Shown here: in pieces, positions 1-64,000 of the stretch
Layout: every line of letters starts with the position of its first letter
Position numbering within the stretch: the first letter of the stretch is position 1
From: Trypanosoma brucei
Taxonomy: Eukaryota
Length of the DNA stretch: 64,000 bases
Direction: 5' to 3'
Assembly (NCBI GenBank): GCA_000002445.1
Contig: CH464491.1
Coordinates: forward strand, 2,752,001-2,816,000
Translations under genes and position numbers: made by a program
Notes under the pieces: generated by a model
Told to the model about the DNA's origin: nothing
Databases searched by the model: none
What the model saw: the letters and a program-made list of their open reading frames with translations, nothing else

Positions 1-1
1 C

Positions 2-1873
2 GCGCGGCTCCTGCAGGCAGAGCTCGAGCGTAAGGGCCGCGATGAGGAGAAGAGCAGTGTGCTCGTCACCTTGCTCAACTCGCAGCTGGAAAACACCCGC
101 GACGAGGTGAAAAGGCTGCATGAGGTGTCAAAGGGAAGACTTCATCAGTTGGAAAGCGTTCAGAGCCTTCTAGATTCAGAGAGAGAGAAGGCGAAGACTC
201 TCTATCGTGACCTTGACGTCGCTCACGCTGAGGCAACGGTGGAGCGACGGCAATTCAATCTTGAGATTGGTGTACATAAGGCGCAGGTGGAGGAACTCAC
301 AAAAGCACTTCAGCGAGCACAAGGTGAACTTGCAGATACCAAGAACGAATTCGAGGTTTATAAGAACAAGTCAATGGAACGTGAACAGGGTGACCTTCAG
401 GTGAACATCGCACTGAAAGCGGAGGTGGAGCAGGCTAAGAAGGATTTCACGAAGGTAAATGAGGACCTACGGACCGTAACCGAAGAGGCCTACACAACAA
501 AAGCTGTCTTACGCGCTGAAGTCGATAGTCTTAAGGTTCGCCTTCAGAGACTACAGGAGAATGCTGAGAGGAGCGAGCGTGAGTCCTTTGAAACAATAGC
601 AGTACTTCGAGCGAGTGAGGAAAGACTTCTGGAAGAAAAGAACTTTTCTGCGAAGAACCACGAGGAAATGACACGCTCCTTACGTGATGAGATTCGCTCT
701 GTCTGCAATGAGCGTGATGTATTTAGGGCTGAGGTGGAGAAAATAACTGCGGAGAAAGTGGAGGTTGAAAGGGACCTTTATCAGCGGCTACTTCGCATGA
801 CGGCAAACCATGATCGGCTTCACGAAGAGGTGGAGAGGCTTACGGGAACGTACTCTTCTCGTGAGAAGGAATTCATCGAGAATGCCATATTCACCAATGC
901 TGAGAAGGAAACATTGAGAGCGAAGGTTGAGGAACTGACCGCGACTCTCGAAAAGCGGAAGGAAGAGCATGCGAACCATGTACAGCAGATAACTACAGAC
1001 CTGATGGACCTCCGTGATAGACTTGAAAGGGAAATATCTAAGCAGCAGCTTCTACTCAAGGCAGAAAAAGAGCGTGCAGAAGGTGCGGAAGAGGAGGTGT
1101 CGTCGCTGAAGCGTCAGGTTTCGGGTTATGTGGCAGAGGTAGGGCTGTTGAACCGCAAACGGGAAGAAATTGAGGGAACAATGAAGGCTGAGATACGTGA
1201 CCTTCGTATGGAATTGGGTGCGGCGAAACGGACCATCGAACGGTTTGAATGTACACTCGGTGATTTCACATACAAGTCAATTCGAGAGGCAAACGATCGT
1301 CTGCTTCGCGAGGTGGAACATCAACGAGAAAAGATAGCCACACTTAACGACACTATATCTTCCATGAAGGTTGAATCGACCATTATGGAGACTTACAAGG
1401 AGAAGATGCTCTCCGAGCAGAATGAGAAATATTCTATTCATATTCAACACTTGGAGCGGTTGCGGCAGATGATAAACCCTCTTTTCTTCGAGTTGCGCTC
1501 AATTGTCGAGAAGCACGGGCTCGTTGGCCCCCTTCGGCGCGACCTAGACGCGTATGATGAGCACGTCCGCCGCTCCCGCATTGTTTTTTCCCAGCCAACG
1601 GCGAGCTCTCTGCATGTACAGGAGGAGAAAAACGCTACCAAGTCATCTCCTGCTGTTGCTAATTCTGTTGCAGCGGGGGCGGCATGTAAAGAGCCGATAG
1701 GTACGGATATGTTAGTCGGTCGGGGGTGCGATACGCTGCCAGCCGTAGCCCATCAGACAGCAGTCGAATATGAGAAACCCGAACGCATTGCTTTGGTTCC
1801 TCACAAACCTGCGACTACGCAGCAGGCAGTAGCGGAGCACGGCTATCACTATGTGTTGCCTCGTATCAGTTAA
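2..1873 (+). CDS. Coiled-coil protein, 5'-truncated. The reading frame is open from the first base of the window and only the C-terminal ~620 aa are present.
   Basis: A long + ORF with no stop from position 2 to the TAA at 1871-1873. The ORF-track M at 59 is a GTG codon, not a real start. The translation is strongly E/K/R/L/Q-rich with heptad-like periodicity (LQAELERKGRDEEK..., LRAEVDSLKVRLQRLQENAERSERE). A polyY-rich 3' flank follows. Confidence 0.75.
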   Translation, partial: ARLLQAELERKGRDEEKSSVLVTLLNSQLENTRDEVKRLHEVSKGRLHQLESVQSLLDSEREKAKTLYRDLDVAHAEATVERRQFNLEIGVHKAQVEELTKALQRAQGELADTKNEFEVYKNKSMEREQGDLQVNIALKAEVEQAKKDFTKVNEDLRTVTEEAYTTKAVLRAEVDSLKVRLQRLQENAERSERESFETIAVLRASEERLLEEKNFSAKNHEEMTRSLRDEIRSVCNERDVFRAEVEKITAEKVEVERDLYQRLLRMTANHDRLHEEVERLTGTYSSREKEFIENAIFTNAEKETLRAKVEELTATLEKRKEEHANHVQQITTDLMDLRDRLEREISKQQLLLKAEKERAEGAEEEVSSLKRQVSGYVAEVGLLNRKREEIEGTMKAEIRDLRMELGAAKRTIERFECTLGDFTYKSIREANDRLLREVEHQREKIATLNDTISSMKVESTIMETYKEKMLSEQNEKYSIHIQHLERLRQMINPLFFELRSIVEKHGLVGPLRRDLDAYDEHVRRSRIVFSQPTASSLHVQEEKNATKSSPAVANSVAAGAACKEPIGTDMLVGRGCDTLPAVAHQTAVEYEKPERIALVPHKPATTQQAVAEHGYHYVLPRIS

Positions 1874-2710
1874 TTGACTCCTCCTTTTAGTTCTCGTAGA
1901 CTGCAGGTGACGGAGTAGACTTCTATGGGTACTTGATTCTTTCACACACCGAAGTGTGTGAAAGACAGAGAGTGAAGGGACTACACAAGAATGAAAATAT
2001 TGGCACCAGAAAGTTCTTTACCCTCATGCTACTGCTCCTGTGTGTGCTTGCACGTCTTTCCTAGAAGAGAAGCAGCAAAAAGAAGAAAAGAGCAAATAAA
2101 TCAGAAAGAGCATCTGGAGAAAAAGAGGTAAAAGATTTTTTAAAAAGAGGGGAGCGGTACCGCATAGTAATTTTAGAGAGAGTAATACTGAGTTACATGT
2201 ATTTGTTTTCTTTTTTTTTTTTGCCGATTTTGTGCATACCACTTTTCCCTTTGTTTTGGTGTACTTGTAGAAAGGGACAATAAAGACGATGTCCCGCACG
2301 CGCCCTTACGCATTTTCCCAACCCCCAAGATGTCTTTTCCCCCCTGCTCACCCTCCCTTCTGTGTATGTATGTATGGAAAAAAGCTGCTTGGGGAGACTT
2401 TGAGATGCGCATGTACATGACTTTGTCTTTTTTAATCAGTCTAATTATGTACCCCCACTGTTAACTCATTACTACTACTTTCTGATGCAAAGCCAGTAGA
2501 GAATGGAGCGGAGATTTCAACGCAATGGGGGGTTCCTTGTTTTTTTTTCTTTTGTTGGAGGGGGAAGTAGGAGAAGAGACTCTGCGCCTCATTTTCAGTA
2601 CTTGTTAGTCTCTCATAAATTTTGCGAGAGACAAAACAATCCCTTCGTCAATCTAACGGCTTCCAAACATCACAGAGAGTTGTGAACGTGGCTTCTGTGT
2701 TCGTACTGCA

Positions 2711-2759
2711 CTTCATCTATTTCTGCTCCACCTTCCTTGCTCCCGATTCACATCTTTGC
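2711..2759 (+). promoter_or_regulatory. Polypyrimidine tract, a candidate trans-splicing/polyadenylation signal upstream of the 2928 CDS.
   Basis: The C/T-rich run is cttcatctatttctgctccaccttccttgctcccgattcacatctttgc. AG dinucleotides follow before the ATG. This kind of tract is the kinetoplastid signal for SL addition and for polyadenylation of the upstream mRNA. Confidence 0.45.
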
Positions 2760-2927
2760 ATGGTTGCCCACCGTTTGTGCATTGCCCCATGAACAACATT
2801 TAATCGGGTGGGAAGCCGGGCTCACTTTCAAATAAGGGGTCGGTGCGGGCGTCGCTACGAGTCCATTTGCAGCAGCACTGTAGAGTACACTAATATTAGT
2901 AAGACATTACCCTCACTGAATGTTGTG

Positions 2928-5408
2928 ATGATGGATGCGCAAACGAGTAGTCTTAGAATTGACGTGAGTGACTGTGTTCCAGTGAGCGAATACAGCACAG
3001 GAAGCCCTGACTCCGTTGGGTGGAGTCCGCACAATATTCTGCACGTGGCCACTCAGTTTGCTGTTTTCCTTCACGCGAATGAACTCACAGCCGCTGATGC
3101 TATCATTCGTCCAGTCTACTTGCCCAGGGCTGATGATGCCAGTCCCATGTGCATTAGTGGCGCCAAGTGGGCGCTGGGTCTGACGTCCGACAATATGTAT
3201 CCCTCAACATGTCGGTTATGTGTGCTGACAACACGTGACCTGTTTATTTACCGTGTTGTTCGCTATGGTAATGGTCGTGTGCGAACCAGCGCTGCTCTCT
3301 GTATAATTCCTTCTCAGCGCCCGGCGCAAACTCAAATAGGTGAAACCTCTCCAGATTTTAAGAAATCTGTGAAGAGAAGGGGACGTGACGGCTTAGAGTT
3401 GTTGCTGCGTGGTGACATCGATGAGGACTGTGGCAGTGACGATGGCGGTGGTGAGCCAGTGCGTAGGTGGGGGAACAAAACTTTCGATGTTATCGGGGAA
3501 TGCATAATAGGTTACGAATGGTTTCCACGGGATCTGCTCGTTGTTGTTACCTTTAGAAGTATTTACATCGTTGATGAACCGAACAAGGCAAATAGTGTGG
3601 ACGAAGGTAAAGAGAGCCAGCAACAGACAGAGTATTTACCACCACCCTCTTACCGTTTCACTGGAAACCCCGAAGCCAGCCTACGACCGTCATGTGCTGC
3701 GCGAGTGGTGGGCGCCAACGCCGAGAGCATGCGACTTGTTGTTGCAAGTCCTCTTTTCTTGAGGGTGTTTTCCATCTCAGTTGAAGGAGGTGTAAATCTT
3801 CTGTGCTGCGTGCAGATACCCCTGCTTGGTGGTGTCCCGGCGTCCCTATGTTGCGTTCAAGCCAGTGAGGAGAGGCCAGATATCCGTGTCCTTGTCTCCG
3901 TCCCGTTGCGTGTTATCCACGGAAATATAATTATGTCTGGGGCAGTGGGAGAACCTCACAACCGTGGGGAGGGGTTCCGTGGCGGCAGCTGTGTTGCAGC
4001 GACAGCAGAGCAAACCGCAGAATGGCAGTTGGTGAATGTGTGGGGTTGCGAAAGTGGCTTCGGCGATGACATCACGGTTTCTCGCTTCGTCACTATCTCA
4101 CTGGGTTCCTTTGCACTTCGTGGGTCGGACTTCACTACCCCCAGCAGCGTAGCCGGTGGGGGGCCCTTTGTGGTGCTGGGTGTTTGTAGGCGAAGACTCG
4201 TGGGTTTCTTTGGAAAAAGTTGTATAAATCTCATTCAGTGCTCGCGCATGGATTGCTTTGTACCGCCGGATGAGGAAGGTACAGAATTGACGGGACTAGC
4301 GTTTCATCCGTCTTGCACTTTAGCCGTCGTTGCTTTACAGACTGCTTCGCGAAGGCATCCCCCTTTTCAGCTGTTTCCCTGTCCGGTAGAGAGAAGTGGG
4401 GGATTCTTAGAACGGCTGCTTTACTTTCAGGAGGGGTTTGCGTCTGTTTTTGACGTTGAGCAAAGTCAAGCACGAGGGGTGCATGGGCCGGCGCTTGCCG
4501 GGAGGGTAAGTGCCCTCAATAATCTGCAGTGTAGACAAACATCCACTTCATACTTCATGTGGGAGAAACTTCTCCCTAGGAGTGCGCTGTCCGGCAACTT
4601 TCTGCAAGGTGATGGGCTTCGACAGTACGGCTCATGTAGGTTGCCACTAATTTCGTGTCCAGCATTACTAGATAGTTCTGACACGTCCCCTGGTCTTCTC
4701 GCGGCCTTGAGGATGACTTACCTAAACCTGCGATGCGAGTACGGCATAGAGCTATTTTTGCGGTTTCCTGAAACTAATGCGCTGTGGAGGCAAACTCTCA
4801 TTCGTCTACAGAGACTTTCAGTTGACAGTTATGTCATTACGGAACTTATTCTTGCAAACGCCATTCAGCTTCTTGCAGATAAGGTTTCGTACTCGGGTTT
4901 TCGAAGGGATGGCTTTCAAAAGTACGCACTACCCAATGACGAGTATTCGCTATCCCTCGCGTATGCAGCCGCCTTACAGTTTATAAGGTTGTATCATCAA
5001 ATGTGTGAAGAGAAGGAGGCTGACGAGATGTGGAGCCACTCCGGTGAGTTCAAGAAGCAGTTAAATAAGTTTATGGCTTGTCTCGAGAGGGAGGGAGGGG
5101 GTAATGGAATCAGCAACAAGGGACAACCTGAGCCGGATCCGCGCTTCCCGTGCTCTGTATGTGGAGAGGTGGAGAAAAACAGGCTGAGTTTATCCTTGTT
5201 CTCGAGAAACCAAAACGTACCGAAGGAAGGGGAGCAAACCACCTCCGACTGCTCTGAGGGTCATCACATAACTGCTTTCTCGGGAAGAAACTTTGCGACA
5301 CTTTGCTTTCTCTCTCAAGATGAAGTATTGAGCCAGTGCCACGCATGTTCCGTGTTTGACTACGCGGTGGGACCTTATTGTGGTGTTTGCGAAGGGCTCA
5401 TGGCGTGA
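2928..5408 (+). CDS. Hypothetical protein (~826 aa) with a Cys-cluster C-terminus (CSVCGEV...CHACSVFDYAVGPYCGVCEG), possibly a zinc-binding ribbon.
   Basis: A 2.6-kb ORF. The track start at 2808 is GTG. The first in-frame ATG is at 2928 (tandem ATG ATG). It is preceded by a polypyrimidine tract at about 2711-2759. I could see no recognisable family motifs. Confidence 0.7.
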   Translation: MMDAQTSSLRIDVSDCVPVSEYSTGSPDSVGWSPHNILHVATQFAVFLHANELTAADAIIRPVYLPRADDASPMCISGAKWALGLTSDNMYPSTCRLCVLTTRDLFIYRVVRYGNGRVRTSAALCIIPSQRPAQTQIGETSPDFKKSVKRRGRDGLELLLRGDIDEDCGSDDGGGEPVRRWGNKTFDVIGECIIGYEWFPRDLLVVVTFRSIYIVDEPNKANSVDEGKESQQQTEYLPPPSYRFTGNPEASLRPSCAARVVGANAESMRLVVASPLFLRVFSISVEGGVNLLCCVQIPLLGGVPASLCCVQASEERPDIRVLVSVPLRVIHGNIIMSGAVGEPHNRGEGFRGGSCVAATAEQTAEWQLVNVWGCESGFGDDITVSRFVTISLGSFALRGSDFTTPSSVAGGGPFVVLGVCRRRLVGFFGKSCINLIQCSRMDCFVPPDEEGTELTGLAFHPSCTLAVVALQTASRRHPPFQLFPCPVERSGGFLERLLYFQEGFASVFDVEQSQARGVHGPALAGRVSALNNLQCRQTSTSYFMWEKLLPRSALSGNFLQGDGLRQYGSCRLPLISCPALLDSSDTSPGLLAALRMTYLNLRCEYGIELFLRFPETNALWRQTLIRLQRLSVDSYVITELILANAIQLLADKVSYSGFRRDGFQKYALPNDEYSLSLAYAAALQFIRLYHQMCEEKEADEMWSHSGEFKKQLNKFMACLEREGGGNGISNKGQPEPDPRFPCSVCGEVEKNRLSLSLFSRNQNVPKEGEQTTSDCSEGHHITAFSGRNFATLCFLSQDEVLSQCHACSVFDYAVGPYCGVCEGLMA

Positions 5409-5980
5409 TCTTCACTTTTTGGCGTTTGTTTTTTCCTCCCTTTTGGTGGCGTCTCTTTCCCCCGACACGCTTTGCTTGAAGTATGTCAAACACCAAAAGC
5501 GCCCTGGCATGGCGGAAGTGGAATGAACAAAGATTGGGCGTGAGGGTTGTGTGGACTGATCTTCATAACGAACCGTTGAATTACCACTGTGGTCAAGGGA
5601 TAAAGGCTAGAAGGGTTTTGTTTTGGTGTACTTGGGTACCACTGAGAAACGCGTGCATTACATGGAGTTTTGTAACTATTTTTTTTTTGCCATATTACAT
5701 TATATACATATGTATGTGTTATCGCATATTGGTTGTGAAAGCTAGGTGACCACAAACACAAGGGATTGTTTTCCCAACATTTTTTGCGGCATCACCGTTA
5801 CCGCAGCTGTGTTGCTGCCATTTATTTTTCGTGGTTACCCTCACTTGACCACCACAGTCAACAGTCTCCTTGGCTCACCCTCCTTTGACTTGTCGTGTCG
5901 AATGTGTTCAAGCTCCAAGTATGTGTTAGTTGCCTTTCGTTTTACCATATACACACGTGCGCATATTTTGTTGTGTATAC

Positions 5981-6017
5981 ATCCCTTCATTACCCTTCTC
6001 TCTTTTCCTATCCTGTA
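5981..6017 (+). promoter_or_regulatory. Polypyrimidine tract ending in AG, a candidate splice-acceptor region for the eIF4G-like gene.
   Basis: The tract is tcccttcattacccttctctcttttcctatcctgtag. A second T10 run lies at 6304-6313, closer to the ATG at 6337. Confidence 0.4.
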
Positions 6018-6221
6018 GTTGGTAACGGGCAGCGGACGGTTGCCTTCTTTCCCTTCCCGCCGTTTGGTGAAACACAAAGTTGGTTGCCTCAAAGACTGGT
6101 ACGTTCACGCAGTTTTACAGTCAGAACGACACAAACCTGATTACACAATTCAAGCAAGCAGGTCAGAGGGCGGTCACATCATCGTTATTGTCACCAATAA
6201 CCATAACATATACACCTATCT

Positions 6222-6248
6222 ACATATATATATATATATATATATATT
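6222..6248. repeat. (TA)n microsatellite, about 13 units, in the spacer upstream of the eIF4G-like gene.
   Basis: tacatatatatatatatatatatatatattgc. Confidence 0.9.
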
Positions 6249-6336
6249 GCATTTCACTCATAGGGATAAGAAGGGAGGAAGCAACAGAGCAAGGTGATAG
6301 GATTTTTTTTTTTGAAACGGGGAGACGTGTGTAATA

Positions 6337-8430
6337 ATGCTGTTCAAACCTCGTGGTGTCACCAGCAACGATCCAAGATATGCTGGCGGGTCGCGGCTAA
6401 TGTCTGTGTCGGATCTTCTTGCGTACCGTGACACGTGGCGCGGGCGACCACCTACTGAGAGTTTTTCACTAGCCCAAATTCTACGAGATGCACGCGCAGC
6501 GGATTGTAAGCCCGTTGTGACAGAAAAACTTGTCATGTCGGAGAACGGCTTCAAGGTTAAGTCCCGTGACTCAATTGATTCGTTAGAGCGTGGCGTAAGA
6601 GCAGTGCAATCTGCCCTCAACAAACTCACTGAATGGAATTTTGACGTGGTAGTGCAGACGGTTCTCACGCCAGATATTATTATAAACAACGAAGTAGTGA
6701 AGGATGTTGTTCGCCTTATTTACGAAAAAGCCCTTATGGAGCCGGTGTTCGCTGGGCTCTACGCGCGGATGTGCTTTTCAATTGTTCGTTTTGAATATGA
6801 GTACCGTACTAAGTTTCTTCCGGGAACGTGTCAGGTTCCCAGTGCCGTGCGTGTGGCAATCGTAGAGAAATGCCAACAAATGTTTACTAACGCGGTAGAG
6901 GAATCCAAGCAAACCATGTCGGAAGAGCAGGCCGAGAGGCTGCGAAAAAGGAATGTGAACAATATCAAATTTGCTGGTGAGCTCTTTCTTAAAACACTCA
7001 TCACGCAGAAGATCATTGATCGTATTCTGAACGAAAGAATATATGAAATGGTTCCCAACGATATGGAGCTGGAGGTGATAATTAACCTCTTGGAGGTTGT
7101 TGGTAAATTATACGAAGAAAAGAATCCGGACGCACAAGAACAGCTGTGGAAAATGCTCTCTAGCATGCAGGAGAATCGGCGCTACTCCATGCGCATACGT
7201 TTTCTCCTCCAGAACCTCATTGATCGACGTAACGGTGGATGGAAACCGCGAGAACCAGAACAAGTCGTTATCGAGGATATTCAATCTCAGCAGCAACCTC
7301 AACAGCAGTCTCAACAGCAACAGCAACAACAACAACAGCAGCAATCTCAACAGCAGCCTCAACAGCAACAGCAACAAGGTCAGAAGCACTATTCCCAACA
7401 ACAACGACACCAGCAAAGTTTCCCACACCACAACCAACCTCAGTCACATGGAGGATATCACCAGCATCCGCCACCGCCGCCACCACCGCCACGTAACTCC
7501 GAATACCAACACACGCCGGGGATGAAGCGAGGTGGCAGCTATCATGAAGTTTCGAGCTCACTTGGAATGGGTGGGCGGTGTTCCCAGAGTACCAATGATC
7601 TTACACGTGGTGGATCATATAACAATATGCCACCACCGGCCCATGGTTTCTCCGACTCTCGACTCGCACCGGAGGAAAGAAAGCGGTTAAACTTTGCTCG
7701 CCCCCCTGCGCAACTGCTTGAAGAGTTTAAGAAAAATATTTTGTTTATTGTTCGCGACGCCGCCGAAGAGGGAATGGCGGATCCTGAGGGGATGAAGGTG
7801 CAGTTGAATGCCCTAGTACCGCAGGATAGTAACGCTCCGATCAGTGAAGTCAGCGTTTACGTTACTCTCATCCGTGCGCTCATGGACGCAAACGAGAGCG
7901 AACGGAAGCTGTTGCTGAGCGTTCTCCAGAAGGGTTCGTTTGAAAACCACATTCTCACCCGTGGCTTTTCGTGGGCCCTCGCCAAAATCATCTCAGACCG
8001 AGATTGCGATGACTGCCCCCGAATCTATGCTCGCTTCGCCGAGGCAGTCTGGAGCATTCCTTCATTTAACTTTCGCTGCGTTACGAAGGACATTGTGTCA
8101 CGCACTGCCATCCATTTGGGTGCACTTTCTGTAGAATACGAGAGCGAGGGCGAGTGGGAGGAGGATTTTATTGCCGTGTGGGAGAACATTGTCACAGCCA
8201 GCGAAACCGGGCGACAAGGGGAGAGTAAGCCATCTGTGGCTGACATGATGGAAAGTATAGCGCCCTCGTGTACGGTGCCATTCATGTGCAACGTCCTTCC
8301 TGACTTTGTTGCCGTGATGGTCCAGGCTCGCTTTTTCACAGAAGAAGAGCTGGGTGCGTGGCGTAATAAGAACAAGGACAACTCAAAGGTGTTCTCGTTG
8401 TTGGAAGAACTCTCAGTTATATATGCGTGA
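6337..8430 (+). CDS. eIF4G-like translation initiation factor homolog. It has a MIF4G (HEAT-repeat) domain at the N-terminus and a long poly-Q / Q-P-H-rich low-complexity linker.
   Basis: ATG at 6337. The MIF4G-type motifs are LIYEKALMEPVFAGLYARMCFSIV and NNIKFAGELFLKTLIT, which resemble the eIF4G core. The linker reads QQQPQQQSQQQQQQQQQQQSQQQPQQQQQQ followed by PPPPPPPPR. The C-terminal region is W2/MA3-like helical, but I could not match it to a family. Confidence 0.75.
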   Translation: MLFKPRGVTSNDPRYAGGSRLMSVSDLLAYRDTWRGRPPTESFSLAQILRDARAADCKPVVTEKLVMSENGFKVKSRDSIDSLERGVRAVQSALNKLTEWNFDVVVQTVLTPDIIINNEVVKDVVRLIYEKALMEPVFAGLYARMCFSIVRFEYEYRTKFLPGTCQVPSAVRVAIVEKCQQMFTNAVEESKQTMSEEQAERLRKRNVNNIKFAGELFLKTLITQKIIDRILNERIYEMVPNDMELEVIINLLEVVGKLYEEKNPDAQEQLWKMLSSMQENRRYSMRIRFLLQNLIDRRNGGWKPREPEQVVIEDIQSQQQPQQQSQQQQQQQQQQQSQQQPQQQQQQGQKHYSQQQRHQQSFPHHNQPQSHGGYHQHPPPPPPPPRNSEYQHTPGMKRGGSYHEVSSSLGMGGRCSQSTNDLTRGGSYNNMPPPAHGFSDSRLAPEERKRLNFARPPAQLLEEFKKNILFIVRDAAEEGMADPEGMKVQLNALVPQDSNAPISEVSVYVTLIRALMDANESERKLLLSVLQKGSFENHILTRGFSWALAKIISDRDCDDCPRIYARFAEAVWSIPSFNFRCVTKDIVSRTAIHLGALSVEYESEGEWEEDFIAVWENIVTASETGRQGESKPSVADMMESIAPSCTVPFMCNVLPDFVAVMVQARFFTEEELGAWRNKNKDNSKVFSLLEELSVIYA
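7289..7380 (+). repeat. Imperfect CAG/CAA trinucleotide repeat encoding a poly-Q tract inside the eIF4G-like gene.
   Basis: The run reads cagcagcaacctcaacagcagtctcaacagcaacagcaacaacaacaacagcagcaatctcaacagcagcctcaacagcaacagcaacaa. It is followed by a CCG/CCA tract at about 7460-7490 that encodes poly-Pro. Confidence 0.9.
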
Positions 8431-8865
8431 AGACGGTGCTGTGGAGGGTTGTTACCACCAACTGTACCCGCCTCAACTCTTCTTTTTATTCCCCCTCCTC
8501 TCCCTTCCCCCGCTCCCGCCTTCATGCAGTGAAAATGGTCAACTTCGCGTATGTTTTCGTGGGGCTATGGTTAGAGTTAGGGTTAGTGGAAAGAAAAAGA
8601 TGCGGGGGTTGGGGTGTTTTGTTGTTTCTACTCCCCCCCCCCTGCTACATATACGTATTTATACGTGTATGTATGTGAATATACGTAGCACTATGGTATC
8701 ATCTGTGCCACGGTGGTGAAAAGACGGAGGAGATTTCGATGACTTGGCTTTCCGCTATACACGTGCCTTACGGCATCTATCCTCTTTTTTTTTCTTGAGA
8801 GATTGTTTTCTGCCGCTCCAACTCACCGCGGCTGTGGCTGCCGATGTGAAACGGGAGGGTTAAAT

Positions 8866-9232
8866 ACGACTCGGAGAAAAATGAGAGGGAAAATGAATTG
8901 AAAAAGTAAAAAGTGGTAGGAGAAAAAACAGATGACGAAAAACAAAAGAAAGAGAGATGAAAAGAAAGCGAAACGAAAATAGCATAAAATTGTAAATGAA
9001 GCATAATTAACGAAAAGAGATGGAGAAAAGTAAAAGAGAAAGAAAAGAGGTTGTTGAGAAGGGTCGGAGCATATTCCCGAATTAATACACGTTTCTTTAC
9101 TCCTGGGGCGCGGCAAGGAAGGAGTGTGGACGAAAGGAAAAGGAAGAGGAGTAGGATGAAAAAGGAAGCTCTGAAGAAGGAAGAGAGTAGAAAGAATCAG
9201 GCCAAAGGCAAGAGTTAATCATGGCATTGTGT
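8866..9232 (+). repeat. A polypurine (GA/A-rich) low-complexity block of about 360 bp on the coding strand, within a 2.1-kb intergenic/UTR region.
   Basis: The block reads gagaaaaatgagagggaaaatgaattgaaaaagtaaaaagtggtaggagaaaaaacagatgacgaaaaacaaaagaaagagagatgaaaagaaagcgaaacgaaaa...ggaaaaggaagaggagtaggatgaaaaaggaagctctgaagaaggaagagagtagaaagaa. It contains almost no pyrimidines. Confidence 0.85.
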
Positions 9233-10355
9233 GCATGTTGTTCATGCAGTAAAACGCATTGTTCGCTCTGTTTTGTTAGTTCGTAGCTGAGTTAAGACGG
9301 AAAGCTATGGGTCGAAGGTGGTGAGATTTTTGGGGTGCGGCGTCTGGGTACACACATGTAAAACGGTGGTCTATTGTTGGATCCCCCTCCTTCCCACTTC
9401 TCTCCAAAAGCTGTTGGAAATGAGAGTTACCGGTGGCATGTCGGTGTAACGAAAAAATGAAAGAAAAGGAGAGGAGGGGGAGGGGAGGATTAGGAGGTTC
9501 AGTTGGCTTGGGAGAAGTGATGGCGGGGAACATGTAGGGTTAATCTGTAACATCTTTTTTGATTTTCTTCTCCCTTTTCTCAGCGATTTTGTCATGCCGC
9601 TCTCGGTAGTGGCGGTGGTGACAGCGACGTTCGACTGTCACCATATTTTCCGCTCACTCCCGTTGTGAAAAATTAAAGGGATTGTCCACCGCTGGTGAGA
9701 CTGTTCTTTGCACGGGGCACATTCATATCAAAATAGCGATGGCGGCACACACTTGGGTACGCAAGGCGTTCTTTGCTGTTTATGTGTGTGAACCAGGGAG
9801 GGCTTCAAGCACGTATACATATTTCTTTTCTGTAGCGTGAAGGAAACAACTCAAATTGGTGATCATTTCATGCACATTGCCGTCCTCAAAACCTTGCACT
9901 TACTCTCTCATCGCTTCGGTTTCCCTCGCGACAGTGCACTCACCCTGACACAGTGATTATTTGGATCACGTTGTGTCCTCCGTACAATGTTGTATCGTTA
10001 CCACAATGATGGTTACCGCCACTTTCTGCTTCCTTTTTCTTCCTTTTTTTTGCGGTTTTGATGATACCTGAAGTGTGTGTTTCCGTTCGCTCGGGAGTTT
10101 TTTTTTAAATTGTTGTACTTTAGGGCACAAGTGTCACACTCGTTTCTAACTTCTTTCATGTTCCCTTCTCGTACCCTCTTCCTCCTCTACGTCACCTCTT
10201 TTGTTGTTGTTGTTTTTTTTGAATGTCAGTGCTTTGGTGAAGGAATTTTGAAGGGAGTTATTTAAAATAAAGAGAAAATATAATTATTTGTCTTCCTTTT
10301 TATAATTACTGGCGTTTTCCTCTATTATACTGTGTTGTATAACATGCTGCCGTAC

Positions 10356-10397
10356 ATTTTTCTCCAGGTTTTTTTGTTTTCTTGTAATTTGTGCAGG
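10356..10397 (+). promoter_or_regulatory. Polypyrimidine tract plus AG upstream of the 10563 CDS.
   Basis: The tract is tttttctccaggtttttttgttttcttgtaatttgtgcag. Further polyY blocks lie at 10024-10058 and 10161-10220. Confidence 0.45.
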
Positions 10398-10562
10398 ACG
10401 TGGACCTCTAGGAGGGGAGCGGGAACTGTCTGTATTGACACATAGCTTAGGCACACAGCGTTTAAAAAAAAAAACGAATAACCTCGAGCTGTCCTTCCAG
10501 TTGACTTATTTTGATAAGTACATACAAATTTGTATTTATATTACTAGTTTGAGCAGGGGGAA

Positions 10563-11564
10563 ATGCTTCGTCTGTCGTCATGGAATCTGAAGTCTCAACA
10601 TCACAATGTATTGAGGCGCAGTCGCCCTCACATACACAAGTACCGTGAATTGAATCGGTGGCAGAGACAAGCTCAAGGAATCAGCAAGTGGGATCAGTCA
10701 CATTCCCATCGACCGCTTCCGTACGTTGAGCGCTTCAACCCCGAAAGCGTTGGGTTAACACGCGGAACCTCTGCCTTTGCTTGGAAGTGGTGGCATACAC
10801 AATACCCGTGGTTACCTAATGTACCACCAGAGGCTGCACAAATAGATGAGGCACAGAAACAGGAAAGGAGGTCCCACCGCCCACCGGCATGGGACGATGA
10901 ATTTGCAAAAGTTGTATTGAACATGAATGACGCAGAGATCCGGGAGTATCTTATGAGTAAACTAACTGACGTGATCTTTTTGGAGACGCAGCGGGATGGA
11001 TATGAGCTTCGGCGGCTCGATTTCGAAGGGAAGCCACTCACATCACTTCCGGAGCCAAGGATTATCGAAAATTTTGTACTGGAGGAAGAAACGATTCGGG
11101 AGCGTGTCATTTACCAGGTAGTGGAAGGCGTTTTTCGCCTCAGCCCCACTTCGGCCGACAGGCGTGAACTGCGAAGTGTAGCGAACATCATTGATTATGT
11201 CCTTACGCATGTGCGGGCCGCGCGCCCAACGGACCGAGAACGAAGACAAGAACGACCCATCACCTCAGCGGCACTGGCGGTCATGCAGAAGTGCCCCATT
11301 CAACCACAACTGGGCTTTGTCCATGCATTGCCTCATGACACACGGGACGCGTTGCTTCAAGAGTGGGAGCGTATGCACCATCTTGATTGGCAGTTCGGGA
11401 AAGCAGTCTACACGCCGCGAAGCAAGGAAAATGTGCGCGGGAATCTTACATGGCTTCGGGAAGACCGACACTACGACCAGCGGATGAAGTTCATGCAAGA
11501 AGTGGAAAGTGGAGAGGCGAGAGCGAAACATATGAAATTGATAGCGGCAGCAGCGGGTAACTAG
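10563..11564 (+). CDS. Hypothetical protein (333 aa). The basic, Arg-rich N-terminus suggests organellar (mitochondrial) targeting.
   Basis: ATG at 10563 and a 1.0-kb ORF. The N-terminus is MLRLSSWNLKSQHHNVLRRSRPHIHKYR. A polyY tract with AG lies at 10356-10397, upstream of the start. Confidence 0.65.
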   Translation: MLRLSSWNLKSQHHNVLRRSRPHIHKYRELNRWQRQAQGISKWDQSHSHRPLPYVERFNPESVGLTRGTSAFAWKWWHTQYPWLPNVPPEAAQIDEAQKQERRSHRPPAWDDEFAKVVLNMNDAEIREYLMSKLTDVIFLETQRDGYELRRLDFEGKPLTSLPEPRIIENFVLEEETIRERVIYQVVEGVFRLSPTSADRRELRSVANIIDYVLTHVRAARPTDRERRQERPITSAALAVMQKCPIQPQLGFVHALPHDTRDALLQEWERMHHLDWQFGKAVYTPRSKENVRGNLTWLREDRHYDQRMKFMQEVESGEARAKHMKLIAAAAGN

Positions 11565-11964
11565 CGTCTAGCAAGGTTGTGGAGGGCAGCGGTAGTAGGT
11601 GAAGGGAGAAACTTTGGTCAGGAACACTGCAGAGCTGAAAGGTTGTGAAGGTGCCTTCTTCCTCTTTGCATATTGCAGGTTAGCGCACGTGTGAAGAGGA
11701 AAAGGGGGGAAAGGGTTGCCGTCTGAACTGTCGTTCTATTTTGATGGGTCTAACAAATAAAGCTCTTTGTTTTGTTGTTGTTATTTTCATGTGGTGATGG
11801 ATAAACAGCCTCTGCTTTACGCTTACACCGAACTACTCTCTCTTCTTGGTCAAACTTCTCCCCCCATCCTTCTTGTTTCGTGGGAGCAGAGGCATCGTGC
11901 CGACGCGTGGAGAGAATAGCAAAACGAACATTGGACTGCAAAGAAACGAAGCAATAAGCAAAGA

Positions 11965-14610
11965 ATGTCTCAATTTGCGACCCTGTCTGATCAAGAAGGA
12001 ACACACACGCATGCAGCACAGGAAGAGCCTGTCGACTCGGACGCGCATGTGGGGAGTGTCATGCCTGCCGTTGATTTGGAGCAGCTTCAACTCATAGAGC
12101 TGTGCTTTGGCGAGCATGAGTTTGGTGTGGTCCTTGACAGCGATAATACTACGGAGCATGATACCGAAGGCGAATGTATTAGCGCCGGTGCCAACTATGT
12201 CAATGCTTCGGATGACGCGGAGCAGATGGATTTTGAGCATCACAACGAACCCGGTGAAACAATGTTAGCAGCCTTCGAATTTGACCCTGTGCAGTTTGTC
12301 CAGAACAAACTAAGTCATGGTGTGCCACTAGACGATTTGTGCCGGGATCTTGAGACGTATATGTCACTGCTGAACAAGATTATTTTGCGCCACGTGAACA
12401 CGGATGTGCACGACGCTTTTGTAAAGGTGTCTGGACATCTTGTAGGGATGCAAGATGACCTACGCCTTGTGCAGCACCCTGTGGCTGTAGCTGTGAAGAA
12501 GGTAGAAGAAAACATAGCGAAACTCAATGAAATGGAGAATACGGTAACTAGTCAGATCGCAGAGGCAACCGAACTGGAGCTGATGCGTATATTCGACGTG
12601 AACTTCTTAAAGGTACTGTTGCTGTACGATCACCTCTGTGTGCAGCTGGAGGCGCTCCCTCCTGCATTACTCTCTCCAGATGATGAAAGCTCCCTGCGGC
12701 AACGCCACTTTAAGGATAAACCTTCTCGGGCCGTGGCTGTTTCGGCAAGCAGTGAACACCTGCACGAGGCGCTCCAAGACATCTCTGGTTTAGTACGGCA
12801 ACTGAAGTCTCTCAAACACATGATCCCGCCTCTTCCTCAGCGGGGGCAGGAGTGTGCAGAGCTGGATCAAATTTTGAGCAGTGCTTTGCAGATGGTCCAC
12901 CGCGTTCTTGCGCGAGCGTACCTTGCGGTGTATGAGGAATGCACTTTACTTCCTAGTGATGAACTAGAAAAATCACTGTTGAATATTATGCTGGTATACA
13001 AGGCGATGGATGAGGTTCATGAGTTTTGCCGAATGTACCGTGAGCGAATCCTTCGACCACTTCTCGAGTCGGTACTCTCATGGCGCGCTGCTACGCAGGC
13101 ACGCCACAGTTTGGTGGAGACAATAAACCTGCTTAGCACACTCCGACATCGGTTGGAAAAAGACGTCCTGCCGTTTGTTTCGCTGTTGCGTGAGGCATTT
13201 GGTGCAGAACTTTTACCGATCCCAACGGTTGTCTGCCCTATTGTGTTCGAGTCGCTTCTGAAAAGGATGATATCACTTTACGATTCAGGAGACCCAGATG
13301 CCTTTCAACAGCGCTATGTGGCGGCTCATGAGGTGCTCCATCTTATGAAAAAGAATTGTGTTTCGGATGAGGAATTGCGAGCACTGTTGCGATCACCTGA
13401 TGTGGTGTTGTGGGAGCAGAGGTGGAACACAGATGTCTACAGTGCTATGCGAGTGAATGCTCTGACAAAACGGCTGGACGCAGCAATGTCAGAGTTTATT
13501 ACACTAACATCAGAGCAGCATGCGGAAACGATAGATGGGTTACAATTGCGAGAGGAGTCGAACACTGAAGGCACGGTGGCGAAAGTTGTATTCCGCATAG
13601 GTCTTTTCTCTCGGCTGAGGGAACTCATTGAGTGGCTCTTCTCCCCAGAGGTTTACATCTACGTTGTGACACCTAAGTATCTCCGCGAGGTTGCAAACGC
13701 CACTCGCCGTGTCGCAAAGGCCATAATTGAACAGAGCACAGCCACACGCACCGTCAGCTCTTTGCGAGATTGGTTATGCGTCGTGATGACTGCTTGTTCA
13801 GACTTCACACAGCTTGCTGAATACCTTGAGGGTCCATTTAGTAGGCACATATGTACTGTCAGTCAAGATACCCTTACGGGGCCGTCGTGCTCGCAGTTTC
13901 TGCAGTTGCTCGTCCAAGGGACATGTCATGGGACTGTGAAGCAGCTTCATCAACTTGTACAATCACGTGTGGTAGAGACTTGCGCTGTCGGATTGCAAAA
14001 TATTCGCTCTGTCAAGTCAGCCTACGCGCACACACGCAAGCCACTCCCTACAGCACCATCATGGTACGTAACGAGCATTGTTGAGCCTATACAGCGATTT
14101 GCTGAAGAACTTCAACGGGGCCTGTCACCTGAAACATGGCAGGAGGTAATAATTGACGTAGTGACCGATGTGCTGAAGATGTTTCGCAATATCGCAAGGG
14201 ACACACTAGTAACAGCGAAGAAAACAGAGGAGAGCTGGGGGAAACTGAGACGTCGCAAAGAGCTGACGTCTAGTGGTGGTGACGCCCGTACTGGTGGAAT
14301 GGAGACAACAACTCAAGAGGGGGCTTCGTTATCTCCATCTTCTCCCGTCACCGGTACCAGTGCGAACACGCGACCAACAGCGGAGACAGCAACAGATCGG
14401 GACAAGATGACGTTACAATTGTACCTTGATGCTATAGCACTTATTAATAATATCGAAGGATTGCTGGAATCGCAGTGCGATGGTGAGGAAAGTGTCAAAA
14501 TTCGGGAGCTTCCGCCCGTTGAGGCGATTCACAAACTTTTGCAGCGGGCTAAGTGGATACTGGGTGACGATGTGCGGGAGCCCCCGGATATTGACGAAAC
14601 TGACGAGTAG
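11965..14610 (+). CDS. COG2-like subunit of a CATCHR-family vesicle-tethering complex (conserved oligomeric Golgi complex component 2-like).
   Basis: ATG at 11965 and an 881-aa ORF. After an acidic N-terminal extension, the segment FEFDPVQFVQNKLSHGVPLDDLCRDLETYMSLLNKIILRHVNTDVHDAFVKVSGHLVGMQDDL matches the COG2 N-terminal signature: FD..F.....VPL..L..DLE.Y...L...I...VN.DY..FV.LS..LVG. The remainder is helical. The assignment rests on motif recall, not on a search. Confidence 0.5.
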   Translation: MSQFATLSDQEGTHTHAAQEEPVDSDAHVGSVMPAVDLEQLQLIELCFGEHEFGVVLDSDNTTEHDTEGECISAGANYVNASDDAEQMDFEHHNEPGETMLAAFEFDPVQFVQNKLSHGVPLDDLCRDLETYMSLLNKIILRHVNTDVHDAFVKVSGHLVGMQDDLRLVQHPVAVAVKKVEENIAKLNEMENTVTSQIAEATELELMRIFDVNFLKVLLLYDHLCVQLEALPPALLSPDDESSLRQRHFKDKPSRAVAVSASSEHLHEALQDISGLVRQLKSLKHMIPPLPQRGQECAELDQILSSALQMVHRVLARAYLAVYEECTLLPSDELEKSLLNIMLVYKAMDEVHEFCRMYRERILRPLLESVLSWRAATQARHSLVETINLLSTLRHRLEKDVLPFVSLLREAFGAELLPIPTVVCPIVFESLLKRMISLYDSGDPDAFQQRYVAAHEVLHLMKKNCVSDEELRALLRSPDVVLWEQRWNTDVYSAMRVNALTKRLDAAMSEFITLTSEQHAETIDGLQLREESNTEGTVAKVVFRIGLFSRLRELIEWLFSPEVYIYVVTPKYLREVANATRRVAKAIIEQSTATRTVSSLRDWLCVVMTACSDFTQLAEYLEGPFSRHICTVSQDTLTGPSCSQFLQLLVQGTCHGTVKQLHQLVQSRVVETCAVGLQNIRSVKSAYAHTRKPLPTAPSWYVTSIVEPIQRFAEELQRGLSPETWQEVIIDVVTDVLKMFRNIARDTLVTAKKTEESWGKLRRRKELTSSGGDARTGGMETTTQEGASLSPSSPVTGTSANTRPTAETATDRDKMTLQLYLDAIALINNIEGLLESQCDGEESVKIRELPPVEAIHKLLQRAKWILGDDVREPPDIDETDE

Positions 14611-14860
14611 CGCAGCTGGAATTGCAATGCGAGTGAAGAAAGGGGTTGTTTGCTGTAACCGAGCTCCTGTGTGAGCCCAACTGCTTTCGTTGTGTGTCTG
14701 GGTGTACCAGTGGGAAAGCTACTTGAGGGACCCAACGGCGCCGTTTGTCTGAGTAGGTACAACCGTGCGTCCCCTCTTCGAATACGTGTTGGTGCGACTG
14801 CCCTGAGTTGTTTGGACCTGTATACCCAAATCTGAAGGTTGTCTTCCGAAGAGGAACCAT

Positions 14861-14917
14861 ACCTTTTGTTTTTCCCGCTCTCGTTAGCCTTTTTCGATAA
14901 TCCCTTTAGCTTACTGC
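14861..14917 (+). promoter_or_regulatory. Polypyrimidine tract upstream of the 15044 CDS.
   Basis: accttttgtttttcccgctctcgttagcctttttcgataatccctttagcttactgcc. Confidence 0.45.
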
Positions 14918-15043
14918 CGAGCAGTGGGAACCGGGCGTTTGTGAGAGCAAAGAAGCGCAAGCACTCGGGCAGCCGATCACATTTTTTTGCAGGAAACAAG
15001 GACAGTTGAGTGGTTGTGAATACACAGAATATCCCGTCACCCC

Positions 15044-16765
15044 ATGACTTATCGTGTACTGGGCTCACCGTATGCACTGCTATTTCATCAGCACGTAGCG
15101 TACCTGCGATTGAAGCGCTTACCCTTCAAGGTGTACTGCCGCACGTTTGCCACAACCTTGTTCTATGCATGGGTGTTCCGAGCCCGTAACTCCTTTTGCA
15201 CCGTTGCCCCAAACGGTAAGTCGTACCTGCAGTTATGGCAGCTTGTTTCTGCTGTTGAACGAAGTGGCATCCGTCAGTCGAAGAGTTTCCCCTCATGCGG
15301 TAAAGCAACCGTGGCCGAAGAAGAAAATGACATCCAGTTCGTAATAGACCGGCACAAACACCCTAACATTCACATGGTTAATTGGGTTATTGTCCTTTAC
15401 TCTTCCTGGTGGTTGGCCAAGACAGGGGCGATGTACCGCTGGGTTGAAGGTGATGGCATTGACACCATAGAAGGGTACCTTCGGTACTTCTTTCTTGTCC
15501 CTGGGGTTGGCGCGGCGCGCGCTATTGCCGGGTCTTTCAAGCAAGCGATACAAAAGGTCACGTCGGTTACGGGGGTCTCCAAAGAGACGGCCCCCTACAT
15601 GAAGGAGCACTTCTTCCGTTTATGCGATGCTCTTGAGGTCCACTTTCAGGAGCAAACAAAGAGAGGGGATGGTAGCCTGCAAGTCTCCTTTCTTCTGGGA
15701 ACACCACACCCCACATTGGCGGATGTTGCATTCGGATCGGTGTTTTCCGCCAATTTCCTTATGGATGATCCCCCAGCGTCAGTAATTGCTCAGAAGTATC
15801 CGCATCTGAACTGCTATTTGGAGGCAGTGACGGGCTGGAAAGGCGGTGTTTTTGTTGGAGATGACGGTGCTGCAGGGGCAGGGGGTGTCGTGGCGCGTGG
15901 CATGAAAGAAGGCGATACTGACGAGTGCTCCACTTACTTGGATGTTGTTCCCGACTCCCTCTTCCCCGTGCTTAAGTTAGTGGAGGAGGTGCTTCCGTTT
16001 ATGTTATCGCAGTGTGAGGCTTTTCATGCTTACATGGTAGGCGACGGTGTGCGCGGTTTAAAGAAAGAACGCTTGGAAGGGCCTTGGGAAGGTTGTAGTG
16101 GATATTTGCTATCGCAGATCACGGGTATCAAGTCCCTTATGATTATCGACAACGGTGTTTACACCGTTGCAGCCAGAGCACAGGACTTGGAAGTGGCGCT
16201 GTTGGCTGCACGAGAGGTCGTAGGCAACGACGACGAAGACGGTGGTGGTGGTGGTGGTGGAAACGGTAACGACTCAGTGATTTCGACGAATAGCGAAGAA
16301 TGTCGTGGTGAAACTGCACATGTGTTCTCGCGGTGCGCTGAAGATGCAGCTAAACAAAGCGGCTGCCCAGGAGGAACTTTCTCGGCTGTTGAGGAAGTTC
16401 AACCAAATACAAGGGAAGGCAGTGGTGTTGTACCGAGCATCGCTTCGGTTGTCGATGTTACGCACGAGGGGCACAGCAACGACCACACCGACTCTGACGG
16501 TGCCGATTTCCACCGAGTCTTCACTTCTGCAAGTGGGCGCTCCCGTAGTGTATTACTCCACCCTCGTCACTCAGGGCAGGTAGCACAATCTATGATGGAT
16601 AGTTGCCTCTTTCGGCTGCGTGATATACTAAGGAAGATGCATCACCCACACTACACATTGTCTAGCGTTTTCCACGGACGTAAGATGTTTGTCGCCGTCA
16701 TTCCCGAGTGTGAAGTAATCGAGTCGCGGAAACGAAAGGGGAACACTTCGACGATTGTTGTCTGA
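15044..16765 (+). CDS. Hypothetical protein (573 aa) with a glutathione-S-transferase C-terminal-like helical segment, a poly-Gly tract and a Ser/Thr-rich tail.
   Basis: ATG at 15044, preceded by a polyY tract at 14861-14917. The GST-C-like segment is FLLGTPHPTLADVAFGSVFSANFLMDDPPASVIAQKYPHLNCYLEAVTGW. A GGT repeat at about 16240-16262 encodes GGGGGGG. Confidence 0.6.
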   Translation: MTYRVLGSPYALLFHQHVAYLRLKRLPFKVYCRTFATTLFYAWVFRARNSFCTVAPNGKSYLQLWQLVSAVERSGIRQSKSFPSCGKATVAEEENDIQFVIDRHKHPNIHMVNWVIVLYSSWWLAKTGAMYRWVEGDGIDTIEGYLRYFFLVPGVGAARAIAGSFKQAIQKVTSVTGVSKETAPYMKEHFFRLCDALEVHFQEQTKRGDGSLQVSFLLGTPHPTLADVAFGSVFSANFLMDDPPASVIAQKYPHLNCYLEAVTGWKGGVFVGDDGAAGAGGVVARGMKEGDTDECSTYLDVVPDSLFPVLKLVEEVLPFMLSQCEAFHAYMVGDGVRGLKKERLEGPWEGCSGYLLSQITGIKSLMIIDNGVYTVAARAQDLEVALLAAREVVGNDDEDGGGGGGGNGNDSVISTNSEECRGETAHVFSRCAEDAAKQSGCPGGTFSAVEEVQPNTREGSGVVPSIASVVDVTHEGHSNDHTDSDGADFHRVFTSASGRSRSVLLHPRHSGQVAQSMMDSCLFRLRDILRKMHHPHYTLSSVFHGRKMFVAVIPECEVIESRKRKGNTSTIVV

Positions 16766-17234
16766 GTCTTGTAAGGCCTCTGACTGTGGACCACAGGGAT
16801 CTCTATCATCATCACAGATTGACAGTTAAGAGGCTCGGAAGATTTTTTTCTTGTTTTGTGCTGTGCTTAGTATTTCATAAAAACATTGCTCGAAAGAGCA
16901 ACGGTAAGAGAAACTACAAGTGTTTTATCGACCACGGCTGCCTCGCTGTCTATTCTCGTTTTTTGTCTATCAGCTAGTTGAGTGGGGGTTGACAGCGCGA
17001 AAAGCTGTGCCAATCCGGGGGGTGTACCGGGCGTGGTAAAAGTGAATTGTAGCCCCGAAGGTGGTGAGCGCAGTTTCGAGGAGTACTGTTTGCACTGCGC
17101 GGTCATAAGAGAAAGCAAGTCGTTCCAAAGAGCGATTGGGACATCTACTCACATTTGTTCACGAAAAGGAGGCGATCACTCCGTTGGGTTGGGGAATTGA
17201 TAGTATTATCACTGATCAGACGTTGGGATCCTTG

Positions 17235-18323
17235 ATGCTTTGTCACAATCGACTGCTGCTAGTAAACAAGCAAACTCAGAAGTATCGTACGAAGTTACGC
17301 TACCGGTTCCGTCAACCGTCTGTTGTGCCGCTACGCCAAACCCTTCAGCAGCGCCACAACACGATCCTGGAAGTTCTGCGAAGACGCAGGATAAACTCCG
17401 GCGATCAGTCTCCCTATCGATACGTGGAGGAACGACTATACTCTAAACCATCGCGACTTGATCGTGAAGGTGTAAAGGTTAACAAAACGTACGCACTGCA
17501 GGGCTTAGGTGATCTGGAGCCTCTCCGGTATGGTGCGAACTTTGGGATTTCTGAAAAGGATGCGTTAAAGTACGAAACCGTGGCCGAAAAAGCGAAGTAC
17601 ATGGAACCACCTATTCCCTACAGCTCCCTCGCGGCTCGGAAGCTAGCCGCTGGTGCGTTGTGGCCTGCTGCGCCAGACCCAGAAGGGATGATAAGCAAGG
17701 AGGTTCGACTACTACGACATGAGTCAAGCATGTCCCCAAGCGCGCGTGCGTTTTCCGAAAGGGTAGCATACCACCTGCGGCGCTCGCTTAAAGCATGTCC
17801 AGGCCACATCGCTGAGCACATCGACTTTACGCAGCTTATCATACAGGAGGTGTTGGGGTCCCGTCGCTCTAAAGAAATATATATTGTTTGGTTTACTGTA
17901 GATCCCGGGGCACGCTTTGAACTGGAGCCGCGTCTGCATCAGCTCAACCACTGGGTACAACAACTTATTATTAAGAGAGTGAAGCGCCGTCCTCATATCC
18001 CACGAGTGACATGGATTTATGATGGCGGAAGGCTTGAGCGTGAGCTACCACGTGATGTTAAGCAGGAATTGCAGAGTTTCGTGGCTGACGCAGCAACAAC
18101 GCTGGAGAGTCGTGTAAAGTACTTAAAGGAACTTGACACAATGAATCAACGTATGAAGGATATACCGTGGTTTATGCCGTACTTGTGGAGCAAAGAGGAG
18201 AAGGCCGCGCGGCAGAAATCCATGCTAGCTGATCTTGAGGAGGTGGAGCGGAGGAAAAATGAACATAGTAGTGGACGAAGTGCACCGCCTCGCATGAGTC
18301 CTCCTCCTCAATTCGTTCGCTAA
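17235..18323 (+). CDS. Hypothetical basic protein (~362 aa). The Arg/Lys-rich N-terminus is consistent with a mitochondrial presequence.
   Basis: The track start at 17136 is TTG. The first in-frame ATG is at 17235, giving MLCHNRLLLVNKQTQKYRTKLRYRFRQP. The ORF continues to 18323. I saw no family motifs. Confidence 0.6.
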   Translation: MLCHNRLLLVNKQTQKYRTKLRYRFRQPSVVPLRQTLQQRHNTILEVLRRRRINSGDQSPYRYVEERLYSKPSRLDREGVKVNKTYALQGLGDLEPLRYGANFGISEKDALKYETVAEKAKYMEPPIPYSSLAARKLAAGALWPAAPDPEGMISKEVRLLRHESSMSPSARAFSERVAYHLRRSLKACPGHIAEHIDFTQLIIQEVLGSRRSKEIYIVWFTVDPGARFELEPRLHQLNHWVQQLIIKRVKRRPHIPRVTWIYDGGRLERELPRDVKQELQSFVADAATTLESRVKYLKELDTMNQRMKDIPWFMPYLWSKEEKAARQKSMLADLEEVERRKNEHSSGRSAPPRMSPPPQFVR

Positions 18324-18734
18324 GACACGGACATCTGTGTGATTAACCGGATGGGGGGCTCGTTTAGTTTAGCCGCCTATCTGCGCCCTTGGTACAAGTT
18401 ATCGTACTTACCGCGTCTGCGTCGCCTCCGACACACGCGCTCGCGGGTAGACGCGCGCATGATCTCACTGTGCGTGCCAACGTTTCTCTCTATTGTCATC
18501 TTGCTGCGCACAAGTAACGAATACCGAACGTTACAAGTATTTATGCGGGTATGGGGGTGTGAGTGCGGTCAGTTGTTAAGTGGCAGCGCACAGGGGCTGT
18601 TACATATCGTCTCCTATTTTTTCTCCCAACACTTTTTTCCTCTCCCCTCCGTACATTTGAATGAGTAGTACATGAACCTTGCCGCCTGTGCTTGAGCGTC
18701 ACCAAGCAGCAGATAACAAGTCCATCCCGCACCT

Positions 18735-21557
18735 ATGCAATATATTATTCACGACCCACACAACTGCATTGGACCTCAGTTCCATTACAAATCCATCCTA
18801 CGACGAAGGGACGGAACTATCCCCACAGACACATTGATCGCTCGAAATATAGCAGCCAATTCTGTGCCATCTGGCATCGATGGCGCCGTTAACTTAGCTC
18901 AGCACTCGCAGAGGGACGGTTTACCATTGGTGACTAATGGTCACGGCGGGCCCGCATCAAATCGCTCGGCGTCAGTGAAGGTCAAGCAAAGGGGTGAAGA
19001 GGGCTTTCACAAGGTAGAAATGACAAAAGGTAGAAAGTTTCTCACACCAAGACGTGATCCACCGCTTAGTCGCGTCCGTCATGGACTAAAACTGAGGGCG
19101 GCCAGTACGGTTTTTTCAAGCCCACTGCGCAAACTGCGAACTGCTACTGCATCTTTGAGCGAAGGAGAGTCGGGCTTCGCAACGGCTCTGGACGAATTAA
19201 CTGTAAAGCCTATTCACGTGGTCCGATTGCGGGACGTGGATGGACAAGTGCTTGACGTGCAATGTGACTCTGTCGGGGACTCGCCCATAGCGTCACTTAT
19301 ACCTGGAGGTGGCGTAAATGATGGGAGCTGTTTCACTTTACATCTTCTTTACGATGGCGCGCCACCTCTCACAAGTTCAGCTGCCACGACCCCCACAAGA
19401 CATCTAGCAGGTGCAAGTGCTGCCTTCTCCCGCTGGTATCGGTACTCCACAGCCGCAACTCTGTACCTTGCGTTGGTGGATGCGGGATTTTGTGACAGGT
19501 TCGTCCCCCTTCTGTCGGTTCAATGGATTCACTGGAAGGAGCTGCTGCAGCACCAGGTGCACCTTCGGTTGGACCTGATGTCCAATCCACCAACGCGACA
19601 CATGTGCTTTCCGTGTCTCGGAAACGGTAAGAATGAAAAGGTACCGGTCGCTGTGTCCTTACCGATGACAATGAAGGGTAAGCTGCGGCGTATCTACAAC
19701 TGCGGAGTCCCACCATCCATTTGCTCTAGCCCATTTACAGACGCTGAGGTATTCCAACTATTTTATATCCAACTTATATTCCGGGCCGCTTATGATGTTG
19801 TATTTAGCGACATGATGCTGGGCGACGATGACGACATCCTTCGGACTGATCGTATAGCTGTGCAGACGAGCGGAAGGCAACCGCTGGCGTTTGAACATCC
19901 AGTTATGGTAGACAAGTGGCTGATGTTTCCTCCAAGGTCAAAGATATTATACTTCACCTGTTTTGACCATGCCGTCATTCCCCACTTCACCTCCCCTGCT
20001 CGTTGGCGCCAAGTAAAGAAGCAGCGTTTGTTTGGTGCGTCACCGCGGCTGCAGTGTCAGGGTACCTTGGGGAAACATGTTGTGACAGAGTGGGCTATGC
20101 ATCGCAACGTCGACGATCCGAAGGATGCACTCGCTGCACTGGAGGAGCTATTTGGACTTTTTGAACCATCCTTTGGTGTTGGTCGAGCCTCTGTGTGGCA
20201 GTCTGCCATCCCCCCACGTATTTACCGTTGCAGCGTAAGTGCTTTCGAACGTCTGCGGGCAAATAATAGTGATTTGGGACCTCTCCTTGTGTGTGCATCT
20301 TGTCCCACAGAGTCGGTGTCTCCAAATAAAAGTAAACCCAGAGAGGAGAAGGAACCAGGGGCTGAGCCTCCAGGTGTGCAGGAACCAGGGGAAGAAGAGT
20401 CTGTAATACAGCGCTGGAGGCAGTACTTGAAATGCGGCGATGTGACAACATTTGAGGGCCCGGTGGACTCAATTAAAATTGTGCGCTACCTCGGGAGCGG
20501 CGGAAGCAGCCTGGTGTATGAAGGCAGGTATGGCCCAAACAGCATTCCTGTGGCAGTTAAATGCTTCATTATCCCATGTGATATGTCCCACGAAGACTAC
20601 GTTAAGGAATCACTGACGAGCGTAGCGTTTCTTCTCTTTTTCAATCAGATGGAAAAGTACGGTATTGGGAAATATATTCATATGTATGATTTTGTGATTA
20701 GCTCCGTGCCTCCCAGCAATATGTCGATAGAGGATCTCAAAACATGTACACGAGTGTCAGATCCCGCCGGTGAGTGGCCGAAACTCTGTTATCTCGCAAC
20801 CACTCTGATGGATGGCGTTATTGGTAGATTTCTCACAGAGGAGGACGACGACTTCGATCCCTGCTACGACACCCTTGTAAACTCTCCACTGTGTGACGGG
20901 GAAATCTTTCAGTTTTTGTATATGCAACTCGTGTTGCGCGCACTGTTCGACTGCACAATACTAGATTTGATGTTAAATGGACAACTTCGTGGGGATAATC
21001 TTGGCTTCGCTCACCTTCGTCGTACCGACACCGACGGAACCTTGATGCAATCGTTCAAGGGTTTGTTCGCCATTTTTCAACCGGATAACGATACGAAGCC
21101 CCAATATTTGTGTTTCCCGGCGAGCACCAACCCCGCCGCAGGCGCGAAAACTTCCTTACGTCTTATCAACTTCATCGATTTTGGACAAGGGAAGCAGCCA
21201 GATCTGCAGGAGCTAACACGACGTGGTCTCATTGGTGAAACCATTGTTGAATCGTGTATTCAAGATGATGGATTTGGCCGTTATTGGCCACTCGACCGCC
21301 TTTATTGTCAATATGTCGATACTAGCGGCAGTGTTGCTCGTCAGGCAGTTGATTGGGGAGCTCACGTAAGTGTTGGCACTCCTGAAGCCTCCGAAGCTGC
21401 AGTGAAGGCGCTGTTTGACATATTTGTTCCGGCATATGGCGTAGACGCCCCAACGGAGGAGGAGCTTGAAGGACACATCATCTTCCGCTGGACACCCGAA
21501 AATGTGGAAAAATTGCGTCGTAGCAGTAGTGAATTGGTCATTCCTCCCATTGAGTAA
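18735..21557 (+). CDS. Protein (940 aa) with internally duplicated kinase-like modules. The C-terminal module keeps a Gly-loop, a VAVK lysine and a DFG motif but has a degenerate catalytic loop, so it may be a pseudokinase.
   Basis: ATG at 18735. The Gly-loop and beta3 lysine read VRYLGSGGSSLVYEGRY...PVAVKCFI, and the DFG motif reads LINFIDFGQG. The catalytic loop is ILDLMLNGQLRGDNLGF rather than HRDLKPEN. An upstream paralogous block (FQLFYIQLIFRAAYDVVFSDMMLGDDD) echoes the downstream block (FQFLYMQLVLRALFDCTILDLMLNG), which indicates an internal duplication. Confidence 0.55.
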   Translation: MQYIIHDPHNCIGPQFHYKSILRRRDGTIPTDTLIARNIAANSVPSGIDGAVNLAQHSQRDGLPLVTNGHGGPASNRSASVKVKQRGEEGFHKVEMTKGRKFLTPRRDPPLSRVRHGLKLRAASTVFSSPLRKLRTATASLSEGESGFATALDELTVKPIHVVRLRDVDGQVLDVQCDSVGDSPIASLIPGGGVNDGSCFTLHLLYDGAPPLTSSAATTPTRHLAGASAAFSRWYRYSTAATLYLALVDAGFCDRFVPLLSVQWIHWKELLQHQVHLRLDLMSNPPTRHMCFPCLGNGKNEKVPVAVSLPMTMKGKLRRIYNCGVPPSICSSPFTDAEVFQLFYIQLIFRAAYDVVFSDMMLGDDDDILRTDRIAVQTSGRQPLAFEHPVMVDKWLMFPPRSKILYFTCFDHAVIPHFTSPARWRQVKKQRLFGASPRLQCQGTLGKHVVTEWAMHRNVDDPKDALAALEELFGLFEPSFGVGRASVWQSAIPPRIYRCSVSAFERLRANNSDLGPLLVCASCPTESVSPNKSKPREEKEPGAEPPGVQEPGEEESVIQRWRQYLKCGDVTTFEGPVDSIKIVRYLGSGGSSLVYEGRYGPNSIPVAVKCFIIPCDMSHEDYVKESLTSVAFLLFFNQMEKYGIGKYIHMYDFVISSVPPSNMSIEDLKTCTRVSDPAGEWPKLCYLATTLMDGVIGRFLTEEDDDFDPCYDTLVNSPLCDGEIFQFLYMQLVLRALFDCTILDLMLNGQLRGDNLGFAHLRRTDTDGTLMQSFKGLFAIFQPDNDTKPQYLCFPASTNPAAGAKTSLRLINFIDFGQGKQPDLQELTRRGLIGETIVESCIQDDGFGRYWPLDRLYCQYVDTSGSVARQAVDWGAHVSVGTPEASEAAVKALFDIFVPAYGVDAPTEEELEGHIIFRWTPENVEKLRRSSSELVIPPIE

Positions 21558-22811
21558 AGGTACTGCCTGCCTTTTTCTTTTTCTTTTCCCTCCCCTAGTT
21601 AAACTAAGGTATCAGTAGACGTATTGTCTTCCTCTTTATTCATCCACAGCGCATTATGCTTGGGTACATATCAGTGGTTAGTAATAACCTCAATAAGTCG
21701 GAGATGCATGATGTGGCTTGTAATTGTTTCCCAATGTGATTTTGTTGCCATTTGTACCCTGTTTCTTTTACAACTTTTTTGTTGTTTTCTCTTTCGGTGG
21801 GTAGTGTATTTTTATTTCTTTCTTCCCTCAATGTTCCTCCTTTCTGTTCCTCTCATTCATGGTTTTTAATATCCGATTGTTATCGCTTTGTTTCTCACCA
21901 TTGAAAGAGGAGGGAGGAAGAGGAAAAAAAAAAGCTGTATTATATTCTCCGTTACTGCCATTCATATTACTGATATTTTTGCCAAAACTGCATTCTCCCT
22001 GTTTTTTTTCTTATTTTCCCAACCTCATTTTTTTTCTTTTTTGTTCTTCAGTGGCTCTGTTCGTCTGTTTCTGGAGCTGTGTGTTTGTTTTGTTTTGTTT
22101 TTTGGTATTGCTGTTGTTTTAATTGTTTCGTTCCGTACAGATATGTTCTGAATTCTCAGACGTTATTTCCCCCCTCCGCCTCGCCGCTACAGTTTATGAG
22201 GGGGCGAAACGCGAATGAATTTAATAATATATAAGTAAAAAAAAAATGCAAACGAATGAGCTACACTAACCGACACTAGTTTAGTTTCGGAAAGGACCAG
22301 ATGGCATCAGTAATATTTTTGTTTTTTTTTTTTACTTTGTGTATTATACTTGATAGCACCTTTCCTCCTCTTCCCCGACGAACAAACAAACGGAAAAATC
22401 AATGACCATATAATTAGTTAGTAAATTGATTTTTAAAAAATCAATTAAAAGGGGAAAGAGATTCACCTGTACCGTGTGAATGTTTGAATATTTGCGTGGA
22501 GGAAATAAAAAAAAAGAAAAGGAACCGATGCGTTGGAACCTTTTGCTTGGAGAAACCTCCCCCTTCTCCTCTTCTATCCTTCATCATGTTAAACCGAAAG
22601 AATAAATAAGACAAATGTATGTGTTTTTTTCTTTTTAAAAAAAATGTAGAGATACGTACACTCAAGTTTACATAGCATATTATTTTACATTGATTCATGG
22701 CAAACTTATCGTTTCCTCCGATATTCTTCTTTTATTCAAAAAATAATGATATTTAAAATAGCCAGATGGAAGAAATGAAGTGGAAGTGGAGGAGGGGGAG
22801 ACTTCGTAGTG

Positions 22812-22854
<43 letters not shown>

Positions 22855-22856
22855 TT
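22812..22856. repeat. (AT)n microsatellite of about 15 units, flanked by an ATATAAAT motif, in a 1.7-kb spacer.
   Basis: gtatataaatatatatatatatatatatatatatatttatatat. Confidence 0.9.
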
Positions 22857-23278
22857 TGTTTTACAGCTATAGTGATGTCGTTGCCGCTGCAAAACTTTGT
22901 GTTTCTTTGCAGTGAAACTGCCACAGGCTTTATCTGTGATTGACTGATGTAACTTTTAGTGCTTCTCTCATATATTTGGTTAATTTATCTTTTTTTTCTT
23001 CTGTTCTTTTTTTTTTCTTTTTGGAAGGGGGTTATTCCTCTTGAATTTTGTACTTTGAGAGGAACCTGTGGAGGAAAAAGGAGGGCTCAGTAGATAACCG
23101 TTTCCTTCAACCGGACGCCGAGAAGCTGTAAAAAAGAAAAAAAAGAGAGAAGAGAGAAGGAAAAGAGGTGAAAGAGGCAGGCAGACGGACAGGAAAAGAT
23201 TATAACAAGCAAACACATATATTTGTGAACAATATATATATATATAAATATATTATTTTGTATTCCGTAGTGGCGCTC

Positions 23279-23854
23279 ATGGAGGACGAACCGACTCAAA
23301 TCCTTCTCACCAGAGAACAGTTGGAGCGAAGTGTGGAACGCCTTAGCAAACCCCATTCGCGTGAGGTGAATTTGAAACCACTCTGCAAATCCGTTCGACT
23401 CCCACAAGAGGCGAGGGAGCGCAGTATTAAACATCTTTACAATGATTCCATGGAGCACAAGGAAAGACGGCTCCGTGAGATTGAGCAAAGCCTCAATGCA
23501 GAAATAGAAAAGTACCACGCGGGGAAACCAAAGCTCGACTCGGCGGATACGGAGGGTTTAGTATCGCGTCTGTATAATGAATCCATTCAGCGAAAGAATG
23601 ATAATTTAAGACAGTTGTTTGAGCACCAGGTTTCCCTCTCACGCCCTAAAGAAAAGAAACTGAAAAAGGCAGAGCAGCAGGAGTTTGTTACACGCCTTTA
23701 CCAAGGAGGTATGGAACATAACCGAAAGAAACATATTGCATTATTTGAGGAACATGTCTTGGCGAGAGAACCAAAAATGGCGCAGCGAAGTCCGGAGGAT
23801 CTCGAGATTGCTTGTAGTAAACTAACAAGTGGCAAGAGTGTTACCGATGACTAA
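23279..23854 (+). CDS. Small charged protein (~191 aa) containing three ~42-aa internal repeats sharing the core (L/H)LY(N/Q)xS(M/I)(E/Q)(H/R)(K/N).
   Basis: The track ORF begins at 23168 inside an AT-rich microsatellite. The first ATG is at 23279 (MEDEPTQILL). The three repeats are KHLYNDSMEHKERRLREIEQ, SRLYNESIQRKNDNLRQLFEHQ and TRLYQGGMEHNRKKHIALFEEH. A polyY tract at 22985-23023 lies upstream. Confidence 0.5.
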   Translation: MEDEPTQILLTREQLERSVERLSKPHSREVNLKPLCKSVRLPQEARERSIKHLYNDSMEHKERRLREIEQSLNAEIEKYHAGKPKLDSADTEGLVSRLYNESIQRKNDNLRQLFEHQVSLSRPKEKKLKKAEQQEFVTRLYQGGMEHNRKKHIALFEEHVLAREPKMAQRSPEDLEIACSKLTSGKSVTDD

Positions 23855-24840
23855 CTCTGCTGCATGCTTGAATGGGGAAAAAAAAAATCCAACAAAAAAG
23901 AAAAGGAGGGGAAGAAAGGAAATGGAAAGATACGGTTGCTGTAGGAAGAAGTGCAAAGTGACAGCAGGCAGCAAAAAAGAAAAATAGGAGGGAAAAGTGT
24001 CAATTGAAGTATTATGTATAAACAAGGAATGAAAAGAGAAGAAGTTAGTGTCGTATACGTAACCACTCAGAAAAGGGGTTACCGCTGTTACTACGACTAA
24101 AATTAGGCTATGTTTCCGTACTTGCATGTGCGTTTTTTTTGTGTGTGTGTGAGAGCACATGATTGTATATGATTGTGTTTTTGTATTTATTTATTATCTC
24201 CTCCACCCATTATTCACCTTTTTAATAACTAACGCAGTTAGAGCCTACCACTATTTCTTTGTGGATATTTTGGTATGCCCTGCGACTACGCCATTTCACC
24301 TTTAGAATCAGTTTGCCAATGGGTTTCTTTTTTTTCCATCCTCTGACTCAACGCATACATCCGGTTTGTCACGAGCATTTGTCACCTTCGCATGACTTTA
24401 TTGTTCGAATTGCTAATCATCTAAATGAATAAGTTTGTTACTGTTGGTACTCTGTATCTTTTTTCTTCCCTCTTTTTTTTTTACTTCCTTTTGTGTTTCT
24501 TGTATTTCTACCTGAAGCATAACACTAGTTCATCCAGTGCACGAAGTTTGAAAGGTGATTAAGGATTAGTTCACTCACCGCTGTTCAGTGCGCACACGCC
24601 TGTACTTTTTCACGTGCAAATGTGATGTGAGGGAGTTGAAGAGGGGAAGAAAAAGAAATATGAGGGGACATGTTGGATTTGTGCCGGTACACACTTACGT
24701 TGGAAAGTGTCATGCGTACCGCTGTGGCTGCTCGGTGCAATACACGTTTGAATGGTAATTTTTGCCTATTTTGTTATTGCTTGCTGGTGTTATTAATAAT
24801 GCTATTTATCGAGTAAGTAAATTTTTTGCGTCATTTTTCC

Positions 24841-24905
24841 CTTTTTTCAGTATTCCATTTGCTGCACTTATCCTTCTATCTCCTTTCCTCCCCCCCCCCT
24901 CCCGA
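24841..24905 (+). promoter_or_regulatory. Long polypyrimidine/C-rich tract upstream of the 24965 CDS, with AG dinucleotides present before the ATG.
   Basis: cttttttcagtattccatttgctgcacttatccttctatctcctttcctccccccccccctcccg. Confidence 0.5.
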
Positions 24906-24964
24906 ATGTTCAAATCAACATTGTTCTGACGCAATTTCCGGAGCCACTGAAACGGAAATATTAC

Positions 24965-27661
24965 ATGAAAGTTATTACACATGAGCAAGTAGCGATGTGG
25001 CTACGTGACCATCAATGCCCCATGACTTCGTTGGAACTTTACTACGAATGGCAAGACGTGCATCATGAATTATTTCCTGCACCTCTGGTGTTTGCAGACA
25101 TGGATGGATGTGCCGCTGCGCTAACCATAAGCGCTGGTACTGTCAATATTGGCATGATGAACACACTTGTGGAGCAAAGCGTAGTGAATATGCTGCTGCT
25201 CTATAAGAGGCGGTGCGGAGCCGCTGCCGTCGCAGAGGCTGTCAAAAAAGTGATGCTGCAGTCGGAAGTGCCTGACGTCTCCGCTGAGTCGAACGTTACA
25301 AGTGGGGGTGGATCCGCAACTTCGAATACACGAGTGGTGGAGGTTGAAGATCATGGGGAAGCGCAATTGAGCCGCGTGGCGAAAGCTGAGGAAGAACTTT
25401 CAACGGTAACCTCGGTTCTTTCTGAACAACTGCCAACGCTTGTTCATGCGGTAGATCCTCTACAGAAAGATTGTCTCATTCCACTAATCAGCCTTTCTGC
25501 TACAATTAGCAGCAAGAAGAATGATCGAGTGGCGGCGCGTCTTCTTCTTCTTTCGTTGTACCTTCGCCCCAACGCCGAACACCGATCAGTAGTGGCAGGG
25601 GCTTGGGTCAGAACGCTTCAACATACACCGCGTACAGTTATGCGCCACGAAGTAATACCTGAACTCTACAATTTGGCAAACGCAAGGGCCGCAGAGCGAA
25701 GGATTTTGGCGCTAACGTGTCTCGAGTCTTTAGTCCAACTCATGGGGGAGCAAGAGGAAGATATAGTTTTTCGGCAGGCAATCTGTGAGGGCTTACTACT
25801 ACCTCTTAGTGAAGACGAGTCAAAAACTGTGCGTTACCACGTAGTGCGGTGCCTGACAGCGCTTTGGCCAACGTGCCCAAGCATAGACTTGGTTGGTGGT
25901 GTACAGTGCAATGATGAAGTGACAGAATGTCACTCCAGGTTTCTGGAGCTTCACGCGCGTTTGATGCTACACGACACCAGCGCTACCGTCAGGCGTCGAG
26001 CACTCAGAAGTATGCGTGAAAGCATCATTCCTAACCTTAAGCCACGTGTTATGTTACTCACGCATTTTATTCCGTTATTTCTGTCCCTTGTCAACAGGGA
26101 GGTGCTTGCTAGGACAAACCACGGGAAGCCCATGCCCTCCGGCTCTCACGCTACGGATATTGTAACCTCACATACCACCGCGAATGTGCTCGATGCTACG
26201 GACGAAAGTGCTGACCGAACCATCACATTACTTGCAACTCTCATTGGTGATGCGCTCACCCATTCACGAGAAGACGTTGAGGAAAGGGATGTACCGTGCG
26301 CGCGGAGTGCTTTTGCTGAAAGAAGTGGGGGTGTCCCCGGAAAGCCGGTTGTTTCCGCCGCGGTGATCAATGCTTATTTGGATGTGGTACTACCCACAAC
26401 GCGTTCGCTTCTTTTAGACCTCCACGAACACGAGACGTTGTATTCATGTGCCTGTGCCTTGGCTTCGTCGCTTGCCAGGATGGTTTCCTCTTTTAGTACA
26501 ACCGATTGGAAACGTGCGCGTGAGATGCTTCTGCTCATCATAGCGGGACGGGACGGCAGTGATGCTACCGGATGGGAGGATGCCGCCGGTGCAGGGGCAG
26601 GCAACTCAACAGTAAGCAGAGAGACCCATAAGCGATGCCTGTGTTTTTTTATAACGTTTTTAACTTGTGTGGCGGGTTTGCAAGACAAGGATGCAGGTGC
26701 TAACTCCGCTGATGTGCGAGACATCGTGAACGACGCTACCGCGCTGATGCGCGATACCATAGTTACAGGGAAAACGGAGGAGGAAGAAGAGAGGAAAAGA
26801 GTGGTGTTTCATGCTGATGCCAGGAACCGACATGATGTGTGTGGCTTTGCCTTCACATACCTCATGGCGTGCACAGATGAACCGGGTAAAACAACTGGGG
26901 CTTCGGCTGTTCTCTCCGCGTTAAACTCCCTCGCACAATCACCCGATGTTCCGGAACGCGTACTTGCACTTGCGTTGGTGGAACGTGTCAGCGCCTTAAT
27001 GGAAGACGACGGGGCACAAATGAAATACTTGTGGCCAGCGGTGCATCCCCTGATGTACGACAAGGTATTTGAAGTGACTGAGGCGGCAGTAAAGACAGCC
27101 GTCTCGATGGTGGCATTCATAACCAAACCAGAAGATCAGGAGGAGGTGCTTCAGAAGGTGTTGGACACCGTGAAAGCCGAAGGATACCTCTCGCGTCTCA
27201 GCGTTGTGTTTCTACTACACTGGTGCTCGCTCATGCGAATAATAGCTGCCGAACCGCGTGAGCAAATTCTGTACAATTACTTGGCAACGGTAGCTCAACA
27301 GTTGGCCAAAACACTGAGCCCTACTGCTGTCGTGCCCGCGGAACGATCGGGCGTGACGGGTCGATGTACAGTGGTTAGCGTCGCGGGATCTATGGAGATA
27401 CAAGAGGTTTTGCAAGCTGTGCTCACTGTCCTTGCTGCGATCCCCCATTGTGCTGTAGTAACACCCCAATTGGTAAGGTCATATCTTATTCCGAGTATCA
27501 GACTTTTGTTGGCGGTACCGTCACTTTCAGAATCTTGTCGAGTCCAGTTGAACAACATCACAAAAGAGTACGAGGCATTGCTCTTGTCAAGTGGAAAGAA
27601 GCTTCACAGTGAAGGAGGATTCTTTGAACGAATACGCAACGAAATAAAGAGGCGCTTTTAG
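24965..27661 (+). CDS. Hypothetical helical-repeat (HEAT/ARM-like) protein, 898 aa.
   Basis: ATG at 24965, immediately downstream of a 65-nt polypyrimidine/C-rich tract at 24841-24905. This is a 2.7-kb uninterrupted ORF. The Leu/Ala-rich periodic helical composition is the basis for the HEAT/ARM suggestion. I saw no catalytic motifs. Confidence 0.65.
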   Translation: MKVITHEQVAMWLRDHQCPMTSLELYYEWQDVHHELFPAPLVFADMDGCAAALTISAGTVNIGMMNTLVEQSVVNMLLLYKRRCGAAAVAEAVKKVMLQSEVPDVSAESNVTSGGGSATSNTRVVEVEDHGEAQLSRVAKAEEELSTVTSVLSEQLPTLVHAVDPLQKDCLIPLISLSATISSKKNDRVAARLLLLSLYLRPNAEHRSVVAGAWVRTLQHTPRTVMRHEVIPELYNLANARAAERRILALTCLESLVQLMGEQEEDIVFRQAICEGLLLPLSEDESKTVRYHVVRCLTALWPTCPSIDLVGGVQCNDEVTECHSRFLELHARLMLHDTSATVRRRALRSMRESIIPNLKPRVMLLTHFIPLFLSLVNREVLARTNHGKPMPSGSHATDIVTSHTTANVLDATDESADRTITLLATLIGDALTHSREDVEERDVPCARSAFAERSGGVPGKPVVSAAVINAYLDVVLPTTRSLLLDLHEHETLYSCACALASSLARMVSSFSTTDWKRAREMLLLIIAGRDGSDATGWEDAAGAGAGNSTVSRETHKRCLCFFITFLTCVAGLQDKDAGANSADVRDIVNDATALMRDTIVTGKTEEEEERKRVVFHADARNRHDVCGFAFTYLMACTDEPGKTTGASAVLSALNSLAQSPDVPERVLALALVERVSALMEDDGAQMKYLWPAVHPLMYDKVFEVTEAAVKTAVSMVAFITKPEDQEEVLQKVLDTVKAEGYLSRLSVVFLLHWCSLMRIIAAEPREQILYNYLATVAQQLAKTLSPTAVVPAERSGVTGRCTVVSVAGSMEIQEVLQAVLTVLAAIPHCAVVTPQLVRSYLIPSIRLLLAVPSLSESCRVQLNNITKEYEALLLSSGKKLHSEGGFFERIRNEIKRRF

Positions 27662-28043
27662 TAGGTGTCTCTGTGTATTTCCTTCAATGCAGTAGGTAGG
27701 GACGCTATGAAGCAGCCGTGTCAGTTATTCCACGCGGTGTTTAGGCGTGCTACGTGTGTCAATGCGGGATTTTTAAAATTCTCCTCTCACGCCTTCCGTT
27801 ACTTCAGTGCCTCTACGTTAACACTGATGTTACATATTGGTTTACCATAATACCATTATGTCTTTCGTTACCGGATTTGTCTCGCAACAGGTTTCCCTTC
27901 TTTACAGTACGATATATCTGTGATCCTTTGTTTTGCTGCCGTTTTGGCTGTTTTTTTTTTTTTAATTCAAACGTTTAACATCCGATAATCAGTCGTCTAC
28001 GTGATTACGGTGCCAGCGATTGCTTAACTGGCGTATGGTCGTT

Positions 28044-28102
28044 GCATTTCCTCTTCTATTTCCTTCCCTTCTGTTTCTGTTTCCTTTTTTTTTACCTTTT
28101 AC
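28044..28102 (+). promoter_or_regulatory. Polypyrimidine tract upstream of the AP-endonuclease gene.
   Basis: gcatttcctcttctatttccttcccttctgtttctgtttcctttttttttaccttttac. The sequence acaacag follows. Confidence 0.5.
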
Positions 28103-28217
28103 AACAGAAGCATAAGCAGTTGGAGCCTCGGACGAAACAACTTTCGTAAACACGGGCACAGACTCGCAAATAGGGTCTACTGGGGTCAGCATTACTTTTA
28201 ATTGTTTATTATTATTT

Positions 28218-29936
28218 ATGTTTCTCATCAGCTGGAATGTGGCGGGGTGGGGCTCCACAGCTCGTCTGATACGGAGCGACTTTGGTACCATCGCGGAATT
28301 TTTGCGCCACACACAAGCTGATATTGTATGTTTACAGGAGGTAAAGGGCTCGTGGCAGAAGCTGAAAGATGAGCCATATGCAATGGGCGCTGGTGACGGT
28401 AGGCCCGTGTCCGTCGAGGGATGGGAATCGTTTTGGTCCTTCAGTGGTAGAGGCCAGCGTGGCTTTAATGGCGTTGCGACATTTGCTCGCAAGGGGCTTA
28501 CGTGGTGGTGTGACTCACGACCTTTTATTGAGGCGGATGACAAGGAAGGCAACAGTAGCCCCGATGCAAGCGACAAAAAGACGAGCACTGTGGAGGAACT
28601 GCACGATGAGGGTCGTGTGCTGGTGACGGGCCACAGCGCCTTTGTATTGGTTAACACCTACGTTGTGAATGGACGCAACAGTCAGAGAATGGCATTCAAA
28701 ATGAGGTTCCTTTCATGCCTAAAGAGCCTTCTTGCACGGTTGAAGAAGGAAAACGGGAAACCTGTTATCTTGGTTGGAGACCTCAATATAACTTTTCGGG
28801 CGGAAGATTCGCACTGGTCCCAACGTCGCCTTGGTTTTCCCTCCTTCATGCGACTCGTTCATCTTGCACGAAGCCTCAGCAATGACGAGTGGAAGCAGAG
28901 CTATCCATATATTGGGCAAGATACGGTGTGCCACCTAGAGGGATACATTGCGGAACAAACATTGCAATTTCTTGTTGACGAAAGTGACGATCCGCACCCA
29001 AACGACGGAAGGTGTGCTCGCGTTGATAATCTGTTCTCAGGCCTTACAAAGGAATGCAAGACTACGGTCACCATTGATGGTAACCACTTGCTACAAGAAC
29101 TCGTACAGAAGGGTCGAGAGTTAAAGTATCATCAAAACAAGGGTAGTGGGGCGAGGGTAACGCTGTCGGAGTTGTGTGAGGCGGGTGTTACGAGTGTCTT
29201 TGCCAGTACACTCCTTCGAATGCAGCAGACGAACCACAATCGGGATATATTTGTTTTAGTGCAGTATTGTGGTTTGCCCTCGCACGATGAAGCAGGTGTG
29301 GAGTTCATGAAAGAGCTGCTGGTCGATTTGAACTTGCGTGACACAATGTTGGTGGGGCTTACTCCTGAGGCACTTAATGATGTTTGTCCGTGCCCGTACA
29401 CGTGCTGGGATCAATCGAAAAATAAACGAGTGGTAAACGAGGGTAATCGCATAGACTACATTTTGATTGATGCGTCGCTAGCGCCAAAATTGGCTCCATG
29501 CCGCGATACGGAGAATAACGTTGTCCGCACATTATCTGAGGGCATTGGACACGCGGGTGAAGACAACGGTAAGAAGGTGGTCGTGGACGGTTGTGAGAAC
29601 ACATCGTCACCCTTTTTCAGTGAGTTTGACGGTGCATCCCATTTGCTTGGCGTACAACGTACAGCGGGGCACGGGGCGTACCCCGCAGCAGCTATGGACG
29701 GTACAGGTCTTCCACCCCTAAAGAAGGAGGCGAGGGACCTGCAGTTTCGTGGACTTCCATCCACCGGCTTATTTGTAACACCACCTCAATACAGCGACCA
29801 TTGCGGCGTATGTGCGTACTTTCCGGATCTGTTGTTGGAACCCAGGCCCGCAAAGGTGAAGGAGATACACCCTTGTTTGTATCGACTTCCAGCATCTTTG
29901 GAATCGTTCTTCCAAAAGCGGCCAAGAAGTGAATAA
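28218..29936 (+). CDS. AP endonuclease of the ExoIII/APE family (APE2/Apn2-like, endonuclease-exonuclease-phosphatase fold) with long internal insertions.
   Basis: ATG at 28218. The EEP motifs appear in the expected order: MFLISWNVAGW, IVCLQEVKG, ILVGDLNITFRAEDSHW, YTCWDQSKNKRVVNEGNRIDYILIDASL and SDHCGVCAYF. The last contains the catalytic His of the SDH motif. Confidence 0.7.
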   Translation: MFLISWNVAGWGSTARLIRSDFGTIAEFLRHTQADIVCLQEVKGSWQKLKDEPYAMGAGDGRPVSVEGWESFWSFSGRGQRGFNGVATFARKGLTWWCDSRPFIEADDKEGNSSPDASDKKTSTVEELHDEGRVLVTGHSAFVLVNTYVVNGRNSQRMAFKMRFLSCLKSLLARLKKENGKPVILVGDLNITFRAEDSHWSQRRLGFPSFMRLVHLARSLSNDEWKQSYPYIGQDTVCHLEGYIAEQTLQFLVDESDDPHPNDGRCARVDNLFSGLTKECKTTVTIDGNHLLQELVQKGRELKYHQNKGSGARVTLSELCEAGVTSVFASTLLRMQQTNHNRDIFVLVQYCGLPSHDEAGVEFMKELLVDLNLRDTMLVGLTPEALNDVCPCPYTCWDQSKNKRVVNEGNRIDYILIDASLAPKLAPCRDTENNVVRTLSEGIGHAGEDNGKKVVVDGCENTSSPFFSEFDGASHLLGVQRTAGHGAYPAAAMDGTGLPPLKKEARDLQFRGLPSTGLFVTPPQYSDHCGVCAYFPDLLLEPRPAKVKEIHPCLYRLPASLESFFQKRPRSE

Positions 29937-30365
29937 GATGCGAGCGTAGTATCAGGTGGTGGGGACACTCCCACTTGTTGAAGTGTGTGTCGAAATTTAA
30001 CATATGGAAGTAGGTGTGGCATCGACCTATCTAATACCCATTGGGGGGGGGGCGTCTGTGAAAGTCACTGCATGTGCCCAGCAGGCACCTCCGAAGGTAT
30101 CACCAGTGGTGTTTTCCTTTGCTCTGCACACTAATATTAATAATGGCTTCAAATTTTTTTTGCGTTTGTGGGTCTTTTTTGTAGGGGGAAAAGTTGCACT
30201 ACATTTCACTAAATGTACACAGTGCGATTTTTGTGTTGACTCGGCTCCCAACGTCCAGAAGTTTCTTGTGATTGCAGCGCAGCACTCCCCTTCAGTTCCT
30301 GAGGCGGTTTCTCGGTTCTCTTTCGCTTCTTTCTTTCGTCGGCTCTCATCATAAAAGTGGTTAGG

Positions 30366-33122
30366 ATGAACCGCGCTATCATTGCAGAGAAGGCTTCATT
30401 GGCCTCTGAGAGGGCGAAGGAGTTTATTTCCAGTGGTGGGAGTATCGTATCCCGCGCCCGCTCACTCGTCTCTGGCGATGCACAATTTTTTGCTGTGCAA
30501 CCAAAACCGGAAGACCTTAGGCGTCACCTCAATTCCGACTGTATTCACGAAAAAAGTGTTGCCATGAAGCGCATTATTGCACAGATGTGCAAGGGCTACG
30601 ACATGTCAACCTTCTTTGCGGATGTGGTGAAGAACATCCATTCCCCATCTGTAGAACTGAGAAAGCTGATTTACTTCTTCGTGACACATTACGCGGAGGA
30701 GCGACCAAATGAGGCGCTTCTCTCCATTTCAGCCTTTCAAAAGGACTTGATGGACCATAGTATGCACGTGCGTTCGTTAGCGTTGCGCATGTTAAGCGCC
30801 ATGCGGATACCGGCGATTCATACGCTTGTGATGGTTGCGGTGCAGAAATGTGCACTAGACACAGAGCCGCTGGTCCGAAAGACCGCAGCTATATCTCTTG
30901 CACAAGTTTACGCCGTCAACGGGTCCGAGGCGGATCTGGAGACGATATATTCTATCCTTCAGCAACTTCTAGCCGATAAAAATTCGGAAGTGGCTGCTGC
31001 AGCCGCACTTTCATTTGTGGAGATATGCCCCCATGAAGTAAGTTTCATCCACAAAGTCTACCGTAACCTGTGTCGTGTCATCGGTGACTGTGACGAGTGG
31101 GGGCAAGTGGTACTGATACACGTGTTGCTTCGCTACGCGCGAACACAGTTCTGTGACCCAAACGAACAGACTGGAAGACGCGAGCTGATAAGCGATTCAT
31201 CAGACGAAGCTGAACAAAGTAAAAAAAATAAGGAGAATGACAAGGAAGAGGGTGTAAATGATGCAAATGATGGAGAAAGCTCTTCCGAAACGACCTCTTC
31301 CTCCTCCTCCTCCTGGGACAGAAAAATGCTTGGCTTACGCCGAGGGGGGCCCAATGCAGCCATGCTTCTTGACTCTGATCACCGGCTGCTTCTTGACTCT
31401 GTGAAACCGCTTTTGATGAGCCTCAACAGCGCTGTTGTTGTGGCCGCTACCGCTGTTATTTGCCACTGTGGCCCCAAGGCGGACATGGACGCTTGCACTC
31501 TCCCACTACTTCGTTTGCTGGCGGGGCCTGACGAGCGGCACTCGGTCGTCCTCAGCACCATTCATACTATTGTACTGACACACGCAGAGCCTTTCGTGCC
31601 ATACATTAGGGAATTTTTCCTCATGCCACAAGATAAGAGGGAGATACGCATCCTCAAGCTGAGTATCATCTCTAAACTCGCTACGGCTAACAACTTCCCG
31701 GATCTCTTCCGCGAGTTTCGTCACTATACCCGCAGTTATCACGTGGAGCATGTGGTTGATGCTGTCAGGGGACTAGGCCTAATTGCTGTGCGACTTTCTT
31801 CGGTGTGTACGTCGCAGGTAATGAGGGTGGTGTTGCCTCTGTTGTCCCACAAGAATGCAGAGGTTGTGTCTGAGTCTATCAAGGTGTTGCAATTGCTCGT
31901 AGTACAGGGCAACAGCAGTGGGCGGCAAACTGCACGACTCGTATACCGTCTGTTGCAAAGGGTAATAAAGGGCGAGGTTACCAGCGACTCCGCCAAGGCC
32001 GTTATATTGTGGTTGGTCGGTGAGAACATTCAACTTCACAATGTTATCGCCGCTGCGGCACCGGAATGCTTTCGTATACTCGTGAAATCCTTCAAGACAG
32101 AAGGCTCTGAGGTGAGGAAGCAGGTGCTCATGCTTGGGTGCAAGATATGGATGTTCCTTGATGGAAGTGGGGCGGTGGCCGAACGATTTAGGCAACTCTT
32201 TTTCTACCTCATTGAACTTGCAAATTTTGATGACGACTACGATGTGCGTGACTATGCACGACTTGTGGGTTGTGCTGTGGACCGACAGAGTGCAACATTC
32301 GAAGGACTAAAGCGCATGCTTCTTTTTCGCGAAAAAAAGCAGCCGCAGTCGAGCGATCCGTATGCTGAGCATACCCACTATGAACTGGGCAGTCTGTCTC
32401 ATTTCATTGGTAAGCCTTTCACTGGTTATCATCCCCTTCCGCCTTGGGCAACGGTGCCCTCCGATCCACTTTTACGGTTACCTCCTGGATGCGAGGTGCG
32501 CGGTGACGGGGCGGATTCGGGTGATGACAGCATGAGCGACGACGGGGATGATGACGATAGCTCAATGATGTATAGTGACAATAGCAGCGACAGTGGCACA
32601 TGTAGGGGCAGTGGCAGTAGCGACGCCTCCACTTCGGTACACAGCAGTTATACCGGTGATGACGGCTACTCCTCAACTGACGGATCCCAACAGAGGGGCG
32701 GGAACAGCACCAGCGATGAAATGGGCAGAGGTGATGACGAAGAGCAACGAACCCCAGCAGAGGAGGCAGTCATACGGCCATCGGATGCGTCGAGCAAGAC
32801 GAACATAACAAATATCGCCGCAGAAGCATCTGACGCTCCCAGACGTCCTGTTGTCAAAGTTACCGTACGACGTCTTGGAGCTCCCAAGCCCGCACCCGAT
32901 TCCAAAACAGTCCCCACTGAAACTGAAGGCGGAGTCGCTGCGGCTGTGACGCTAGAGAAGGAGGGATCACGAAGCGGAGGCACTCCCGGTGCTTCCAGTA
33001 CAACGGCAGGTAATAATGCGGTTCGAGAAGTTATTAATGACAAGACAACTGCCTCAGTGGAGGGGGGAAGTGACAGAGCACTGGACACACCCACAAGGGA
33101 GGGTAGTGGTCCCGCGGAGTGA
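30366..33122 (+). CDS. AP-3 adaptor complex beta subunit (adaptin N-terminal trunk plus an acidic Ser/Asp-rich hinge).
   Basis: The track start at 30357 is GTG. The first ATG is at 30366 (MNRAIIAEKA...). The trunk segment KSVAMKRIIAQMCKGYDMSTFFADVVKNIHSPSVELRKLIYFFVTHYAEERPNEALLSISAFQKDLMDHSMHVRSLALRMLSAMRIPAIHTLVMVAVQKCALDTEPLVRKTAAISLAQVY aligns by eye with the AP-3 beta signature (AMKRI, VVKN, LLSISTFQ, VRKTAA). The hinge at about aa 720-800 is DDSMSDDGDDDDSSMMYSDNSSDSG. Confidence 0.8.
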   Translation: MNRAIIAEKASLASERAKEFISSGGSIVSRARSLVSGDAQFFAVQPKPEDLRRHLNSDCIHEKSVAMKRIIAQMCKGYDMSTFFADVVKNIHSPSVELRKLIYFFVTHYAEERPNEALLSISAFQKDLMDHSMHVRSLALRMLSAMRIPAIHTLVMVAVQKCALDTEPLVRKTAAISLAQVYAVNGSEADLETIYSILQQLLADKNSEVAAAAALSFVEICPHEVSFIHKVYRNLCRVIGDCDEWGQVVLIHVLLRYARTQFCDPNEQTGRRELISDSSDEAEQSKKNKENDKEEGVNDANDGESSSETTSSSSSSWDRKMLGLRRGGPNAAMLLDSDHRLLLDSVKPLLMSLNSAVVVAATAVICHCGPKADMDACTLPLLRLLAGPDERHSVVLSTIHTIVLTHAEPFVPYIREFFLMPQDKREIRILKLSIISKLATANNFPDLFREFRHYTRSYHVEHVVDAVRGLGLIAVRLSSVCTSQVMRVVLPLLSHKNAEVVSESIKVLQLLVVQGNSSGRQTARLVYRLLQRVIKGEVTSDSAKAVILWLVGENIQLHNVIAAAAPECFRILVKSFKTEGSEVRKQVLMLGCKIWMFLDGSGAVAERFRQLFFYLIELANFDDDYDVRDYARLVGCAVDRQSATFEGLKRMLLFREKKQPQSSDPYAEHTHYELGSLSHFIGKPFTGYHPLPPWATVPSDPLLRLPPGCEVRGDGADSGDDSMSDDGDDDDSSMMYSDNSSDSGTCRGSGSSDASTSVHSSYTGDDGYSSTDGSQQRGGNSTSDEMGRGDDEEQRTPAEEAVIRPSDASSKTNITNIAAEASDAPRRPVVKVTVRRLGAPKPAPDSKTVPTETEGGVAAAVTLEKEGSRSGGTPGASSTTAGNNAVREVINDKTTASVEGGSDRALDTPTREGSGPAE

Positions 33123-34125
33123 AACGAGTAGGGACAACAGGAGCAAAAGAAAGGGGGAAAGGCAAGGACAAAATAATAAGGCAAAAGAAGCAGACCGCGA
33201 GAGAACAGTTCCGTTTTTGGCTCGGTGACGTCTCTTTTATAGCGACACGTTCCAGTGCTTCGGGTTCTCTTTTCCATCGTTCGTTGGTTACTTGTGGTGT
33301 TGTGTAGGCTGAGCAGTGCCGTTTCGAAAAGAGACGGTGCTGGTGGCAGTTACAATTATATATCCATATATAGCAAAAGAGTACTGAAAGCAGCAATAAA
33401 GTGCTTATCGCAGATAAAATGATTGTCGACCAACAGTGGGTGGCGGACACGACGTTATAGTTGACGGTGCGTTCGGGGAGGCGGTAAAGGCAGGGAAAAT
33501 AGTGCGGCAGAATAGCCTCATATTGTTGTGGCCCGCATGAATGCTGTCAGGCTTGGCTACCCTCTTCAACTAAATGATGAGATCGCGCCATTTTTTGTTC
33601 CTCTGTTTCTTTCCCCTGCATACACACGAATATATTCCCCTGTCGCTTCCCTCTCTTCACATTGTTTGATATGTTTAATTCACCTGCGTCACTTTCGTTG
33701 TGGCAGTGGATAGCTTACATTTGCGCAGTGTAAAGAGCCTCTAGGGACTAAACTCCTCGTTTTCCTCTCCCTCTGTCTTTCCATAGTAGCAGTAAACAAT
33801 TTGAACGAAGTTTTAGTTCACAGAAGTGCTGTGTTGACTTAGTCCACGTAGCGAAAGAAATAATTGCGCTTCCACGTATATTTATTATATATATAAAGAC
33901 CCCGGATTTATAAGGACGGAAACTGAAAAGAAACCAACCGACGAAGACCATAAAGGAAAAGAGGGACAAAAAAGTACAAGACCATCAACTGTGTTATAGG
34001 CGACACAGGGTAGGAATAGTTTCAACCTTGTGGGAGAAGACGGTGGTAGAGAAGGGGGGAGAAAGCAAAGAAGGGAAAATCCTGTCGAGAGAAGACAAGA
34101 GGTTCACAGGAAAGTGCAACACCCA

Positions 34126-34153
34126 TATATACATATATATATATATATATATA
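34126..34153. repeat. (AT)n microsatellite upstream of the giant gene.
   Basis: catatatacatatatatatatatatatataagtggg. A second (TA)10 run lies at 34406-34425. Confidence 0.9.
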
Positions 34154-34275
34154 AGTGGGAAGGGTGCATCGGCACTCACATATATATTAATCAAAAGCTA
34201 ACATCAACGACAACAACACCGTAAAGTAGTCAAGGAGTCAGCAAAAGTAGAAACCCGTTAAATTTAAGTTGGCGT

Positions 34276-34320
34276 GTTTCTCCATTCTTTTTTTCCACTT
34301 CCCTTTTTGTAACCGTAGGT
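34276..34320 (+). promoter_or_regulatory. Polypyrimidine tract ending in AG upstream of the giant gene.
   Basis: gtttctccattctttttttccacttccctttttgtaaccgtag. Confidence 0.4.
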
Positions 34321-34653
34321 GGTGCGTTAACAGGAGTTTGAACCCCTGCACAGCTGCACCGCCCTTTGGTTGTACATACGTATTCTCCCTGATCAGTGTT
34401 TAAACGTATATATATATATATATATCAAATAGCGAAAAAGCTGAGGTGGGGTGTTGTTGTTGTTTTACGTTTCCTTGAAGAAATTTGGGGAAGAAAAAGA
34501 AACAGGTGTGAGTTGGACTACAATAGCGCAAAAGGTACCACTGAACAGTGGTGGAAAGCAGCAAGAGCGCGTGTTGTTGGCGTTACTTCTTTGTTATTAC
34601 GGTTGCTGTTGTGGCAGACGCACATTTTTTGACATTACAACTGCTGCACGTCG

Positions 34654-37600
34654 ATGCCCTTCGCTCCCCAGGGACCTGTGATGGACCTGTACAACTCTGA
34701 TGAAGGGGATCTCCTCGCAATCAGGAGTGAAATGTGGATGTGCGCAGACAGTGAAAAGATGTTCAAGGTGGGCGCTGGCCGGGGGTCAAAGAACATTGTG
34801 AGCATTGAAAACGGGCATTTCTTTGTTTACTCCACTTGCGGAAAGCAGTCGCGGTTGATTAAGGACGTCCCCTTTCATTCAGTAAAGCGCACTGCGTCAT
34901 TTGTACATGATCCAAAGGTGTCTGGTGCGTCCACTGTGTCTGGGATGCAAACGGCGGCTTCGTCCTCGTCATCTTCAGCACGATCACGAGATAGGCGTGC
35001 GGATGTCCAGGTGCCTCCTTACTACTATCTCGTACTGGAGTTCGTACGGGATAAAACGGTAGCCGAGTCGACAAACCTAGCAAAGCGTGAGCACGTTGTG
35101 TTATGCACGGATAACGTGCAGGATTTTCAGTACTGGCAGCAATTCGTTGGGAGGTATAAGTGTCAGTTGAATCGCACTCAGCGACCTGATGAGAGTGTAG
35201 TGGGAGGGCGACGAAGTGGGAAAGGGTGTGTGAAAAGCGCATCACATAAGGAGTGTGATGATAGTGGAAGTGATGAGACGAACCTGGACATCAGCACACT
35301 CACAATGAAACTAGATGAGTTGCAGGAGTGGAAACGAATAGCAGTAGACCTCGCGGATGCGGTGGCGTCGTCGGGGGCGTTCCCTAACTGTAGACGAGAA
35401 TCGTTATCGAATACGGAACCAAATGTGGAGTTTAGTCTGAAATACGTAGAAAAACTGCTTGGTGAGCTGCGGAAAGGGGTGGATTGCCGGTTGAATACAC
35501 TGAACGAGACACAGCCTCCGCTGCCGCTGGTTAAAGATCTTAAACAGCAACTGGAATTGTGGAACAGTCTGTACGACAGAACCTTCTCTGACGACCGCAC
35601 TTCCGAAGCGAGGGGGCTTTTCACAAAAGAGCGGCAACAAGTGCGTGTGCAACGAATGGAAAACATTATTGCGAGGGAACGTACAGAGGGGTGCACAAAA
35701 TTGTCCCCAGTTGTAAGCCGGAGGGAGCTCGTAACATCACCTGAGGAGTGGTTGCAACTTCCCTGCTTGTCTACCTTAAGTGACGCTGATAGTGCACAAA
35801 ACTTAGTTGGAGGACAACGCGAGGGGGGAGTCTTAGACGGTAGCGCAATTACACTGTTAAGCAGTAGCACAGTCCATGCGGATGCACCTCAGGAAGTGTG
35901 GCAACGAGAGCGGAACTTGAGTAGTGCAAATGAAGGTGATATGTTCGCCGAATTGCGGGCGGCGCACCGCAACCTAGGACTGAGATCAGCTCCTCAACAC
36001 GAGTTCCACCAGCTGGAACGCGAGAAGAAAAATACAGAGCGGCTCGCCCGCGAAGGACTCCGTGCTTACACGGAGGCGACAATTGTACTTCTTCAGGCGT
36101 GTTATAGCGAGTACGTAACGGTGGTGGAATGTGTGCTATCTGCCATAAGCGGCGGCGTGGACACACGCGGCGAAAGAAGGCTTGTTACGGCGTATGCGCA
36201 CCTGCAGACGGTTGCAGCACTGGATGAAGCCCGCCGTGCCGCCACGGCGAAGCAGACTCTTCTAGAGAATCTTGTGAACGAACTCAAGGACCTCCAAAAG
36301 ACGCGGGACGAAGAGATTAACGCATTACGCAAAACCTTTTTTCGAGCCAAAGACGGATGGGAGAGTGATCTCGCAGTATTGCAAACAAAGTTAAGGACAC
36401 TGCAGAACACAATGACACAGACAACAGTCGTCGTGCCTTCCGACACGGTGTCATTCCCGCCTCTAGAAAGGGCTCTTTGCGGTGGTGAAAGCAGCCAAGA
36501 ACTGGGGAGGGACAGTGGTGAAGACAAAGTCTCAAACACTAAAATCGAGAGCGTAGACAAAGCAAGTTATGATGAATGTGATGAAGCGGATAGCGACGAA
36601 TCCATTAGGCGGTGGGCAACGCGGCTCACGTGCAGCCACGGTGAACAACGTGGCCACATTATAGCGTTCCGTTTAGAACGGTTCTTTCACTGGACACTCG
36701 AGAACGTCGTACCACTATGCTCCGGCGCAGACACAAACTGTTTGTTAGAACTCGTCATGCGTGCGTTAAGTAATCACATAACACTACTTCAAGCTGCAGG
36801 TGAGGTCTTCGGTACACAGGATGTCAAAGTTAGCGTGGACGACAACGGCGTCCGCGAGAGTAGAGACTTATGCAGTTCAATCCGAGACTTACACACGCAA
36901 CACAGCACCCTGAAGCATCTAGTAGGCAAATATATTGCCCTCACGGAAAATGAAGAAGACAGCCCCGTACTAAGATGCGACGAATTGGAAAAGCAATTAC
37001 AGCTCCACCAGTTTAATACAGCCACATTAGATCATATAAACAGCCTATTAGGAACTGACAACATGACCATAAAAAGGCGAATACAGGATATGATTCAAAA
37101 CGAAGAGCAGCTCCTCAGAATACAGGAAATCACAGGATCAAAAAGAGAAATATGCACAGTACAACACGTGCGACAAAAACACGAAGAACTTCGACAAATG
37201 AGCGAACTGATTAATCGATTAGATCAGTCACGAATGCACCAAGAAAAAGATCTAACAACACAAAATTACGAAGCCTTCACACAAATGAACACATCCGTCA
37301 AGAAAGCAGAGGAAATAATAGAAAATACAACGAAAAAATACAACGAGCTACAGCTACGAATAGACTTCGACAAAATAGAATTCAATGAACGCCTCCAAAT
37401 AGTACACGAATACTACAACGAACATCCACAGCATTACCATAACAACAAGATAAACAAACAAATCGAAGAACTAAATGAAATAATAGAAAAACAACAAAAT
37501 CTCATTGGACATCAAGATAAAAAAGAAAAAAAAACGGAAAGAAACTCATCTACACGTGCCCAGTGCCTACAAGGTATTGAGTCAGCTCTGGCTGTGCTTG

Positions 37601-40600
37601 GTACAACGGAGGCAGAAATGCCACTGGCATCAGCAATTCAGCGTGCTGCCGAGGAAGCTAAGGTTAGGGAAGACACACTGAAGCAAGAGCTAGACGAGGC
37701 TATGGGACGGGAAACTGCTCTGGAGGAACAACTGCGCAATCTGTCGCAAGCAACTATCGCACTACAAGGTACACTGTATGGTGGAGAAATGCCTACGGGG
37801 AATGATGGATCTGCCTTGGATGTTGGTCATGCTGCTATGAGTGCACTGGAGCGTATGCGTGAGGACGCTGCTAAGGCATCGGGGGTCATGACTGCCGCTA
37901 TGCAGGAAGGAGAAATGAGTGTACCCCTGTTAGCAAAATGTCACCATATGGCAGAGACCACGAATGCATTACGCGACAGTGAAAAGCATTACCGTGCGCT
38001 TGTAGGGGAGGACGTCAAGAAGGATAGCGGTTCCACTGGAACAGATGACTCATCTACACGTGCCCAGTGCCTACAAGGTATTGAGTCAGCTCTGGCTGTG
38101 CTTGGTACAACGGAGGCAGAAATGCCACTGGCATCAGCAATTCAGCGTGCTGCCGAGGAAGCTAAGGTTAGGGAAGACACACTGAAGCAAGAGCTAGACG
38201 AGGCTATGGGACGGGAAACTGCTCTGGAGGAACAACTGCGCAATCTGTCGCAAGCAACTATCGCACTACAAGGTACACTGTATGGTGGAGAAATGCCTAC
38301 GGGGAATGATGGATCTGCCTTGGATGTTGGTCATGCTGCTATGAGTGCACTGGAGCGTATGCGTGAGGACGCTGCTAAGGCATCGGGGGTCATGACTGCC
38401 GCTATGCAGGAAGGAGAAATGAGTGTACCCCTGTTAGCAAAATGCCACCATATGGCAGAGACCACGAATGCATTACGCGACAGTGAAAAGCATTACCGTG
38501 CGCTTGTAGGGGAGGACGTCAAGAAGGATAGCGGTTCCACTGGAACAGATGACTCATCTACACGTGCCCAGTGCCTACAAGGTATTGAGTCAGCTCTGGC
38601 TGTGCTTGGTACAACGGAGGCAGAAATGCCACTGGCATCAGCAATTCAGCGTGCTGCCGAGGAAGCTAAGGTTAGGGAAGACACACTGAAGCAAGAGCTA
38701 GACGAGGCTATGGGACGGGAAACTGCTCTGGAGGAACAACTGCGCAATCTGTCGCAAGCAACTATCGCACTACAAGGTACACTGTATGGTGGAGAAATGC
38801 CTACGGGGAATGATGGATCTGCCTTGGATGTTGGTCATGCTGCTATGAGTGCACTGGAGCGTATGCGTGAGGACGCTGCTAAGGCATCGGGGGTCATGAC
38901 TGCCGCTATGCAGGAAGGAGAAATGAGTGTACCCCTGTTAGCAAAATGCCACCATATGGCAGAGACCACGAATGCATTACGCGACAGTGAAAAGCATTAC
39001 CGTGCGCTTGTAGGGGAGGACGTCAAGAAGGATAGCGGTTCCACTGGAACAGATGACTCATCTACACGTGCCCAGTGCCTACAAGGTATTGAGTCAGCTC
39101 TGGCTGTGCTTGGTACAACGGAGGCAGAAATGCCACTGGCATCAGCAATTCAGCGTGCTGCCGAGGAAGCTAAGGTTAGGGAAGACACACTGAAGCAAGA
39201 GCTAGACGAGGCTATGGGACGGGAAACTGCTCTGGAGGAACAACTGCGCAATCTGTCGCAAGCAACTATCGCACTACAAGGTACACTGTATGGTGGAGAA
39301 ATGCCTACGGGGAATGATGGATCTGCCTTGGATGTTGGTCATGCTGCTATGAGTGCACTGGAGCGTATGCGTGAGGACGCTGCTAAGGCATCGGGGGTCA
39401 TGACTGCCGCTATGCAGGAAGGAGAAATGAGTGTACCCCTGTTAGCAAAATGCCACCATATGGCAGAGACCACGAATGCATTACGCGACAGTGAAAAGCA
39501 TTACCGTGCGCTTGTAGGGGAGGACGTCAAGAAGGATAGCGGTTCCACTGGAACAGATGACTCATCTACACGTGCCCAGTGCCTACAAGGTATTGAGTCA
39601 GCTCTGGCTGTGCTTGGTACAACGGAGGCAGAAATGCCACTGGCATCAGCAATTCAGCGTGCTGCCGAGGAAGCTAAGGTTAGGGAAGACACACTGAGGC
39701 AAGAGCTAGACGAGGCTATGGGACGGGAAACTGCTCTGGAGGAACAACTGCGCAATCTGTCGCAAGCAACTATCGCACTACAAGGTACAGTATGTGAAGA
39801 TGGTGCGGATGTGAGTTGTGATATTTCTACTTTTGATCTTTGTAGTGTGGCATTTCTTTCTTTGGGTGTTATTGAAAGTGCTTTTGAGTGTTCAATATCT
39901 CGTGAAGTCTCCCTGAAGAAACAGGTGGAAGAGGCTCATAAAAGAGAAGTTGCGCTCAGGTCTCGATTGAAGTCTTTGGCGAGTGCGGCAACAGCTGTTC
40001 AGAGTACATTGGACGGAAATGCTTCTCCAGAAAGAGTTAGTCCCAAGGAGTCTTCTATTTGTTCTGGTGATGAAGTGGATGGTGACGATGCTTTTGTTGA
40101 TCCTTTTGTTGCCGTTCAACGTGCTGCAGAGGAGTCAAAGGCTTGTAGGAATGCACTGGAAGAAAAACTGAAGGAGGGTGCTGCACGGATTGACGCTGTT
40201 GAGGGACGGCTCTTGCAACTTTCACGTTCCATTATTTGTCTGCACTCTAAGTTGTTTGATGCAGAAATAGGTGGCAATGGTGAGGAACGCGCCGTGGAGT
40301 TAAGTGAGTTGGCTCTTGTTGCTGCTGATGCCATTGAAAACGCTTTTGAGTGTTCAATATCTCGTGAAGTTTCCCTGAAGAAAAAGGTGGAAGAGGCTCA
40401 TAAAAGAGAAGTTGCCCTTAAAACGCGTTTGAAATGCTTGGTTGGTGCGGCAACAGCTGTTCAGTGTACGTTGGAAGGTGGGAATTATTCCTGCACCGCA
40501 GATGACCCTTTAAGTTTGTCGGGTTGTGATATGTCTGCCTCTACCAACCTGGACGATTCTGTACTGGGATCTGTCGCGGCAATTCAGCGTGCTGCCGAGG

Positions 40601-43600
40601 AAGCTAAGGTTAGGGAAGACACACTGAAGCAAGAGCTAGACGAGGCTATGGGACGGGAAACTGCTCTGGAGGAACAACTGCGCAATCTGTCGCAAGCAAC
40701 TATCGCACTACAAGGTACACTGTATGGTGGAGAAATGCCTACGGGGAATGATGGATCTGCCTTGGATGTTGGTCATGCTGCTATGAGTGCACTGGAGCGT
40801 ATGCGTGAGGACGCTGCTAAGGCATCGGGGGTCATGACTGCCGCTATGCAGGAAGGAGAAATGAGTGTACCCCTGTTAGCAAAATGCCACCATATGGCAG
40901 AGACCACGAATGCATTGAATGAGAACGACCGCGAGCTGCGGATGATGTCCAGAAACTTATCCTTTCAACTCTCTGTAGCTATGTTGTTTTTGGAAGAGGC
41001 TGAAGAACGACTAACCCATGTTGTTCGGTATGGATGGGTCCCGGCGAAAGTTGTTTCTGCCGCACTCTGTGGTTGGTTAGTGTTGTGTTGTGCGGGAGAT
41101 TTATTTCACTGCAGCTCTGGCGACACTATTTCTACCTTGGTTGATGTGCGGAAGGAGTTGGATGATCTTCGGAAGCTGTGTGGTTCTCAGAATGCCTTCG
41201 ATCACGGGGAAGTTGCGAATGTGTCGCGGTCGGAATGCTTGCTCGCGATTAAGCGATCCGTCGCTTCTCTTTGCGCTGATGGCGCCGCAGATCCGTCGTT
41301 ACCTCTCCCAACTCAGTTGCAGAAGTGCGTGCAGTCAACCGTGGACGAAATGTATCGCCTTCGTGATGACGCGGATAGTGCGTTGAGTGAAAACGTCAGA
41401 CTAAAACGGGATTTGCAGATGGTTGTCGGGGGCTGTGAAACCTCCCTCGAGTATTTGGGAAGTGCGTGTGGATCCTCTTTGTGTCCCGCACTCAGTCCGC
41501 GATCAGGTGTAGCAGCGGTGTCTAACCTCGTCGTAATGACGGCACGAATTGCAAGTGAGAAATTGTCGAGTCTGCGATCCGTGTGTGAGGAATGTAACTC
41601 TGTTATTGAGCGTGCCCGTAGGAGAGAAGAGCGGTCTCACTCGCGGGAGTCTTCGCCAGCGTCACATCGTGTAGAGGATGGCGCAGAGGCTTTACTTGTG
41701 GAGCGTTGCAAAGAGCTGGTGTCGGAGCTGCTCGTGTTGCGTACCGATCGACGGACTAGCACGGCTGCAATAGACCAGAGGCTTATGGAGAGTGAGTTGA
41801 TGGTGACATCCGTACGAAATGCCATAGAGAACCTACGAACTTCCCTTGATATCGATGTACCTATCGGCACACCTGCCCTGGATTTAGTAAGGACTTCTGG
41901 TAGTTGTGGAGAAGCAGTTGAAGGTGCTATCAGTGAGAAAAGGCAAGTTTCCGCCACCGGACCGAGTTTAGCGGAACTGGACACCTCTATCCGTACCCAG
42001 CTCGAACTCTGCGTGCTTGCAGTGATCAGACAATTACGTGAAAAGGACCGGGTAATTTCCGCTGCGGCAACTTTGTTGGGAGATGCGCTGCGTTCATGCT
42101 CCAGTGCCATTAGAGACGAAGTTACTACTGATTCGCTTTTAGCGGTTGCAAGCGGTACTGCTCACAGTCTGCACTCCCTATTCTCAGAGTTACAGAGTGT
42201 TCGTGCGTCGCTTAAACAATCGCAGCACCACACGGAAGAGCTGCGTACGCGGTTGGAGGGGGGAGAAACAACGCAGCTGGCAACTCTGGAGGCGCAGACG
42301 GAGTCAGTTGCCACAGCGGAACGGCTACTTAATGAGGCACTACAACGACAAGTTGCGGCATCAGCGCAAACAGCAAGACTACAGCGGACGCTCATGGACT
42401 TCGCAGGAAGCATAGCAGCTTCAACGCTTTATGCTGACGATGCAGGTGACCGCGTTGATAAAACGGGAGATGTGGGGGCGTCGGTTTCCGTAGTGGAAGA
42501 GAGATGGCTAGACGGTATTGTAAGGCACGTTGCTCAGCGCATGCAGGAGTCTGAAAGTCTTAAGGGAAAGCTGAAGTTGGTTACATCAGAATTGGAGAGT
42601 GTACGAATAAGGATGACCGCTACTGAGGTGGCTGCACGGGAAGCAGAATTGAATGCGCAGAGTGTGGAAGTCGGTAATCTCACGCGGATAGCTGAAGCAA
42701 CGGCTCGTGTCGAGTTACTTCGCAACGCACTCAGTGAAAGAAGCGTGGAGTTGCAGAAGATGCACCAGCGTGTAGAGCGTCATGAGAAACAGGTGGAAAC
42801 TCTGAAGGCGGAGATTTCAAACGATGCGCGTTCTTTTGACAACGAGCGCTGCAGCCTCCTGCGAGCGCAATCCACGTTGCTAGCAGAAAATACACTGAAA
42901 CAGCAACAACTGGATGAACTTCGCCAAAAGCTATGGGAAGGTGAGAAAAGTCTCCACGAGTTCCTTCATAATTCTCGAGTGGTGTCGTTGGTCGATGCCA
43001 CAAATAAAATACGGAGCCTCTCGGCCAACGCCGTGTGCGGGGTTTTAATGCTTGACGAAATGGAGCGACGCTCCGAGATACTTCAGAGCTATATACTGAG
43101 TTTCCCGACGCAGGAAAGTACCCTTCTGAGTGTTTGTGCTTGCATTGCTAGCACCCTTTCTGAGCGTGAGGTGCAACGACTGCCTGACAGCGTGCACCGA
43201 CTTAACCAGCGGGTGCAGAAGTACAAACATTTGCTAGGAAACCCCACCAAAGTGCCAGGACCTACGCGAGCAGTGGCCGTTTTAGCCTTGCAAAAGTTGG
43301 CTGAAACAGTGGAGCTAGCGGAATCCGTGAGCAGCACATCCTTTGTTTCTAATTTGATCGCAGCCGTTGCCGATTTTCGGACTAGGTATCTAATAGCGAA
43401 CGAGCGGATAGCTAAACTGGAAAAGGAAGTGAATAGCGGCGGAACATTAATGGAGATGTGTGACAGACGGGTATGGGAAATGGTTAAGTTGCTCCGACAG
43501 GCCAACAGTGTCGGAGGGTTACACAGTGGGTCGCAGGAAGGGCCGCGGGGAGAGTGCCAAACCGACGTTGTAGACTTTTCAGTTGCTCAACTTGACGCCC

Positions 43601-46600
43601 TTCAGAGCTTGGCTTTAGAGTGTGGAATTGCTGCTAAATATATCCATCGTCATACCGAAGCAAACAGGAAGGCATTGGAAACTCTGCGTCATGTATATGA
43701 CGGCGAATCGATATTCGAAGCTTGTAGTCACGCCAATGAAATGATGATGAAGTACCGTGAGTCTGAGGAAGACTTGCGGGCTCAACTACTGGACGTACGT
43801 TCGCAGTTGGAAGCATGTCGACACAGCATTGAGGAAAGCTTTAGTGTGTTCGCCGAGACGAGTACGTTGAATGATGCTAAAAAGGTTGAGTTTCTCCAAC
43901 AACAGTGTGCTGCCGCTGCGGCGGAATTAAGGCGTCTCAAAGATGAAGCGCGCGTAGCACAGGGCCTTCTTGCAAGCGCTGGGCACGATACCCATGACGG
44001 TGATATCTGCAGGAACCTCGCAGAGTTGTTGAAAGAAGAAGAAAAGCAGCGAGAGTGTGTGAACCTACTCCAGTCGGAGAAGAAATGCGCGCGAAAGCAG
44101 TTGCAAGAATTAGGGAACAAACTGAGAGCAACGGAAGAAATGAGGAACGCTGAACTAGAAGAGGTGCAAAACCGCAATGACACATTGCGCACACGCTTGG
44201 AGGAACAGTCGAGGCAAAACAATGAATGGTGTCAATTTGTTTCGACATGTGCCGGTGTTGTTGGATGCCCTGTGGAGAACATGCAGTTTGAAAAGAGCAA
44301 AAATAAGATACTTCAAACTTTAAGGAATGTAGCCTCTTCGCAATCCGTATGCGCTGAGGCGGGAATACTCTGCACAACCGCGCAGGAGGAACAACTGCAG
44401 TGCCATCGCGAGGGGGCGAACGCGGCCGTTGCGCGTCTGGACATGCCAGGTAGCGAAAGATACCGCTGCCAACTGCTAGAGTTTGTGGGAAGTGTCGAAG
44501 AAGTCCTTTCCGAGTTGTGTCCCGAGAAGTCTGAAAGCTTTCTAACAACCAAAGATGCTCCTTTGGAGCTCCGCGTGTGCCAGGCGGCTGGACAACTGTG
44601 TTCGGCAAAAGATACTGTGCAGGCGAACATACAAAAACTGGAGGCTGAAATTGCTTCTGCCAAGAAGAAAAACAAAGCTCAAAAAAGAGAGATGGAAGAT
44701 GCGAGGAAGGCCCTTCACAAGGAACTTGAGGTTGGCGGCCCGGCGGTTGCATCTTGTGCTCTTTCAACACTTACTGAAGGCATTCGAAAAAAACTCCGTG
44801 AGACGCTTGACGAAAATCGAAAACTGGGAACGGCCTTGGAGGAGCTACGCATCGATAATGCGCAACTGGAGAGGACTCTAAGGTGTGTGGAACAACAACT
44901 CTCTGAGACGCATACGCAACTACAGTGCATCACAGAGTCAAATGGTGAATGCAGAGGTCAAAATGCCACCCTGCAGGAGAGAGTTGACCCGCTTACTGAA
45001 CCTACTGAAGAGGCTTCCAGGAAGTTCAGGAGCCCAACTCAGTCACCCGACATTGATGCTGATGCCGCCGGCCTTGCGCAAGTTCACGAAGTTTGCTTCG
45101 GTAGGGGGCCGAGCATACAACACCGCAGTGAGGAACCACGGGAGTTTGAGGATAATCTAAGGGGTAACTGCCGCAGTGATGCCGCTGCTGTGATGGACGT
45201 AGGTGTAGCGCCGAAAGAACAGCGTTCACTCCTGGAGAGGCTGCAGCAGGTGACCAAGGAACGCGACGTCTTGACATTGGAATCGGAAAAACTCGTTGAA
45301 CGTGTGCAGAGTGTGCTTTATGAGCACTTGAACGTCCAGCAGGAATTACTTTCCTATTGTAGTAACGCAAATGAAAATGAGTTGGGGGAAAGCGACACAA
45401 CCGTGGGGGATATTGTCCAGCTTTGCGTTGAGCGTCTGGAGCACTACCTCTCTGAAACAAAGACGCTGAGGGAAGACGCTACCTCCGCAAAACTAGAAAG
45501 CGCACGGATGGCAGAAGAGGTGGCTGCACTACGGGGTCGCATCAAACACCTCCAGGACGACAACCACGTAGCGGAACGGGACTCACTCAGGCAAAATGCA
45601 GAATTCGAGAGTCTGTCACGTCAGCTGCAGGCGTTCTTTAACGATGCATTGCACATGGCAGTCAATGACCTGCGACTCCGCTTGCCACCTGTCACAGACA
45701 CAAGCGCCATCGGGGCACTCTACGGTCTCCAGTCTCTTTTCGACTGCATGCTAAGTAAATGTCGTGATTCTATTGCTTTCGATGAAGAAAAGCTAAATTG
45801 CAGACTGAACGAACTGAAAGGAAAGCATGCGAAGGATTTAAAGAGTTTGCATCGCGTTTTTTGCGCCCACGTGACGACGTACACGGACGACCCAAATGAC
45901 GAGGACTCTGCTCGTAGCGAAGGTGACGGCAGCAGTCCCGTCAATTTGCCCACCACCGACAGGCTCAGCGGAGGGCTCACACCAGAACATATTGTTGCTG
46001 CGGGAGACGCACTGCATCACGTGCACAGCAACGTTTGTCACATTGTATGGGCATGTATACGACATGCGGAGAGGGCGCCCCCTCCTTCATTACATACAAT
46101 GGGCCTACCCGCGCTAACAGCACTTTTAGGGGAGGTTGTCGTTGCCTCACTAGAGCGGGCGGAGCTGCTGCAAGGGGCGATGGTGGCTGGGTCGAGGGCA
46201 CTTGGAATTCTTCCAGTGGACCCTTCTTTAAACCAGCAGCACATGGAGGAATGGTTAGAATGTTTTACCTCAGAAATTCAGCGCGTTCAGCGAAGCGGTG
46301 AAGGTTGTGAGCTCTTGCTTAATCATTTAGAGATTCTCCTACAAGACCACGGGATCAGCGTCGGAGAGTTAGTCAGCAACAGCCGCAGCCAAAGCACACT
46401 CAGTAATGTTGGTCGACTTTCACAAGACAACCAACTTGGCTCACCCCGTGGTCCCAGCAGCAGCGTGGCGGTGCAGGATGTCATGGAGTTTCGCTCTCGT
46501 GCACTGCTCGGTGCGTTGCGCGACCTTATTGCACAATTTGAGCACCGCTACAGCACACTGACGTCCGAGTGGCAGGCACTAACAGATCAAAACAACCGGC

Positions 46601-46905
46601 TCAAGACTTCACAGCAGGCAAATGAGGAGGAGTTTGCACGCGTCCAGGAGCAAATGCAAGAGCTGCGGCATGCTGTAAGAAAGAAGGTTGAAGACGACCG
46701 CAAAGTGGAGCAGAGCTTACGTGATCTAGACAACCATCTCGACATGCAAGCAAGGGAGCTTGCCATGAAGTATCGTGCAGACCAAGAGGCGATTTCCAGG
46801 CAGTTTGCAGAGTTGCGTGGGTCGATTCGCAGGGTGGTAATACCAACACAAGAGCAGTTGGGGACGCCGTCTCCGAAATACGATTTCGTGTACCCTAGGG
46901 AATAA
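34654..46905 (+). CDS. Giant repeat-containing protein (4083 aa). The N-terminal ~960 aa are non-repetitive. The central section holds about 4.5 near-identical 168-aa tandem repeats plus older diverged copies. The C-terminal ~2000 aa are a coiled-coil-rich region. It is probably a cytoskeletal or flagellar structural protein.
   Basis: ATG at 34654 and a single 12.25-kb ORF. The repeat unit is STRAQCLQGIESALAVLGTTEAEMPLASAIQRAAEEAKVREDTLKQELDEAMGRETALEEQLRNLSQATIALQGTLYGGEMPTGNDGSALDVGHAAMSALERMREDAAKASGVMTAAMQEGEMSVPLLAKCHHMAETTNALRDSEKHYRALVGEDVKKDSGSTGTDDS. Copies start at 37549, 38053, 38557, 39061 and 39565, the last one partial. The C-terminal region has E/L/R/Q-rich heptads. Confidence 0.9.
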   Translation: MPFAPQGPVMDLYNSDEGDLLAIRSEMWMCADSEKMFKVGAGRGSKNIVSIENGHFFVYSTCGKQSRLIKDVPFHSVKRTASFVHDPKVSGASTVSGMQTAASSSSSSARSRDRRADVQVPPYYYLVLEFVRDKTVAESTNLAKREHVVLCTDNVQDFQYWQQFVGRYKCQLNRTQRPDESVVGGRRSGKGCVKSASHKECDDSGSDETNLDISTLTMKLDELQEWKRIAVDLADAVASSGAFPNCRRESLSNTEPNVEFSLKYVEKLLGELRKGVDCRLNTLNETQPPLPLVKDLKQQLELWNSLYDRTFSDDRTSEARGLFTKERQQVRVQRMENIIARERTEGCTKLSPVVSRRELVTSPEEWLQLPCLSTLSDADSAQNLVGGQREGGVLDGSAITLLSSSTVHADAPQEVWQRERNLSSANEGDMFAELRAAHRNLGLRSAPQHEFHQLEREKKNTERLAREGLRAYTEATIVLLQACYSEYVTVVECVLSAISGGVDTRGERRLVTAYAHLQTVAALDEARRAATAKQTLLENLVNELKDLQKTRDEEINALRKTFFRAKDGWESDLAVLQTKLRTLQNTMTQTTVVVPSDTVSFPPLERALCGGESSQELGRDSGEDKVSNTKIESVDKASYDECDEADSDESIRRWATRLTCSHGEQRGHIIAFRLERFFHWTLENVVPLCSGADTNCLLELVMRALSNHITLLQAAGEVFGTQDVKVSVDDNGVRESRDLCSSIRDLHTQHSTLKHLVGKYIALTENEEDSPVLRCDELEKQLQLHQFNTATLDHINSLLGTDNMTIKRRIQDMIQNEEQLLRIQEITGSKREICTVQHVRQKHEELRQMSELINRLDQSRMHQEKDLTTQNYEAFTQMNTSVKKAEEIIENTTKKYNELQLRIDFDKIEFNERLQIVHEYYNEHPQHYHNNKINKQIEELNEIIEKQQNLIGHQDKKEKKTERNSSTRAQCLQGIESALAVLGTTEAEMPLASAIQRAAEEAKVREDTLKQELDEAMGRETALEEQLRNLSQATIALQGTLYGGEMPTGNDGSALDVGHAAMSALERMREDAAKASGVMTAAMQEGEMSVPLLAKCHHMAETTNALRDSEKHYRALVGEDVKKDSGSTGTDDSSTRAQCLQGIESALAVLGTTEAEMPLASAIQRAAEEAKVREDTLKQELDEAMGRETALEEQLRNLSQATIALQGTLYGGEMPTGNDGSALDVGHAAMSALERMREDAAKASGVMTAAMQEGEMSVPLLAKCHHMAETTNALRDSEKHYRALVGEDVKKDSGSTGTDDSSTRAQCLQGIESALAVLGTTEAEMPLASAIQRAAEEAKVREDTLKQELDEAMGRETALEEQLRNLSQATIALQGTLYGGEMPTGNDGSALDVGHAAMSALERMREDAAKASGVMTAAMQEGEMSVPLLAKCHHMAETTNALRDSEKHYRALVGEDVKKDSGSTGTDDSSTRAQCLQGIESALAVLGTTEAEMPLASAIQRAAEEAKVREDTLKQELDEAMGRETALEEQLRNLSQATIALQGTLYGGEMPTGNDGSALDVGHAAMSALERMREDAAKASGVMTAAMQEGEMSVPLLAKCHHMAETTNALRDSEKHYRALVGEDVKKDSGSTGTDDSSTRAQCLQGIESALAVLGTTEAEMPLASAIQRAAEEAKVREDTLRQELDEAMGRETALEEQLRNLSQATIALQGTVCEDGADVSCDISTFDLCSVAFLSLGVIESAFECSISREVSLKKQVEEAHKREVALRSRLKSLASAATAVQSTLDGNASPERVSPKESSICSGDEVDGDDAFVDPFVAVQRAAEESKACRNALEEKLKEGAARIDAVEGRLLQLSRSIICLHSKLFDAEIGGNGEERAVELSELALVAADAIENAFECSISREVSLKKKVEEAHKREVALKTRLKCLVGAATAVQCTLEGGNYSCTADDPLSLSGCDMSASTNLDDSVLGSVAAIQRAAEEAKVREDTLKQELDEAMGRETALEEQLRNLSQATIALQGTLYGGEMPTGNDGSALDVGHAAMSALERMREDAAKASGVMTAAMQEGEMSVPLLAKCHHMAETTNALNENDRELRMMSRNLSFQLSVAMLFLEEAEERLTHVVRYGWVPAKVVSAALCGWLVLCCAGDLFHCSSGDTISTLVDVRKELDDLRKLCGSQNAFDHGEVANVSRSECLLAIKRSVASLCADGAADPSLPLPTQLQKCVQSTVDEMYRLRDDADSALSENVRLKRDLQMVVGGCETSLEYLGSACGSSLCPALSPRSGVAAVSNLVVMTARIASEKLSSLRSVCEECNSVIERARRREERSHSRESSPASHRVEDGAEALLVERCKELVSELLVLRTDRRTSTAAIDQRLMESELMVTSVRNAIENLRTSLDIDVPIGTPALDLVRTSGSCGEAVEGAISEKRQVSATGPSLAELDTSIRTQLELCVLAVIRQLREKDRVISAAATLLGDALRSCSSAIRDEVTTDSLLAVASGTAHSLHSLFSELQSVRASLKQSQHHTEELRTRLEGGETTQLATLEAQTESVATAERLLNEALQRQVAASAQTARLQRTLMDFAGSIAASTLYADDAGDRVDKTGDVGASVSVVEERWLDGIVRHVAQRMQESESLKGKLKLVTSELESVRIRMTATEVAAREAELNAQSVEVGNLTRIAEATARVELLRNALSERSVELQKMHQRVERHEKQVETLKAEISNDARSFDNERCSLLRAQSTLLAENTLKQQQLDELRQKLWEGEKSLHEFLHNSRVVSLVDATNKIRSLSANAVCGVLMLDEMERRSEILQSYILSFPTQESTLLSVCACIASTLSEREVQRLPDSVHRLNQRVQKYKHLLGNPTKVPGPTRAVAVLALQKLAETVELAESVSSTSFVSNLIAAVADFRTRYLIANERIAKLEKEVNSGGTLMEMCDRRVWEMVKLLRQANSVGGLHSGSQEGPRGECQTDVVDFSVAQLDALQSLALECGIAAKYIHRHTEANRKALETLRHVYDGESIFEACSHANEMMMKYRESEEDLRAQLLDVRSQLEACRHSIEESFSVFAETSTLNDAKKVEFLQQQCAAAAAELRRLKDEARVAQGLLASAGHDTHDGDICRNLAELLKEEEKQRECVNLLQSEKKCARKQLQELGNKLRATEEMRNAELEEVQNRNDTLRTRLEEQSRQNNEWCQFVSTCAGVVGCPVENMQFEKSKNKILQTLRNVASSQSVCAEAGILCTTAQEEQLQCHREGANAAVARLDMPGSERYRCQLLEFVGSVEEVLSELCPEKSESFLTTKDAPLELRVCQAAGQLCSAKDTVQANIQKLEAEIASAKKKNKAQKREMEDARKALHKELEVGGPAVASCALSTLTEGIRKKLRETLDENRKLGTALEELRIDNAQLERTLRCVEQQLSETHTQLQCITESNGECRGQNATLQERVDPLTEPTEEASRKFRSPTQSPDIDADAAGLAQVHEVCFGRGPSIQHRSEEPREFEDNLRGNCRSDAAAVMDVGVAPKEQRSLLERLQQVTKERDVLTLESEKLVERVQSVLYEHLNVQQELLSYCSNANENELGESDTTVGDIVQLCVERLEHYLSETKTLREDATSAKLESARMAEEVAALRGRIKHLQDDNHVAERDSLRQNAEFESLSRQLQAFFNDALHMAVNDLRLRLPPVTDTSAIGALYGLQSLFDCMLSKCRDSIAFDEEKLNCRLNELKGKHAKDLKSLHRVFCAHVTTYTDDPNDEDSARSEGDGSSPVNLPTTDRLSGGLTPEHIVAAGDALHHVHSNVCHIVWACIRHAERAPPPSLHTMGLPALTALLGEVVVASLERAELLQGAMVAGSRALGILPVDPSLNQQHMEEWLECFTSEIQRVQRSGEGCELLLNHLEILLQDHGISVGELVSNSRSQSTLSNVGRLSQDNQLGSPRGPSSSVAVQDVMEFRSRALLGALRDLIAQFEHRYSTLTSEWQALTDQNNRLKTSQQANEEEFARVQEQMQELRHAVRKKVEDDRKVEQSLRDLDNHLDMQARELAMKYRADQEAISRQFAELRGSIRRVVIPTQEQLGTPSPKYDFVYPRE
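37545..39796 (+). repeat. Tandem array of a 504-bp unit (about 4.46 copies) inside the giant CDS. Copies differ by only 1-2 nucleotides.
   Basis: Unit starts, taken as the TCTACACGTGCCCAGTGCCTACAAGG landmark, are at 37549, 38053, 38557, 39061 and 39565. The period is exactly 504 bp. Copy 1 carries a TGT/TGC synonymous difference near 37936. Copy 5 carries an AAG-to-AGG change (K to R) near 39696 and diverges after about 39790. Confidence 0.95.
39871..40482 (+). repeat. Two diverged ~462-bp repeat copies related to the 504-bp unit (older, decayed copies).
   Basis: ATTGAAAGTGCTTTTGAGTGTTCAATATCTCGTGAAGTCTCCCTGAAGAAACAGGTGGAAGAGGCTCATAAAAGAGAAGTTGCGCTCAGG at 39871 matches ATTGAAAACGCTTTTGAGTGTTCAATATCTCGTGAAGTTTCCCTGAAGAAAAAGGTGGAAGAGGCTCATAAAAGAGAAGTTGCCCTTAAA at 40333 at about 90% identity. 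Each is followed by AVQRAAEESK and AIQRAAEEAK-like segments that echo the main unit. Confidence 0.8.
40577..40913 (+). repeat. Additional detached partial copy (~337 bp) of the 504-bp unit. It is near-identical to the array copies and sits 0.8 kb downstream.
   Basis: The stretch GCAATTCAGCGTGCTGCCGAGGAAGCTAAGGTTAGGGAAGACACACTGAAGCAAGAGCTAGACGAGGC...ACCACGAATGCATT matches the array unit from the AIQRAAEEAK motif through HMAETTNAL. Confidence 0.9.
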
Positions 46906-47268
46906 TTGTGTACACATATATGTGTGTTTCCAAGCTTGTTAGCTCGCTGAGTTTGGTTTTTTTAAAAAAAAAAGAGCTCGGCGTTTGACGATTGTGCAAT
47001 TAGGTGGGAAATCTAGCAGAAGAAAGGAGGAAAGAACGGTGCAGAGTGGTCACGACGTGAGGAAAATTGAAGATCTTGTGACAGACACGGGTGTGGCCGC
47101 TTTTCTATGAAAAGGAAAAACATACACAATGTCGTCTTGTGGCCGATGGTATTGTTTACTATCTGACTTTTATTATATTTGGCCTTTTTCTAAATAATTT
47201 CTTTATCCTCTTACTTCGTTCCCCTCCTCATTTTCCAGACGTGAATTCCTCCAAACGGTCCTATAACA

Positions 47269-47320
47269 TCACTTTATCCTTTATGCTTCTCTTTTGTTTT
47301 TTTGGTTCAGTTTCTTGTAG
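47269..47320 (+). promoter_or_regulatory. Polypyrimidine tract ending in AG upstream of the GH65 fusion gene. A second tract lies at 47186-47237.
   Basis: actttatcctttatgcttctcttttgtttttttggttcagtttcttgtag. Confidence 0.45.
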
Positions 47321-47741
47321 CCTCACTGGGTGAAAGCGGGTTGTGGTTAACGAGAAAAAGCAAGCAGATAAGGGTTACCTGCAAAAACTGTTGGATCCTC
47401 TTGGGGGATCGAAGTGAGTACGTCGCCCTTTAGCGCAAGCGGGGCAAACTGGGAGGGTGAAGGAAAAAAACACGGGTGCGCACAAACGGAGTTGTCTTGT
47501 TGTAGTTCAGTCGTGCTTCCGCAGATACGGTTGTAATTCCTAGGGGTTGCAAACCGAGAGAAAACGGGGACTACGCCGGCCAAGGCGTGGATATTAAAGA
47601 GCGGCAAACCATTGATCACATATCCATACCGGTTAGCTATCCCCTTCCTATACATACATACACGCAAACACACTCCGCTTGCATATATAGACATCATACG
47701 CTAAGGTGTAACTGGTCTTGATTCTACCGGTGCAAGTCACT

Positions 47742-50700
47742 ATGTCGTCCCGCGATTTGAGGGGTCGGGCGTGTTCAAATTCAACTGCGGCTAGTGCTTC
47801 GCGACTGCTCTGTCTGCCATGGGAACTCGTTGAAGTTGAGCTTCCGAAAGAAATGGATGTTCCGGTAAGTGAATCACTATTTTCTGTTGGAAACGGACGT
47901 GTAACCGTCCGGGGATATACGGAGGAGTCACTCGTTGCGCCCCCGTATTCGAGGGGTACAAACTCTCACGATATAGCCATCCGTAGTCCTGTAGTTTCCT
48001 TGTACGGTGGTATTGGCAATGATGTCATCAAGGTGGGGAACAGGAGTTTGAGCAACAGTCATCTCCTTGGAAACCCATCTTCACCCGTTAGGTGTGACTC
48101 GTTACCCACCGAGGGGCACCCGACCGCCTCCAAAGAATGGAAGCCCCCTGAACGAACCCTGCGTGGGACTTACGTCAACGGGATCTGCGAGGAGCTTCTG
48201 TTAACCCATCATCAGCAGCAAAGGGCATTCACTGTTGGAACTTGTGCTCGTGAGTCATTTCTTGTATGTGCGCCGGATGCCTTTTGCATCGACGTTTTTG
48301 TCGGAGGTGAGCACGTGAATTCAGAAACAGGGATCATACTTTCGCACAGACGCACGTTAGATTATCACACGGGTGAGCTTCGTCGGCACCTGGTGTGGCA
48401 ATCCAGGAGTAATGGGCACGAGGTGACCATTGAGTCTTCAAGAATTGTTTCCCTAACACGGAGGAGCATCGCAGCAGTTAAATATTCTGTTAGTGCCAAG
48501 AACGTCTCCAATACGAATATCCGCATCGTATCTCGTACCATTGTTCCTTCGGGTGTGCGACAACACCTTAAGATTGAAAATGTTATGACTAGGCGCACTC
48601 TGCATGACGCTTCGACAGCGGTGCTTGTGCGCACACGAAATAGTTGCAAGCGGTTAGTGGTGGCTGAGTTTGAGGCTTGTCGTAGCACGCACTACGAGCT
48701 CATTAACACACAGAGTGTGCCGACGTTTTCAACTGTTACAAGTGCAGTAGGAGCACATGGTGCTAACACTCCACCGTGCGCCGTAGCAGCAGATGCGTCT
48801 TTAGCTGCAGGCCGGACACCATTGGCTTCGCCTAAGCCGATGGCACAACCACAGCCGCAACCAACACCATCCTTGACCTTCCTCGCACCGAAATGTTCTG
48901 AGATACGAAACGGCGCAGAAACCATCTACACCAGCGTAATACGTGAGTCTACACGGTTTGAGCTTACCAAATACATTGCCTTCCTAGTTGACGAGGATGC
49001 AGCACCGGAGGATATTTGTGACCTGGGAATGCACCGTGCTCGAGAAGCGGCTGCTGTCACCTACGAGGCCATCTGTCGCGAACAGTTGGACGTTTTGTCA
49101 AATTTCTGGGAGAGAGGGAATGTACATATCAAAGCCAGTGGTCCGTCGCTTGAAAGTGCGGTGAGATTTAACATGCTGCACCTTCTTATGTCGTCGGGAG
49201 GGTTACAAATGCAAAGTCACCCGTCGCGTGGTTTTATGAGTCAGCTGCAGGGAGGCATGCACCAGTGGGATGTAGACGCGTTTATCGTTCCTTTTTTCTC
49301 ACATGTGCGCCCCGAAGTCGCACGCGGGTTGTTGCAGTTTCGTATTGACACGCTGCCGCAAGCGAGAAGCCTTGCGGCGGACGTTGATCTTCCACGAGGT
49401 GCACTATACCCACAGAGGACTGTGAACGGTTTGGAAAGCAATCCTCCGCCGTTCTGCGCGGCCTTCCTGTTTACAAATGCGGTTGTTGCGTACGGTATGA
49501 AGCAGTATATTACTGCCACAAATGATTTCTCCATTCTACCGCAAGGTGGTGCTGATGTTCTCTTTTCTACTGCGCTCATTTGGCTTATATGGGGTACGTG
49601 GGATAAAGCAGAGTTCCACGTTAGATCTGTGGGGGGACCCGATGATTACAGCTGTCTCGGTGATAATAATTACTTTACAAATCTCATGGCAAAGTTTCAC
49701 ATGCAGTGGGCGGTGCAAATAGCCGCATCGATGCAAAGAGACTATCCTAACGAATGGGAAGGCGTGAAGGAGAGATGCCAACTAACTGATGATGACCTTG
49801 CAATGATGGACAAGGCCGCTGCAAAGGTGGTACTAGTTTTCGATGCCAAAAATCGTGTGCACCCTGTTGATCAGTTATTCATGAGGAAGAAAAAGTGGAA
49901 ATTTGATGAACTGAAGAAGAAGAAAAGTCTTCTATTTCGTACGTTTGACCCTTCTGTTGTTTACCGACATCAGGTATGTCGCATTCCCGACGTGGTTCTT
50001 GCCTCGCTTTTATTGCCGGAAAAGTGCACAAAAGACGAGGTGCGTGCCAACTACAATTTCTATGAGCCTATCACCACAAGCGATTGCTCGCTTACCTCGA
50101 TGATATTTAGTATCATTGCAATACAACTTGATATGTTGGACAAGGGAATGCACTATTTCCACCAGGCTCTCTTCAACGATATTGAAAATGCGCTCGGTAA
50201 TACAGCCCGCGGCATCCACTGCAGCTCCGCGGCGGGATCTTGGTGGTGTTTGACCGTTGGATTCGGTGGAATGAGGGTAGTTGATGACACACTGCACTTT
50301 AACCCTGTTCTCCCTGACGCGTGGGAGGAGTACCAGTTTTTTGTGCGCCATCACGGTTGCCTTATCAAGGTGCTTATTACTCGCAGGATGGTCACATATA
50401 CGGCTGTGGAGGGGTGCTTCGACAGGTGCGGTTTGCCGATTTATCATACGGAGATCAACACCATCCACCTGAAGGAAGGCATGTCTGAATCCGTGAGGCT
50501 TTACCGCGATGTTCGCGTATTTGACTTCGACTGTGTGGTGTTTAATCTTGACAGTTTGATCGAGGACCTGGAGGACCATCACTACCGCGCATGGAAGCAA
50601 ACCCTCGAGAAATACCTTCACGAAATGGGGCAAACTTCATTTGTGCTTACAGAGGACATATATCTTGCATACCTCAAGAATGGAAATTCGTTCACATCAT

Positions 50701-51341
50701 CTCAACGCCTTCTTGCGAAGAACGGCATTACAAACATCCCTCCTGGTTGCCCAGATGATACCGTTGAGACGGACACAGTATATGGGTTGCTGCAGCGCAA
50801 GCGGCATAACTTCCGCGTTCAGATTCGGGAGGAGGGGCTCAAAGTAAAAAAAGGGGCGCTGCACCTCATGGCGGAGCTCCGACAGAACGGCATTTCCATT
50901 GGTTGTGTGACAGACAGTAAAAGTGGTCAGTGGATGCTGCGAAGGGTGCCACAAGTTATGTGCCTAATCGACCGCTGCATTGATGGAAGTGATGGGGAAG
51001 TTCTTTCCCTCTGCTGGCGCCCGGAGGTGGACTACTTCTGCTCTCTGTGCAAACAACTCAATACCAGCTTCGAACGGACTATCGTTATTATGCGTGGGAT
51101 TGGGGGGTTCTCGAAAAGCGCACTGGAACAGTTCAAATTAGTTGTGGACGTGCAGCGCGATGCGGAGTATGTGCCGGGTGGAGTGCATCCTGTGAATGTG
51201 CCGTGCATGAGCGTGTTAACACTCGGCAAGTTGGATGAGTATGCCTCGAAAAGGAAATTAGTTGCCGTAGCGGGGGATGCCGATAGGCCCGCCACCGCAC
51301 CAAATAATATGGAGGGCGCTCCACCGGACCAGTTGGAATGA
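47742..51341 (+). CDS. Glycoside hydrolase family 65 disaccharide phosphorylase (maltose/trehalose/kojibiose-phosphorylase type) fused at its C-terminus to a HAD-superfamily beta-phosphoglucomutase-like domain.
   Basis: The track start at 47718 is TTG. The first ATG is at 47742 (MSSRDLRG...). The GH65 N-terminal beta-sandwich signature is SLFSVGNGRVTVRGY. The central (alpha/alpha)6 domain signatures are GGMHQWDVDAFIVPFF (compare GHxFWDxExFxxPFF) and GGPDDYSCLGDNNYFTNLMAKFHMQWAVQIA. The C-terminal ~300 aa carry HAD motif I (VFDFDCVVFNLDS, compare DLDGVITDT of beta-PGM) and later CVTDSKSG and AVAGDAD motifs. Confidence 0.75.
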   Translation: MSSRDLRGRACSNSTAASASRLLCLPWELVEVELPKEMDVPVSESLFSVGNGRVTVRGYTEESLVAPPYSRGTNSHDIAIRSPVVSLYGGIGNDVIKVGNRSLSNSHLLGNPSSPVRCDSLPTEGHPTASKEWKPPERTLRGTYVNGICEELLLTHHQQQRAFTVGTCARESFLVCAPDAFCIDVFVGGEHVNSETGIILSHRRTLDYHTGELRRHLVWQSRSNGHEVTIESSRIVSLTRRSIAAVKYSVSAKNVSNTNIRIVSRTIVPSGVRQHLKIENVMTRRTLHDASTAVLVRTRNSCKRLVVAEFEACRSTHYELINTQSVPTFSTVTSAVGAHGANTPPCAVAADASLAAGRTPLASPKPMAQPQPQPTPSLTFLAPKCSEIRNGAETIYTSVIRESTRFELTKYIAFLVDEDAAPEDICDLGMHRAREAAAVTYEAICREQLDVLSNFWERGNVHIKASGPSLESAVRFNMLHLLMSSGGLQMQSHPSRGFMSQLQGGMHQWDVDAFIVPFFSHVRPEVARGLLQFRIDTLPQARSLAADVDLPRGALYPQRTVNGLESNPPPFCAAFLFTNAVVAYGMKQYITATNDFSILPQGGADVLFSTALIWLIWGTWDKAEFHVRSVGGPDDYSCLGDNNYFTNLMAKFHMQWAVQIAASMQRDYPNEWEGVKERCQLTDDDLAMMDKAAAKVVLVFDAKNRVHPVDQLFMRKKKWKFDELKKKKSLLFRTFDPSVVYRHQVCRIPDVVLASLLLPEKCTKDEVRANYNFYEPITTSDCSLTSMIFSIIAIQLDMLDKGMHYFHQALFNDIENALGNTARGIHCSSAAGSWWCLTVGFGGMRVVDDTLHFNPVLPDAWEEYQFFVRHHGCLIKVLITRRMVTYTAVEGCFDRCGLPIYHTEINTIHLKEGMSESVRLYRDVRVFDFDCVVFNLDSLIEDLEDHHYRAWKQTLEKYLHEMGQTSFVLTEDIYLAYLKNGNSFTSSQRLLAKNGITNIPPGCPDDTVETDTVYGLLQRKRHNFRVQIREEGLKVKKGALHLMAELRQNGISIGCVTDSKSGQWMLRRVPQVMCLIDRCIDGSDGEVLSLCWRPEVDYFCSLCKQLNTSFERTIVIMRGIGGFSKSALEQFKLVVDVQRDAEYVPGGVHPVNVPCMSVLTLGKLDEYASKRKLVAVAGDADRPATAPNNMEGAPPDQLE

Positions 51342-52733
51342 GTGACCACAACCCTTCCAGCTACTTAAGCACGCGTAGGATGGGGGAAAACGAAAGCGGT
51401 TGCGCGTTTATTTTTTATATTTATTTGTTTGTGGAAACATATGTGCGGAACGGATAGGGATCTTTGATCATTTATGTTGCTAACATTGTGTAATAATAAG
51501 CAACCTAATATGTATACATGTGCATTTACTTGTTTGCATCCATCTAGTTGACGAGGGGAATGAGTCGTGATGCAAGATTGGCGAAAAGATGAAAGGATGT
51601 GAAGGGGGAAAATGGAAAAATGGGCGCCGAGTAGAGCCGCCTAGCGGGCGCGGCAACACCAAAAGGATATCGTGGCGTGCACTTCGCTGGCTGAATGTAC
51701 CGTTGAGACAGAAAGTGATGGTTCAGCTGATTCATTTCCTCCCTTATTATTTTTGTTTCATCAGTTAAGTAATGCGGTGGGGGCTGTGAGGAGGCTCCAG
51801 TTGTGAAAACCCGCTCGTTGCAGATGTGTTTATTGTTAGTACGTGTTGTGCCACCACAGCAAAGATTGTTATTATTTTGTTCTTTATTTGTTCAATCGCA
51901 CGTTGAAGTGCGGAGGGGAGAGATAATAAGATGGATTGAAGGAAATTTGTGATATTTGTTTCCAAAGGGCAAATAAGCAGGTGCGCTTGCATTTGTGTTA
52001 ATTAAAAAAGAGAAGAGTGAAACTCAGGTGGAAAGGAAAATGCAGGTCAAATATCGGTTGTAAATTTTTTAATTTTATTTTGTTTGCCTTTACGATTTTT
52101 TCTTTCTTTATGGCGACGGCGCTGTTCTTGGATGCAGCAGCCGCTGCAATGCCTTTCTTCTACAATTACTGTACATTTAAGCTATTTTTCAAAATCAGTC
52201 GTTTAGGAAGTGCGGCGAACCTTTCTGTGGTCAACTTCAGGCCATATGTGCAAAAAAGGGGGAAGGGAAGGGGGAAAAAAAAGACGAGGCATTTGCATGC
52301 GTATGGAAAGGAGTATGGAAGGGAAAGACAAAATATGAGAAGTAATAACAAAAAAGAAGCATACGGAGTCGGATTACTTGCTTCTTTTTTATGCCCGTTC
52401 TTCACGCATTTCCCGCGCTTGTTCACCTGCGCCAGCACGAACCATCACTTTGAATCTCATCGTGGGCTCTTCATGGAGTTTGCCATTTCTGCATCAATGC
52501 GTTATCTTAACTTTACCTTATGCGGGTATCATGGTAGAAAGGTAGCTGGATCAAAGCGTAGGGGGTACTATAATTAACTATAACAGTAGTAGTGTTTACT
52601 TTACAGCTTATTTCCCTTATCCTTTAAAGAAAAAAAAGCGCAAAAAGGGAAGATTATAAGTGTAGGAGGAAGGAGAGAAGGAGTTTGATTTAACAATCGC
52701 ATTTGCACTCGCAATAATTCTGCACGTTCCCCT

Positions 52734-53960
52734 ATGAAGAGGCAAAGAACTGCATCCAGGGGCCTATTGGCATCCGCGCGGAAAACCCTCTACCGCCAGC
52801 GGTGGTTGGTTGCTGCCGCGGCGGCTTTTCTGCTTGTCGGCTACTTGCTGCACGAAACCCAGGAGAATAGCCCTTTTGGTCCTCTAATTGATGCCGTTGC
52901 CGACGATGCGGCATTCCTTTCGGAAGCGCTAGATGCGGCAAAGGTGGACCAGAAGGAAGAAAACCTCGCGCACTTCAGCAGGGGTATGATACAAATTGGA
53001 AGTACATTGGAAAAGGTCGTTGGGGTTGCGGCGAGAAACAAGGCCGAACCAGCAGTTATCATGGAACCCTATATAAACCGTGCCGTTGCCATTTACCGGA
53101 GTGCGGTGGATTTTGCATTACAGATGCTGGATCCTCTGCTCAAACGGGAGGAACAAAAACAGAGGGAAAATCAGCCGATGTGGGGCGTTAAGGGCGCCGT
53201 TTCGTACGCGACCACAGTTGTCCTTCCTGAGTATTATTTTGCCATTGATGACACTACCTCACACAGCGCGACGCTGGTAAGGGGAATGCAGCTTCTTCTG
53301 CAGATATCAAATACGTTGCCGATCGCTGAAACTCCATCTCCACCCACCAACACTACTCCCAAGACTTTGGTTGATTGTAGACGCCACGGGACTGACTTGG
53401 AGTGGTTGCAATTTTGTGTGAGCAGTTTCAAGAATCGCACAACGTTAGCGATTCGTCGCGCCGCCGTACTAGAGGAACTCATCGCGCTGCACCCCGAGTA
53501 CGCACCGCTGCGCCTCCACTACGCAGCTGCCATAGCATTAGATCGCGATGTCATCCAAGCACACACCGTGGTTACCTTTATAACAGGTGAGATGGAGAAG
53601 TCAAGTAAACGTGCTTATCCAGATCCTCTCCACGCCGCTATGCTCCGCCTCTTAAAGGCGTTTGTACTGCCCTTCGACTCCTCCCCCACTCCACCAAGCC
53701 CTTCCGATTTGGACTCCGCAGCGCGCGAGGCATTAAAGGGTGTCGATGAAATTGGAAACTGCAGTAATCTCATTCGTCCTTTTGGTGCCGAGAGTAATAG
53801 CAGTTGGAATCGCCGTTTCCGTGGCGTCAAACGTCCAGATGTTATGGATAAGTGGCAGGCAAAACAACTTTTGAAAGCTATGAGGATGCTCAAGCAACGT
53901 CTGCAAGCAGGCAGCGAGGGCTCAGATATTCTTCCCGCTGGATTCGCTGAATGCAGCTGA
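52734..53960 (+). CDS. Hypothetical type-II membrane or secretory-pathway protein (408 aa) with an N-terminal signal-anchor.
   Basis: ATG at 52734. The N-terminus is MKRQRTASRGLLASARKTLYRQRWLVAAAAAFLLVGYLLHE, a basic stretch followed by a hydrophobic helix. I saw no family motifs. Confidence 0.6.
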   Translation: MKRQRTASRGLLASARKTLYRQRWLVAAAAAFLLVGYLLHETQENSPFGPLIDAVADDAAFLSEALDAAKVDQKEENLAHFSRGMIQIGSTLEKVVGVAARNKAEPAVIMEPYINRAVAIYRSAVDFALQMLDPLLKREEQKQRENQPMWGVKGAVSYATTVVLPEYYFAIDDTTSHSATLVRGMQLLLQISNTLPIAETPSPPTNTTPKTLVDCRRHGTDLEWLQFCVSSFKNRTTLAIRRAAVLEELIALHPEYAPLRLHYAAAIALDRDVIQAHTVVTFITGEMEKSSKRAYPDPLHAAMLRLLKAFVLPFDSSPTPPSPSDLDSAAREALKGVDEIGNCSNLIRPFGAESNSSWNRRFRGVKRPDVMDKWQAKQLLKAMRMLKQRLQAGSEGSDILPAGFAECS

Positions 53961-54212
53961 TGCACGGCATTCTCTTCATTGTTAATACGGTGTCTCTGAA
54001 CTGCTCCCCATATTGGCGGATGCTCCGCTGTGCTTGGAAAAAGAACTAAGTCGTGGCTCAAAAAAAAAAAAAAGCCAATCCTTGTTACCAACACTGGTTG
54101 TTCATGTTGCACAATTTCATGTTTATTTTTTTTTCTTTTGCAAAACTGTTTAGTTTTGGAAGTTAACAGCACAAACGCAACGTTGGCACCGTTTCCTTTT
54201 ATCCCTTGTGTA

Positions 54213-55001
54213 ATGTATGCGACTCGTGCTAAGGTGCTGTTGTTCCGGTTAGCGACTTTCGTGCTTGTGTCTGTTGTGCGTGGCCAAGAGGAAGTCACTG
54301 AACACAAATACAACATCGTGTTCTCTCGCGACCCAGTCCCCAGTGGACTAAGTGAGGAACAGTACTATCCAATGCGGCTTAGCAACGGTTCGGCCTACTT
54401 GTGCGTGCTGCCTGACATTACTGTCGAAGAGAAGAAGACACTTCAGGCCGAGGACAGTGAACTAGATGTTCCGCTCTCCTTAGAACATGTGGCTGTGGTT
54501 AACAGAGCGCTGAAGAACATGTGCTACACGATGGAGGAATCGTGGTGGACGTACCGATTATGTTGGGGGTCAGGTGTGGAGCAGTTTCACCGTTCTGCGG
54601 TTGCCGGGGATAGCAAATCGAATGCTCCGAAGCAAATGAAAGAGGACCCGCACTTCGTGTTGGGAGTGGCCCCACCTGCGGACGTGTTGGACTTGCGCTA
54701 CGGCGTGAACACAAAAGGCTTGCGATATATTTACACCATATACAGCGATGGTTTAACGTGTGATCTCACACAACTCCCCCGGACAACGGAGGTGCAGTTG
54801 TACTGCGCACGCGAGGGCGAAGGTAACAGTCCAACTATGCGTGTGCGAGAGGCAGAAGTGTGTCGCTACATCGTTAGTTTAACAGCCAAAGAGGTGTGTC
54901 TACTAGGGTTGAAGGAAATTCAACAGCGGTATGGTGTGATTACGTGTCATGAAACAAAACCCACGAACACAGTAGATTGGAACAATAAACAACAGGGTTA
55001 G
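54213..55001 (+). CDS. OS-9/Yos9-like ER lectin with a mannose-6-phosphate-receptor-homology (MRH) domain. It is a likely ERAD substrate-recognition factor.
   Basis: The first ATG in the track ORF is at 54213, giving a cleavable signal peptide (MYATRAKVLLFRLATFVLVSVVRGQEE). The MRH core reads YLCVLPD...CYTMEESWWTYRLCWGSGVEQFH...YIYTIYSDGLTCDLT...EVQLYCAREGEGNS...CRYIVSLTAKEVC. That is the WWTYEFC-type motif plus conserved Cys pairs. Confidence 0.65.
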   Translation: MYATRAKVLLFRLATFVLVSVVRGQEEVTEHKYNIVFSRDPVPSGLSEEQYYPMRLSNGSAYLCVLPDITVEEKKTLQAEDSELDVPLSLEHVAVVNRALKNMCYTMEESWWTYRLCWGSGVEQFHRSAVAGDSKSNAPKQMKEDPHFVLGVAPPADVLDLRYGVNTKGLRYIYTIYSDGLTCDLTQLPRTTEVQLYCAREGEGNSPTMRVREAEVCRYIVSLTAKEVCLLGLKEIQQRYGVITCHETKPTNTVDWNNKQQG

Positions 55002-55434
55002 GTAGGCTCTGAGGAGGCGTCGGGTGCTCGTGTACGGAACGGCGTGGTGGGGTTGGCGGAGAACTGCTTCTAGCCAACAAGCTATCCGGTGTCTGTTGCT
55101 ATTGGGTGCCCTCTTTTATCACGTTTGTCGTGCTTCCGTTCGTATAGGTGTGTACATATATTTTTATGTGCGTGGGTGTATTATTTGTTGTTGGCGTTGT
55201 TCTTTCCTCCACATTTTCTGCCATTCGGGGTAAACCCCATGGGTGTGAAGCAAAGTTTGCGCTGGTCAAAATGTAACTTTTAACAGTTGGAGCTTTGGGC
55301 GAAAGCCACTTTCTCGGTGAGGTGGGCCGTCCACTTAAGTGTTTGTTTTCTCCCGTTTTTCCCTTAAAATCAACCCGTACGTGTTGCCCATAGCCTGTAA
55401 CGCAAACGCACGGAAGGGGGAAAGGTTATGCAAA

Positions 55435-58400
55435 ATGCGGCCCCAGGCTGATAGAAGCAGCTTCCTACACGCCCCAGTGACGGCCGTGTCTGTCAGTTCA
55501 TCGTGGTTTTGCCTCGCGGTTGGGCACCGTGTGCTGGCCTCATCGGTCGATGATGACATGGACCACGGCAGTGTATTTGTAGTTACAGAACTCCCTAATG
55601 GTGCGGTGATCACCGCCTTAGAGCAGCACAGAATGAGTTGCATTGCCACAAATGAACTCATCACTTCAGCTGTTGTAATCGGAAGTGCGGATCGCGTGTA
55701 CGCTGCTCCTCTGTATCGGAATGAGCTGCGTGAGGGAGCCCCCCCTGCAGCGAAGCCGCACAACAGTGTGTTGTTGCTGTCGCTCAATAATTTTGCGCGG
55801 GTCCTGTACATCCAAAGTCTTGGAGACGTTGCGGCCATTTTGGTGCTAACGACGCTCAACTCGGCACACGTAATCCCTGAACAGCACTTGATGGTTGGCT
55901 GGGACGCTTCTGCGGGGGTCGCAAGGAGGGAGGAGAGTCAAGGAATCGTGTTGAGACGCACCGTGAAAGGACTGGGAATTGCCTTAGCCGCATCGGCTCT
56001 GATGACTGCGGACAGATACAACATCCTGATTTTCACCGGTACGTACGCCGGGGGAGTTGCTGTGTGGAGCGTTCCTATAGCGAGCGCGGAGCAGCAGCTA
56101 AGAGGAATGGATGATGGTACTGAGTCACTTCCCGTCCTCTCGCGTATCAGTGCCCACAGCCCCGGTTGTGCTGTGTTTGCCGTGAAGGCAGTTGCGATAG
56201 GTGGTAGCGGAGAGCAGCGCAACGGATCTGCGGTCACTTCACGCATTTGCGTGGCCACTTGTAGCGATGATCGTACTGCCACAGTATATGTCTCACATAG
56301 CGATCATTCCGTCGGGGAAGACACGTGCACTGCGAGCCATTATCAGTTAACGGAAAAAACGAGGTGGGTTTGTTGCTGGCGCGGGAGCCGGGCGGCGCTC
56401 GCCCGCAGGCGCCTGTTTGACATATCCATTCTGCCGACGCGGACACATTCAAGAGTTGTTGTTGCTACAGGTGGTGAAGACGGTACTGTGAATGTCTTGT
56501 GCTTTAACCAGGGGGAACTAGAAGCGGCGGAAACACCGTTGAAGCCTCAAACTATTCATTGTCGTACCCACCAGCATGAGGGTAGCGGGGTGTACAAGGT
56601 AGCTCTAGTGGAGCACGCTGTGAGCAGCGGATATGTGACTGCCGTCGTCTCTTGTGGATTCGATGGGTGCGTTTATTACACAAGGCTCCAGCCGTCAGAG
56701 TTGCGAAAGGCAACACTTATCCCGTGCACCCCCATCAAGCAGAGATGCCATGTAAGGGGGCTGCATTGCGACGATAATGGAACGTTGTTGGCGTGCACGG
56801 AGGATGAGTTTATCATTATTCATTTTCACAAGGGGGACACATCCCCGCACGAGCAGCGTTTCCCCCTTCCTACAACTTGTTCGGGCAAAAAGGATGTACC
56901 GTCATGTCTTAGTGCCATCACCTCCTTGTCGCCTCCACTGGTCCCGTCGAACAATTTTGCACCAAAGCACATCGCACTTATAGGTACAACGGGGGGAGGC
57001 GTATATGGAGTTCTGTATGGCGCATGGTATTCAAATGCAGCAGAGAAGGAAAATGGAGGTAGAGCTCCGACTACTGTGGTGAAGTTGATGACATCATCCT
57101 CCAAGGTGCTCTTTGTTCGAGGATTACAGTATCAACAACACCTAGTCTTGGCTACTGTCCATGCGGGTGGTCAGCTTGTCGTCTCTGCGTTTGAGAATAT
57201 TTACGAACGTTCAACTGAATGGCTTTCTGCTGTCTGCGCGGGTACGCACACTACCGCCCTCACTCTGCGCCTCATGAAACGGACTTTACGACGAGAGTGT
57301 CTCTGTATACTCACTGGTGATGATGAAGGTAGCCTCTATATTCACACAGTGGAGCCGGGCGAGTCACAGGAAACTCAGCCGCTGGCGTGGCGGGACCGCC
57401 TCTTTCAGTCTCCGGTAGCGGCTGTTGACACCGAAGAGGTGGTCTTGCCAACGAGTAATTCTGAAACACGGGTCACGGTGTTATCGCATCAGGGTGAATG
57501 GCGAGCATTAGTTGTGGACAGCGATGATATTCTGAAAGTAGATATTCGGTCCATCTCCTGTCCACTGCTCCTGCCGTGGCGTGTCTCCACCGTTCTGGCC
57601 TGGAGCAATGGTGCGGCAAAGTGTGGAAAGGGCAGCAATGACCTGAGTTTCGCGGTGACATTGTTTGGTACAGATATCACCGTCTTTTCCAGGCGCTCGC
57701 AGATTAGTGGTTGGCACCCCATTGCCCAGTGTCATGAGGTGCGAGCCCCGCGGTTGCTAACAGCAGCCGTTTCGTCAGGTGTAGCAGCCGATGGAGCGGA
57801 GGGAAAAGGGCAGTACGCCTATGTGTGTCACTGTTCAAATGGAAGGGAAGGAGAATGGTGCGAGTACAACCCAGAAAACTCTTCGCGACTCTTGTACGGT
57901 GGTGTGGCAACGGGTCGGGATTACAACACAGTTATTGTTTTACCAGAGCCGGCCGCATGCATACTTTGTGGAGCGGAGCAATCCACAGTAAGTGTACTGA
58001 GCCTTCCGTCGAAGGCCACTAACGCCATGGAGACACCACAAACCCTCTCAGGACCGCATGAGTCCAATATACTCGGAATGTCGTATTGTAGCATTGCCGA
58101 TGGATCGGTGACTTGCGGTGAGGAAGTCCGGTTTGTAACCGTCGGCAGCCTCGCCACTGTTGCCGTTTGGGAGTGGTCGGTCCGCCACAGCTGGCGTGTA
58201 ATGGCCCACATGAATGTGAGGCAGCAGCGGGTGAGGGGCAACGGCGACTCCGCTGTTGACGGCCCTACAGCCACCACCAGCCAGTGTGTTCCGCGGTTTC
58301 TTTCAGTGTGCACAACAGCAAAAGACATCGTCGTTGGGGGCAGCGACGGTGCACTGAGGATATTTGGGTTCACCTCCAAGCTGATACTTCGACAAAAAGT

Positions 58401-58983
58401 GGTGTTGGACCCTCAAACACCGCGACCCGTGACTGCCGTGTGTGCCCTTAGCATAATGGGGGGGCTCGTCATAGCGGGTGACACTGGTGGGGCGCTGTGT
58501 GTGTGCTGTGCTCAAAAAGGAGAGGTATTATCAAGAAGGGTTTGGAAGAAGGTGGCTGTCGACGCCCTTTCGGTTGAGAAACAAGAGCGGAGAGAAGGAA
58601 CTGGAGCCGCATCGTGGCGTGTGCTTGCGGCGATGGACTCTGGTGATATCGTGCTTGTGCGTGCTTCAACGCAGGGAATAGAGACGTTGAGTTCTGTGCG
58701 CGTGGGGTTAACGGCGGGTCGGGGGGTGAGTTGGATAAATTGTGGGGAAACGGAAAGCATGAAGGAGCACGATGGGATGGCAGTTGCGGTGAATGATGAG
58801 CGGCTCACTTTTCTACAGATTAGGGGGGACGTTTTCCACGTAGCAGGAGAGAGGCGTGTAAACGTCCGCGGGGTCAGTGGGCTTGCCATCGACCCATCCG
58901 CATCACCGCCAGATATGTGCGTGGTGGTGGGTCAGGGTGTTGAGACCGTACCGTTACGATGGGAATCATGCTTCGTTGCATGA
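55435..58983 (+). CDS. Large WD40-repeat protein (~1180 aa).
   Basis: The track start at 55339 is not an ATG. The first in-frame ATG is at 55435 (MRPQADRSS...). WD-repeat-like blades recur along the protein: ATCSDDRTATVYV, ATGGEDGTVNVLCF, SCGFDGCVYYTRL, VVGGSDGALRIFGF and IAGDTGGALCVC. Confidence 0.65.
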   Translation: MRPQADRSSFLHAPVTAVSVSSSWFCLAVGHRVLASSVDDDMDHGSVFVVTELPNGAVITALEQHRMSCIATNELITSAVVIGSADRVYAAPLYRNELREGAPPAAKPHNSVLLLSLNNFARVLYIQSLGDVAAILVLTTLNSAHVIPEQHLMVGWDASAGVARREESQGIVLRRTVKGLGIALAASALMTADRYNILIFTGTYAGGVAVWSVPIASAEQQLRGMDDGTESLPVLSRISAHSPGCAVFAVKAVAIGGSGEQRNGSAVTSRICVATCSDDRTATVYVSHSDHSVGEDTCTASHYQLTEKTRWVCCWRGSRAALARRRLFDISILPTRTHSRVVVATGGEDGTVNVLCFNQGELEAAETPLKPQTIHCRTHQHEGSGVYKVALVEHAVSSGYVTAVVSCGFDGCVYYTRLQPSELRKATLIPCTPIKQRCHVRGLHCDDNGTLLACTEDEFIIIHFHKGDTSPHEQRFPLPTTCSGKKDVPSCLSAITSLSPPLVPSNNFAPKHIALIGTTGGGVYGVLYGAWYSNAAEKENGGRAPTTVVKLMTSSSKVLFVRGLQYQQHLVLATVHAGGQLVVSAFENIYERSTEWLSAVCAGTHTTALTLRLMKRTLRRECLCILTGDDEGSLYIHTVEPGESQETQPLAWRDRLFQSPVAAVDTEEVVLPTSNSETRVTVLSHQGEWRALVVDSDDILKVDIRSISCPLLLPWRVSTVLAWSNGAAKCGKGSNDLSFAVTLFGTDITVFSRRSQISGWHPIAQCHEVRAPRLLTAAVSSGVAADGAEGKGQYAYVCHCSNGREGEWCEYNPENSSRLLYGGVATGRDYNTVIVLPEPAACILCGAEQSTVSVLSLPSKATNAMETPQTLSGPHESNILGMSYCSIADGSVTCGEEVRFVTVGSLATVAVWEWSVRHSWRVMAHMNVRQQRVRGNGDSAVDGPTATTSQCVPRFLSVCTTAKDIVVGGSDGALRIFGFTSKLILRQKVVLDPQTPRPVTAVCALSIMGGLVIAGDTGGALCVCCAQKGEVLSRRVWKKVAVDALSVEKQERREGTGAASWRVLAAMDSGDIVLVRASTQGIETLSSVRVGLTAGRGVSWINCGETESMKEHDGMAVAVNDERLTFLQIRGDVFHVAGERRVNVRGVSGLAIDPSASPPDMCVVVGQGVETVPLRWESCFVA

Positions 58984-59149
58984 TTCATTTCTTTTTCACC
59001 CCTTAATCGTTCTAACGTTGATAGCTTAATATTTACCGGACCGCAAACTGTGTTGTGCTTCTGGTGAAGCTTCGTTGCCGTCTTGCCTGGGCGAACCGGT
59101 CTCTGCATCACAGTTAATTCTTGCTTTCGTGAGTTTTGTTTGATGATAA

Positions 59150-59215
59150 ATACGCCCTTTGCACTCCCGTTCACTACCTCTCATCGCCATCTTTTCCACC
59201 CTTGCATAAACACCT
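59150..59215 (+). promoter_or_regulatory. Polypyrimidine-rich tract upstream of the 59453 CDS.
   Basis: aatacgccctttgcactcccgttcactacctctcatcgccatcttttccacccttgcataaacacc. Confidence 0.4.
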
Positions 59216-59452
59216 CGCTAAGTGCCGCCAACGTCTAGCTCAGGTCCCAAAAGCGAGCGCCACGAATATCGCGGGTGGCACAAAACCTATTTGTCCGGTC
59301 ACTTCGCCGTGGATGTGTTACTGCCGTAACTTTTCTTAAAAAGAGAGACAGCAGCCGCAAAACGGTAGGAGAGAGAGAGAGAGCGAGAGGTATCAGAGGG
59401 AGAGCACAAAGATAAATCTCAGCATCACAAGGAGCTTAGCTACCACACATAG

Positions 59453-62209
59453 ATGGTGTACAACAAAGTGCTGCGAGCTTTAGTTTGTCGCGCTGCTGCA
59501 TATAACCGTCCCTTCAACAGCCACGACTCCCTGCTGATATTGAAGTCTCTCCACACATTGCGGTACCGCAGCAGTGAGGTAAAGGTGATATGTGAGAAAT
59601 GCGCCTTCGCGATAGCCTCCGCGCACATCTCCGTGCCGGTGGAACGTGTGATTGAGGCTCTGAATGCCCTCACTTCTCTTCAAGCGGGAAGTAAACCAGT
59701 GGTGTGGGAACGCTTAGCAGCGCGGTTGTTGGAAGTAACAACAAGAACTGCCTCCCCACAGGCTGTGCAAAAAGCCGCTGTGGTGGTTGTTAAACTGGGC
59801 AGGCGATATGGTAGAAGGGATGTAGCAGAGCACATATTTGATGTACTAATGGAGCTGCTGCCTCTGTACCCACAGGATGTAGCGCTGCGGCTAGCCGTCA
59901 TTAGCGTGTTTCCATACACTGTTTCCAACAACGGCAGTGGTGCGGTAAGCATCGGGGGACAAATTGAGGGAAACACGCGTGTGGATGGAGTTCTCAATGC
60001 GGCCCTCCACTTAGTTGAGACTGGGACTCTTCGTACTGTGCGAGGTAACAGTGCACTACAAGCGCTCCACATGTATCCTGTTATAGCGTGGTGTTGGAAG
60101 GAGTCGGGCATCCACGGCTGTCAAGTAGGCGATGAATTAGCCAATCCCACAGGCGGTAAAAAGCAGGGTCTGTGGGCAGATCCATGGGTGAAAGTGAAGA
60201 ATGCTTTTTTTGAAGATCTACGTTTACACACCGTCGTTCCAGGCGGTTATGCTCAGTTTCTGCACGACTTCCTTTCGTCATGTGCCAGAAAGGGCGATCA
60301 AAGTAACGACTACCAATTCACCCTTAAACTTCTCGGTGTGGCCCTGCACAGGGACTTCAAGAGGGCGTTGAACTCATACGACGTGGCCAAAATGGCGACT
60401 GTAGTAAGCGGTGAGGTTCAGAGGCACGGCAGGTATTTGGAAGAAACGCAAAGGGGTGAACAGAAGGATCAAGGGGTTGTGCCTCCAAGAGACGAAATTA
60501 GTATGATGTTGCTTCGAGTTGTGGAGAGCCTTGTAGAACAAGTGCAGTTCTTTTACAATACTTCTTGGTCATGTCGAAACCAAGTCGGTAACACTGGCAA
60601 TCGTGTCGACCAAGTGGTCATTGGTGCTGTGTGGGGAGCGGTGCAGAAGTTGGTTTGCACTCTTCCCGTAGAACCAACAAAGGTGAAGGCGCTGATGGAA
60701 ATGCTGGTCGGCCTGACCAGCGACACGGCTGGTGATCTTCAGAGCGTATGGTCGTGGGTGTTCTACTCCATGAGTATGTGTGCGCGCACCCCTGTGTTTA
60801 CAGAAGAGCTTAGTCAGGCGGCTAAGAAGGTTGTGAAGGAATCTTCCATTCTTCGGAACGGAGATCACATGTTTGAACGCCATCCGTTCACAATGCGATC
60901 TGCCGTCCAGGCCCTCTACGCGGTTGCGTTGTGGGTGCCGGATGGGGTGACAAAAAAGGGTGCAGGAGAAAAACAAATCAATGAGGGTAATCCTACTCAC
61001 TGGGGTCCTGCGCAGTTGCTAGCGGATAAACTGGTGAAGCAACTGGAGCAGTGCCGCTACAAGGAATATCTCGCGGATGACCTACCAATGCTTCTTCGAG
61101 CTCTTGTCAACCTCACCGAAGCCGGCATCCTTGAGCCAAAAGAGCATTCGTCGGCGCTCAAGTTGGTTGAGAATGTGCTGTATTATATGAAAGGCTTACG
61201 CGATGATGGGTGGTGCCACAGGCATGGTATTAACGTTTGTTGCAGTCTTGTGTCACTTGGTGAGTATCTACTCGGCAACGAATTGGTGACAGACGTTGTC
61301 AAATATCTAGCGAGTGGAATGTCCGTTTCTGTTCCCGAGAACCTCGAAGAGCTCCGCCGACTATTGAGGTGCATGCTCTCACTTAAGCATAGCGTCCCTC
61401 CTGCCGCAACCGATGCAACGACGGGCCTCAGCAGTAGTTCTGTAACACTTTTTAAAGCCGTCGCTGACTGCATCCTTCCAGTTGTGGTAGAAACAGTGCA
61501 GCGCATCTGTGGTGCCAGTAAGAGTAATAGCACGGGAAAGAATATTTCTCTTGCTCTCAGCGTTACTGAGCTCGCTTCCAAACTTGGAGCCACTCTAACA
61601 TTCACGTTTTCTGCTAACAAAGTCGGCGAAATCGTTGCCAACGGTGATTTATGCTCGTCACGAACGGTCGTTGAGCTAAACGTCCCCGCTCTACTTGAAA
61701 AGGTTCAGATGACAGCAGCAGATTCAGCACATATGCTTTACTTGATTAGCTTTGCTTTGAGTAGTGTAACCGTCTCTCAGAAAATGTGCAGAGAGTCCAA
61801 ATCGTGCATACTACGGCTTCGTCAGGCCGCCATTAGCGATAAACCACCAGGTAGCATGCGCGTGGAGACCTTAGTGCACCTACTTCGAGCAAATGCTAAG
61901 CTGCCAGTGTCTAAGATTCTGTTTGATGAAAGGGATCTCCTGACCATAATGGAGGCTGTGTGTTACCATCTAACGTCCTATCGCGAAAAAACAGCGGTGT
62001 TGAAACGTGGCGGAGATGCGGAAAGGGTCGTGCACGCGCTGGTCTACTCGCAGGTGCTTCTGCGGCTGAAGCGTACCCTGAAGAGTTACGCAGGTTTGAT
62101 GGAGACAGTGAGTGACATACTCAGTAAGATGGAAGCGGAGCAAACGGAAACGCCCGAGACATTGTTTCAGCTGCGTCTGTTATGTGATGCTGGGGAGATT
62201 GTGTGGTGA
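59453..62209 (+). CDS. Hypothetical protein (918 aa), helical-repeat-rich, with a basic N-terminus (MVYNKVLRALVCRAAAYNRPF) that may indicate organellar targeting.
   Basis: ATG at 59453, preceded by a polyY tract at 59150-59215. This is a 2.76-kb ORF. I recognised no catalytic or family motifs. Confidence 0.65.
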   Translation: MVYNKVLRALVCRAAAYNRPFNSHDSLLILKSLHTLRYRSSEVKVICEKCAFAIASAHISVPVERVIEALNALTSLQAGSKPVVWERLAARLLEVTTRTASPQAVQKAAVVVVKLGRRYGRRDVAEHIFDVLMELLPLYPQDVALRLAVISVFPYTVSNNGSGAVSIGGQIEGNTRVDGVLNAALHLVETGTLRTVRGNSALQALHMYPVIAWCWKESGIHGCQVGDELANPTGGKKQGLWADPWVKVKNAFFEDLRLHTVVPGGYAQFLHDFLSSCARKGDQSNDYQFTLKLLGVALHRDFKRALNSYDVAKMATVVSGEVQRHGRYLEETQRGEQKDQGVVPPRDEISMMLLRVVESLVEQVQFFYNTSWSCRNQVGNTGNRVDQVVIGAVWGAVQKLVCTLPVEPTKVKALMEMLVGLTSDTAGDLQSVWSWVFYSMSMCARTPVFTEELSQAAKKVVKESSILRNGDHMFERHPFTMRSAVQALYAVALWVPDGVTKKGAGEKQINEGNPTHWGPAQLLADKLVKQLEQCRYKEYLADDLPMLLRALVNLTEAGILEPKEHSSALKLVENVLYYMKGLRDDGWCHRHGINVCCSLVSLGEYLLGNELVTDVVKYLASGMSVSVPENLEELRRLLRCMLSLKHSVPPAATDATTGLSSSSVTLFKAVADCILPVVVETVQRICGASKSNSTGKNISLALSVTELASKLGATLTFTFSANKVGEIVANGDLCSSRTVVELNVPALLEKVQMTAADSAHMLYLISFALSSVTVSQKMCRESKSCILRLRQAAISDKPPGSMRVETLVHLLRANAKLPVSKILFDERDLLTIMEAVCYHLTSYREKTAVLKRGGDAERVVHALVYSQVLLRLKRTLKSYAGLMETVSDILSKMEAEQTETPETLFQLRLLCDAGEIVW

Positions 62210-62610
62210 CATGGAACACAATTAAAATCCGGCTACTGTGCCATCATAGATGCGTAAGAATAAAGGGGGTTTGGGACACCTGCAGGTACGTGCGCACAAG
62301 TCACTTCTGTTTTTTAAAAAACTTACTTCGTTCGGGCCCCCGTGCCGTCCCTTCCTTAATGTCTTATTCATACAACCGCTTTTATTTCACCTGAACTTCA
62401 CGTCATGCACTTGCTGCTATTTGTTTATCGCTTTTTCCCCCTAAACGTGGAGTCCTTCAGCAGAAGGGAATTGAGGGGGGGGCTGGGGCAGTTTCTTTAC
62501 CGACCCCAAAATAACCTAACGAGGAACGAGAAAAAGGAAAAGAGAAGGAAGTAAAACCTTAACTGCAACGAAGCACGGTGCTACTGAGCAGAAAGAACAA
62601 GTTATTGTCA

Positions 62611-62634
62611 CCACACTTTCTTCTTTTTTTTTCC
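62611..62634 (+). promoter_or_regulatory. Polypyrimidine tract immediately upstream of the SNF2 ATPase start codon. An additional tract lies at 62378-62452.
   Basis: ccacactttcttctttttttttcc. The sequence ggataATG follows. Confidence 0.45.
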
Positions 62635-62639
62635 GGATA

Positions 62640-64000
62640 ATGTCAAGTTCGCGAAAACGCCCCCGCGAGAGTGGTGTTGGTGATTTACACATCACTGTCG
62701 AGGCCCAACAAGCAGACGGTATTCCCCCCACAGCTTGTGCCCGACATCTTTCGTTGCTTTTGCAGCAGCGTCAACAGCAGCGGCTGCGACTTGCCGCGGC
62801 CCCTCTTTCTTTCAGCTATGCACCCGTCACTGTCCTTTCGCCATGGCAGCGGGTGACTCTGTCCTCTTTCCAGCGTCTGCACGGCAGTGAACAGGATGAA
62901 CGTCACGCCGTCGGCCTCCGCCGCGCGCTCCAGCGGGATCTCGGGCGATACATGGAGGACACGAAACGCCGTGAAGAGCGCATTCGAGCGGAGCAACGGG
63001 AGGCACGTGCAAGGCTTGGGGCTAGACTCTCCACCGCTGTGGGGAAATTGTGGTCGAGGCGTGGGGACATTTTCCAGCAGCTCCTGGCGGTCGAGTTTGA
63101 CGAGGTGAAACAACGTCGGGCGGAGCAACGGCAGGAAGATCTGTTGCGGGAAGCTGAAAACCTCACTCGCACGCTCTTGGAAAGCATCTTTTCCGATGTG
63201 AAGTGTAACGATAAAGATGATGGGGGGAGAGGTGGGAACATCAGTGAAAATGTGGTTGCACTTCTGGAGGGCGGGGATGAAACAAATATAAGCTGTGGTG
63301 CACAGCTGGAGACCTCACTGTCATTACTCGATACTCAAGGGGGCAGCAGGCAGCTGCGTGACTATCAGCGCTCCGCTCTCCGTTGGATGACAAACCTGTA
63401 CAGCAGGGGGCTGAACGGTATTTTAGCTGATGAAATGGGGCTTGGGAAAACTATTCAGACAATTGCATTGCTTGCTTACTATGCTGAGTACAAGAACGAC
63501 TGGGGACCTCACCTTATTGTCGTCCCCACAACGGTTGTGTTAAACTGGAAGGCGGAATTCCAGCGCTGGTGTCCGGGTCTTCAGGTCATTGTATATATGG
63601 GCTCAAAAAAAGAACGACATCGGGTGCGACAGGGGTGGATGCAGGAGGATGCATTTAATATTTGCATTACCTCGTACAACCAGGTGGTGAAAGACCGAGT
63701 GGTCTTTCGCCGGCGCCCATGGGGATTCCTCGTCCTTGATGAGGCGCATCAAGTTAAGAACTTTATGAGCAAAAAATGGCAATCTCTCTTTGACCTTCAG
63801 GTCGAATATCGGCTGCTGCTGACCGGCACGCCTCTACAAAACTCTATAATGGAGCTTTGGTCTCTTTTTCACCTGCTCCTTCCGTCCGCATCGGCGTTTA
63901 GCTCCGATCAGGAGTTTCGCGAGTGGTTCAGTAATCCCATGGAGGAAATGGTCACGGGGCGCGCCGCCCTCAACGAAGGTATCGTGCGTCGGCTGCAGGC
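62640..64000 (+). CDS. SNF2-family chromatin-remodelling ATPase, SWR1/SRCAP-like. Only the N-terminal ~453 aa are present and the gene is truncated by the window end.
   Basis: ATG at 62640. There is no stop codon through 64000, which is why the ORF is missing from the track. The helicase motifs are LRDYQRSALRWMTNLYSRGLNGILADEMGLGKTIQTIALLAYY (Q-motif and Walker A), LVLDEAHQVKN (DEAH box) and LLLTGTPLQNSIMELWSLFHLLLP (motif III). A polyY tract at 62611-62634 lies immediately upstream. Confidence 0.85.
   Translation, partial: MSSSRKRPRESGVGDLHITVEAQQADGIPPTACARHLSLLLQQRQQQRLRLAAAPLSFSYAPVTVLSPWQRVTLSSFQRLHGSEQDERHAVGLRRALQRDLGRYMEDTKRREERIRAEQREARARLGARLSTAVGKLWSRRGDIFQQLLAVEFDEVKQRRAEQRQEDLLREAENLTRTLLESIFSDVKCNDKDDGGRGGNISENVVALLEGGDETNISCGAQLETSLSLLDTQGGSRQLRDYQRSALRWMTNLYSRGLNGILADEMGLGKTIQTIALLAYYAEYKNDWGPHLIVVPTTVVLNWKAEFQRWCPGLQVIVYMGSKKERHRVRQGWMQEDAFNICITSYNQVVKDRVVFRRRPWGFLVLDEAHQVKNFMSKKWQSLFDLQVEYRLLLTGTPLQNSIMELWSLFHLLLPSASAFSSDQEFREWFSNPMEEMVTGRAALNEGIVRRLQ

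What the first reader, a model, noticed from the sequence alone, without database searches (positions are those of the whole stretch)
34654..46905. A 4083-aa giant protein built around a 168-aa tandem repeat, probably a cytoskeletal or flagellar repetitive antigen
A single 12.25-kb ORF has a non-repetitive N-terminal ~960 aa. Its centre holds about 4.5 almost nucleotide-identical 504-bp repeats. Each repeat encodes a helical, E/A/L-rich unit with a conserved GGEMPTGNDGSALDVGH loop and a Cys-His pair (LLAKCHHMAE). The C-terminal ~2000 aa are a coiled-coil-rich tail. Giant proteins with tandem repeats are known in trypanosomatids as cytoskeletal, flagellum-attachment-zone or flagellar components and as dominant B-cell antigens. 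I do not recognise a 168-aa unit of this sequence from any described family, so this may be an uncharacterised member.
Basis: partly seen in the sequence, partly recalled or inferred. Interest (0 to 1): 0.7.

Follow-up and report, generated by a model that had tools for sequence, protein, structure and literature searches.

The report
Giant repeat-bearing basal body protein
The 12-kb gene is real and is the Trypanosoma brucei gene Tb927.11.10660, a giant cytoskeletal protein already localised to the flagellar basal body but otherwise unstudied; every trypanosomatid lineage has expanded its repeat block to a different unit size, and this assembly probably under-counts the copies.

Summary
ORF 34654-46905 encodes 4083 aa with four full 504-bp units (at most 1 mismatch) plus a 244-nt partial copy.

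The window is Trypanosoma brucei chromosome 11. The ORF lies between AP-3beta (Tb927.11.10650) and trehalose phosphorylase (Tb927.11.10670), so it is Tb927.11.10660. That gene was endogenously tagged to the basal body and found in the cytoskeletal fraction of a polo-like-kinase proximity screen. It has no name and no functional study.

It is not a chimera. T. cruzi has the same architecture in the same synteny, and its tail aligns at 31% identity over 2180 aa.

The family spans kinetoplastids. It has three conserved modules: a probably PH-like head, a middle block and a C-terminal coiled coil of about 105 aa. A ~75-aa unit core sits at about aa 950 and was amplified independently, with units of 74 to 201 aa and 3 to 57 copies.

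The units evolve in concert. A long-read T. b. equiperdum assembly holds about 23.5 units (about 22 kb), so the 4.5 copies here are probably a collapse or strain variation.

The best reading is a basal-body tether or spacer that works like p197 but is not its homologue. No match to a named antigen or FAZ protein was found.

The parts
34654..46905 (+). Whole ORF, 4083 aa, 450 kDa, pI 5.2. It is T. brucei Tb927.11.10660, identified by its flanking genes. A second in-frame ATG at 34681 (M10) aligns better with the starts of the orthologues.
34702..35178 (+). Head module (aa ~17-175), the most conserved part of the protein. It has invariant KVGAGRGSKN and LAKRExVVLCT motifs and a disordered insert at aa ~90-120. 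The predicted fold is a beta-sandwich with a C-terminal helix, which is PH-like.
35941..37053 (+). Conserved middle block (aa ~430-800), helical with heptad-like segments. It contains motifs such as WATRL and VPLCxGxxxNCxLE.
   Evidence: Alignment A1. BLASTP gives 23-28% identity to Leishmaniinae. Heptad-like segments at aa 473-509, 535-594 and 733-766. No PDB or Pfam match.
37544..39800 (+). Main tandem array: four full 504-bp (168-aa) units plus a 244-nt partial fifth. Each unit is predicted as four helices (about 17, 53, 30 and 29 aa) plus a disordered acidic Ser/Thr/Gly-rich linker of about 16 aa.
39801..40578 (+). Degenerate block of 778 nt. It holds three diverged units that contain only the ~75-aa core (starting at aa 1743, 1820 and 1890). 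It includes an 82%-identical pair at 39848-40016 and 40310-40478. In T. b. equiperdum this block occurs twice.
40579..40916 (+). Terminal partial unit of 338 nt, 99.7% identical to unit positions 90-427. In T. b. equiperdum a second array of about 4.3 units lies between the two copies of the degenerate block.
40917..46500 (+). Tail (aa ~2089-3949). It diverges quickly and has scattered heptad-like segments. It is colinear with the T. cruzi tail.
   Evidence: tblastn gives 31% identity over 2180 aa, E = 0, for Tb aa 1991-4058 against L001:23627-29899. Heptad-like fraction 0.27-0.30.
46501..46818 (+). Conserved C-terminal coiled-coil module (aa ~3950-4055), with the pattern ...LTxEWQ...ELRxxVxxKVxEDxKxExSLRxLDxHLDxQARELAMKYxADQxAI...
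   Evidence: BLASTP over Tb aa ~3931-4082, which contains this module: 39-49% identity to Leishmania, 42% to Lotmaria and 32% to the bodonid-like P0041. Alignment A4. Heptad-like segments at aa 3945-4031 and 4034-4062. Only generic coiled-coil matches in Pfam and PDB.
30357..33122 (+). Upstream neighbour, the AP-3 beta adaptin (Tb927.11.10650). Used as the anchor for the gene ID.
   Evidence: Adaptin_N E = 4e-87. PMC4263762. The same neighbour is present in T. cruzi and T. b. equiperdum.
47718..51341 (+). Downstream neighbour, a GH65 putative trehalose phosphorylase (Tb927.11.10670). Used as the anchor for the gene ID.
   Evidence: GH65 N, middle and C domains. Listed in a lateral-gene-transfer gene set. 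Called a putative trehalose phosphorylase in bioRxiv 10.1101/2021.05.26.445766. Same neighbour in T. b. equiperdum.

Best explanation
The ORF is the T. brucei gene Tb927.11.10660. It encodes a kinetoplastid-specific giant structural protein of the flagellar basal body region.

Shown here:
- It has three conserved non-repeat modules: a head that is probably PH-like, a helical middle block, and a C-terminal coiled coil of about 105 aa.
- Between them lie a lineage-variable array of helical units and a fast-evolving helical tail.
- The array sits at the same position (about aa 950) in all trypanosomatids. It is built on a shared ~75-aa core, is homogenised by concerted evolution, and differs widely in unit length and copy number.

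Inferred: the protein is an elongated tether or spacer. Its conserved ends dock to two different partners. One is at the basal body or pro-basal body. The other is reached through the PH-like head and is a membrane lipid or a protein. The repeat array and tail set the reach and flexibility of the link. This is how p197 of the tripartite attachment complex works, although the two proteins are not homologous.

The 4.5 copies in this window are most likely an assembly collapse or a strain-specific low count. The native protein may be about 7000 aa or more.
For: Identity:
- 98% identity to T. b. equiperdum chromosome-11 models and 98.7% to T. b. gambiense CBH18076.1.
- The ORF is bracketed by AP-3beta (Tb927.11.10650) and GH65 trehalose phosphorylase (Tb927.11.10670), with EIF4G4 (Tb927.11.10560) nine genes upstream.

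Localisation (experimental, from the literature): Tb927.11.10660 was found only in the cytoskeletal pellet fraction of the TbPLK BioID. Tagging at the endogenous locus placed it at the basal body (PMC4551316). Some T. cruzi orthologues are labelled 'Basal body protein'.

Real gene, conserved architecture: T. cruzi YC6 has the same synteny, a head, 22 units of 510 bp, and a colinear tail.

Family: 27 representatives from Trypanosoma, Leishmania, Lotmaria, Novymonas, Leptomonas, Bodo and related sequences.

Conserved ends and variable centre: head 42-46% identity, the C-terminal region (aa 3931-4082) 39-49%, middle block 23-28% to Leishmania. Units are 74, 82, 92, 96, 168, 170 and 201 aa, in 3 to 57 copies, all starting at aa 913-956.

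Concerted evolution: units are 99-100% identical within a genome and 45% identical between T. brucei and T. cruzi. Strain differences are fixed in all 21 full T. b. equiperdum units.

Copy number: about 23.5 units in the long-read T. b. equiperdum assembly, against 4.5 here and 6.5 in T. b. gambiense.

Precedent: p197 has 3.5 repeats in the reference, about 26 by long reads and 34.5 by Southern blot. Its termini are conserved, and its repeat domain sets the distance between the basal body and the mitochondrial outer membrane (PMC9546609; bioRxiv 10.1101/2023.03.06.531305).

Against: - No experiment addresses function. Localisation comes from one table entry in a screen, with no sub-basal-body resolution and no RNAi phenotype found.
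- I could not confirm it in TrypTag, because the ID is absent from the supplement text that is held.
- The gene ID rests on synteny and numbering, not on a sequence match to a record carrying that ID. The exact 4083-aa product is not on record.
- The unit's tertiary structure could not be predicted (pLDDT 50). Whether the array is a rod, beads on a string or a flexible chain is unknown.
- A spacer role is an analogy. Repeats could instead provide multivalent binding sites.
- Bodo, which has the head, has no detectable units. The array is therefore not required for the ancestral function.
Confidence: 0.5

Rival explanations
1. It is a multivalent scaffold of the pericentriolar or basal-body matrix. 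Each identical unit would be a docking site for a partner such as TbPLK or another basal-body component. Copy number would then set valency, not length.
For: - Proximity to TbPLK in BioID.
- The unit core (ALAxLG...P...AIxRAAxxAxxRE) is conserved from Leishmania to Trypanosoma. That is more constraint than a pure spacer needs. By contrast, p197 orthologues outside T. brucei have no repeats at all.
- Each unit is predicted as a multi-helix module with loops, not one continuous helix.
Against: - No partner is known.
- Unit length and the non-core half vary freely from 74 to 201 aa.
- Copy number ranges from 3 to 57 between lineages, which is hard to reconcile with a stoichiometric scaffold.
- The structure model is of low confidence.
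Confidence: 0.25
2. This is the first reader's view: a repetitive cytoskeletal, FAZ or flagellar antigen, whose repeats matter mainly as an immunodominant B-cell target.
For: - Tandem-repeat proteins of trypanosomatids are often antibody targets. This is general knowledge and is echoed in papers found.
- The largest arrays seen here are in vertebrate-infecting species: L. braziliensis 57, T. cruzi 22, L. donovani 19. This comparison is confounded by assembly technology.
Against: - The recorded location is the basal body, not the FAZ or flagellum.
- There is no FAZ1_cons domain.
- No serology literature mentions this gene.
- The unit matches no named antigen.
- Identical or similar units exist in insect-only Novymonas, Lotmaria and Leptomonas.
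- Antigenicity would be a by-product, not a mechanism.
Confidence: 0.15
3. It is an assembly artefact or chimera: the ORF joins unrelated N- and C-terminal genes through a misassembled repeat.
For: - Near-identical 504-bp repeats are exactly what assemblers mishandle.
- Copy number differs between assemblies.
- Annotations in two long-read assemblies break the gene into pieces.
Against: - The order head, array, tail is the same in T. b. gambiense, T. b. equiperdum and T. cruzi, and their loci were fetched in the same synteny.
- Leishmania, Lotmaria and the bodonid-like P0041 proteins carry both the head and the C-terminal module in one polypeptide.
- The breaks are 1-4-nt indels, several of them at short homopolymer runs.
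- Only the copy number is doubtful, not the junctions.
Confidence: 0.03

Closest known systems
p197 (Tb927.10.15750), the exclusion-zone filament protein of the T. brucei tripartite attachment complex
   Same: - A giant acidic alpha-helical protein anchored at the basal body and found in the same TbPLK BioID.
- A central array of near-identical long units: 175 aa (525 bp) against 168 aa (504 bp).
- Conserved termini with a variable centre.
- Copy number is grossly under-represented in reference assemblies: 3.5 against about 26 to 34.5.
   Different: - No detectable sequence relationship. The unit search and the N-terminal profile search did not return p197.
- It is a different chromosome and locus.
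- p197 has an N-terminal zinc finger. This protein has a PH-like head.
[quoted passage not shown] This unit is predicted as four helices with loops (low confidence).
- p197 orthologues in other kinetoplastids lack repeats. Here almost every trypanosomatid has an array.
- The partners and the distance it might span are unknown.
Giant repeat-containing FAZ proteins of T. brucei (FAZ1, FAZ10)
   Same: - High-molecular-mass, detergent-insoluble cytoskeletal proteins with central tandem repeats and coiled-coil regions (PMC5358337, listed).
- They appear in the same PLK-proximity dataset as other FAZ proteins.
   Different: - The recorded location is the basal body, not the FAZ.
- The T. brucei protein has no FAZ1_cons (PF23398) domain.
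- Only an Angomonas relative that shares the head carries that domain. The unit is unrelated.
PH-domain superfold (PH, PTB, EVH1, FERM-F3)
   Same: - The head is predicted as a beta-sandwich capped by a C-terminal helix.
- An invariant basic Gly-rich loop (K38, R43, K46) lies between early strands, where PH domains bind ligands. That position is my inference.
   Different: - No Pfam PH model matches and no PDB sequence matches.
- Sequence identity in the superpositions is 5-14%.
- It has a ~30-aa disordered insert and extra N-terminal strands.
- Foldseek is not significant. The ligand is unknown.

Membership tests
Orthologue group of T. brucei Tb927.11.10660 (kinetoplastid giant basal-body protein) | Position between AP-3beta (Tb927.11.10650) and GH65 trehalose phosphorylase (Tb927.11.10670) on chromosome 11 | tested here: met
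   Pfam on the neighbours, literature descriptions of the flanking IDs, and the same order in T. b. equiperdum and T. cruzi.
Orthologue group of T. brucei Tb927.11.10660 (kinetoplastid giant basal-body protein) | Near-identity to T. brucei-clade proteins across the full length | tested here: met
   98.7% identity over aa 950-4083 to T. b. gambiense P0009. The T. b. equiperdum fragments tile the ORF at 97-99%.
Orthologue group of T. brucei Tb927.11.10660 (kinetoplastid giant basal-body protein) | Direct sequence match to a record that carries the ID Tb927.11.10660 | not testable with these tools
   TriTrypDB is not available here. The exact 4083-aa product is not on record in the collection.
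Orthologue group of T. brucei Tb927.11.10660 (kinetoplastid giant basal-body protein) | Basal-body localisation | not testable with these tools
   Taken from PMC4551316 Table 1: endogenous tagging gave BB, and the BioID hit was in the pellet fraction.
p197 / TAC exclusion-zone filament protein | Sequence homology to p197 (175-aa repeat, N-terminal zinc finger) | tested here: not met
   The unit search returned only a T. cruzi marinkellei orthologue fragment. The N-terminal profile search of 1.84 billion representatives returned only this family. The head is PH-like, not a zinc finger. No direct pairwise test was made, because the p197 sequence was not retrieved.
p197 / TAC exclusion-zone filament protein | N-terminus at the mitochondrial outer membrane (TAC65), C-terminus at the basal body, and length setting the distance between them | not testable with these tools
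   This needs expansion microscopy of doubly tagged protein, as in PMC9546609.
FAZ1-type flagellum attachment zone proteins | Presence of the FAZ1 conserved domain (PF23398) | tested here: not met
   The whole-protein Pfam scan at E <= 0.1 shows no FAZ1_cons. The model does detect the domain in Angomonas P0029 at E = 8e-31.
PH-like domain superfold | Seven-stranded beta-sandwich closed by a C-terminal alpha-helix | tested here: inconclusive
PH-like domain superfold | Phosphoinositide or peptide ligand binding | not testable with these tools
   The only pointer is the invariant basic loop KVGAGRGSKN. Its role as a binding site is inference.
Named trypanosomatid tandem-repeat antigens (for example MARP, GM6, FRA, CRA) | High-identity match of the unit to a described antigen repeat | tested here: not met
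   The unit search against 5.8 billion proteins gave a single hypothetical T. cruzi marinkellei fragment. No paper links the gene ID to serology.

The most novel reading that the evidence does not exclude
Tb927.11.10660 would be a second, independently evolved 'molecular ruler' of the basal-body region. In this reading it is a tether of about 800 kDa whose PH-like head and C-terminal coiled coil dock to two different structures. Its length would be retuned in every trypanosomatid lineage by re-amplifying a shared 75-aa helical core into units of 74-201 aa. With the T. b. equiperdum copy number it would rival p197, which a 2026 preprint calls the largest T. brucei protein.
Probability: 0.25. 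Interest if true: 0.65.

Novelty: new member of a known kind. Interest (0 to 1): 0.42.

Why it matters
The basal body of trypanosomes organises flagellum assembly, segregation of the mitochondrial genome and cell division. Many of its large structural links still have no molecular identity.

This gene is annotated 'hypothetical' almost everywhere. Even so, it is conserved from free-living Bodo to Leishmania, and a screen has already placed it at the basal body. That makes it a ready candidate for one of those links.

Two practical points follow:
1. Reference assemblies probably under-state its size several-fold, as happened with p197. That affects proteomics, knock-out and tagging design, and any claim about 'the largest protein'.
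2. The family is a clean natural experiment. The same core has been amplified into different unit lengths at the same site in different lineages, which is useful for studying concerted evolution and whether array length is functionally tuned.

If the unit proves antigenic, its high copy number and species-specific sequence could have diagnostic value. That is untested.

Tried and rejected
- TRF on the region missed the array because its period limit is 500.
- The whole-protein homology search timed out.
- The C-terminal homology search returned nothing. I attribute this to the 90% clusters being represented by N-terminal fragments. It was resolved by BLAST against full-length cluster members and against the fetched loci.
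- Pfam gave nothing above its cut-offs on the whole protein or on each module. The sub-threshold SASP, DDE_Tnp and ADAMTSL1 hits, and the coiled-coil families at the C-terminus, were judged noise.
- PDB sequence searches with profiles of the head, the N-terminal 960 aa and the C-terminal module gave only generic helical proteins.
- AlphaFold2 on two units had too low confidence (pLDDT 50, pTM 0.26) to interpret the packing, so I ran no fold search on it.
- The afdb50 fold library was unavailable.
- Foldseek against the PDB for the head was not significant.
- Literature:
  - The gene ID occurs in the main text of one paper only.
  - It is not in the held supplements of the transition-fibre paper or of TrypTag.
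  - The supplements of the PLK, KMP11 and CK1.2 papers are not held.
  - No 'BBP450'-type name exists.
  - The Nanopore and EATRO1125 genome papers say nothing about this gene.
- Rfam and tRNA scans of the window were empty.
- The Cys-His motif idea was rejected because the His residues are not conserved in T. cruzi.
- A Walker-A reading of GAGRGSK was considered and rejected by inspection, because the spacing does not fit GxxxxGK[ST].
Full report
OBSERVATION

The ORF at 34654-46905 (+) is present and encodes 4083 aa. The predicted mass is 450 kDa and the pI is 5.2. Tandem Repeats Finder missed the array because its period limit is 500.

The repeat finder and an offset-504 self-comparison show four full 504-bp units at 37544-39559. 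Copies 2-4 differ from copy 1 at a single position. A 244-nt partial fifth copy follows at 39560-39800.

A 778-nt block (39801-40578) holds three degenerate units that keep only the first ~75 aa of the unit. A further partial unit, 99.7% identical, follows at 40579-40916.

The array is Ala/Glu/Leu-rich. An AlphaFold2 model of two units predicts four helices per unit (about 17, 53, 30 and 29 residues) with a disordered linker of about 16 residues. The model's confidence is low (pLDDT 50, pTM 0.26), so only the secondary structure is usable.

By a home-made heptad measure, 20% of the residues lie in heptad-like windows, against 3.7 +/- 1.5% in composition-matched shuffles. These windows lie in the middle region and the tail (25-30%). 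They are almost absent from the array (2%).

WHAT AND WHERE

All long ORFs in the window lie on the + strand. The N-terminal 960 aa match a T. brucei equiperdum chromosome-11 protein at 98%. They match proteins of T. theileri, T. melophagium, T. rangeli and T. cruzi at 34-43%. T. b. gambiense CBH18076.1 (4419 aa) is 98.7% identical over the region after the N-terminus and is exactly two units longer.

Several neighbours could be identified, and they fix the gene ID:
- A MIF4G protein, which is EIF4G4, Tb927.11.10560.
- COG2.
- An Exo_endo_phos protein.
- An adaptin of 921 aa directly upstream, which is AP-3beta, Tb927.11.10650, 100 kDa.
- A GH65 enzyme directly downstream, which is the putative trehalose phosphorylase Tb927.11.10670.

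The ORF is therefore Tb927.11.10660. This rests on synteny and numbering. The exact product is not on record in the collection.

WHAT IS KNOWN

The ID occurs in the main text of one paper in the library. In McAllaster et al. 2015 (PMC4551316) it was a TbPLK BioID hit found only in the detergent-insoluble pellet. Tagging at the endogenous locus placed it at the basal body.

Some T. cruzi assemblies label the orthologue 'Basal body protein', and UniRef calls others 'PH domain-containing'. I found no name, no phenotype and no serology.

NOT A CHIMERA

The T. cruzi YC6 locus has the same upstream synteny. It carries the same head, 22 units of 510 bp (split over three frames by indels) and a downstream ORF. 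That ORF aligns colinearly with T. brucei aa 1991-4058 at 31% identity over 2180 aa, E = 0. Leishmania, Lotmaria and a bodonid-like protein each carry both the head and the C-terminal module in one polypeptide.

THE FAMILY

A profile of the N-terminal region was searched against 1.84 billion representatives. It returned 27 proteins, all kinetoplastid or kinetoplastid-like:
- Leishmania (3423-6195 aa), Lotmaria, Novymonas, Leptomonas and Angomonas.
- T. congolense and T. grayi.
- Bodo saltans (4666 aa) and unnamed environmental sequences.

Three non-repeat modules are conserved:
- Head, aa ~17-175: 42-46% identity to Leishmania and 30% to Bodo.
- Middle block, aa ~430-800: 23-28% identity.
- C-terminal coiled-coil module, aa ~3950-4055, lying within the aligned region aa 3931-4082: 39-49% identity to Leishmania and 32% to a bodonid-like protein.

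None of the modules matches Pfam above its cut-offs or any PDB sequence specifically.

THE ARRAY ACROSS LINEAGES

An HMM of the ~75-aa unit core (ALAxLG...P...AIxRAAxxAxxRE...) finds it at about aa 950 in every trypanosomatid orthologue.

| Lineage | Unit length (aa) | Copies |
|---|---|---|
| T. brucei (this window) | 168 | 4.5 near-identical; 9 HMM core matches including degenerate and terminal copies |
| T. cruzi | 170 | 14 in the gene model, 22 in the locus |
| T. congolense | 201 | at least 3 |
| L. donovani | 92 | 19 |
| L. martiniquensis | 92 | 28 |
| L. mexicana | 82 | 6 |
| L. braziliensis | 74 | 35-57 |
| Novymonas | 96 | 3 |
| Lotmaria | not identical | 2-3 |

T. melophagium amplifies a 28-aa sub-segment of the unit. 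Bodo, the bodonid-like sequences and the Angomonas protein have no detectable core. The core is therefore ancestral to trypanosomatids, and amplification with different unit boundaries happened repeatedly.

CONCERTED EVOLUTION AND COPY NUMBER

Units are 99-100% identical within a genome, but only 45% identical between T. brucei and T. cruzi. Between this window and T. b. equiperdum, three unit positions differ in all 21 full equiperdum units. A further substitution site (adjacent positions 248/249) differs in 18-19 of them.

The long-read T. b. equiperdum assembly has 18.5 units, the degenerate block, 4.3 units, the degenerate block again, and the final partial copy. Its gene spans about 22.2 kb, or about 7400 codons. 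It is broken into about eight gene models by 1-4-nt indels, several of them at short homopolymer runs.

p197 gives a documented precedent in the same organism. It has 3.5 repeats in the reference, about 26 by long reads and 34.5 by Southern blot. The 4.5 copies here are therefore likely a collapse or a strain-specific minimum. I cannot tell which without reads.

MECHANISM

Shown:
- A cytoskeletal, basal-body-associated giant (from the literature).
- Conserved ends and a variable repetitive centre.
- Rapid homogenisation and copy-number change.

Inferred: the protein is an elongated tether or spacer. Its conserved head and C-terminal coiled coil dock to two structures, and the array and tail set reach and flexibility, as shown experimentally for p197. 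It is not a p197 homologue. The repeat and profile searches never return p197. The head is PH-like and not a zinc finger. The unit is predicted as four helices and not one.

The main rival is a multivalent scaffold, in which each unit binds a partner. The conservation of the unit core favours some sequence-specific role.

The antigen reading is untested, and it would be a by-product in any case. Units also occur in insect-only trypanosomatids.

VERDICT

The gene and its localisation are already in the public record, so this is not a discovery of a new entity. I file it as a new, uncharacterised member of the known class of giant repeat-bearing cytoskeletal proteins of trypanosomatids.

The points that I did not find described in the literature I could search are:
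- The family-wide architecture.
- The independent re-amplification of a shared core.
- The PH-like head.
- The likely several-fold under-estimate of its size.

These are of moderate interest to trypanosome cell biologists.

Noticed in passing
P0029 (Angomonas deanei CAD2213121.1, 1182 aa), compared with window 34714-35604: An Angomonas protein shares the head module (32% identity over Tb aa 21-317). It also carries a genuine FAZ1_cons domain (PF23398, E = 8e-31) and has no unit core and no middle block. It could be a paralogue, a domain fusion or a misassembly. It hints at a link between this head and FAZ1-type proteins.
   Followed up: partly
P0041 (4736 aa, ENA) and P0051 (2006 aa, JGI): Unnamed environmental kinetoplastid-like proteins share the head, and P0041 also shares the C-terminal module. 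Instead of this unit they contain an unrelated Arg/Trp-rich repeat of 262 aa.
   Followed up: partly
L002 + L003 (T. b. equiperdum CM010682.1, 1841421-1880622): The long-read assembly holds about 23.5 units in a higher-order pattern: array, 778-nt block, array, 778-nt block, remnant. Indels of 1-4 nt, several at short homopolymer runs, split the gene into about 8 'hypothetical protein' models (DPX39_110081700 to 082600).
   Followed up: yes
L001:12788-24000 (T. cruzi YC6 CM026630.1): There are 22 units of 510 bp spread over three reading frames. The annotation splits one gene into 3299-, 641-, 301- and 2299-aa models, each separated by the same 116-nt gap.
   Followed up: yes
P0003 / P0065 (T. 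melophagium): This species has amplified a 28-aa sub-segment of the unit's long helix (GLETMVAEHAEREERLEVQLAEAAERAS) inside the larger unit. The result is nested repeats.
   Followed up: partly
window 34654 vs 34681: The first ATG adds nine residues (MPFAPQGPV) that are absent from all orthologues. The second in-frame ATG (M10) aligns with their starts and may be the true start codon.
   Followed up: partly
window 21558-24964: An unusually long AT-rich stretch (GC 0.38 at 22-24 kb) lies inside the + strand gene array. It has a (TA)21 microsatellite at 22812-22854, only short ORFs, and no tRNA or Rfam hit.
   Followed up: partly
window 7282-7400: An imperfect CAG/CAA (Gln-rich) repeat lies inside the MIF4G ORF identified as EIF4G4 (Tb927.11.10560).
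   Followed up: no
window 47718-51341: A three-domain GH65 enzyme (putative trehalose phosphorylase, Tb927.11.10670) lies immediately downstream. It is included in a published study of laterally transferred genes in Leishmania.
   Followed up: partly

What the first reader, a model, noticed from the sequence alone, without database searches (positions are those of the whole stretch)
37545..40913. Recently homogenised 504-bp copies sit beside decayed copies, so repeat number is probably under-assembled
Four full copies and one partial copy differ by only 1-2 nt. One difference is a synonymous TGT/TGC and one is an AAG-to-AGG change. Immediately 3' lie two copies at about 90% identity with a 462-bp period, and a detached, nearly perfect 337-bp partial copy at 40577-40913. 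Fresh identical units sitting next to old diverged ones indicate ongoing concerted evolution by unequal crossover or gene conversion. Near-identical 0.5-kb tandem units are routinely collapsed by short-read assemblers, so the true copy number, and therefore the protein size, may be larger and may vary between strains.
Basis: seen in the sequence. Interest (0 to 1): 0.55.

Follow-up and report, generated by a model that had tools for sequence, protein, structure and literature searches.

The report
Collapsed repeat array in giant trypanosome gene
A 504-bp unit repeated almost perfectly inside one very large Trypanosoma brucei gene is real, evolves in concert, and appears 4.5 times in this reference sequence but about 23 times in a long-read assembly of a close relative, so the reference protein is probably far too short; this is a known kind of problem in this genome.

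Summary
The window is T. b. brucei TREU927 chromosome 11. The array lies inside one 4083-aa ORF (34654-46905, XP_829130.1). By its neighbours this is Tb927.11.10660, a cytoskeletal protein reported at the basal body.

Layout in the window:
- Four 504-bp units (37544-39559) that differ at one synonymous site.
- A 235-bp fifth copy (39560-39794).
- A 784-bp diverged spacer (39795-40578).
- A detached 338-bp copy (40579-40916).

- **Copy number differs between assemblies.** TREU927 has 4.47 units and T. b. gambiense DAL972 has 6.47. The PacBio-containing T. equiperdum IVM-t1 assembly has 18.47 plus a duplicated block with 4.29 more, about 7,417 aa in all.
- **Short reads fail here.** A T. equiperdum OVI contig stops 32 bp inside the repeat.
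- **Units are homogenised.** Three unit positions carry one base in every TREU927 copy and another in every copy of the other two genomes.
- **The array is old.** T. cruzi has about 50 units of 510 bp that are 99-100% alike but only about 50% identical to the T. brucei unit.

Collapse in TREU927 itself is not proven, because no reads were available. The phenomenon is known from p197 and NUP-1. This is a new member of a known kind, of moderate interest.

The parts
34654..46905 (+). ORF of 4083 aa (450 kDa, pI 5.2). It is identical to XP_829130.1 / EAN80018.1 / UniProt Q383L3, 'hypothetical protein, conserved', T. b. brucei TREU927. Inferred gene ID: Tb927.11.10660.
   Evidence: The ID is inferred from the neighbours. 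The upstream adaptin gene is Tb927.11.10650, AP-3 beta, 100 kDa. The downstream GH65 gene is Tb927.11.10670, a putative trehalose phosphorylase.
34711..35178 (+). N-terminal conserved domain (aa 20-175), predicted as beta-strands followed by a C-terminal helix. PH-like, but not established.
   Evidence: 49-54% identity to four Trypanosoma orthologues. The AF2 model has pLDDT 66 overall and 75-89 in the core strands. The best Foldseek hits are PH-domain proteins (Vav1, GRK2, Dbs), but only at E 0.08 or weaker. No Pfam hit.
37544..39559 (+). Four full 504-bp (168-codon) tandem units that differ at a single synonymous site.
39560..39794 (+). Fifth, partial unit (unit positions 1-237) carrying one K>R substitution at 39698. 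The array ends here.
39795..40578 (+). 784-bp diverged spacer 'D'. It contains an 82-86% identical pair with 462-bp spacing (39871-40016 and 40333-40478). Its product is an old, diverged relative of the unit, 31-33% identical at protein level.
   Evidence: The spacer is the same length in all three Trypanozoon genomes and differs by 2-7 nt between them.
40579..40916 (+). Detached partial unit 'Z' (unit positions 90-427). It carries the same TREU927-specific bases as the main array.
   Evidence: In T. equiperdum the corresponding element after the first spacer continues as a second array.

Best explanation
The region is an in-frame tandem array inside one giant trypanosome gene, probably Tb927.11.10660, which is reported as a cytoskeleton-associated basal-body protein.

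**DNA level.** The 504-bp units are kept almost identical by repeated unequal exchange and/or gene conversion between units, that is, by concerted evolution. The same process changes copy number between lineages and can duplicate whole blocks. The 4.47 copies in this reference sequence are most likely an under-count produced by assembling reads shorter than the array. The true T. brucei-group number is probably around 20 or more.

**Protein level.** Each unit encodes a 168-aa, 17.8-kDa, acidic, mainly alpha-helical module. The array probably serves as a long spacer or tether between an N-terminal PH-like domain and the C-terminal half, so its length scales with copy number, as shown for p197.

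**Shown:** the array anatomy, the differences between assemblies, lineage-specific fixation, conservation of the array across Trypanosoma, and the helical prediction.

**Inferred:** collapse in TREU927 itself, the gene ID, and the spacer function.
For: - Anatomy.
- Identity of the window: exact match to the TREU927 protein.
- Copy numbers: 4.47 in TREU927, 6.47 in DAL972 and 18.47 + 4.29 in T. equiperdum IVM-t1. The gene spans 22,235 bp there against 12,252 bp here. With the frame restored that is about 7,417 aa and about 800 kDa.
- Assembly failure: the OVI contig breaks 32 bp into the repeat.
- Fixed differences: unit positions 221, 248 and 257 differ between all TREU927 copies and all copies of the other two genomes, and 299 does so except in two T. 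equiperdum partial copies. The unique flanks differ by only 0.5-0.6%.
- Block duplication: T. equiperdum D1 and D2 are 100% identical over 784 bp. Only the two partial copies that follow a spacer carry T at position 299. Both fit one unequal crossover between Z and the main array.
- Age of the array: T. cruzi Dm28c has about 50 units of 510 bp at 99-100% identity. They are followed collinearly by a homologue of T. brucei aa 1991-3209, E 1e-123. T. cruzi Brazil A4 has 22.2 kb of array. T. melophagium has identical units with nested 28-aa sub-repeats.
- Fold: four helices per unit in the AF2 model.
- Localisation: Tb927.11.10660 was a TbPLK-BioID hit in the cytoskeletal pellet and was localised to the basal body by endogenous tagging (PMC4551316).
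- Precedents in the same genome: p197 and NUP-1.
Against: - No reads were available, so collapse in TREU927 is not demonstrated. TREU927 could genuinely have few copies.
- The IVM-t1 assembly is a hybrid with few PacBio reads: 7,508 reads, mean 8.5 kb (PMC6395869). Its array carries uncorrected 1-bp indels. Its exact count and the second block rest on little data.
- DAL972 has only 6.47 units, so two of the three Trypanozoon assemblies agree on a small number. I recall both as capillary-read assemblies, but did not check this here.
- The unit model has low confidence (pLDDT 54), so the tertiary arrangement is unknown.
- The gene ID rests on neighbour numbering, not on a direct look-up.
- The spacer function is by analogy only.
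Confidence: 0.75

Rival explanations
1. The TREU927 sequence is correct. This strain really has 4.5 copies, and the differences from DAL972 and T. equiperdum are true strain polymorphism with no assembly error.
For: DAL972 also has a small number, 6.47. The ORF is intact and in frame, and the array junctions are identical in all three genomes. At 2.25 kb, the array could probably have been bridged by the paired clone ends of a capillary-read project (my assumption; not checked).
Against: Every assembly that contains long reads gives 20 or more units: T. equiperdum 22.8, T. cruzi Dm28c about 50, Brazil A4 at least 43. An independent assembly of T. equiperdum (OVI) breaks at the repeat. In the same reference annotation, p197 has 3.5 repeats against about 26 in a later genome sequence.
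Confidence: 0.2
2. The high count and the second block in T. equiperdum IVM-t1 are artefacts of low-coverage PacBio data and of merging two assemblies. The true Trypanozoon number is near 5-7.
For: Only 7,508 PacBio reads were used, and the assemblies were merged with Metassembler. The array has many 1-bp indels. D1 and D2 are 100% identical, which a merging artefact would also produce.
Against: In my understanding, long-read errors are mainly small indels rather than gains of whole 504-bp units. The units carry a non-periodic pattern of variants at positions 20, 104, 151 and 249, which would not arise from copying one unit. The G/A at position 20 and T/C at 249 also occur among the DAL972 units. 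T. cruzi long-read assemblies independently show much longer arrays.
Confidence: 0.1
3. The near-identity reflects a single very recent amplification in T. brucei, not ongoing homogenisation.
For: The TREU927 copies differ at only one site. In the cross-genome unit alignment, every unit position that varies among the full units of T. equiperdum or DAL972 is invariant among the TREU927 copies.
Against: The array exists, homogeneous within each species, in T. cruzi, T. c. marinkellei, T. melophagium and T. conorhini, at about 50% identity between clades. It is therefore old and has been kept homogeneous repeatedly. The detached copy beyond the 784-bp spacer shares the TREU927-specific bases, which needs exchange across the spacer.
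Confidence: 0.07

Closest known systems
p197 (Tb927.10.15750), the exclusion-zone filament protein of the T. brucei tripartite attachment complex
   Same: p197 is a giant protein at the basal body. Its central alpha-helical domain is made of nearly identical repeats of about 0.5 kb (175 aa). TriTrypDB lists 3.5 repeats, whereas a recent EATRO1125 genome sequence indicates about 26, giving about 660 kDa. Its length sets the distance from basal body to mitochondrial outer membrane (PMC9546609). It was also a TbPLK-BioID hit localised to the basal body.
   Different: It is a different gene on chromosome 10, and sequence relatedness was not tested here. p197 orthologues in other kinetoplastids lack the repeats, whereas here the array is conserved in T. 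cruzi and in the T. theileri group. Here there is also an N-terminal PH-like domain, a diverged spacer and a detached copy. No functional data exist for the repeats of this protein.
NUP-1 (Tb927.2.4230), the trypanosome lamina protein
   Same: A protein of more than 400 kDa with 17 near-perfect 144-aa repeats. The repeats are nearly identical within each orthologue but diverge strongly between species. The protein has an extended conformation (PMC3313915). This is the same signature of concerted evolution.
   Different: NUP-1 is at the nuclear periphery, not the basal body. It is an unrelated locus, and its repeat is described as almost exclusively coiled coil.
Collapsed tandem-repeat clusters in trypanosomatid reference assemblies (general)
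   Same: Long-read T. cruzi assemblies resolved repeat clusters that had been collapsed, or that sat at contig ends, in the earlier assembly. They also revealed copy-number differences between strains (PMC5994713).
   Different: Those reports concern mostly gene arrays and satellites. This is one intragenic array whose under-count changes the predicted size of a single protein.

Membership tests
Intragenic tandem array under concerted evolution | Units within a genome are much more alike than orthologous units between genomes. | tested here: met
   TREU927 units differ at 1 of 504 sites. T. cruzi units are 99-100% alike. T. brucei and T. cruzi units are about 50% identical at protein level.
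Intragenic tandem array under concerted evolution | Lineage-specific substitutions are present in all copies of one genome. | tested here: met
   Unit positions 221, 248 and 257 are A/G/G in every TREU927 copy, including the detached one, and G/A/A in every T. equiperdum and DAL972 copy. Position 299 is T in every TREU927 copy and C in the others, except two T. equiperdum partial copies.
Intragenic tandem array under concerted evolution | Copy number differs between related genomes. | tested here: met
   4.47, 6.47 and 18.47 + 4.29 units.
Assembly-collapsed repeat in this particular sequence | Excess read depth over the array, or long reads with more units than the assembly. | not testable with these tools
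   No TREU927 reads were available. Indirect evidence only.
p197-like length-setting spacer protein | Central domain of nearly identical, alpha-helical repeats of about 170 aa. | tested here: met
   168-aa units. The AF2 model shows four helices per unit, about 77% helix, at low confidence (pLDDT 54).
p197-like length-setting spacer protein | Localisation at the basal body in the detergent-insoluble cytoskeleton. | not testable with these tools
   From the literature only. Tb927.11.10660 is listed as 'BioID P' and 'BB' in Table 1 of PMC4551316. The link between the ORF and that ID is inferred from its neighbours.
p197-like length-setting spacer protein | The two termini sit at different structures, and shortening the repeat domain shortens the distance between them. 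| not testable with these tools
   Needs expansion microscopy and repeat-deletion mutants.
p197-like length-setting spacer protein | Sequence homology to p197. | not tested
   The p197 sequence was not retrievable with the tools used. The unit search of 1.84 billion representatives gave eight hits: seven fragments of this same array in Trypanosoma species and one weak (E 9e-7) unrelated repeat protein.
PH domain (N-terminus) | Seven-stranded beta-sandwich capped by a C-terminal helix, with significant similarity to known PH domains. | tested here: inconclusive
   The model has that general layout: DSSP calls nine strand segments followed by one long C-terminal helix. The top Foldseek hits are PH domains of Vav1, GRK2 and Dbs, with E 0.076 or weaker and TM 0.35. 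No Pfam hit.

The most novel reading that the evidence does not exclude
Tb927.11.10660 and its orthologues would be among the largest trypanosome proteins. On this reading they reach about 0.8 MDa in the T. brucei group and probably more than 1 MDa in T. cruzi, where about 50 units of 170 aa are followed by a C-terminal half collinear with the T. brucei one. Their size would have been hidden by repeat collapse and frameshifted gene models. The protein would be a second basal-body 'ruler' or tether conserved across the genus, with the number of 170-aa helical modules setting a physical distance. Copy-number change by unequal exchange would then tune that distance between strains and species.
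Probability: 0.25. Interest if true: 0.65.

Novelty: new member of a known kind. Interest (0 to 1): 0.4.

Why it matters
The reference annotation gives this protein as 4083 aa and 450 kDa. The comparative evidence suggests about 7,400 aa or more. That affects several kinds of work: RNAi and tagging design, quantification of repeat peptides in proteomics, interpretation of Western blots, and fitting of candidates into cryo-EM densities. One preprint already lists Q383L3 as a candidate for a density in the flagellar central apparatus. It also adds a second basal-body protein, beside p197, in which repeat number could set a cellular dimension. Unlike p197, the array here is conserved across Trypanosoma, which makes a comparative test of a 'length matters' model possible. 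As a general phenomenon (collapsed near-identical repeats, concerted evolution) it is well known and would not surprise a specialist.

Tried and rejected
- Tandem Repeats Finder found nothing in the array, because its longest period is 500. I used the repeat finder and blastn instead.
- The homologue search with the whole 4083-aa protein timed out.
- The N-terminal search gave only 5 hits.
- The unit search in the word-indexed database gave 1 hit.
- The C-terminal 700-aa search gave none, probably because low-complexity words filled the candidate list.
- The exact-protein look-up of the window ORF in the assembly index found nothing. The sequence was identified through the cluster look-up instead.
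- Pfam on the whole protein gave only sub-threshold noise: SASP, DDE_Tnp_IS1595, ADAMTSL1.
- Rfam found nothing in the window.
- I considered whether the spacer pair were decayed DNA copies of the 504-bp unit. I rejected this at DNA level, since blastn finds no match, and accepted it at protein level.
- I considered whether blocks B1-B3 of T. equiperdum are simple copies of the last three units of its main array. Their variant patterns do not match one-to-one, so later exchanges or read errors must be invoked.
- The EATRO1125 genome paper does not discuss this gene.
- My guessed old-style ID Tb11.01.2430 gave no hits.
Full report
**What the window is.** All ORFs of 250 aa or more lie on the + strand, apart from one that sits antisense inside the large ORF. 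The products include adaptin, an importin-like protein, COG2 and a MIF4G protein. This is a kinetoplastid polycistronic unit. The 4083-aa ORF at 34654-46905 is identical to XP_829130.1 / EAN80018.1 / Q383L3, 'hypothetical protein, conserved', of T. b. brucei TREU927, on a 5.26-Mb record.

The upstream adaptin gene fits Tb927.11.10650, AP-3 beta, 100 kDa (PMC4263762). The downstream GH65 gene fits Tb927.11.10670, a putative trehalose phosphorylase (bioRxiv 10.1101/2021.05.26.445766; Pfam). I therefore infer that the ORF is Tb927.11.10660. This was not looked up directly.

**Check of the observation.** Four 504-bp units occupy 37544-39559. They differ at one site, T at 37941 against C in the other three, which is TGT/TGC and synonymous. 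A fifth, partial unit runs from 39560 to 39794 (unit positions 1-237) and carries AAG>AGG at 39698. A 784-bp spacer follows at 39795-40578. It holds a pair of segments with 462-bp spacing that are 86% identical over 146 bp, or 82% over 169 bp.

A detached copy of unit positions 90-427 lies at 40579-40916 and has one mismatch to unit 1. The spacer has no DNA-level similarity to the unit. The protein encoded across it is 31-33% identical to unit residues 22-125, with E 1e-8 to 1e-9.

**Copy number elsewhere.**
- T. b. gambiense DAL972: the orthologue is 4419 aa, which is 4083 + 2x168. Its locus (L003) has 6.47 units, then the spacer, then the same detached copy.
- T. equiperdum IVM-t1: the locus was stitched from L001 and L002. 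It has 18.47 units, the spacer, a second block (unit positions 90-504, three full units, positions 1-237), the spacer again, and then the detached copy.
- The two T. equiperdum spacers are 100% identical over 784 bp, whereas spacers of different genomes differ by 2-7 nt.
- This layout is what one unequal crossover between the detached copy and a unit of the main array would give. Only the two partial copies that follow a spacer carry T at unit position 299, which fits that origin.
- The gene spans 22,235 bp there. With the frame restored it would be 22,254 bp, 7,417 aa and about 800 kDa. In that record it is split into many ORFs by 1-bp indels.
- That assembly combined PacBio RS II reads (7,508 reads, mean 8.5 kb) with MiSeq reads (PMC6395869). 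The exact count therefore rests on few molecules.
- T. equiperdum OVI: the contig stops 32 bp into the detached copy.

**Concerted evolution.** I aligned all 40 full and partial units of the three Trypanozoon genomes. Positions 221, 248 and 257 are A/G/G in every TREU927 copy, the detached one included, and G/A/A in every copy of the other two genomes. Position 299 is T in every TREU927 copy and C in the others, except for the two T. equiperdum partial copies noted above. Position 249 is partly sorted. The unique flanks of the gene differ by only 0.5-0.6%.

The array is also old. A search with one unit against 1.84 billion representatives gave eight hits at E 0.001 or better. Seven are fragments of this array in T. 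melophagium, T. cruzi, T. conorhini and T. equiperdum. The eighth is weak (E 9e-7) and looks like an unrelated repeat protein.
- T. cruzi units are 170 aa and 100% identical to each other in P0022. They are about 50% identical to the T. brucei unit.
- The T. cruzi Dm28c locus (L006) holds about 25.4 kb of 510-bp units, about 50 copies at 99-100% identity. A homologue of T. brucei aa 1991-3209 follows collinearly, at 30% identity and E 1e-123.
- A T. cruzi Brazil A4 contig is array throughout the 22.2 kb that was fetched.
- T. melophagium units are otherwise identical but contain 1-4 nested 28-aa sub-repeats.

So the array has been kept homogeneous within each lineage while diverging between lineages. 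This is the pattern already described for NUP-1 (PMC3313915).

**Is the window under-assembled?** This is not proven, because I had no reads. The indirect case is good.
- Every assembly that contains long reads gives 20 or more units.
- The OVI contig ends inside the repeat. The T. theileri and T. melophagium gene models end in or just after the first units. T. c. marinkellei units sit on contigs of under 1 kb.
- The same reference annotation is reported to under-count a very similar array. p197 has 3.5 repeats of 175 aa in TriTrypDB against about 26 in a recent EATRO1125 genome sequence (PMC9546609).
- The rival reading, that TREU927 and DAL972 truly have few copies, remains possible. I put it at about 0.2.

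**The protein.**
- Pfam finds nothing significant.
- Residues 20-175 are conserved, at 49-54% identity to four orthologues. They model as beta-strands followed by a C-terminal helix (pLDDT 66). The best structural matches are PH domains, but only at E 0.08 or weaker, so 'PH-like' is a lead, not a finding.
- Two units model as four helices per unit with loops between them, at low confidence (pLDDT 54).
- Tb927.11.10660 was recovered by TbPLK proximity labelling in the cytoskeletal pellet. It was localised to the basal body by endogenous tagging (PMC4551316).
- A cryo-EM preprint names Q383L3 as one of several candidates for an Ig-like density in the flagellar central apparatus. That evidence is weak.
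- By analogy with p197, the most likely role of the array is a long helical spacer or tether whose length scales with unit number. This is inference only.

**Verdict.** The thing itself is a new example of a known kind: a giant trypanosome cytoskeletal protein with near-identical repeats of about 0.5 kb that evolve in concert and are under-counted in the reference genome. It is useful for anyone working on this gene. It is of moderate general interest (0.4).

Noticed in passing
window 34711-35178 (aa 20-175 of the large ORF): Conserved N-terminal domain predicted as beta-strands followed by a C-terminal helix. The best structural matches are PH domains, at non-significant E values. Pfam does not recognise it.
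   Followed up: partly
L006 (T. cruzi Dm28c, PRFA01000040.1) about 2524-27953; L005 (T. cruzi Brazil A4) 1-22203: The T. cruzi orthologue carries about 50 near-identical 510-bp units. It is annotated as at least five separate ORFs (1128, 2343, 3896, 217/257 and 3571 aa), apparently through frameshifts. Restored, the protein would exceed 1 MDa.
   Followed up: partly
P0021 / P0002 (T. melophagium, 669-kb contig): The units of the orthologous array are identical except for a nested 28-aa sub-repeat present 1-4 times per unit, so there is a repeat within a repeat. The gene is split into two models.
   Followed up: partly
window 47718-51341 (+): A fusion of GH65 N-terminal, catalytic and C-terminal domains with a HAD hydrolase domain. 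It matches Tb927.11.10670, a putative trehalose phosphorylase, which is listed among the genes analysed in a study of lateral gene transfer in Leishmania (PMC4711719).
   Followed up: partly
window 22001-24000: A low-GC stretch (38% against about 49% for the window) in a 3.4-kb gap between the large ORFs. It contains a 228-aa ORF at 23168-23854. No Rfam hit.
   Followed up: no
window 7282-7400 (+), inside the MIF4G-domain ORF 6337-8430: A degenerate 12-nt / 48-nt tandem repeat (CAACCTCAACAG) that encodes a Q-rich tract.
   Followed up: no
window 37322-37346 and 34125-34153: Just upstream of the array, the ORF passes through an A-rich, K/N/E/I-rich stretch with a 13-nt direct repeat. An (AT)14 tract lies about 500 bp upstream of the start codon.
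   Followed up: no
bioRxiv 10.1101/2025.05.29.656921: Q383L3, the protein encoded here, is listed as one of several DomainFit candidates for an 'Ig-fold like' density in the T. brucei flagellar central apparatus. If the reference sequence lacks most of the repeats, such fits use an incomplete model.
   Followed up: no

What the first reader, a model, noticed from the sequence alone, without database searches (positions are those of the whole stretch)
47742..51341. A bacterial-type GH65 disaccharide phosphorylase fused in-frame to a beta-phosphoglucomutase-like HAD domain, forming a two-step pathway in one polypeptide
The N-terminal ~900 aa carry GH65 hallmarks. These are the N-terminal beta-sandwich motif SVGNGRVTVRGY and the central (alpha/alpha)6 motifs GGMHQWDVDAFIVPFF and GDNNYFTNLMAKFHMQWAVQIA. 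The C-terminal ~300 aa carry HAD motif I (FDFDCVVFNLDS), as found in beta-phosphoglucomutases. In bacteria, a maltose/trehalose/kojibiose phosphorylase and a beta-PGM are usually separate, adjacent operon genes. Together they convert a disaccharide to glucose plus beta-Glc-1-P and then to Glc-6-P. A single-chain fusion in a trypanosomatid suggests an ancient horizontally acquired module that channels beta-glucose-1-phosphate. Neither the substrate nor the role of this enzyme in the parasite is evident from the sequence.
Basis: partly seen in the sequence, partly recalled or inferred. Interest (0 to 1): 0.7.

Follow-up and report, generated by a model that had tools for sequence, protein, structure and literature searches.

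The report
Degenerate two-enzyme sugar fusion protein
This Trypanosoma brucei gene really does encode a sugar phosphorylase (GH65) fused to a beta-phosphoglucomutase-like domain, but both active sites have lost residues that every working relative keeps, so it is most likely a conserved 'dead enzyme' rather than a two-step pathway in one chain.

Summary
Window 47742..51341 (+) is one uninterrupted 1199-codon ORF. It has three GH65 Pfam domains and a C-terminal beta-phosphoglucomutase-type HAD domain, and both folds were confirmed. The window is Trypanosoma brucei. TriTrypDB already names a T. brucei gene, Tb927.4.2410, with exactly this architecture.

The functional reading is not supported for this protein. 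Only 5 of the 11 defining GH65 active-site residues remain. The catalytic acid Glu is Asp635. That position reads G, N, M, I, T or H in other trypanosomatids, but Glu in 134 of 134 non-kinetoplastid relatives. The true motif is F-N935-L-D-S, so the nucleophile Asp is Asn. The motif IV Mg ligands are Met-Arg.

The fusion is not trypanosomatid-specific. Syntenic kinetoplastid orthologues and a diplonemid carry it and keep the catalytic acid and HAD Asp residues. A few bacteria also carry it, although bacterial genes are usually separate (57 of 63 loci).

The ORF is conserved and syntenic across more than 12 species, and pN/pS is about 0.35. The best reading is a trehalose-phosphorylase-type fusion inherited in Kinetoplastea and kept as a probable pseudoenzyme. 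Its present role is unknown.

The parts
47742..51341 (+). Complete ORF of 1199 codons plus TGA: the GH65-HAD fusion protein.
   Evidence: It is 99% identical to the T. b. equiperdum 'glycosyl hydrolase' P0001.
47862..48671 (+). GH65 N-terminal beta-sandwich domain (aa 41-310). In the model the sandwich continues at aa 378-417, after an insertion.
   Evidence: Pfam PF03636, 6.9e-28. Strands in the AlphaFold model.
47925..48164 (+). Predicted disordered insertion 1 (aa 62-141) inside the N-domain. It is absent from bacterial GH65.
   Evidence: pLDDT below 50. Gapped against bacterial homologues.
48702..48863 (+). Predicted disordered, low-complexity insertion 2 (aa 321-374). It is Gln- and Pro-rich in the orthologues.
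   Evidence: pLDDT below 50. Orthologue sequences.
49164..50243 (+). GH65 central (alpha/alpha)6 catalytic-type domain (aa 475-834).
   Evidence: Pfam PF03632, 9.4e-68. PDB kojibiose and maltose phosphorylases, 1e-55 to 1e-49. Foldseek TM 0.82-0.87.
49227..49271 (+). Phosphate-site and -1-subsite segment: R496 (CsKP K330, kept as Arg), Q503 (Y337 lost), Q508 (F342 lost), W509 and D510 (W343 and D344 kept).
   Evidence: Residue roles from PMC11442529 Table 2.
49413..49418 (+). +1-subsite motif Q558-R559. Intact relatives have W-R here, part of the trehalose-phosphorylase 'WRA' signature.
   Evidence: 114 non-kinetoplastid hits have WRA, and T. brucei, T. congolense and T. vivax have Q-R. Motif meaning from PMC11442529.
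49641..49646 (+). D634-D635. D635 occupies the position of the GH65 catalytic acid Glu (LbMP E487, CsKP E483).
   Evidence: Glu in 134 of 134 non-kinetoplastid hits. D/G/N/M/I/T/H/V/A within the kinetoplastid-type clade.
49980..49985 (+). R747-I748 at the positions of the -1-subsite ligands K596 and Q597 (CsKP numbering). Both are changed.
   Evidence: Other hits have K in 134 of 134 and Q in 133 of 134.
50085..50090 (+). C782-S783 at the phosphate-binding Ser-Ser (CsKP S631-S632). The first Ser is Cys.
   Evidence: S631 is Ser in 134 of 134 other hits.
50217..50219 (+). H826, the phosphate-site His (CsKP H675), retained.
50271..50414 (+). GH65 C-terminal beta-sheet domain (aa 844-891).
   Evidence: Pfam PF03633, 4.6e-13.
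50526..51164 (+). Beta-phosphoglucomutase-type HAD domain with a helical cap (aa 929-1141).
50532..50555 (+). Strand beta1 plus true HAD motif I, C-V-V-F-N935-L-D937-S. The nucleophile Asp (beta-PGM D8) is Asn. D10 is kept.
   Evidence: HMMER register to beta-PGM. Alignment. The model strand ends at N935. D8 is Asp in 40 of 42 bacterial-type fused proteins.
50910..50912 (+). HAD motif II, Thr1057 (beta-PGM S114), retained.
51018..51020 (+). HAD motif III position, Arg1093 in place of beta-PGM K145. It is Arg in most of the kinetoplastid-type clade.
51090..51104 (+). HAD motif IV, M1117-R1118-G-I-G1121. The beta-PGM residues E169-D170 (Mg2+ ligands) and the second Asp of 'DGIDG' are all lost.
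   Evidence: D170 is Asp in 41 of 42 bacterial-type fused proteins and in most other trypanosomatids.
51339..51341 (+). TGA stop. T. b. equiperdum has CGA here and reads on for 9 more residues (RVTTTLPAT). The same residues (VTTTLPAT) remain in frame after the window's stop.

Best explanation
The ORF encodes a genuine fusion of a GH65 glycoside-phosphorylase-type module and a beta-phosphoglucomutase-type HAD module. The GH65 module is of trehalose-phosphorylase ancestry.

Origin. The fused gene was already present in the kinetoplastid ancestor, and a similar fusion occurs in a diplonemid. It has been inherited vertically at a conserved chromosomal position. In the syntenic kinetoplastid orthologues and in the diplonemid relative the GH65 catalytic acid and the HAD Asp residues are kept.

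Decay. In trypanosomatids the GH65 active site has decayed. In the African trypanosomes T. brucei and T. vivax the HAD active site has decayed as well.

This protein. The T. brucei protein lacks the catalytic acid Glu (Asp635), three of five -1-subsite ligands, and two of five phosphate-site residues. It also lacks the HAD nucleophile (Asn935) and the Mg2+-binding acidic pair (Met1117-Arg1118). It is therefore most likely inactive for both canonical reactions. It appears to be kept by purifying selection as a folded pseudoenzyme with a non-catalytic role, such as ligand binding, scaffolding or regulation.

Shown: the architecture, the fold, the residue losses, the conservation and the synteny. 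Inferred: loss of activity and a non-catalytic role. Unknown: what that role is.
For: Architecture and fold.

Defining residues from the literature. [quoted passage not shown] An E472Q mutant keeps less than 0.1% activity (PMC8626586). The phosphate site is K/R, Y, S-S and H, and the -1 subsite is F, W, D, K and Q.

GH65 scorecard:
- T. brucei keeps 5 of 11 residues (R Q Q W D D R I C S H).
- All trypanosomatids keep 2-7 of 11.
- 122 of 134 other hits keep 11 of 11.
- The acid Glu, K596 and S631 are each present in 134 of 134 other hits.
- Across 164 sequences, all 15 without Glu at the acid position lie in the kinetoplastid-type clade.
- The position varies even among close species (D, D, G, D, N, E, E, E), which indicates no selection on it.

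HAD:
- The 42 bacterial-type fused proteins have D8 in 40, D10 in 41, K145 in 40, E169 in 41 and D170 in 41.
- T. brucei has N, D, R, M and R at those positions.
- The register is fixed by HMMER and by the modelled strand.

Still under constraint:
- The ORF of about 1150-1270 codons is intact in T. brucei, T. vivax, T. theileri, T. grayi, T. conorhini, T. cruzi, T. rangeli, Strigomonas and others, at 42-59% identity.
- Synteny with T. cruzi and with two non-trypanosomatid kinetoplastid contigs is conserved.
- pN/pS is about 0.35 between T. b. brucei and T. b. equiperdum, from 7 non-synonymous and 6 synonymous changes.
- A transcript of the like-named gene Tb927.4.2410 is detected and regulated.

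Ancestry:
- The trypanosomatids nest inside a clade of GH65-HAD fusions.
- The syntenic orthologues P0020 and P0021 keep the acid Glu, K596, S-S, H and the HAD Asp residues.
- Flectonema P0029 and P0027 keep 11 of 11.
- 114 outgroup hits carry the trehalose-phosphorylase 'WRA' motif.
Against: No activity was measured, so inactivity is inferred from sequence.

Asp at the acid position (T. brucei, T. congolense, T. theileri) could in principle still donate a proton at a reduced rate.

The pocket keeps W509, D510, R496, S783 and H826. A remodelled pocket that is conserved within trypanosomatids could serve a different substrate or a different chemistry.

The T. cruzi clade keeps the acid Glu and a complete set of HAD core residues, so 'dead' may not apply to the whole family.

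The selection estimate rests on only 13 substitutions.

The AlphaFold models are of moderate confidence (mean pLDDT 61.6 and 69.9) and are low in several active-site loops, so structural compensation cannot be excluded.

The identity of the window gene with Tb927.4.2410 is inferred, not shown.
Confidence: 0.6

Rival explanations
1. The protein is an active bifunctional enzyme that phosphorolyses an alpha-glucobiose and channels beta-glucose-1-phosphate to its own beta-phosphoglucomutase domain to make glucose-6-phosphate.
For: Both domains are present in the right order in one ORF. Relatives with the same fusion and the catalytic acid and HAD Asp residues intact exist in other kinetoplastids, a diplonemid and some bacteria. 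The phosphate-site residues R496, S783 and H826 and the HAD residues D937 and T1057 are kept.
Against: The HAD nucleophile is Asn935 and the Mg2+ ligand pair is Met-Arg, so the mutase step lacks both the phospho-acceptor and the metal site. The GH65 acid Glu is Asp, and 6 of 11 defining residues are changed. The acid position is Gly in T. vivax and Asn in T. grayi, so it is not under selection. A survey of trehalose pathways scored Trypanosoma and Leishmania as lacking trehalose breakdown (PMC13237430).
Confidence: 0.05
2. Neo-functionalised enzyme. The GH65 domain is still catalytic but has a remodelled pocket. It would act on a different substrate, or by a different reaction such as hydrolysis or glycosyl transfer, with Asp635 or another carboxylate as the acid. 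The dead HAD domain would serve as a ligand-binding or regulatory appendage.
For: Several substitutions are shared across trypanosomatids rather than random: LbMP E361 to Asp, K596 to Arg in most, and R496 kept. GH65 is known to have evolved hydrolase, phosphorylase and glycosyltransferase activities, and the transferase arose with a change at the conserved Tyr337 (PMC11442529). That Tyr is also changed here (Q503, and His in T. vivax). The fold is well preserved, and conservation is typical of a functional protein.
Against: All three known GH65 reaction types use the same catalytic acid Glu. The acid position is freely variable among trypanosomatids, including Gly, Met and Ile, which cannot act as acids. 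Tyr337, Phe342 and Gln597 also vary between species instead of settling on a new consensus.
Confidence: 0.2
3. A gene in terminal decay. The protein has no function in T. brucei and the ORF is simply not yet broken.
For: Catalytic residues are lost in both domains. The window allele carries a stop codon that removes 9 C-terminal residues present in T. b. equiperdum. The within-species pN/pS of 0.35 rests on 13 changes and has wide uncertainty.
Against: An open frame of 1199 codons is kept in every trypanosome examined, although the active-site decay predates their divergence. There is 55-59% identity to orthologues in other Trypanosoma species, with hundreds of invariant positions outside the active sites. 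Synteny is conserved. The folded core is confidently modelled. A transcript of the like-named gene is detected.
Confidence: 0.1

Closest known systems
Bacterial GH65 trehalose-phosphorylase-type enzymes with a beta-phosphoglucomutase partner. The partner is an adjacent gene in Demequina (locus L001) and is fused as GH65-HAD in Paenibacillus xerothermodurans (L049).
   Same: Same four-part GH65 fold and the same beta-PGM-type HAD domain. The outgroup carries the 'WRA' +1 motif of trehalose phosphorylases. Catalytic-domain identity is 30-42%.
   Different: The bacterial proteins keep 11 of 11 GH65 residues and all HAD core residues. The T. brucei protein keeps 5 of 11 and lacks the HAD nucleophile and Mg ligands. 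It also has two long disordered insertions. In bacteria the genes are usually separate, with HAD upstream (51 of 63 loci).
Kinetoplastid and diplonemid GH65-HAD fusion proteins with the catalytic acid retained: P0021 and P0020 (syntenic metagenomic kinetoplastid orthologues), P0029 (Flectonema neradi) and P0027.
   Same: Same domain order. P0020 and P0021 sit in the same gene neighbourhood. The kinetoplastid members share HAD peculiarities (G11 to Ser, K145 to Arg, E169 to a hydrophobic residue). They form the clade in which the trypanosomatid proteins nest.
   Different: They retain the acid Glu, K596, the Ser-Ser pair and His, and the HAD Asp residues at D8, D10 and motif IV. They could therefore be active, and the T. 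brucei protein probably is not.
Mycobacterium tuberculosis Rv3400 beta-phosphoglucomutase (PDB 8h5s).
   Same: It is the best sequence match (3e-12) and the best fold match (4.7e-10) for the HAD domain. It shares the long cap insertion '..IP.G.PDD......TVYGL..RK..'.
   Different: Rv3400 has FDLDG, GKP and FED motifs. The T. brucei domain has FNLDS, WRP and IMR.
Kojibiose phosphorylases (PDB 6w0p, 3wiq) and L. brevis maltose phosphorylase (1h54).
   Same: They are the closest solved structures of the GH65 part: 1e-55 to 1e-49 by sequence and TM 0.83-0.87 by fold.
   Different: Their +1 motifs differ (WET and MVI). They are single-module enzymes, and they have an intact acid and phosphate site.
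Trypanosomatid 'prozymes' and other conserved pseudoenzymes. This comparison rests on my own knowledge and was not tested here.
   Same: An enzyme-derived protein that has lost catalytic residues yet is conserved.
   Different: Prozymes are paralogues that activate a live partner enzyme. No second GH65 or beta-PGM gene of T. brucei was seen among the named hits, so a partner is not evident.

Membership tests
CAZy family GH65 (fold level) | N-terminal beta-sandwich, helical linker, (alpha/alpha)6 barrel and C-terminal beta-sheet domain (PMC8626586). | tested here: met
   Three Pfam GH65 domains score above their cut-offs. The AlphaFold model shows all four regions. Foldseek gives TM 0.82-0.87 to GH65 phosphorylases.
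CAZy family GH65 (catalytically competent member) | Catalytic acid Glu (CsKP E483, LbMP E487), 'conserved in all GH65 enzymes' (PMC11442529). | tested here: not met
   It is Asp635 in T. brucei. It is Glu in 134 of 134 non-kinetoplastid hits and variable (D/G/N/M/I/T/H) across trypanosomatids.
CAZy family GH65 (catalytically competent member) | -1 subsite residues F342, W343, D344, K596 and Q597 (CsKP numbering). | tested here: not met
   T. brucei has Q508, W509, D510, R747 and I748, so 2 of 5 are kept. Other hits have these residues in at least 129 of 134.
GH65 glycoside phosphorylases | Phosphate site: K/R330, Y337, S631, S632 and H675. | tested here: not met
   T. brucei has R496, Q503, C782, S783 and H826, so 3 of 5 are kept.
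GH65 trehalose phosphorylases | +1 subsite 'WRA' motif (PMC11442529). | tested here: not met
   T. brucei has Q558-R559 where intact relatives have W-R. 114 outgroup hits have WRA. The third position is not reliably aligned in trypanosomatids.
GH65 glycoside phosphorylases | Phosphate-dependent cleavage of an alpha-glucoside, yielding beta-glucose-1-phosphate. | not testable with these tools
   This needs an enzyme assay.
GH65 glycoside hydrolases | General-base Glu (FjGH65A E616) in place of the phosphate site. | tested here: inconclusive
   Sequence matches to the hydrolases (7fe3, PGGHG) stop at query aa 679-681. No conserved Glu is seen upstream of H826 in the orthologue alignment. The protein is phosphorylase-like at S783 and H826.
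Beta-phosphoglucomutase (HAD superfamily, helical cap) | HAD Rossmann-like core with an inserted helical cap. Closest folds are beta-PGMs. | tested here: met
   Foldseek puts Rv3400 beta-PGM first (4.7e-10), followed by L. lactis, B. subtilis and other beta-PGMs. Model confidence is moderate (pLDDT 61.6).
Beta-phosphoglucomutase | Motif I nucleophile Asp (D8). | tested here: not met
   It is Asn935. It is Asp in 40 of 42 bacterial-type fused proteins.
Beta-phosphoglucomutase | Motif I general acid/base Asp (D10). | tested here: met
   Asp937.
Beta-phosphoglucomutase | Motif II Ser/Thr (S114). | tested here: met
   Thr1057.
Beta-phosphoglucomutase | Motif III Lys (K145). | tested here: inconclusive
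   It is Arg1093, and Arg in most of the kinetoplastid-type clade. It is Lys in 40 of 42 bacterial-type fused proteins. Arg may or may not substitute.
Beta-phosphoglucomutase | Motif IV acidic residues that bind Mg2+ (E169, D170). | tested here: not met
   Met1117-Arg1118, and the second Asp of 'DGIDG' is Gly1121. D170 is Asp in 41 of 42 bacterial-type fused proteins.
Beta-phosphoglucomutase | Curated model cut-offs: NCBIfam TIGR01990 and TIGR02009, Pfam PF00702 and PF13419. | tested here: not met
   Scores against cut-offs are 30.6 vs 189.4, 53.8 vs 153.35, 21.6 vs 26.4 and 16.4 vs 23.8 bits.

The most novel reading that the evidence does not exclude
The trypanosomatid GH65-HAD proteins may be a new functional subfamily. 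They have given up the catalytic acid that is otherwise universal in GH65, and in African trypanosomes the HAD nucleophile as well. Yet they have been conserved since the base of the trypanosomatid radiation. This would mean they acquired a new role. That role could be a sugar- or sugar-phosphate-binding sensor or scaffold built from two dead enzymes. Alternatively it could be a glycoside-processing chemistry that does not use the canonical acid.
Probability: 0.2. Interest if true: 0.65.

Novelty: new variant of a known kind. Interest (0 to 1): 0.4.

Why it matters
The fusion itself is not new. It is already written into a public gene name, and it occurs in other kinetoplastids, a diplonemid and some bacteria.

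Two things are worth knowing. First, annotating this gene as a 'glycosyl hydrolase' or 'trehalase' and placing it in metabolic reconstructions of T. brucei is probably wrong. Second, the trypanosomatid clade is a clear exception to the statement that the catalytic acid is conserved in all GH65 enzymes.

The clade also gives a graded natural series. Diplonemid and bacterial relatives are fully intact. Other kinetoplastids keep the catalytic acid and most other active-site residues. The T. cruzi clade is partly decayed. In T. brucei and T. vivax both domains are decayed. This series could be used to study how a bifunctional enzyme turns into a pseudoenzyme, and what such a protein is kept for in a parasite.

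Tried and rejected
1. I considered that the invariant upstream D928-F929-D930 might be the working DxD motif, or a 7-residue duplication of motif I (note). I rejected this. The segment aligns with the start of strand beta1 in bacterial fused proteins ('RFDAVLFDMDG') and in L. lactis beta-PGM ('MFKAVLFDLDG'). Both models end the strand at N935.

2. The tblastn coverage in the bacterial genome scan suggested that fused genes are widespread in named Actinomycetota. ORF listings did not fit this. A frame check and an ORF-plus-HMM classification showed that most loci are two adjacent genes. Only 6 of 63 are true fusions.

3. I first labelled LbMP K592 as a phosphate ligand. The review table shows it is the -1-subsite Lys (CsKP K596). 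The phosphate Lys/Arg is CsKP K330, which is kept as R496.

4. The midpoint-rooted neighbour-joining tree and the identity rankings could not name a bacterial donor. The closest outgroups sit at a flat 38-42% identity, so no donor is claimed.

5. Tandem Repeats Finder found nothing in the upstream gene because the repeat period of 504 nt exceeds its limit. A direct search found the repeats.

6. The first dN/dS script failed on a file name and was repeated. A comparison of two T. cruzi assemblies was uninformative because the coding sequences are identical.

7. Literature searches for GH65 with trypanosomes, and for glycosyl hydrolase with beta-PGM in T. brucei, found no functional study. Only one paper in the library mentions Tb927.4.2410.

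8. The share of GH65-HAD fusions among the top profile hits (56 of 167) is not a frequency. The query profile included the HAD domain, which favours fused proteins.

Full report
**1. Observation**

Window 47742..51341 (+) is a single open frame of 1199 codons, from ATG to TGA.

Pfam finds Glyco_hydro_65N (aa 41-310, 6.9e-28), Glyco_hydro_65m (aa 475-834, 9.4e-68) and Glyco_hydro_65C (aa 844-891, 4.6e-13). All three are above the curated cut-offs.

The C-terminal 270 residues match HAD models only below cut-off. They are nevertheless significantly similar to beta-phosphoglucomutases:
- NCBIfam TIGR02009, 2.6e-14
- PDB 8h5s (M. tuberculosis Rv3400), 3e-12, and L. lactis beta-PGM, about 5e-7

An AlphaFold model of aa 901-1199 (mean pLDDT 61.6) finds Rv3400 and then a run of beta-PGM structures by Foldseek. 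The full-length model (mean pLDDT 69.9) shows the beta-sandwich, helical linker, (alpha/alpha)6 barrel and C-terminal beta domain of GH65, with two long disordered insertions. It matches GH65 phosphorylase structures at TM 0.82-0.87.

**2. Organism and annotation**

The protein is 99% identical to a T. brucei equiperdum 'glycosyl hydrolase'. It has full-length orthologues in T. vivax, T. theileri, T. grayi, T. conorhini, T. cruzi and T. rangeli, and a partial one in T. congolense. Orthologues also occur in Strigomonas culicis and Phytomonas.

[quoted passage not shown] It appears as a regulated transcript in one RNA-seq study (PMC7952579). Only one T. brucei-group cluster was found, so the window gene is probably this one. 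That identity is inferred, not shown. I found no functional study.

**3. GH65 active site**

The literature defines the family's catalytic apparatus. [quoted passage not shown] The -1 subsite is F342, W343, D344, K596 and Q597. Phosphorylases add a phosphate site of K/R330, Y337, S631, S632 and H675 (PMC11442529; PMC8626586).

I aligned the window protein, its orthologues and the 150 best hits of an exhaustive profile search to a catalytic-domain HMM. I read off these 11 positions using the L. brevis enzyme as a ruler.

T. brucei has R496, Q503, Q508, W509, D510, D635, R747, I748, C782, S783 and H826, which is 5 of 11. Trypanosomatids as a group keep 2-7 of 11. Of the 134 non-kinetoplastid hits, 122 keep all 11, and the acid Glu, K596 and S631 are present in all 134.

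The acid position reads as follows:
- D in T. brucei, T. congolense and T. theileri
- G in T. vivax
- N in T. grayi
- E in T. cruzi, T. conorhini and T. rangeli
- M, M, I and T in non-Trypanosoma trypanosomatids

A catalytic residue under selection does not behave like this.

The +1 motif is 'WRA' in 114 outgroup hits, which is the trehalose-phosphorylase signature. It begins with Q in the African trypanosomes.

**4. HAD active site**

The upstream 'FD' matches the strand start of bacterial proteins.

The nucleophile is therefore Asn. Motif IV, which is E169-D170 in beta-PGM and 'MDGIDG' in most trypanosomatids, is M1117-R1118-G-I-G1121 here.

In 42 bacterial-type fused proteins D8, D10, K145, E169 and D170 are each present in at least 40. 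T. vivax shares the D8-to-N change and has Asn at D170. The other trypanosomes keep D8, D10, Thr/Ser and the motif IV Asp, although most of the kinetoplastid-type clade has K145 as Arg and E169 as a hydrophobic residue.

The mutase half of the proposed pathway therefore lacks its phospho-acceptor and its metal site in T. brucei.

**5. Distribution and origin of the fusion**

The profile search found many proteins that match through both domains in one stretch. They include one from the diplonemid Flectonema neradi and several from metagenomes.

Two of them, P0021 and P0020, lie on contigs with the same gene order as the window (compare). The order is giant upstream gene, GH65-HAD, then a gene of about 370-400 aa and a PRKCSH-domain gene, all on one strand. 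They are therefore orthologues from other kinetoplastids.

They keep the acid Glu, K596, Ser-Ser, His and the HAD Asp residues. The trypanosomatid proteins nest within this clade of fusions in a neighbour-joining tree.

In 80 named bacterial loci, careful ORF-level classification gave these counts:
- 51 loci with separate genes and HAD upstream
- 6 loci with separate genes and HAD downstream
- 3 GH65-HAD fusions, including Paenibacillus xerothermodurans
- 3 HAD-GH65 fusions
- 17 loci with GH65 only within the 1.5-kb flank

The closest Demequina GH65 gene has its HAD gene directly upstream.

A bacterial origin of the module is plausible. The relatives are bacterial and of trehalose-phosphorylase type, and the HAD domain is closest to actinobacterial Rv3400. 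However, the outgroup identities are flat at 38-42%, so no donor can be named.

**6. Is the gene still under constraint?**

The frame is open over about 1150-1270 codons in every species examined. Identity to the T. brucei protein is 55-59% within Trypanosoma and 42-44% to other trypanosomatids, with hundreds of invariant positions.

Between T. b. brucei and T. b. equiperdum there are 7 non-synonymous and 6 synonymous codon changes, giving pN/pS of about 0.35. The counts are small.

The folded core is modelled with pLDDT 80-93. This argues against a gene in free decay.

**7. Conclusion and rivals**

The most likely reading (about 0.6) is a vertically inherited fusion of a trehalose-phosphorylase-type GH65 module and a beta-PGM-type module. 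Its catalytic machinery has decayed in trypanosomatids, and in both domains in T. brucei, while the protein is kept for a non-catalytic role that remains unknown.

A remodelled but still catalytic GH65 domain (about 0.2) cannot be excluded without assays. GH65 has changed reaction type before, with a change at Tyr337. But the free variation of the acid position argues against this reading.

**8. Novelty**

The architecture is already annotated. The new element is that a whole, conserved eukaryotic clade breaks the 'universal' GH65 catalytic acid, and that the African trypanosome proteins are degenerate in both domains. I rate this as a new variant of a known kind, of moderate interest.

Noticed in passing
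window 51339-51341 and the next 27 nt: The stop codon of the GH65-HAD ORF is TGA, where T. b. equiperdum has CGA and reads on for 9 residues (RVTTTLPAT). The window still encodes VTTTLPAT in frame after its stop. Most orthologues end in a hydroxyl-rich tail such as SLVT, SLST, TLKT, TLET or SLAT. The window allele therefore truncates a weakly conserved C-terminal tail.
   Followed up: partly
window 34654-46905 (+), repeats at about 37549-40070: The upstream gene encodes a 4083-aa protein with no Pfam hit. It contains five near-identical tandem repeats of 168 aa (504 nt), starting at aa 966, 1134, 1302, 1470 and 1638, and a sixth degenerate copy near aa 1976. A giant gene sits at the same syntenic position in T. 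cruzi and in two metagenomic kinetoplastid contigs.
   Followed up: partly
window 54030-55001 (+): Two genes downstream lies a 323-aa protein with a PRKCSH (glucosidase II beta-subunit-like, MRH) domain, 7e-12. It keeps its position next to the GH65-HAD gene in T. cruzi and in the other kinetoplastid contigs. I did not examine whether this linkage means anything.
   Followed up: no
L005 11378-12778 and L007 12458-13993: In the non-trypanosomatid kinetoplastid contigs a DBR1-like metallophosphatase gene lies directly downstream of the GH65-HAD gene. No such gene is called at that position in the T. brucei equiperdum or T. cruzi loci.
   Followed up: no
window 1-64000: All but one of the 18 ORFs of 250 aa or more are on the + strand, and cumulative GC skew rises steadily. 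This is as expected for one trypanosomatid polycistronic unit. GC content dips to 0.378 at 22001-24000, in a gap between ORFs.
   Followed up: no
window 24965-33122 (+): Neighbouring genes encode a HEAT/importin-like protein (24965-27661), an endonuclease/exonuclease/phosphatase-family protein (28218-29936) and an adaptin N-terminal-region protein (30357-33122, 4e-87).
   Followed up: no
P0022, P0030, P0019, P0023 and P0024 (profile-search hits): Some kinetoplastid-type relatives are greatly expanded by low-complexity insertions, reaching 1726, 1870 and 2856 aa. P0022 and P0030 score only 2-3 of 11 GH65 residues and show no detectable HAD domain. Their source organisms are unnamed.
   Followed up: partly
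P0163 (profile-search hit, 1195 aa): This is a very divergent GH65-HAD protein from a sequencing-run assembly. It keeps 2 of 11 GH65 residues (acid position Ala), and its HAD motif I reads M-L-E. It could be a second, even more degenerate lineage or a paralogue. Its origin is unknown.
   Followed up: no
P0018 (Strigomonas culicis): Public databases name this orthologue 'alpha,alpha-trehalase'. It has Thr at the catalytic acid position and keeps 5 of 11 active-site residues, so the name is probably misleading.
   Followed up: partly
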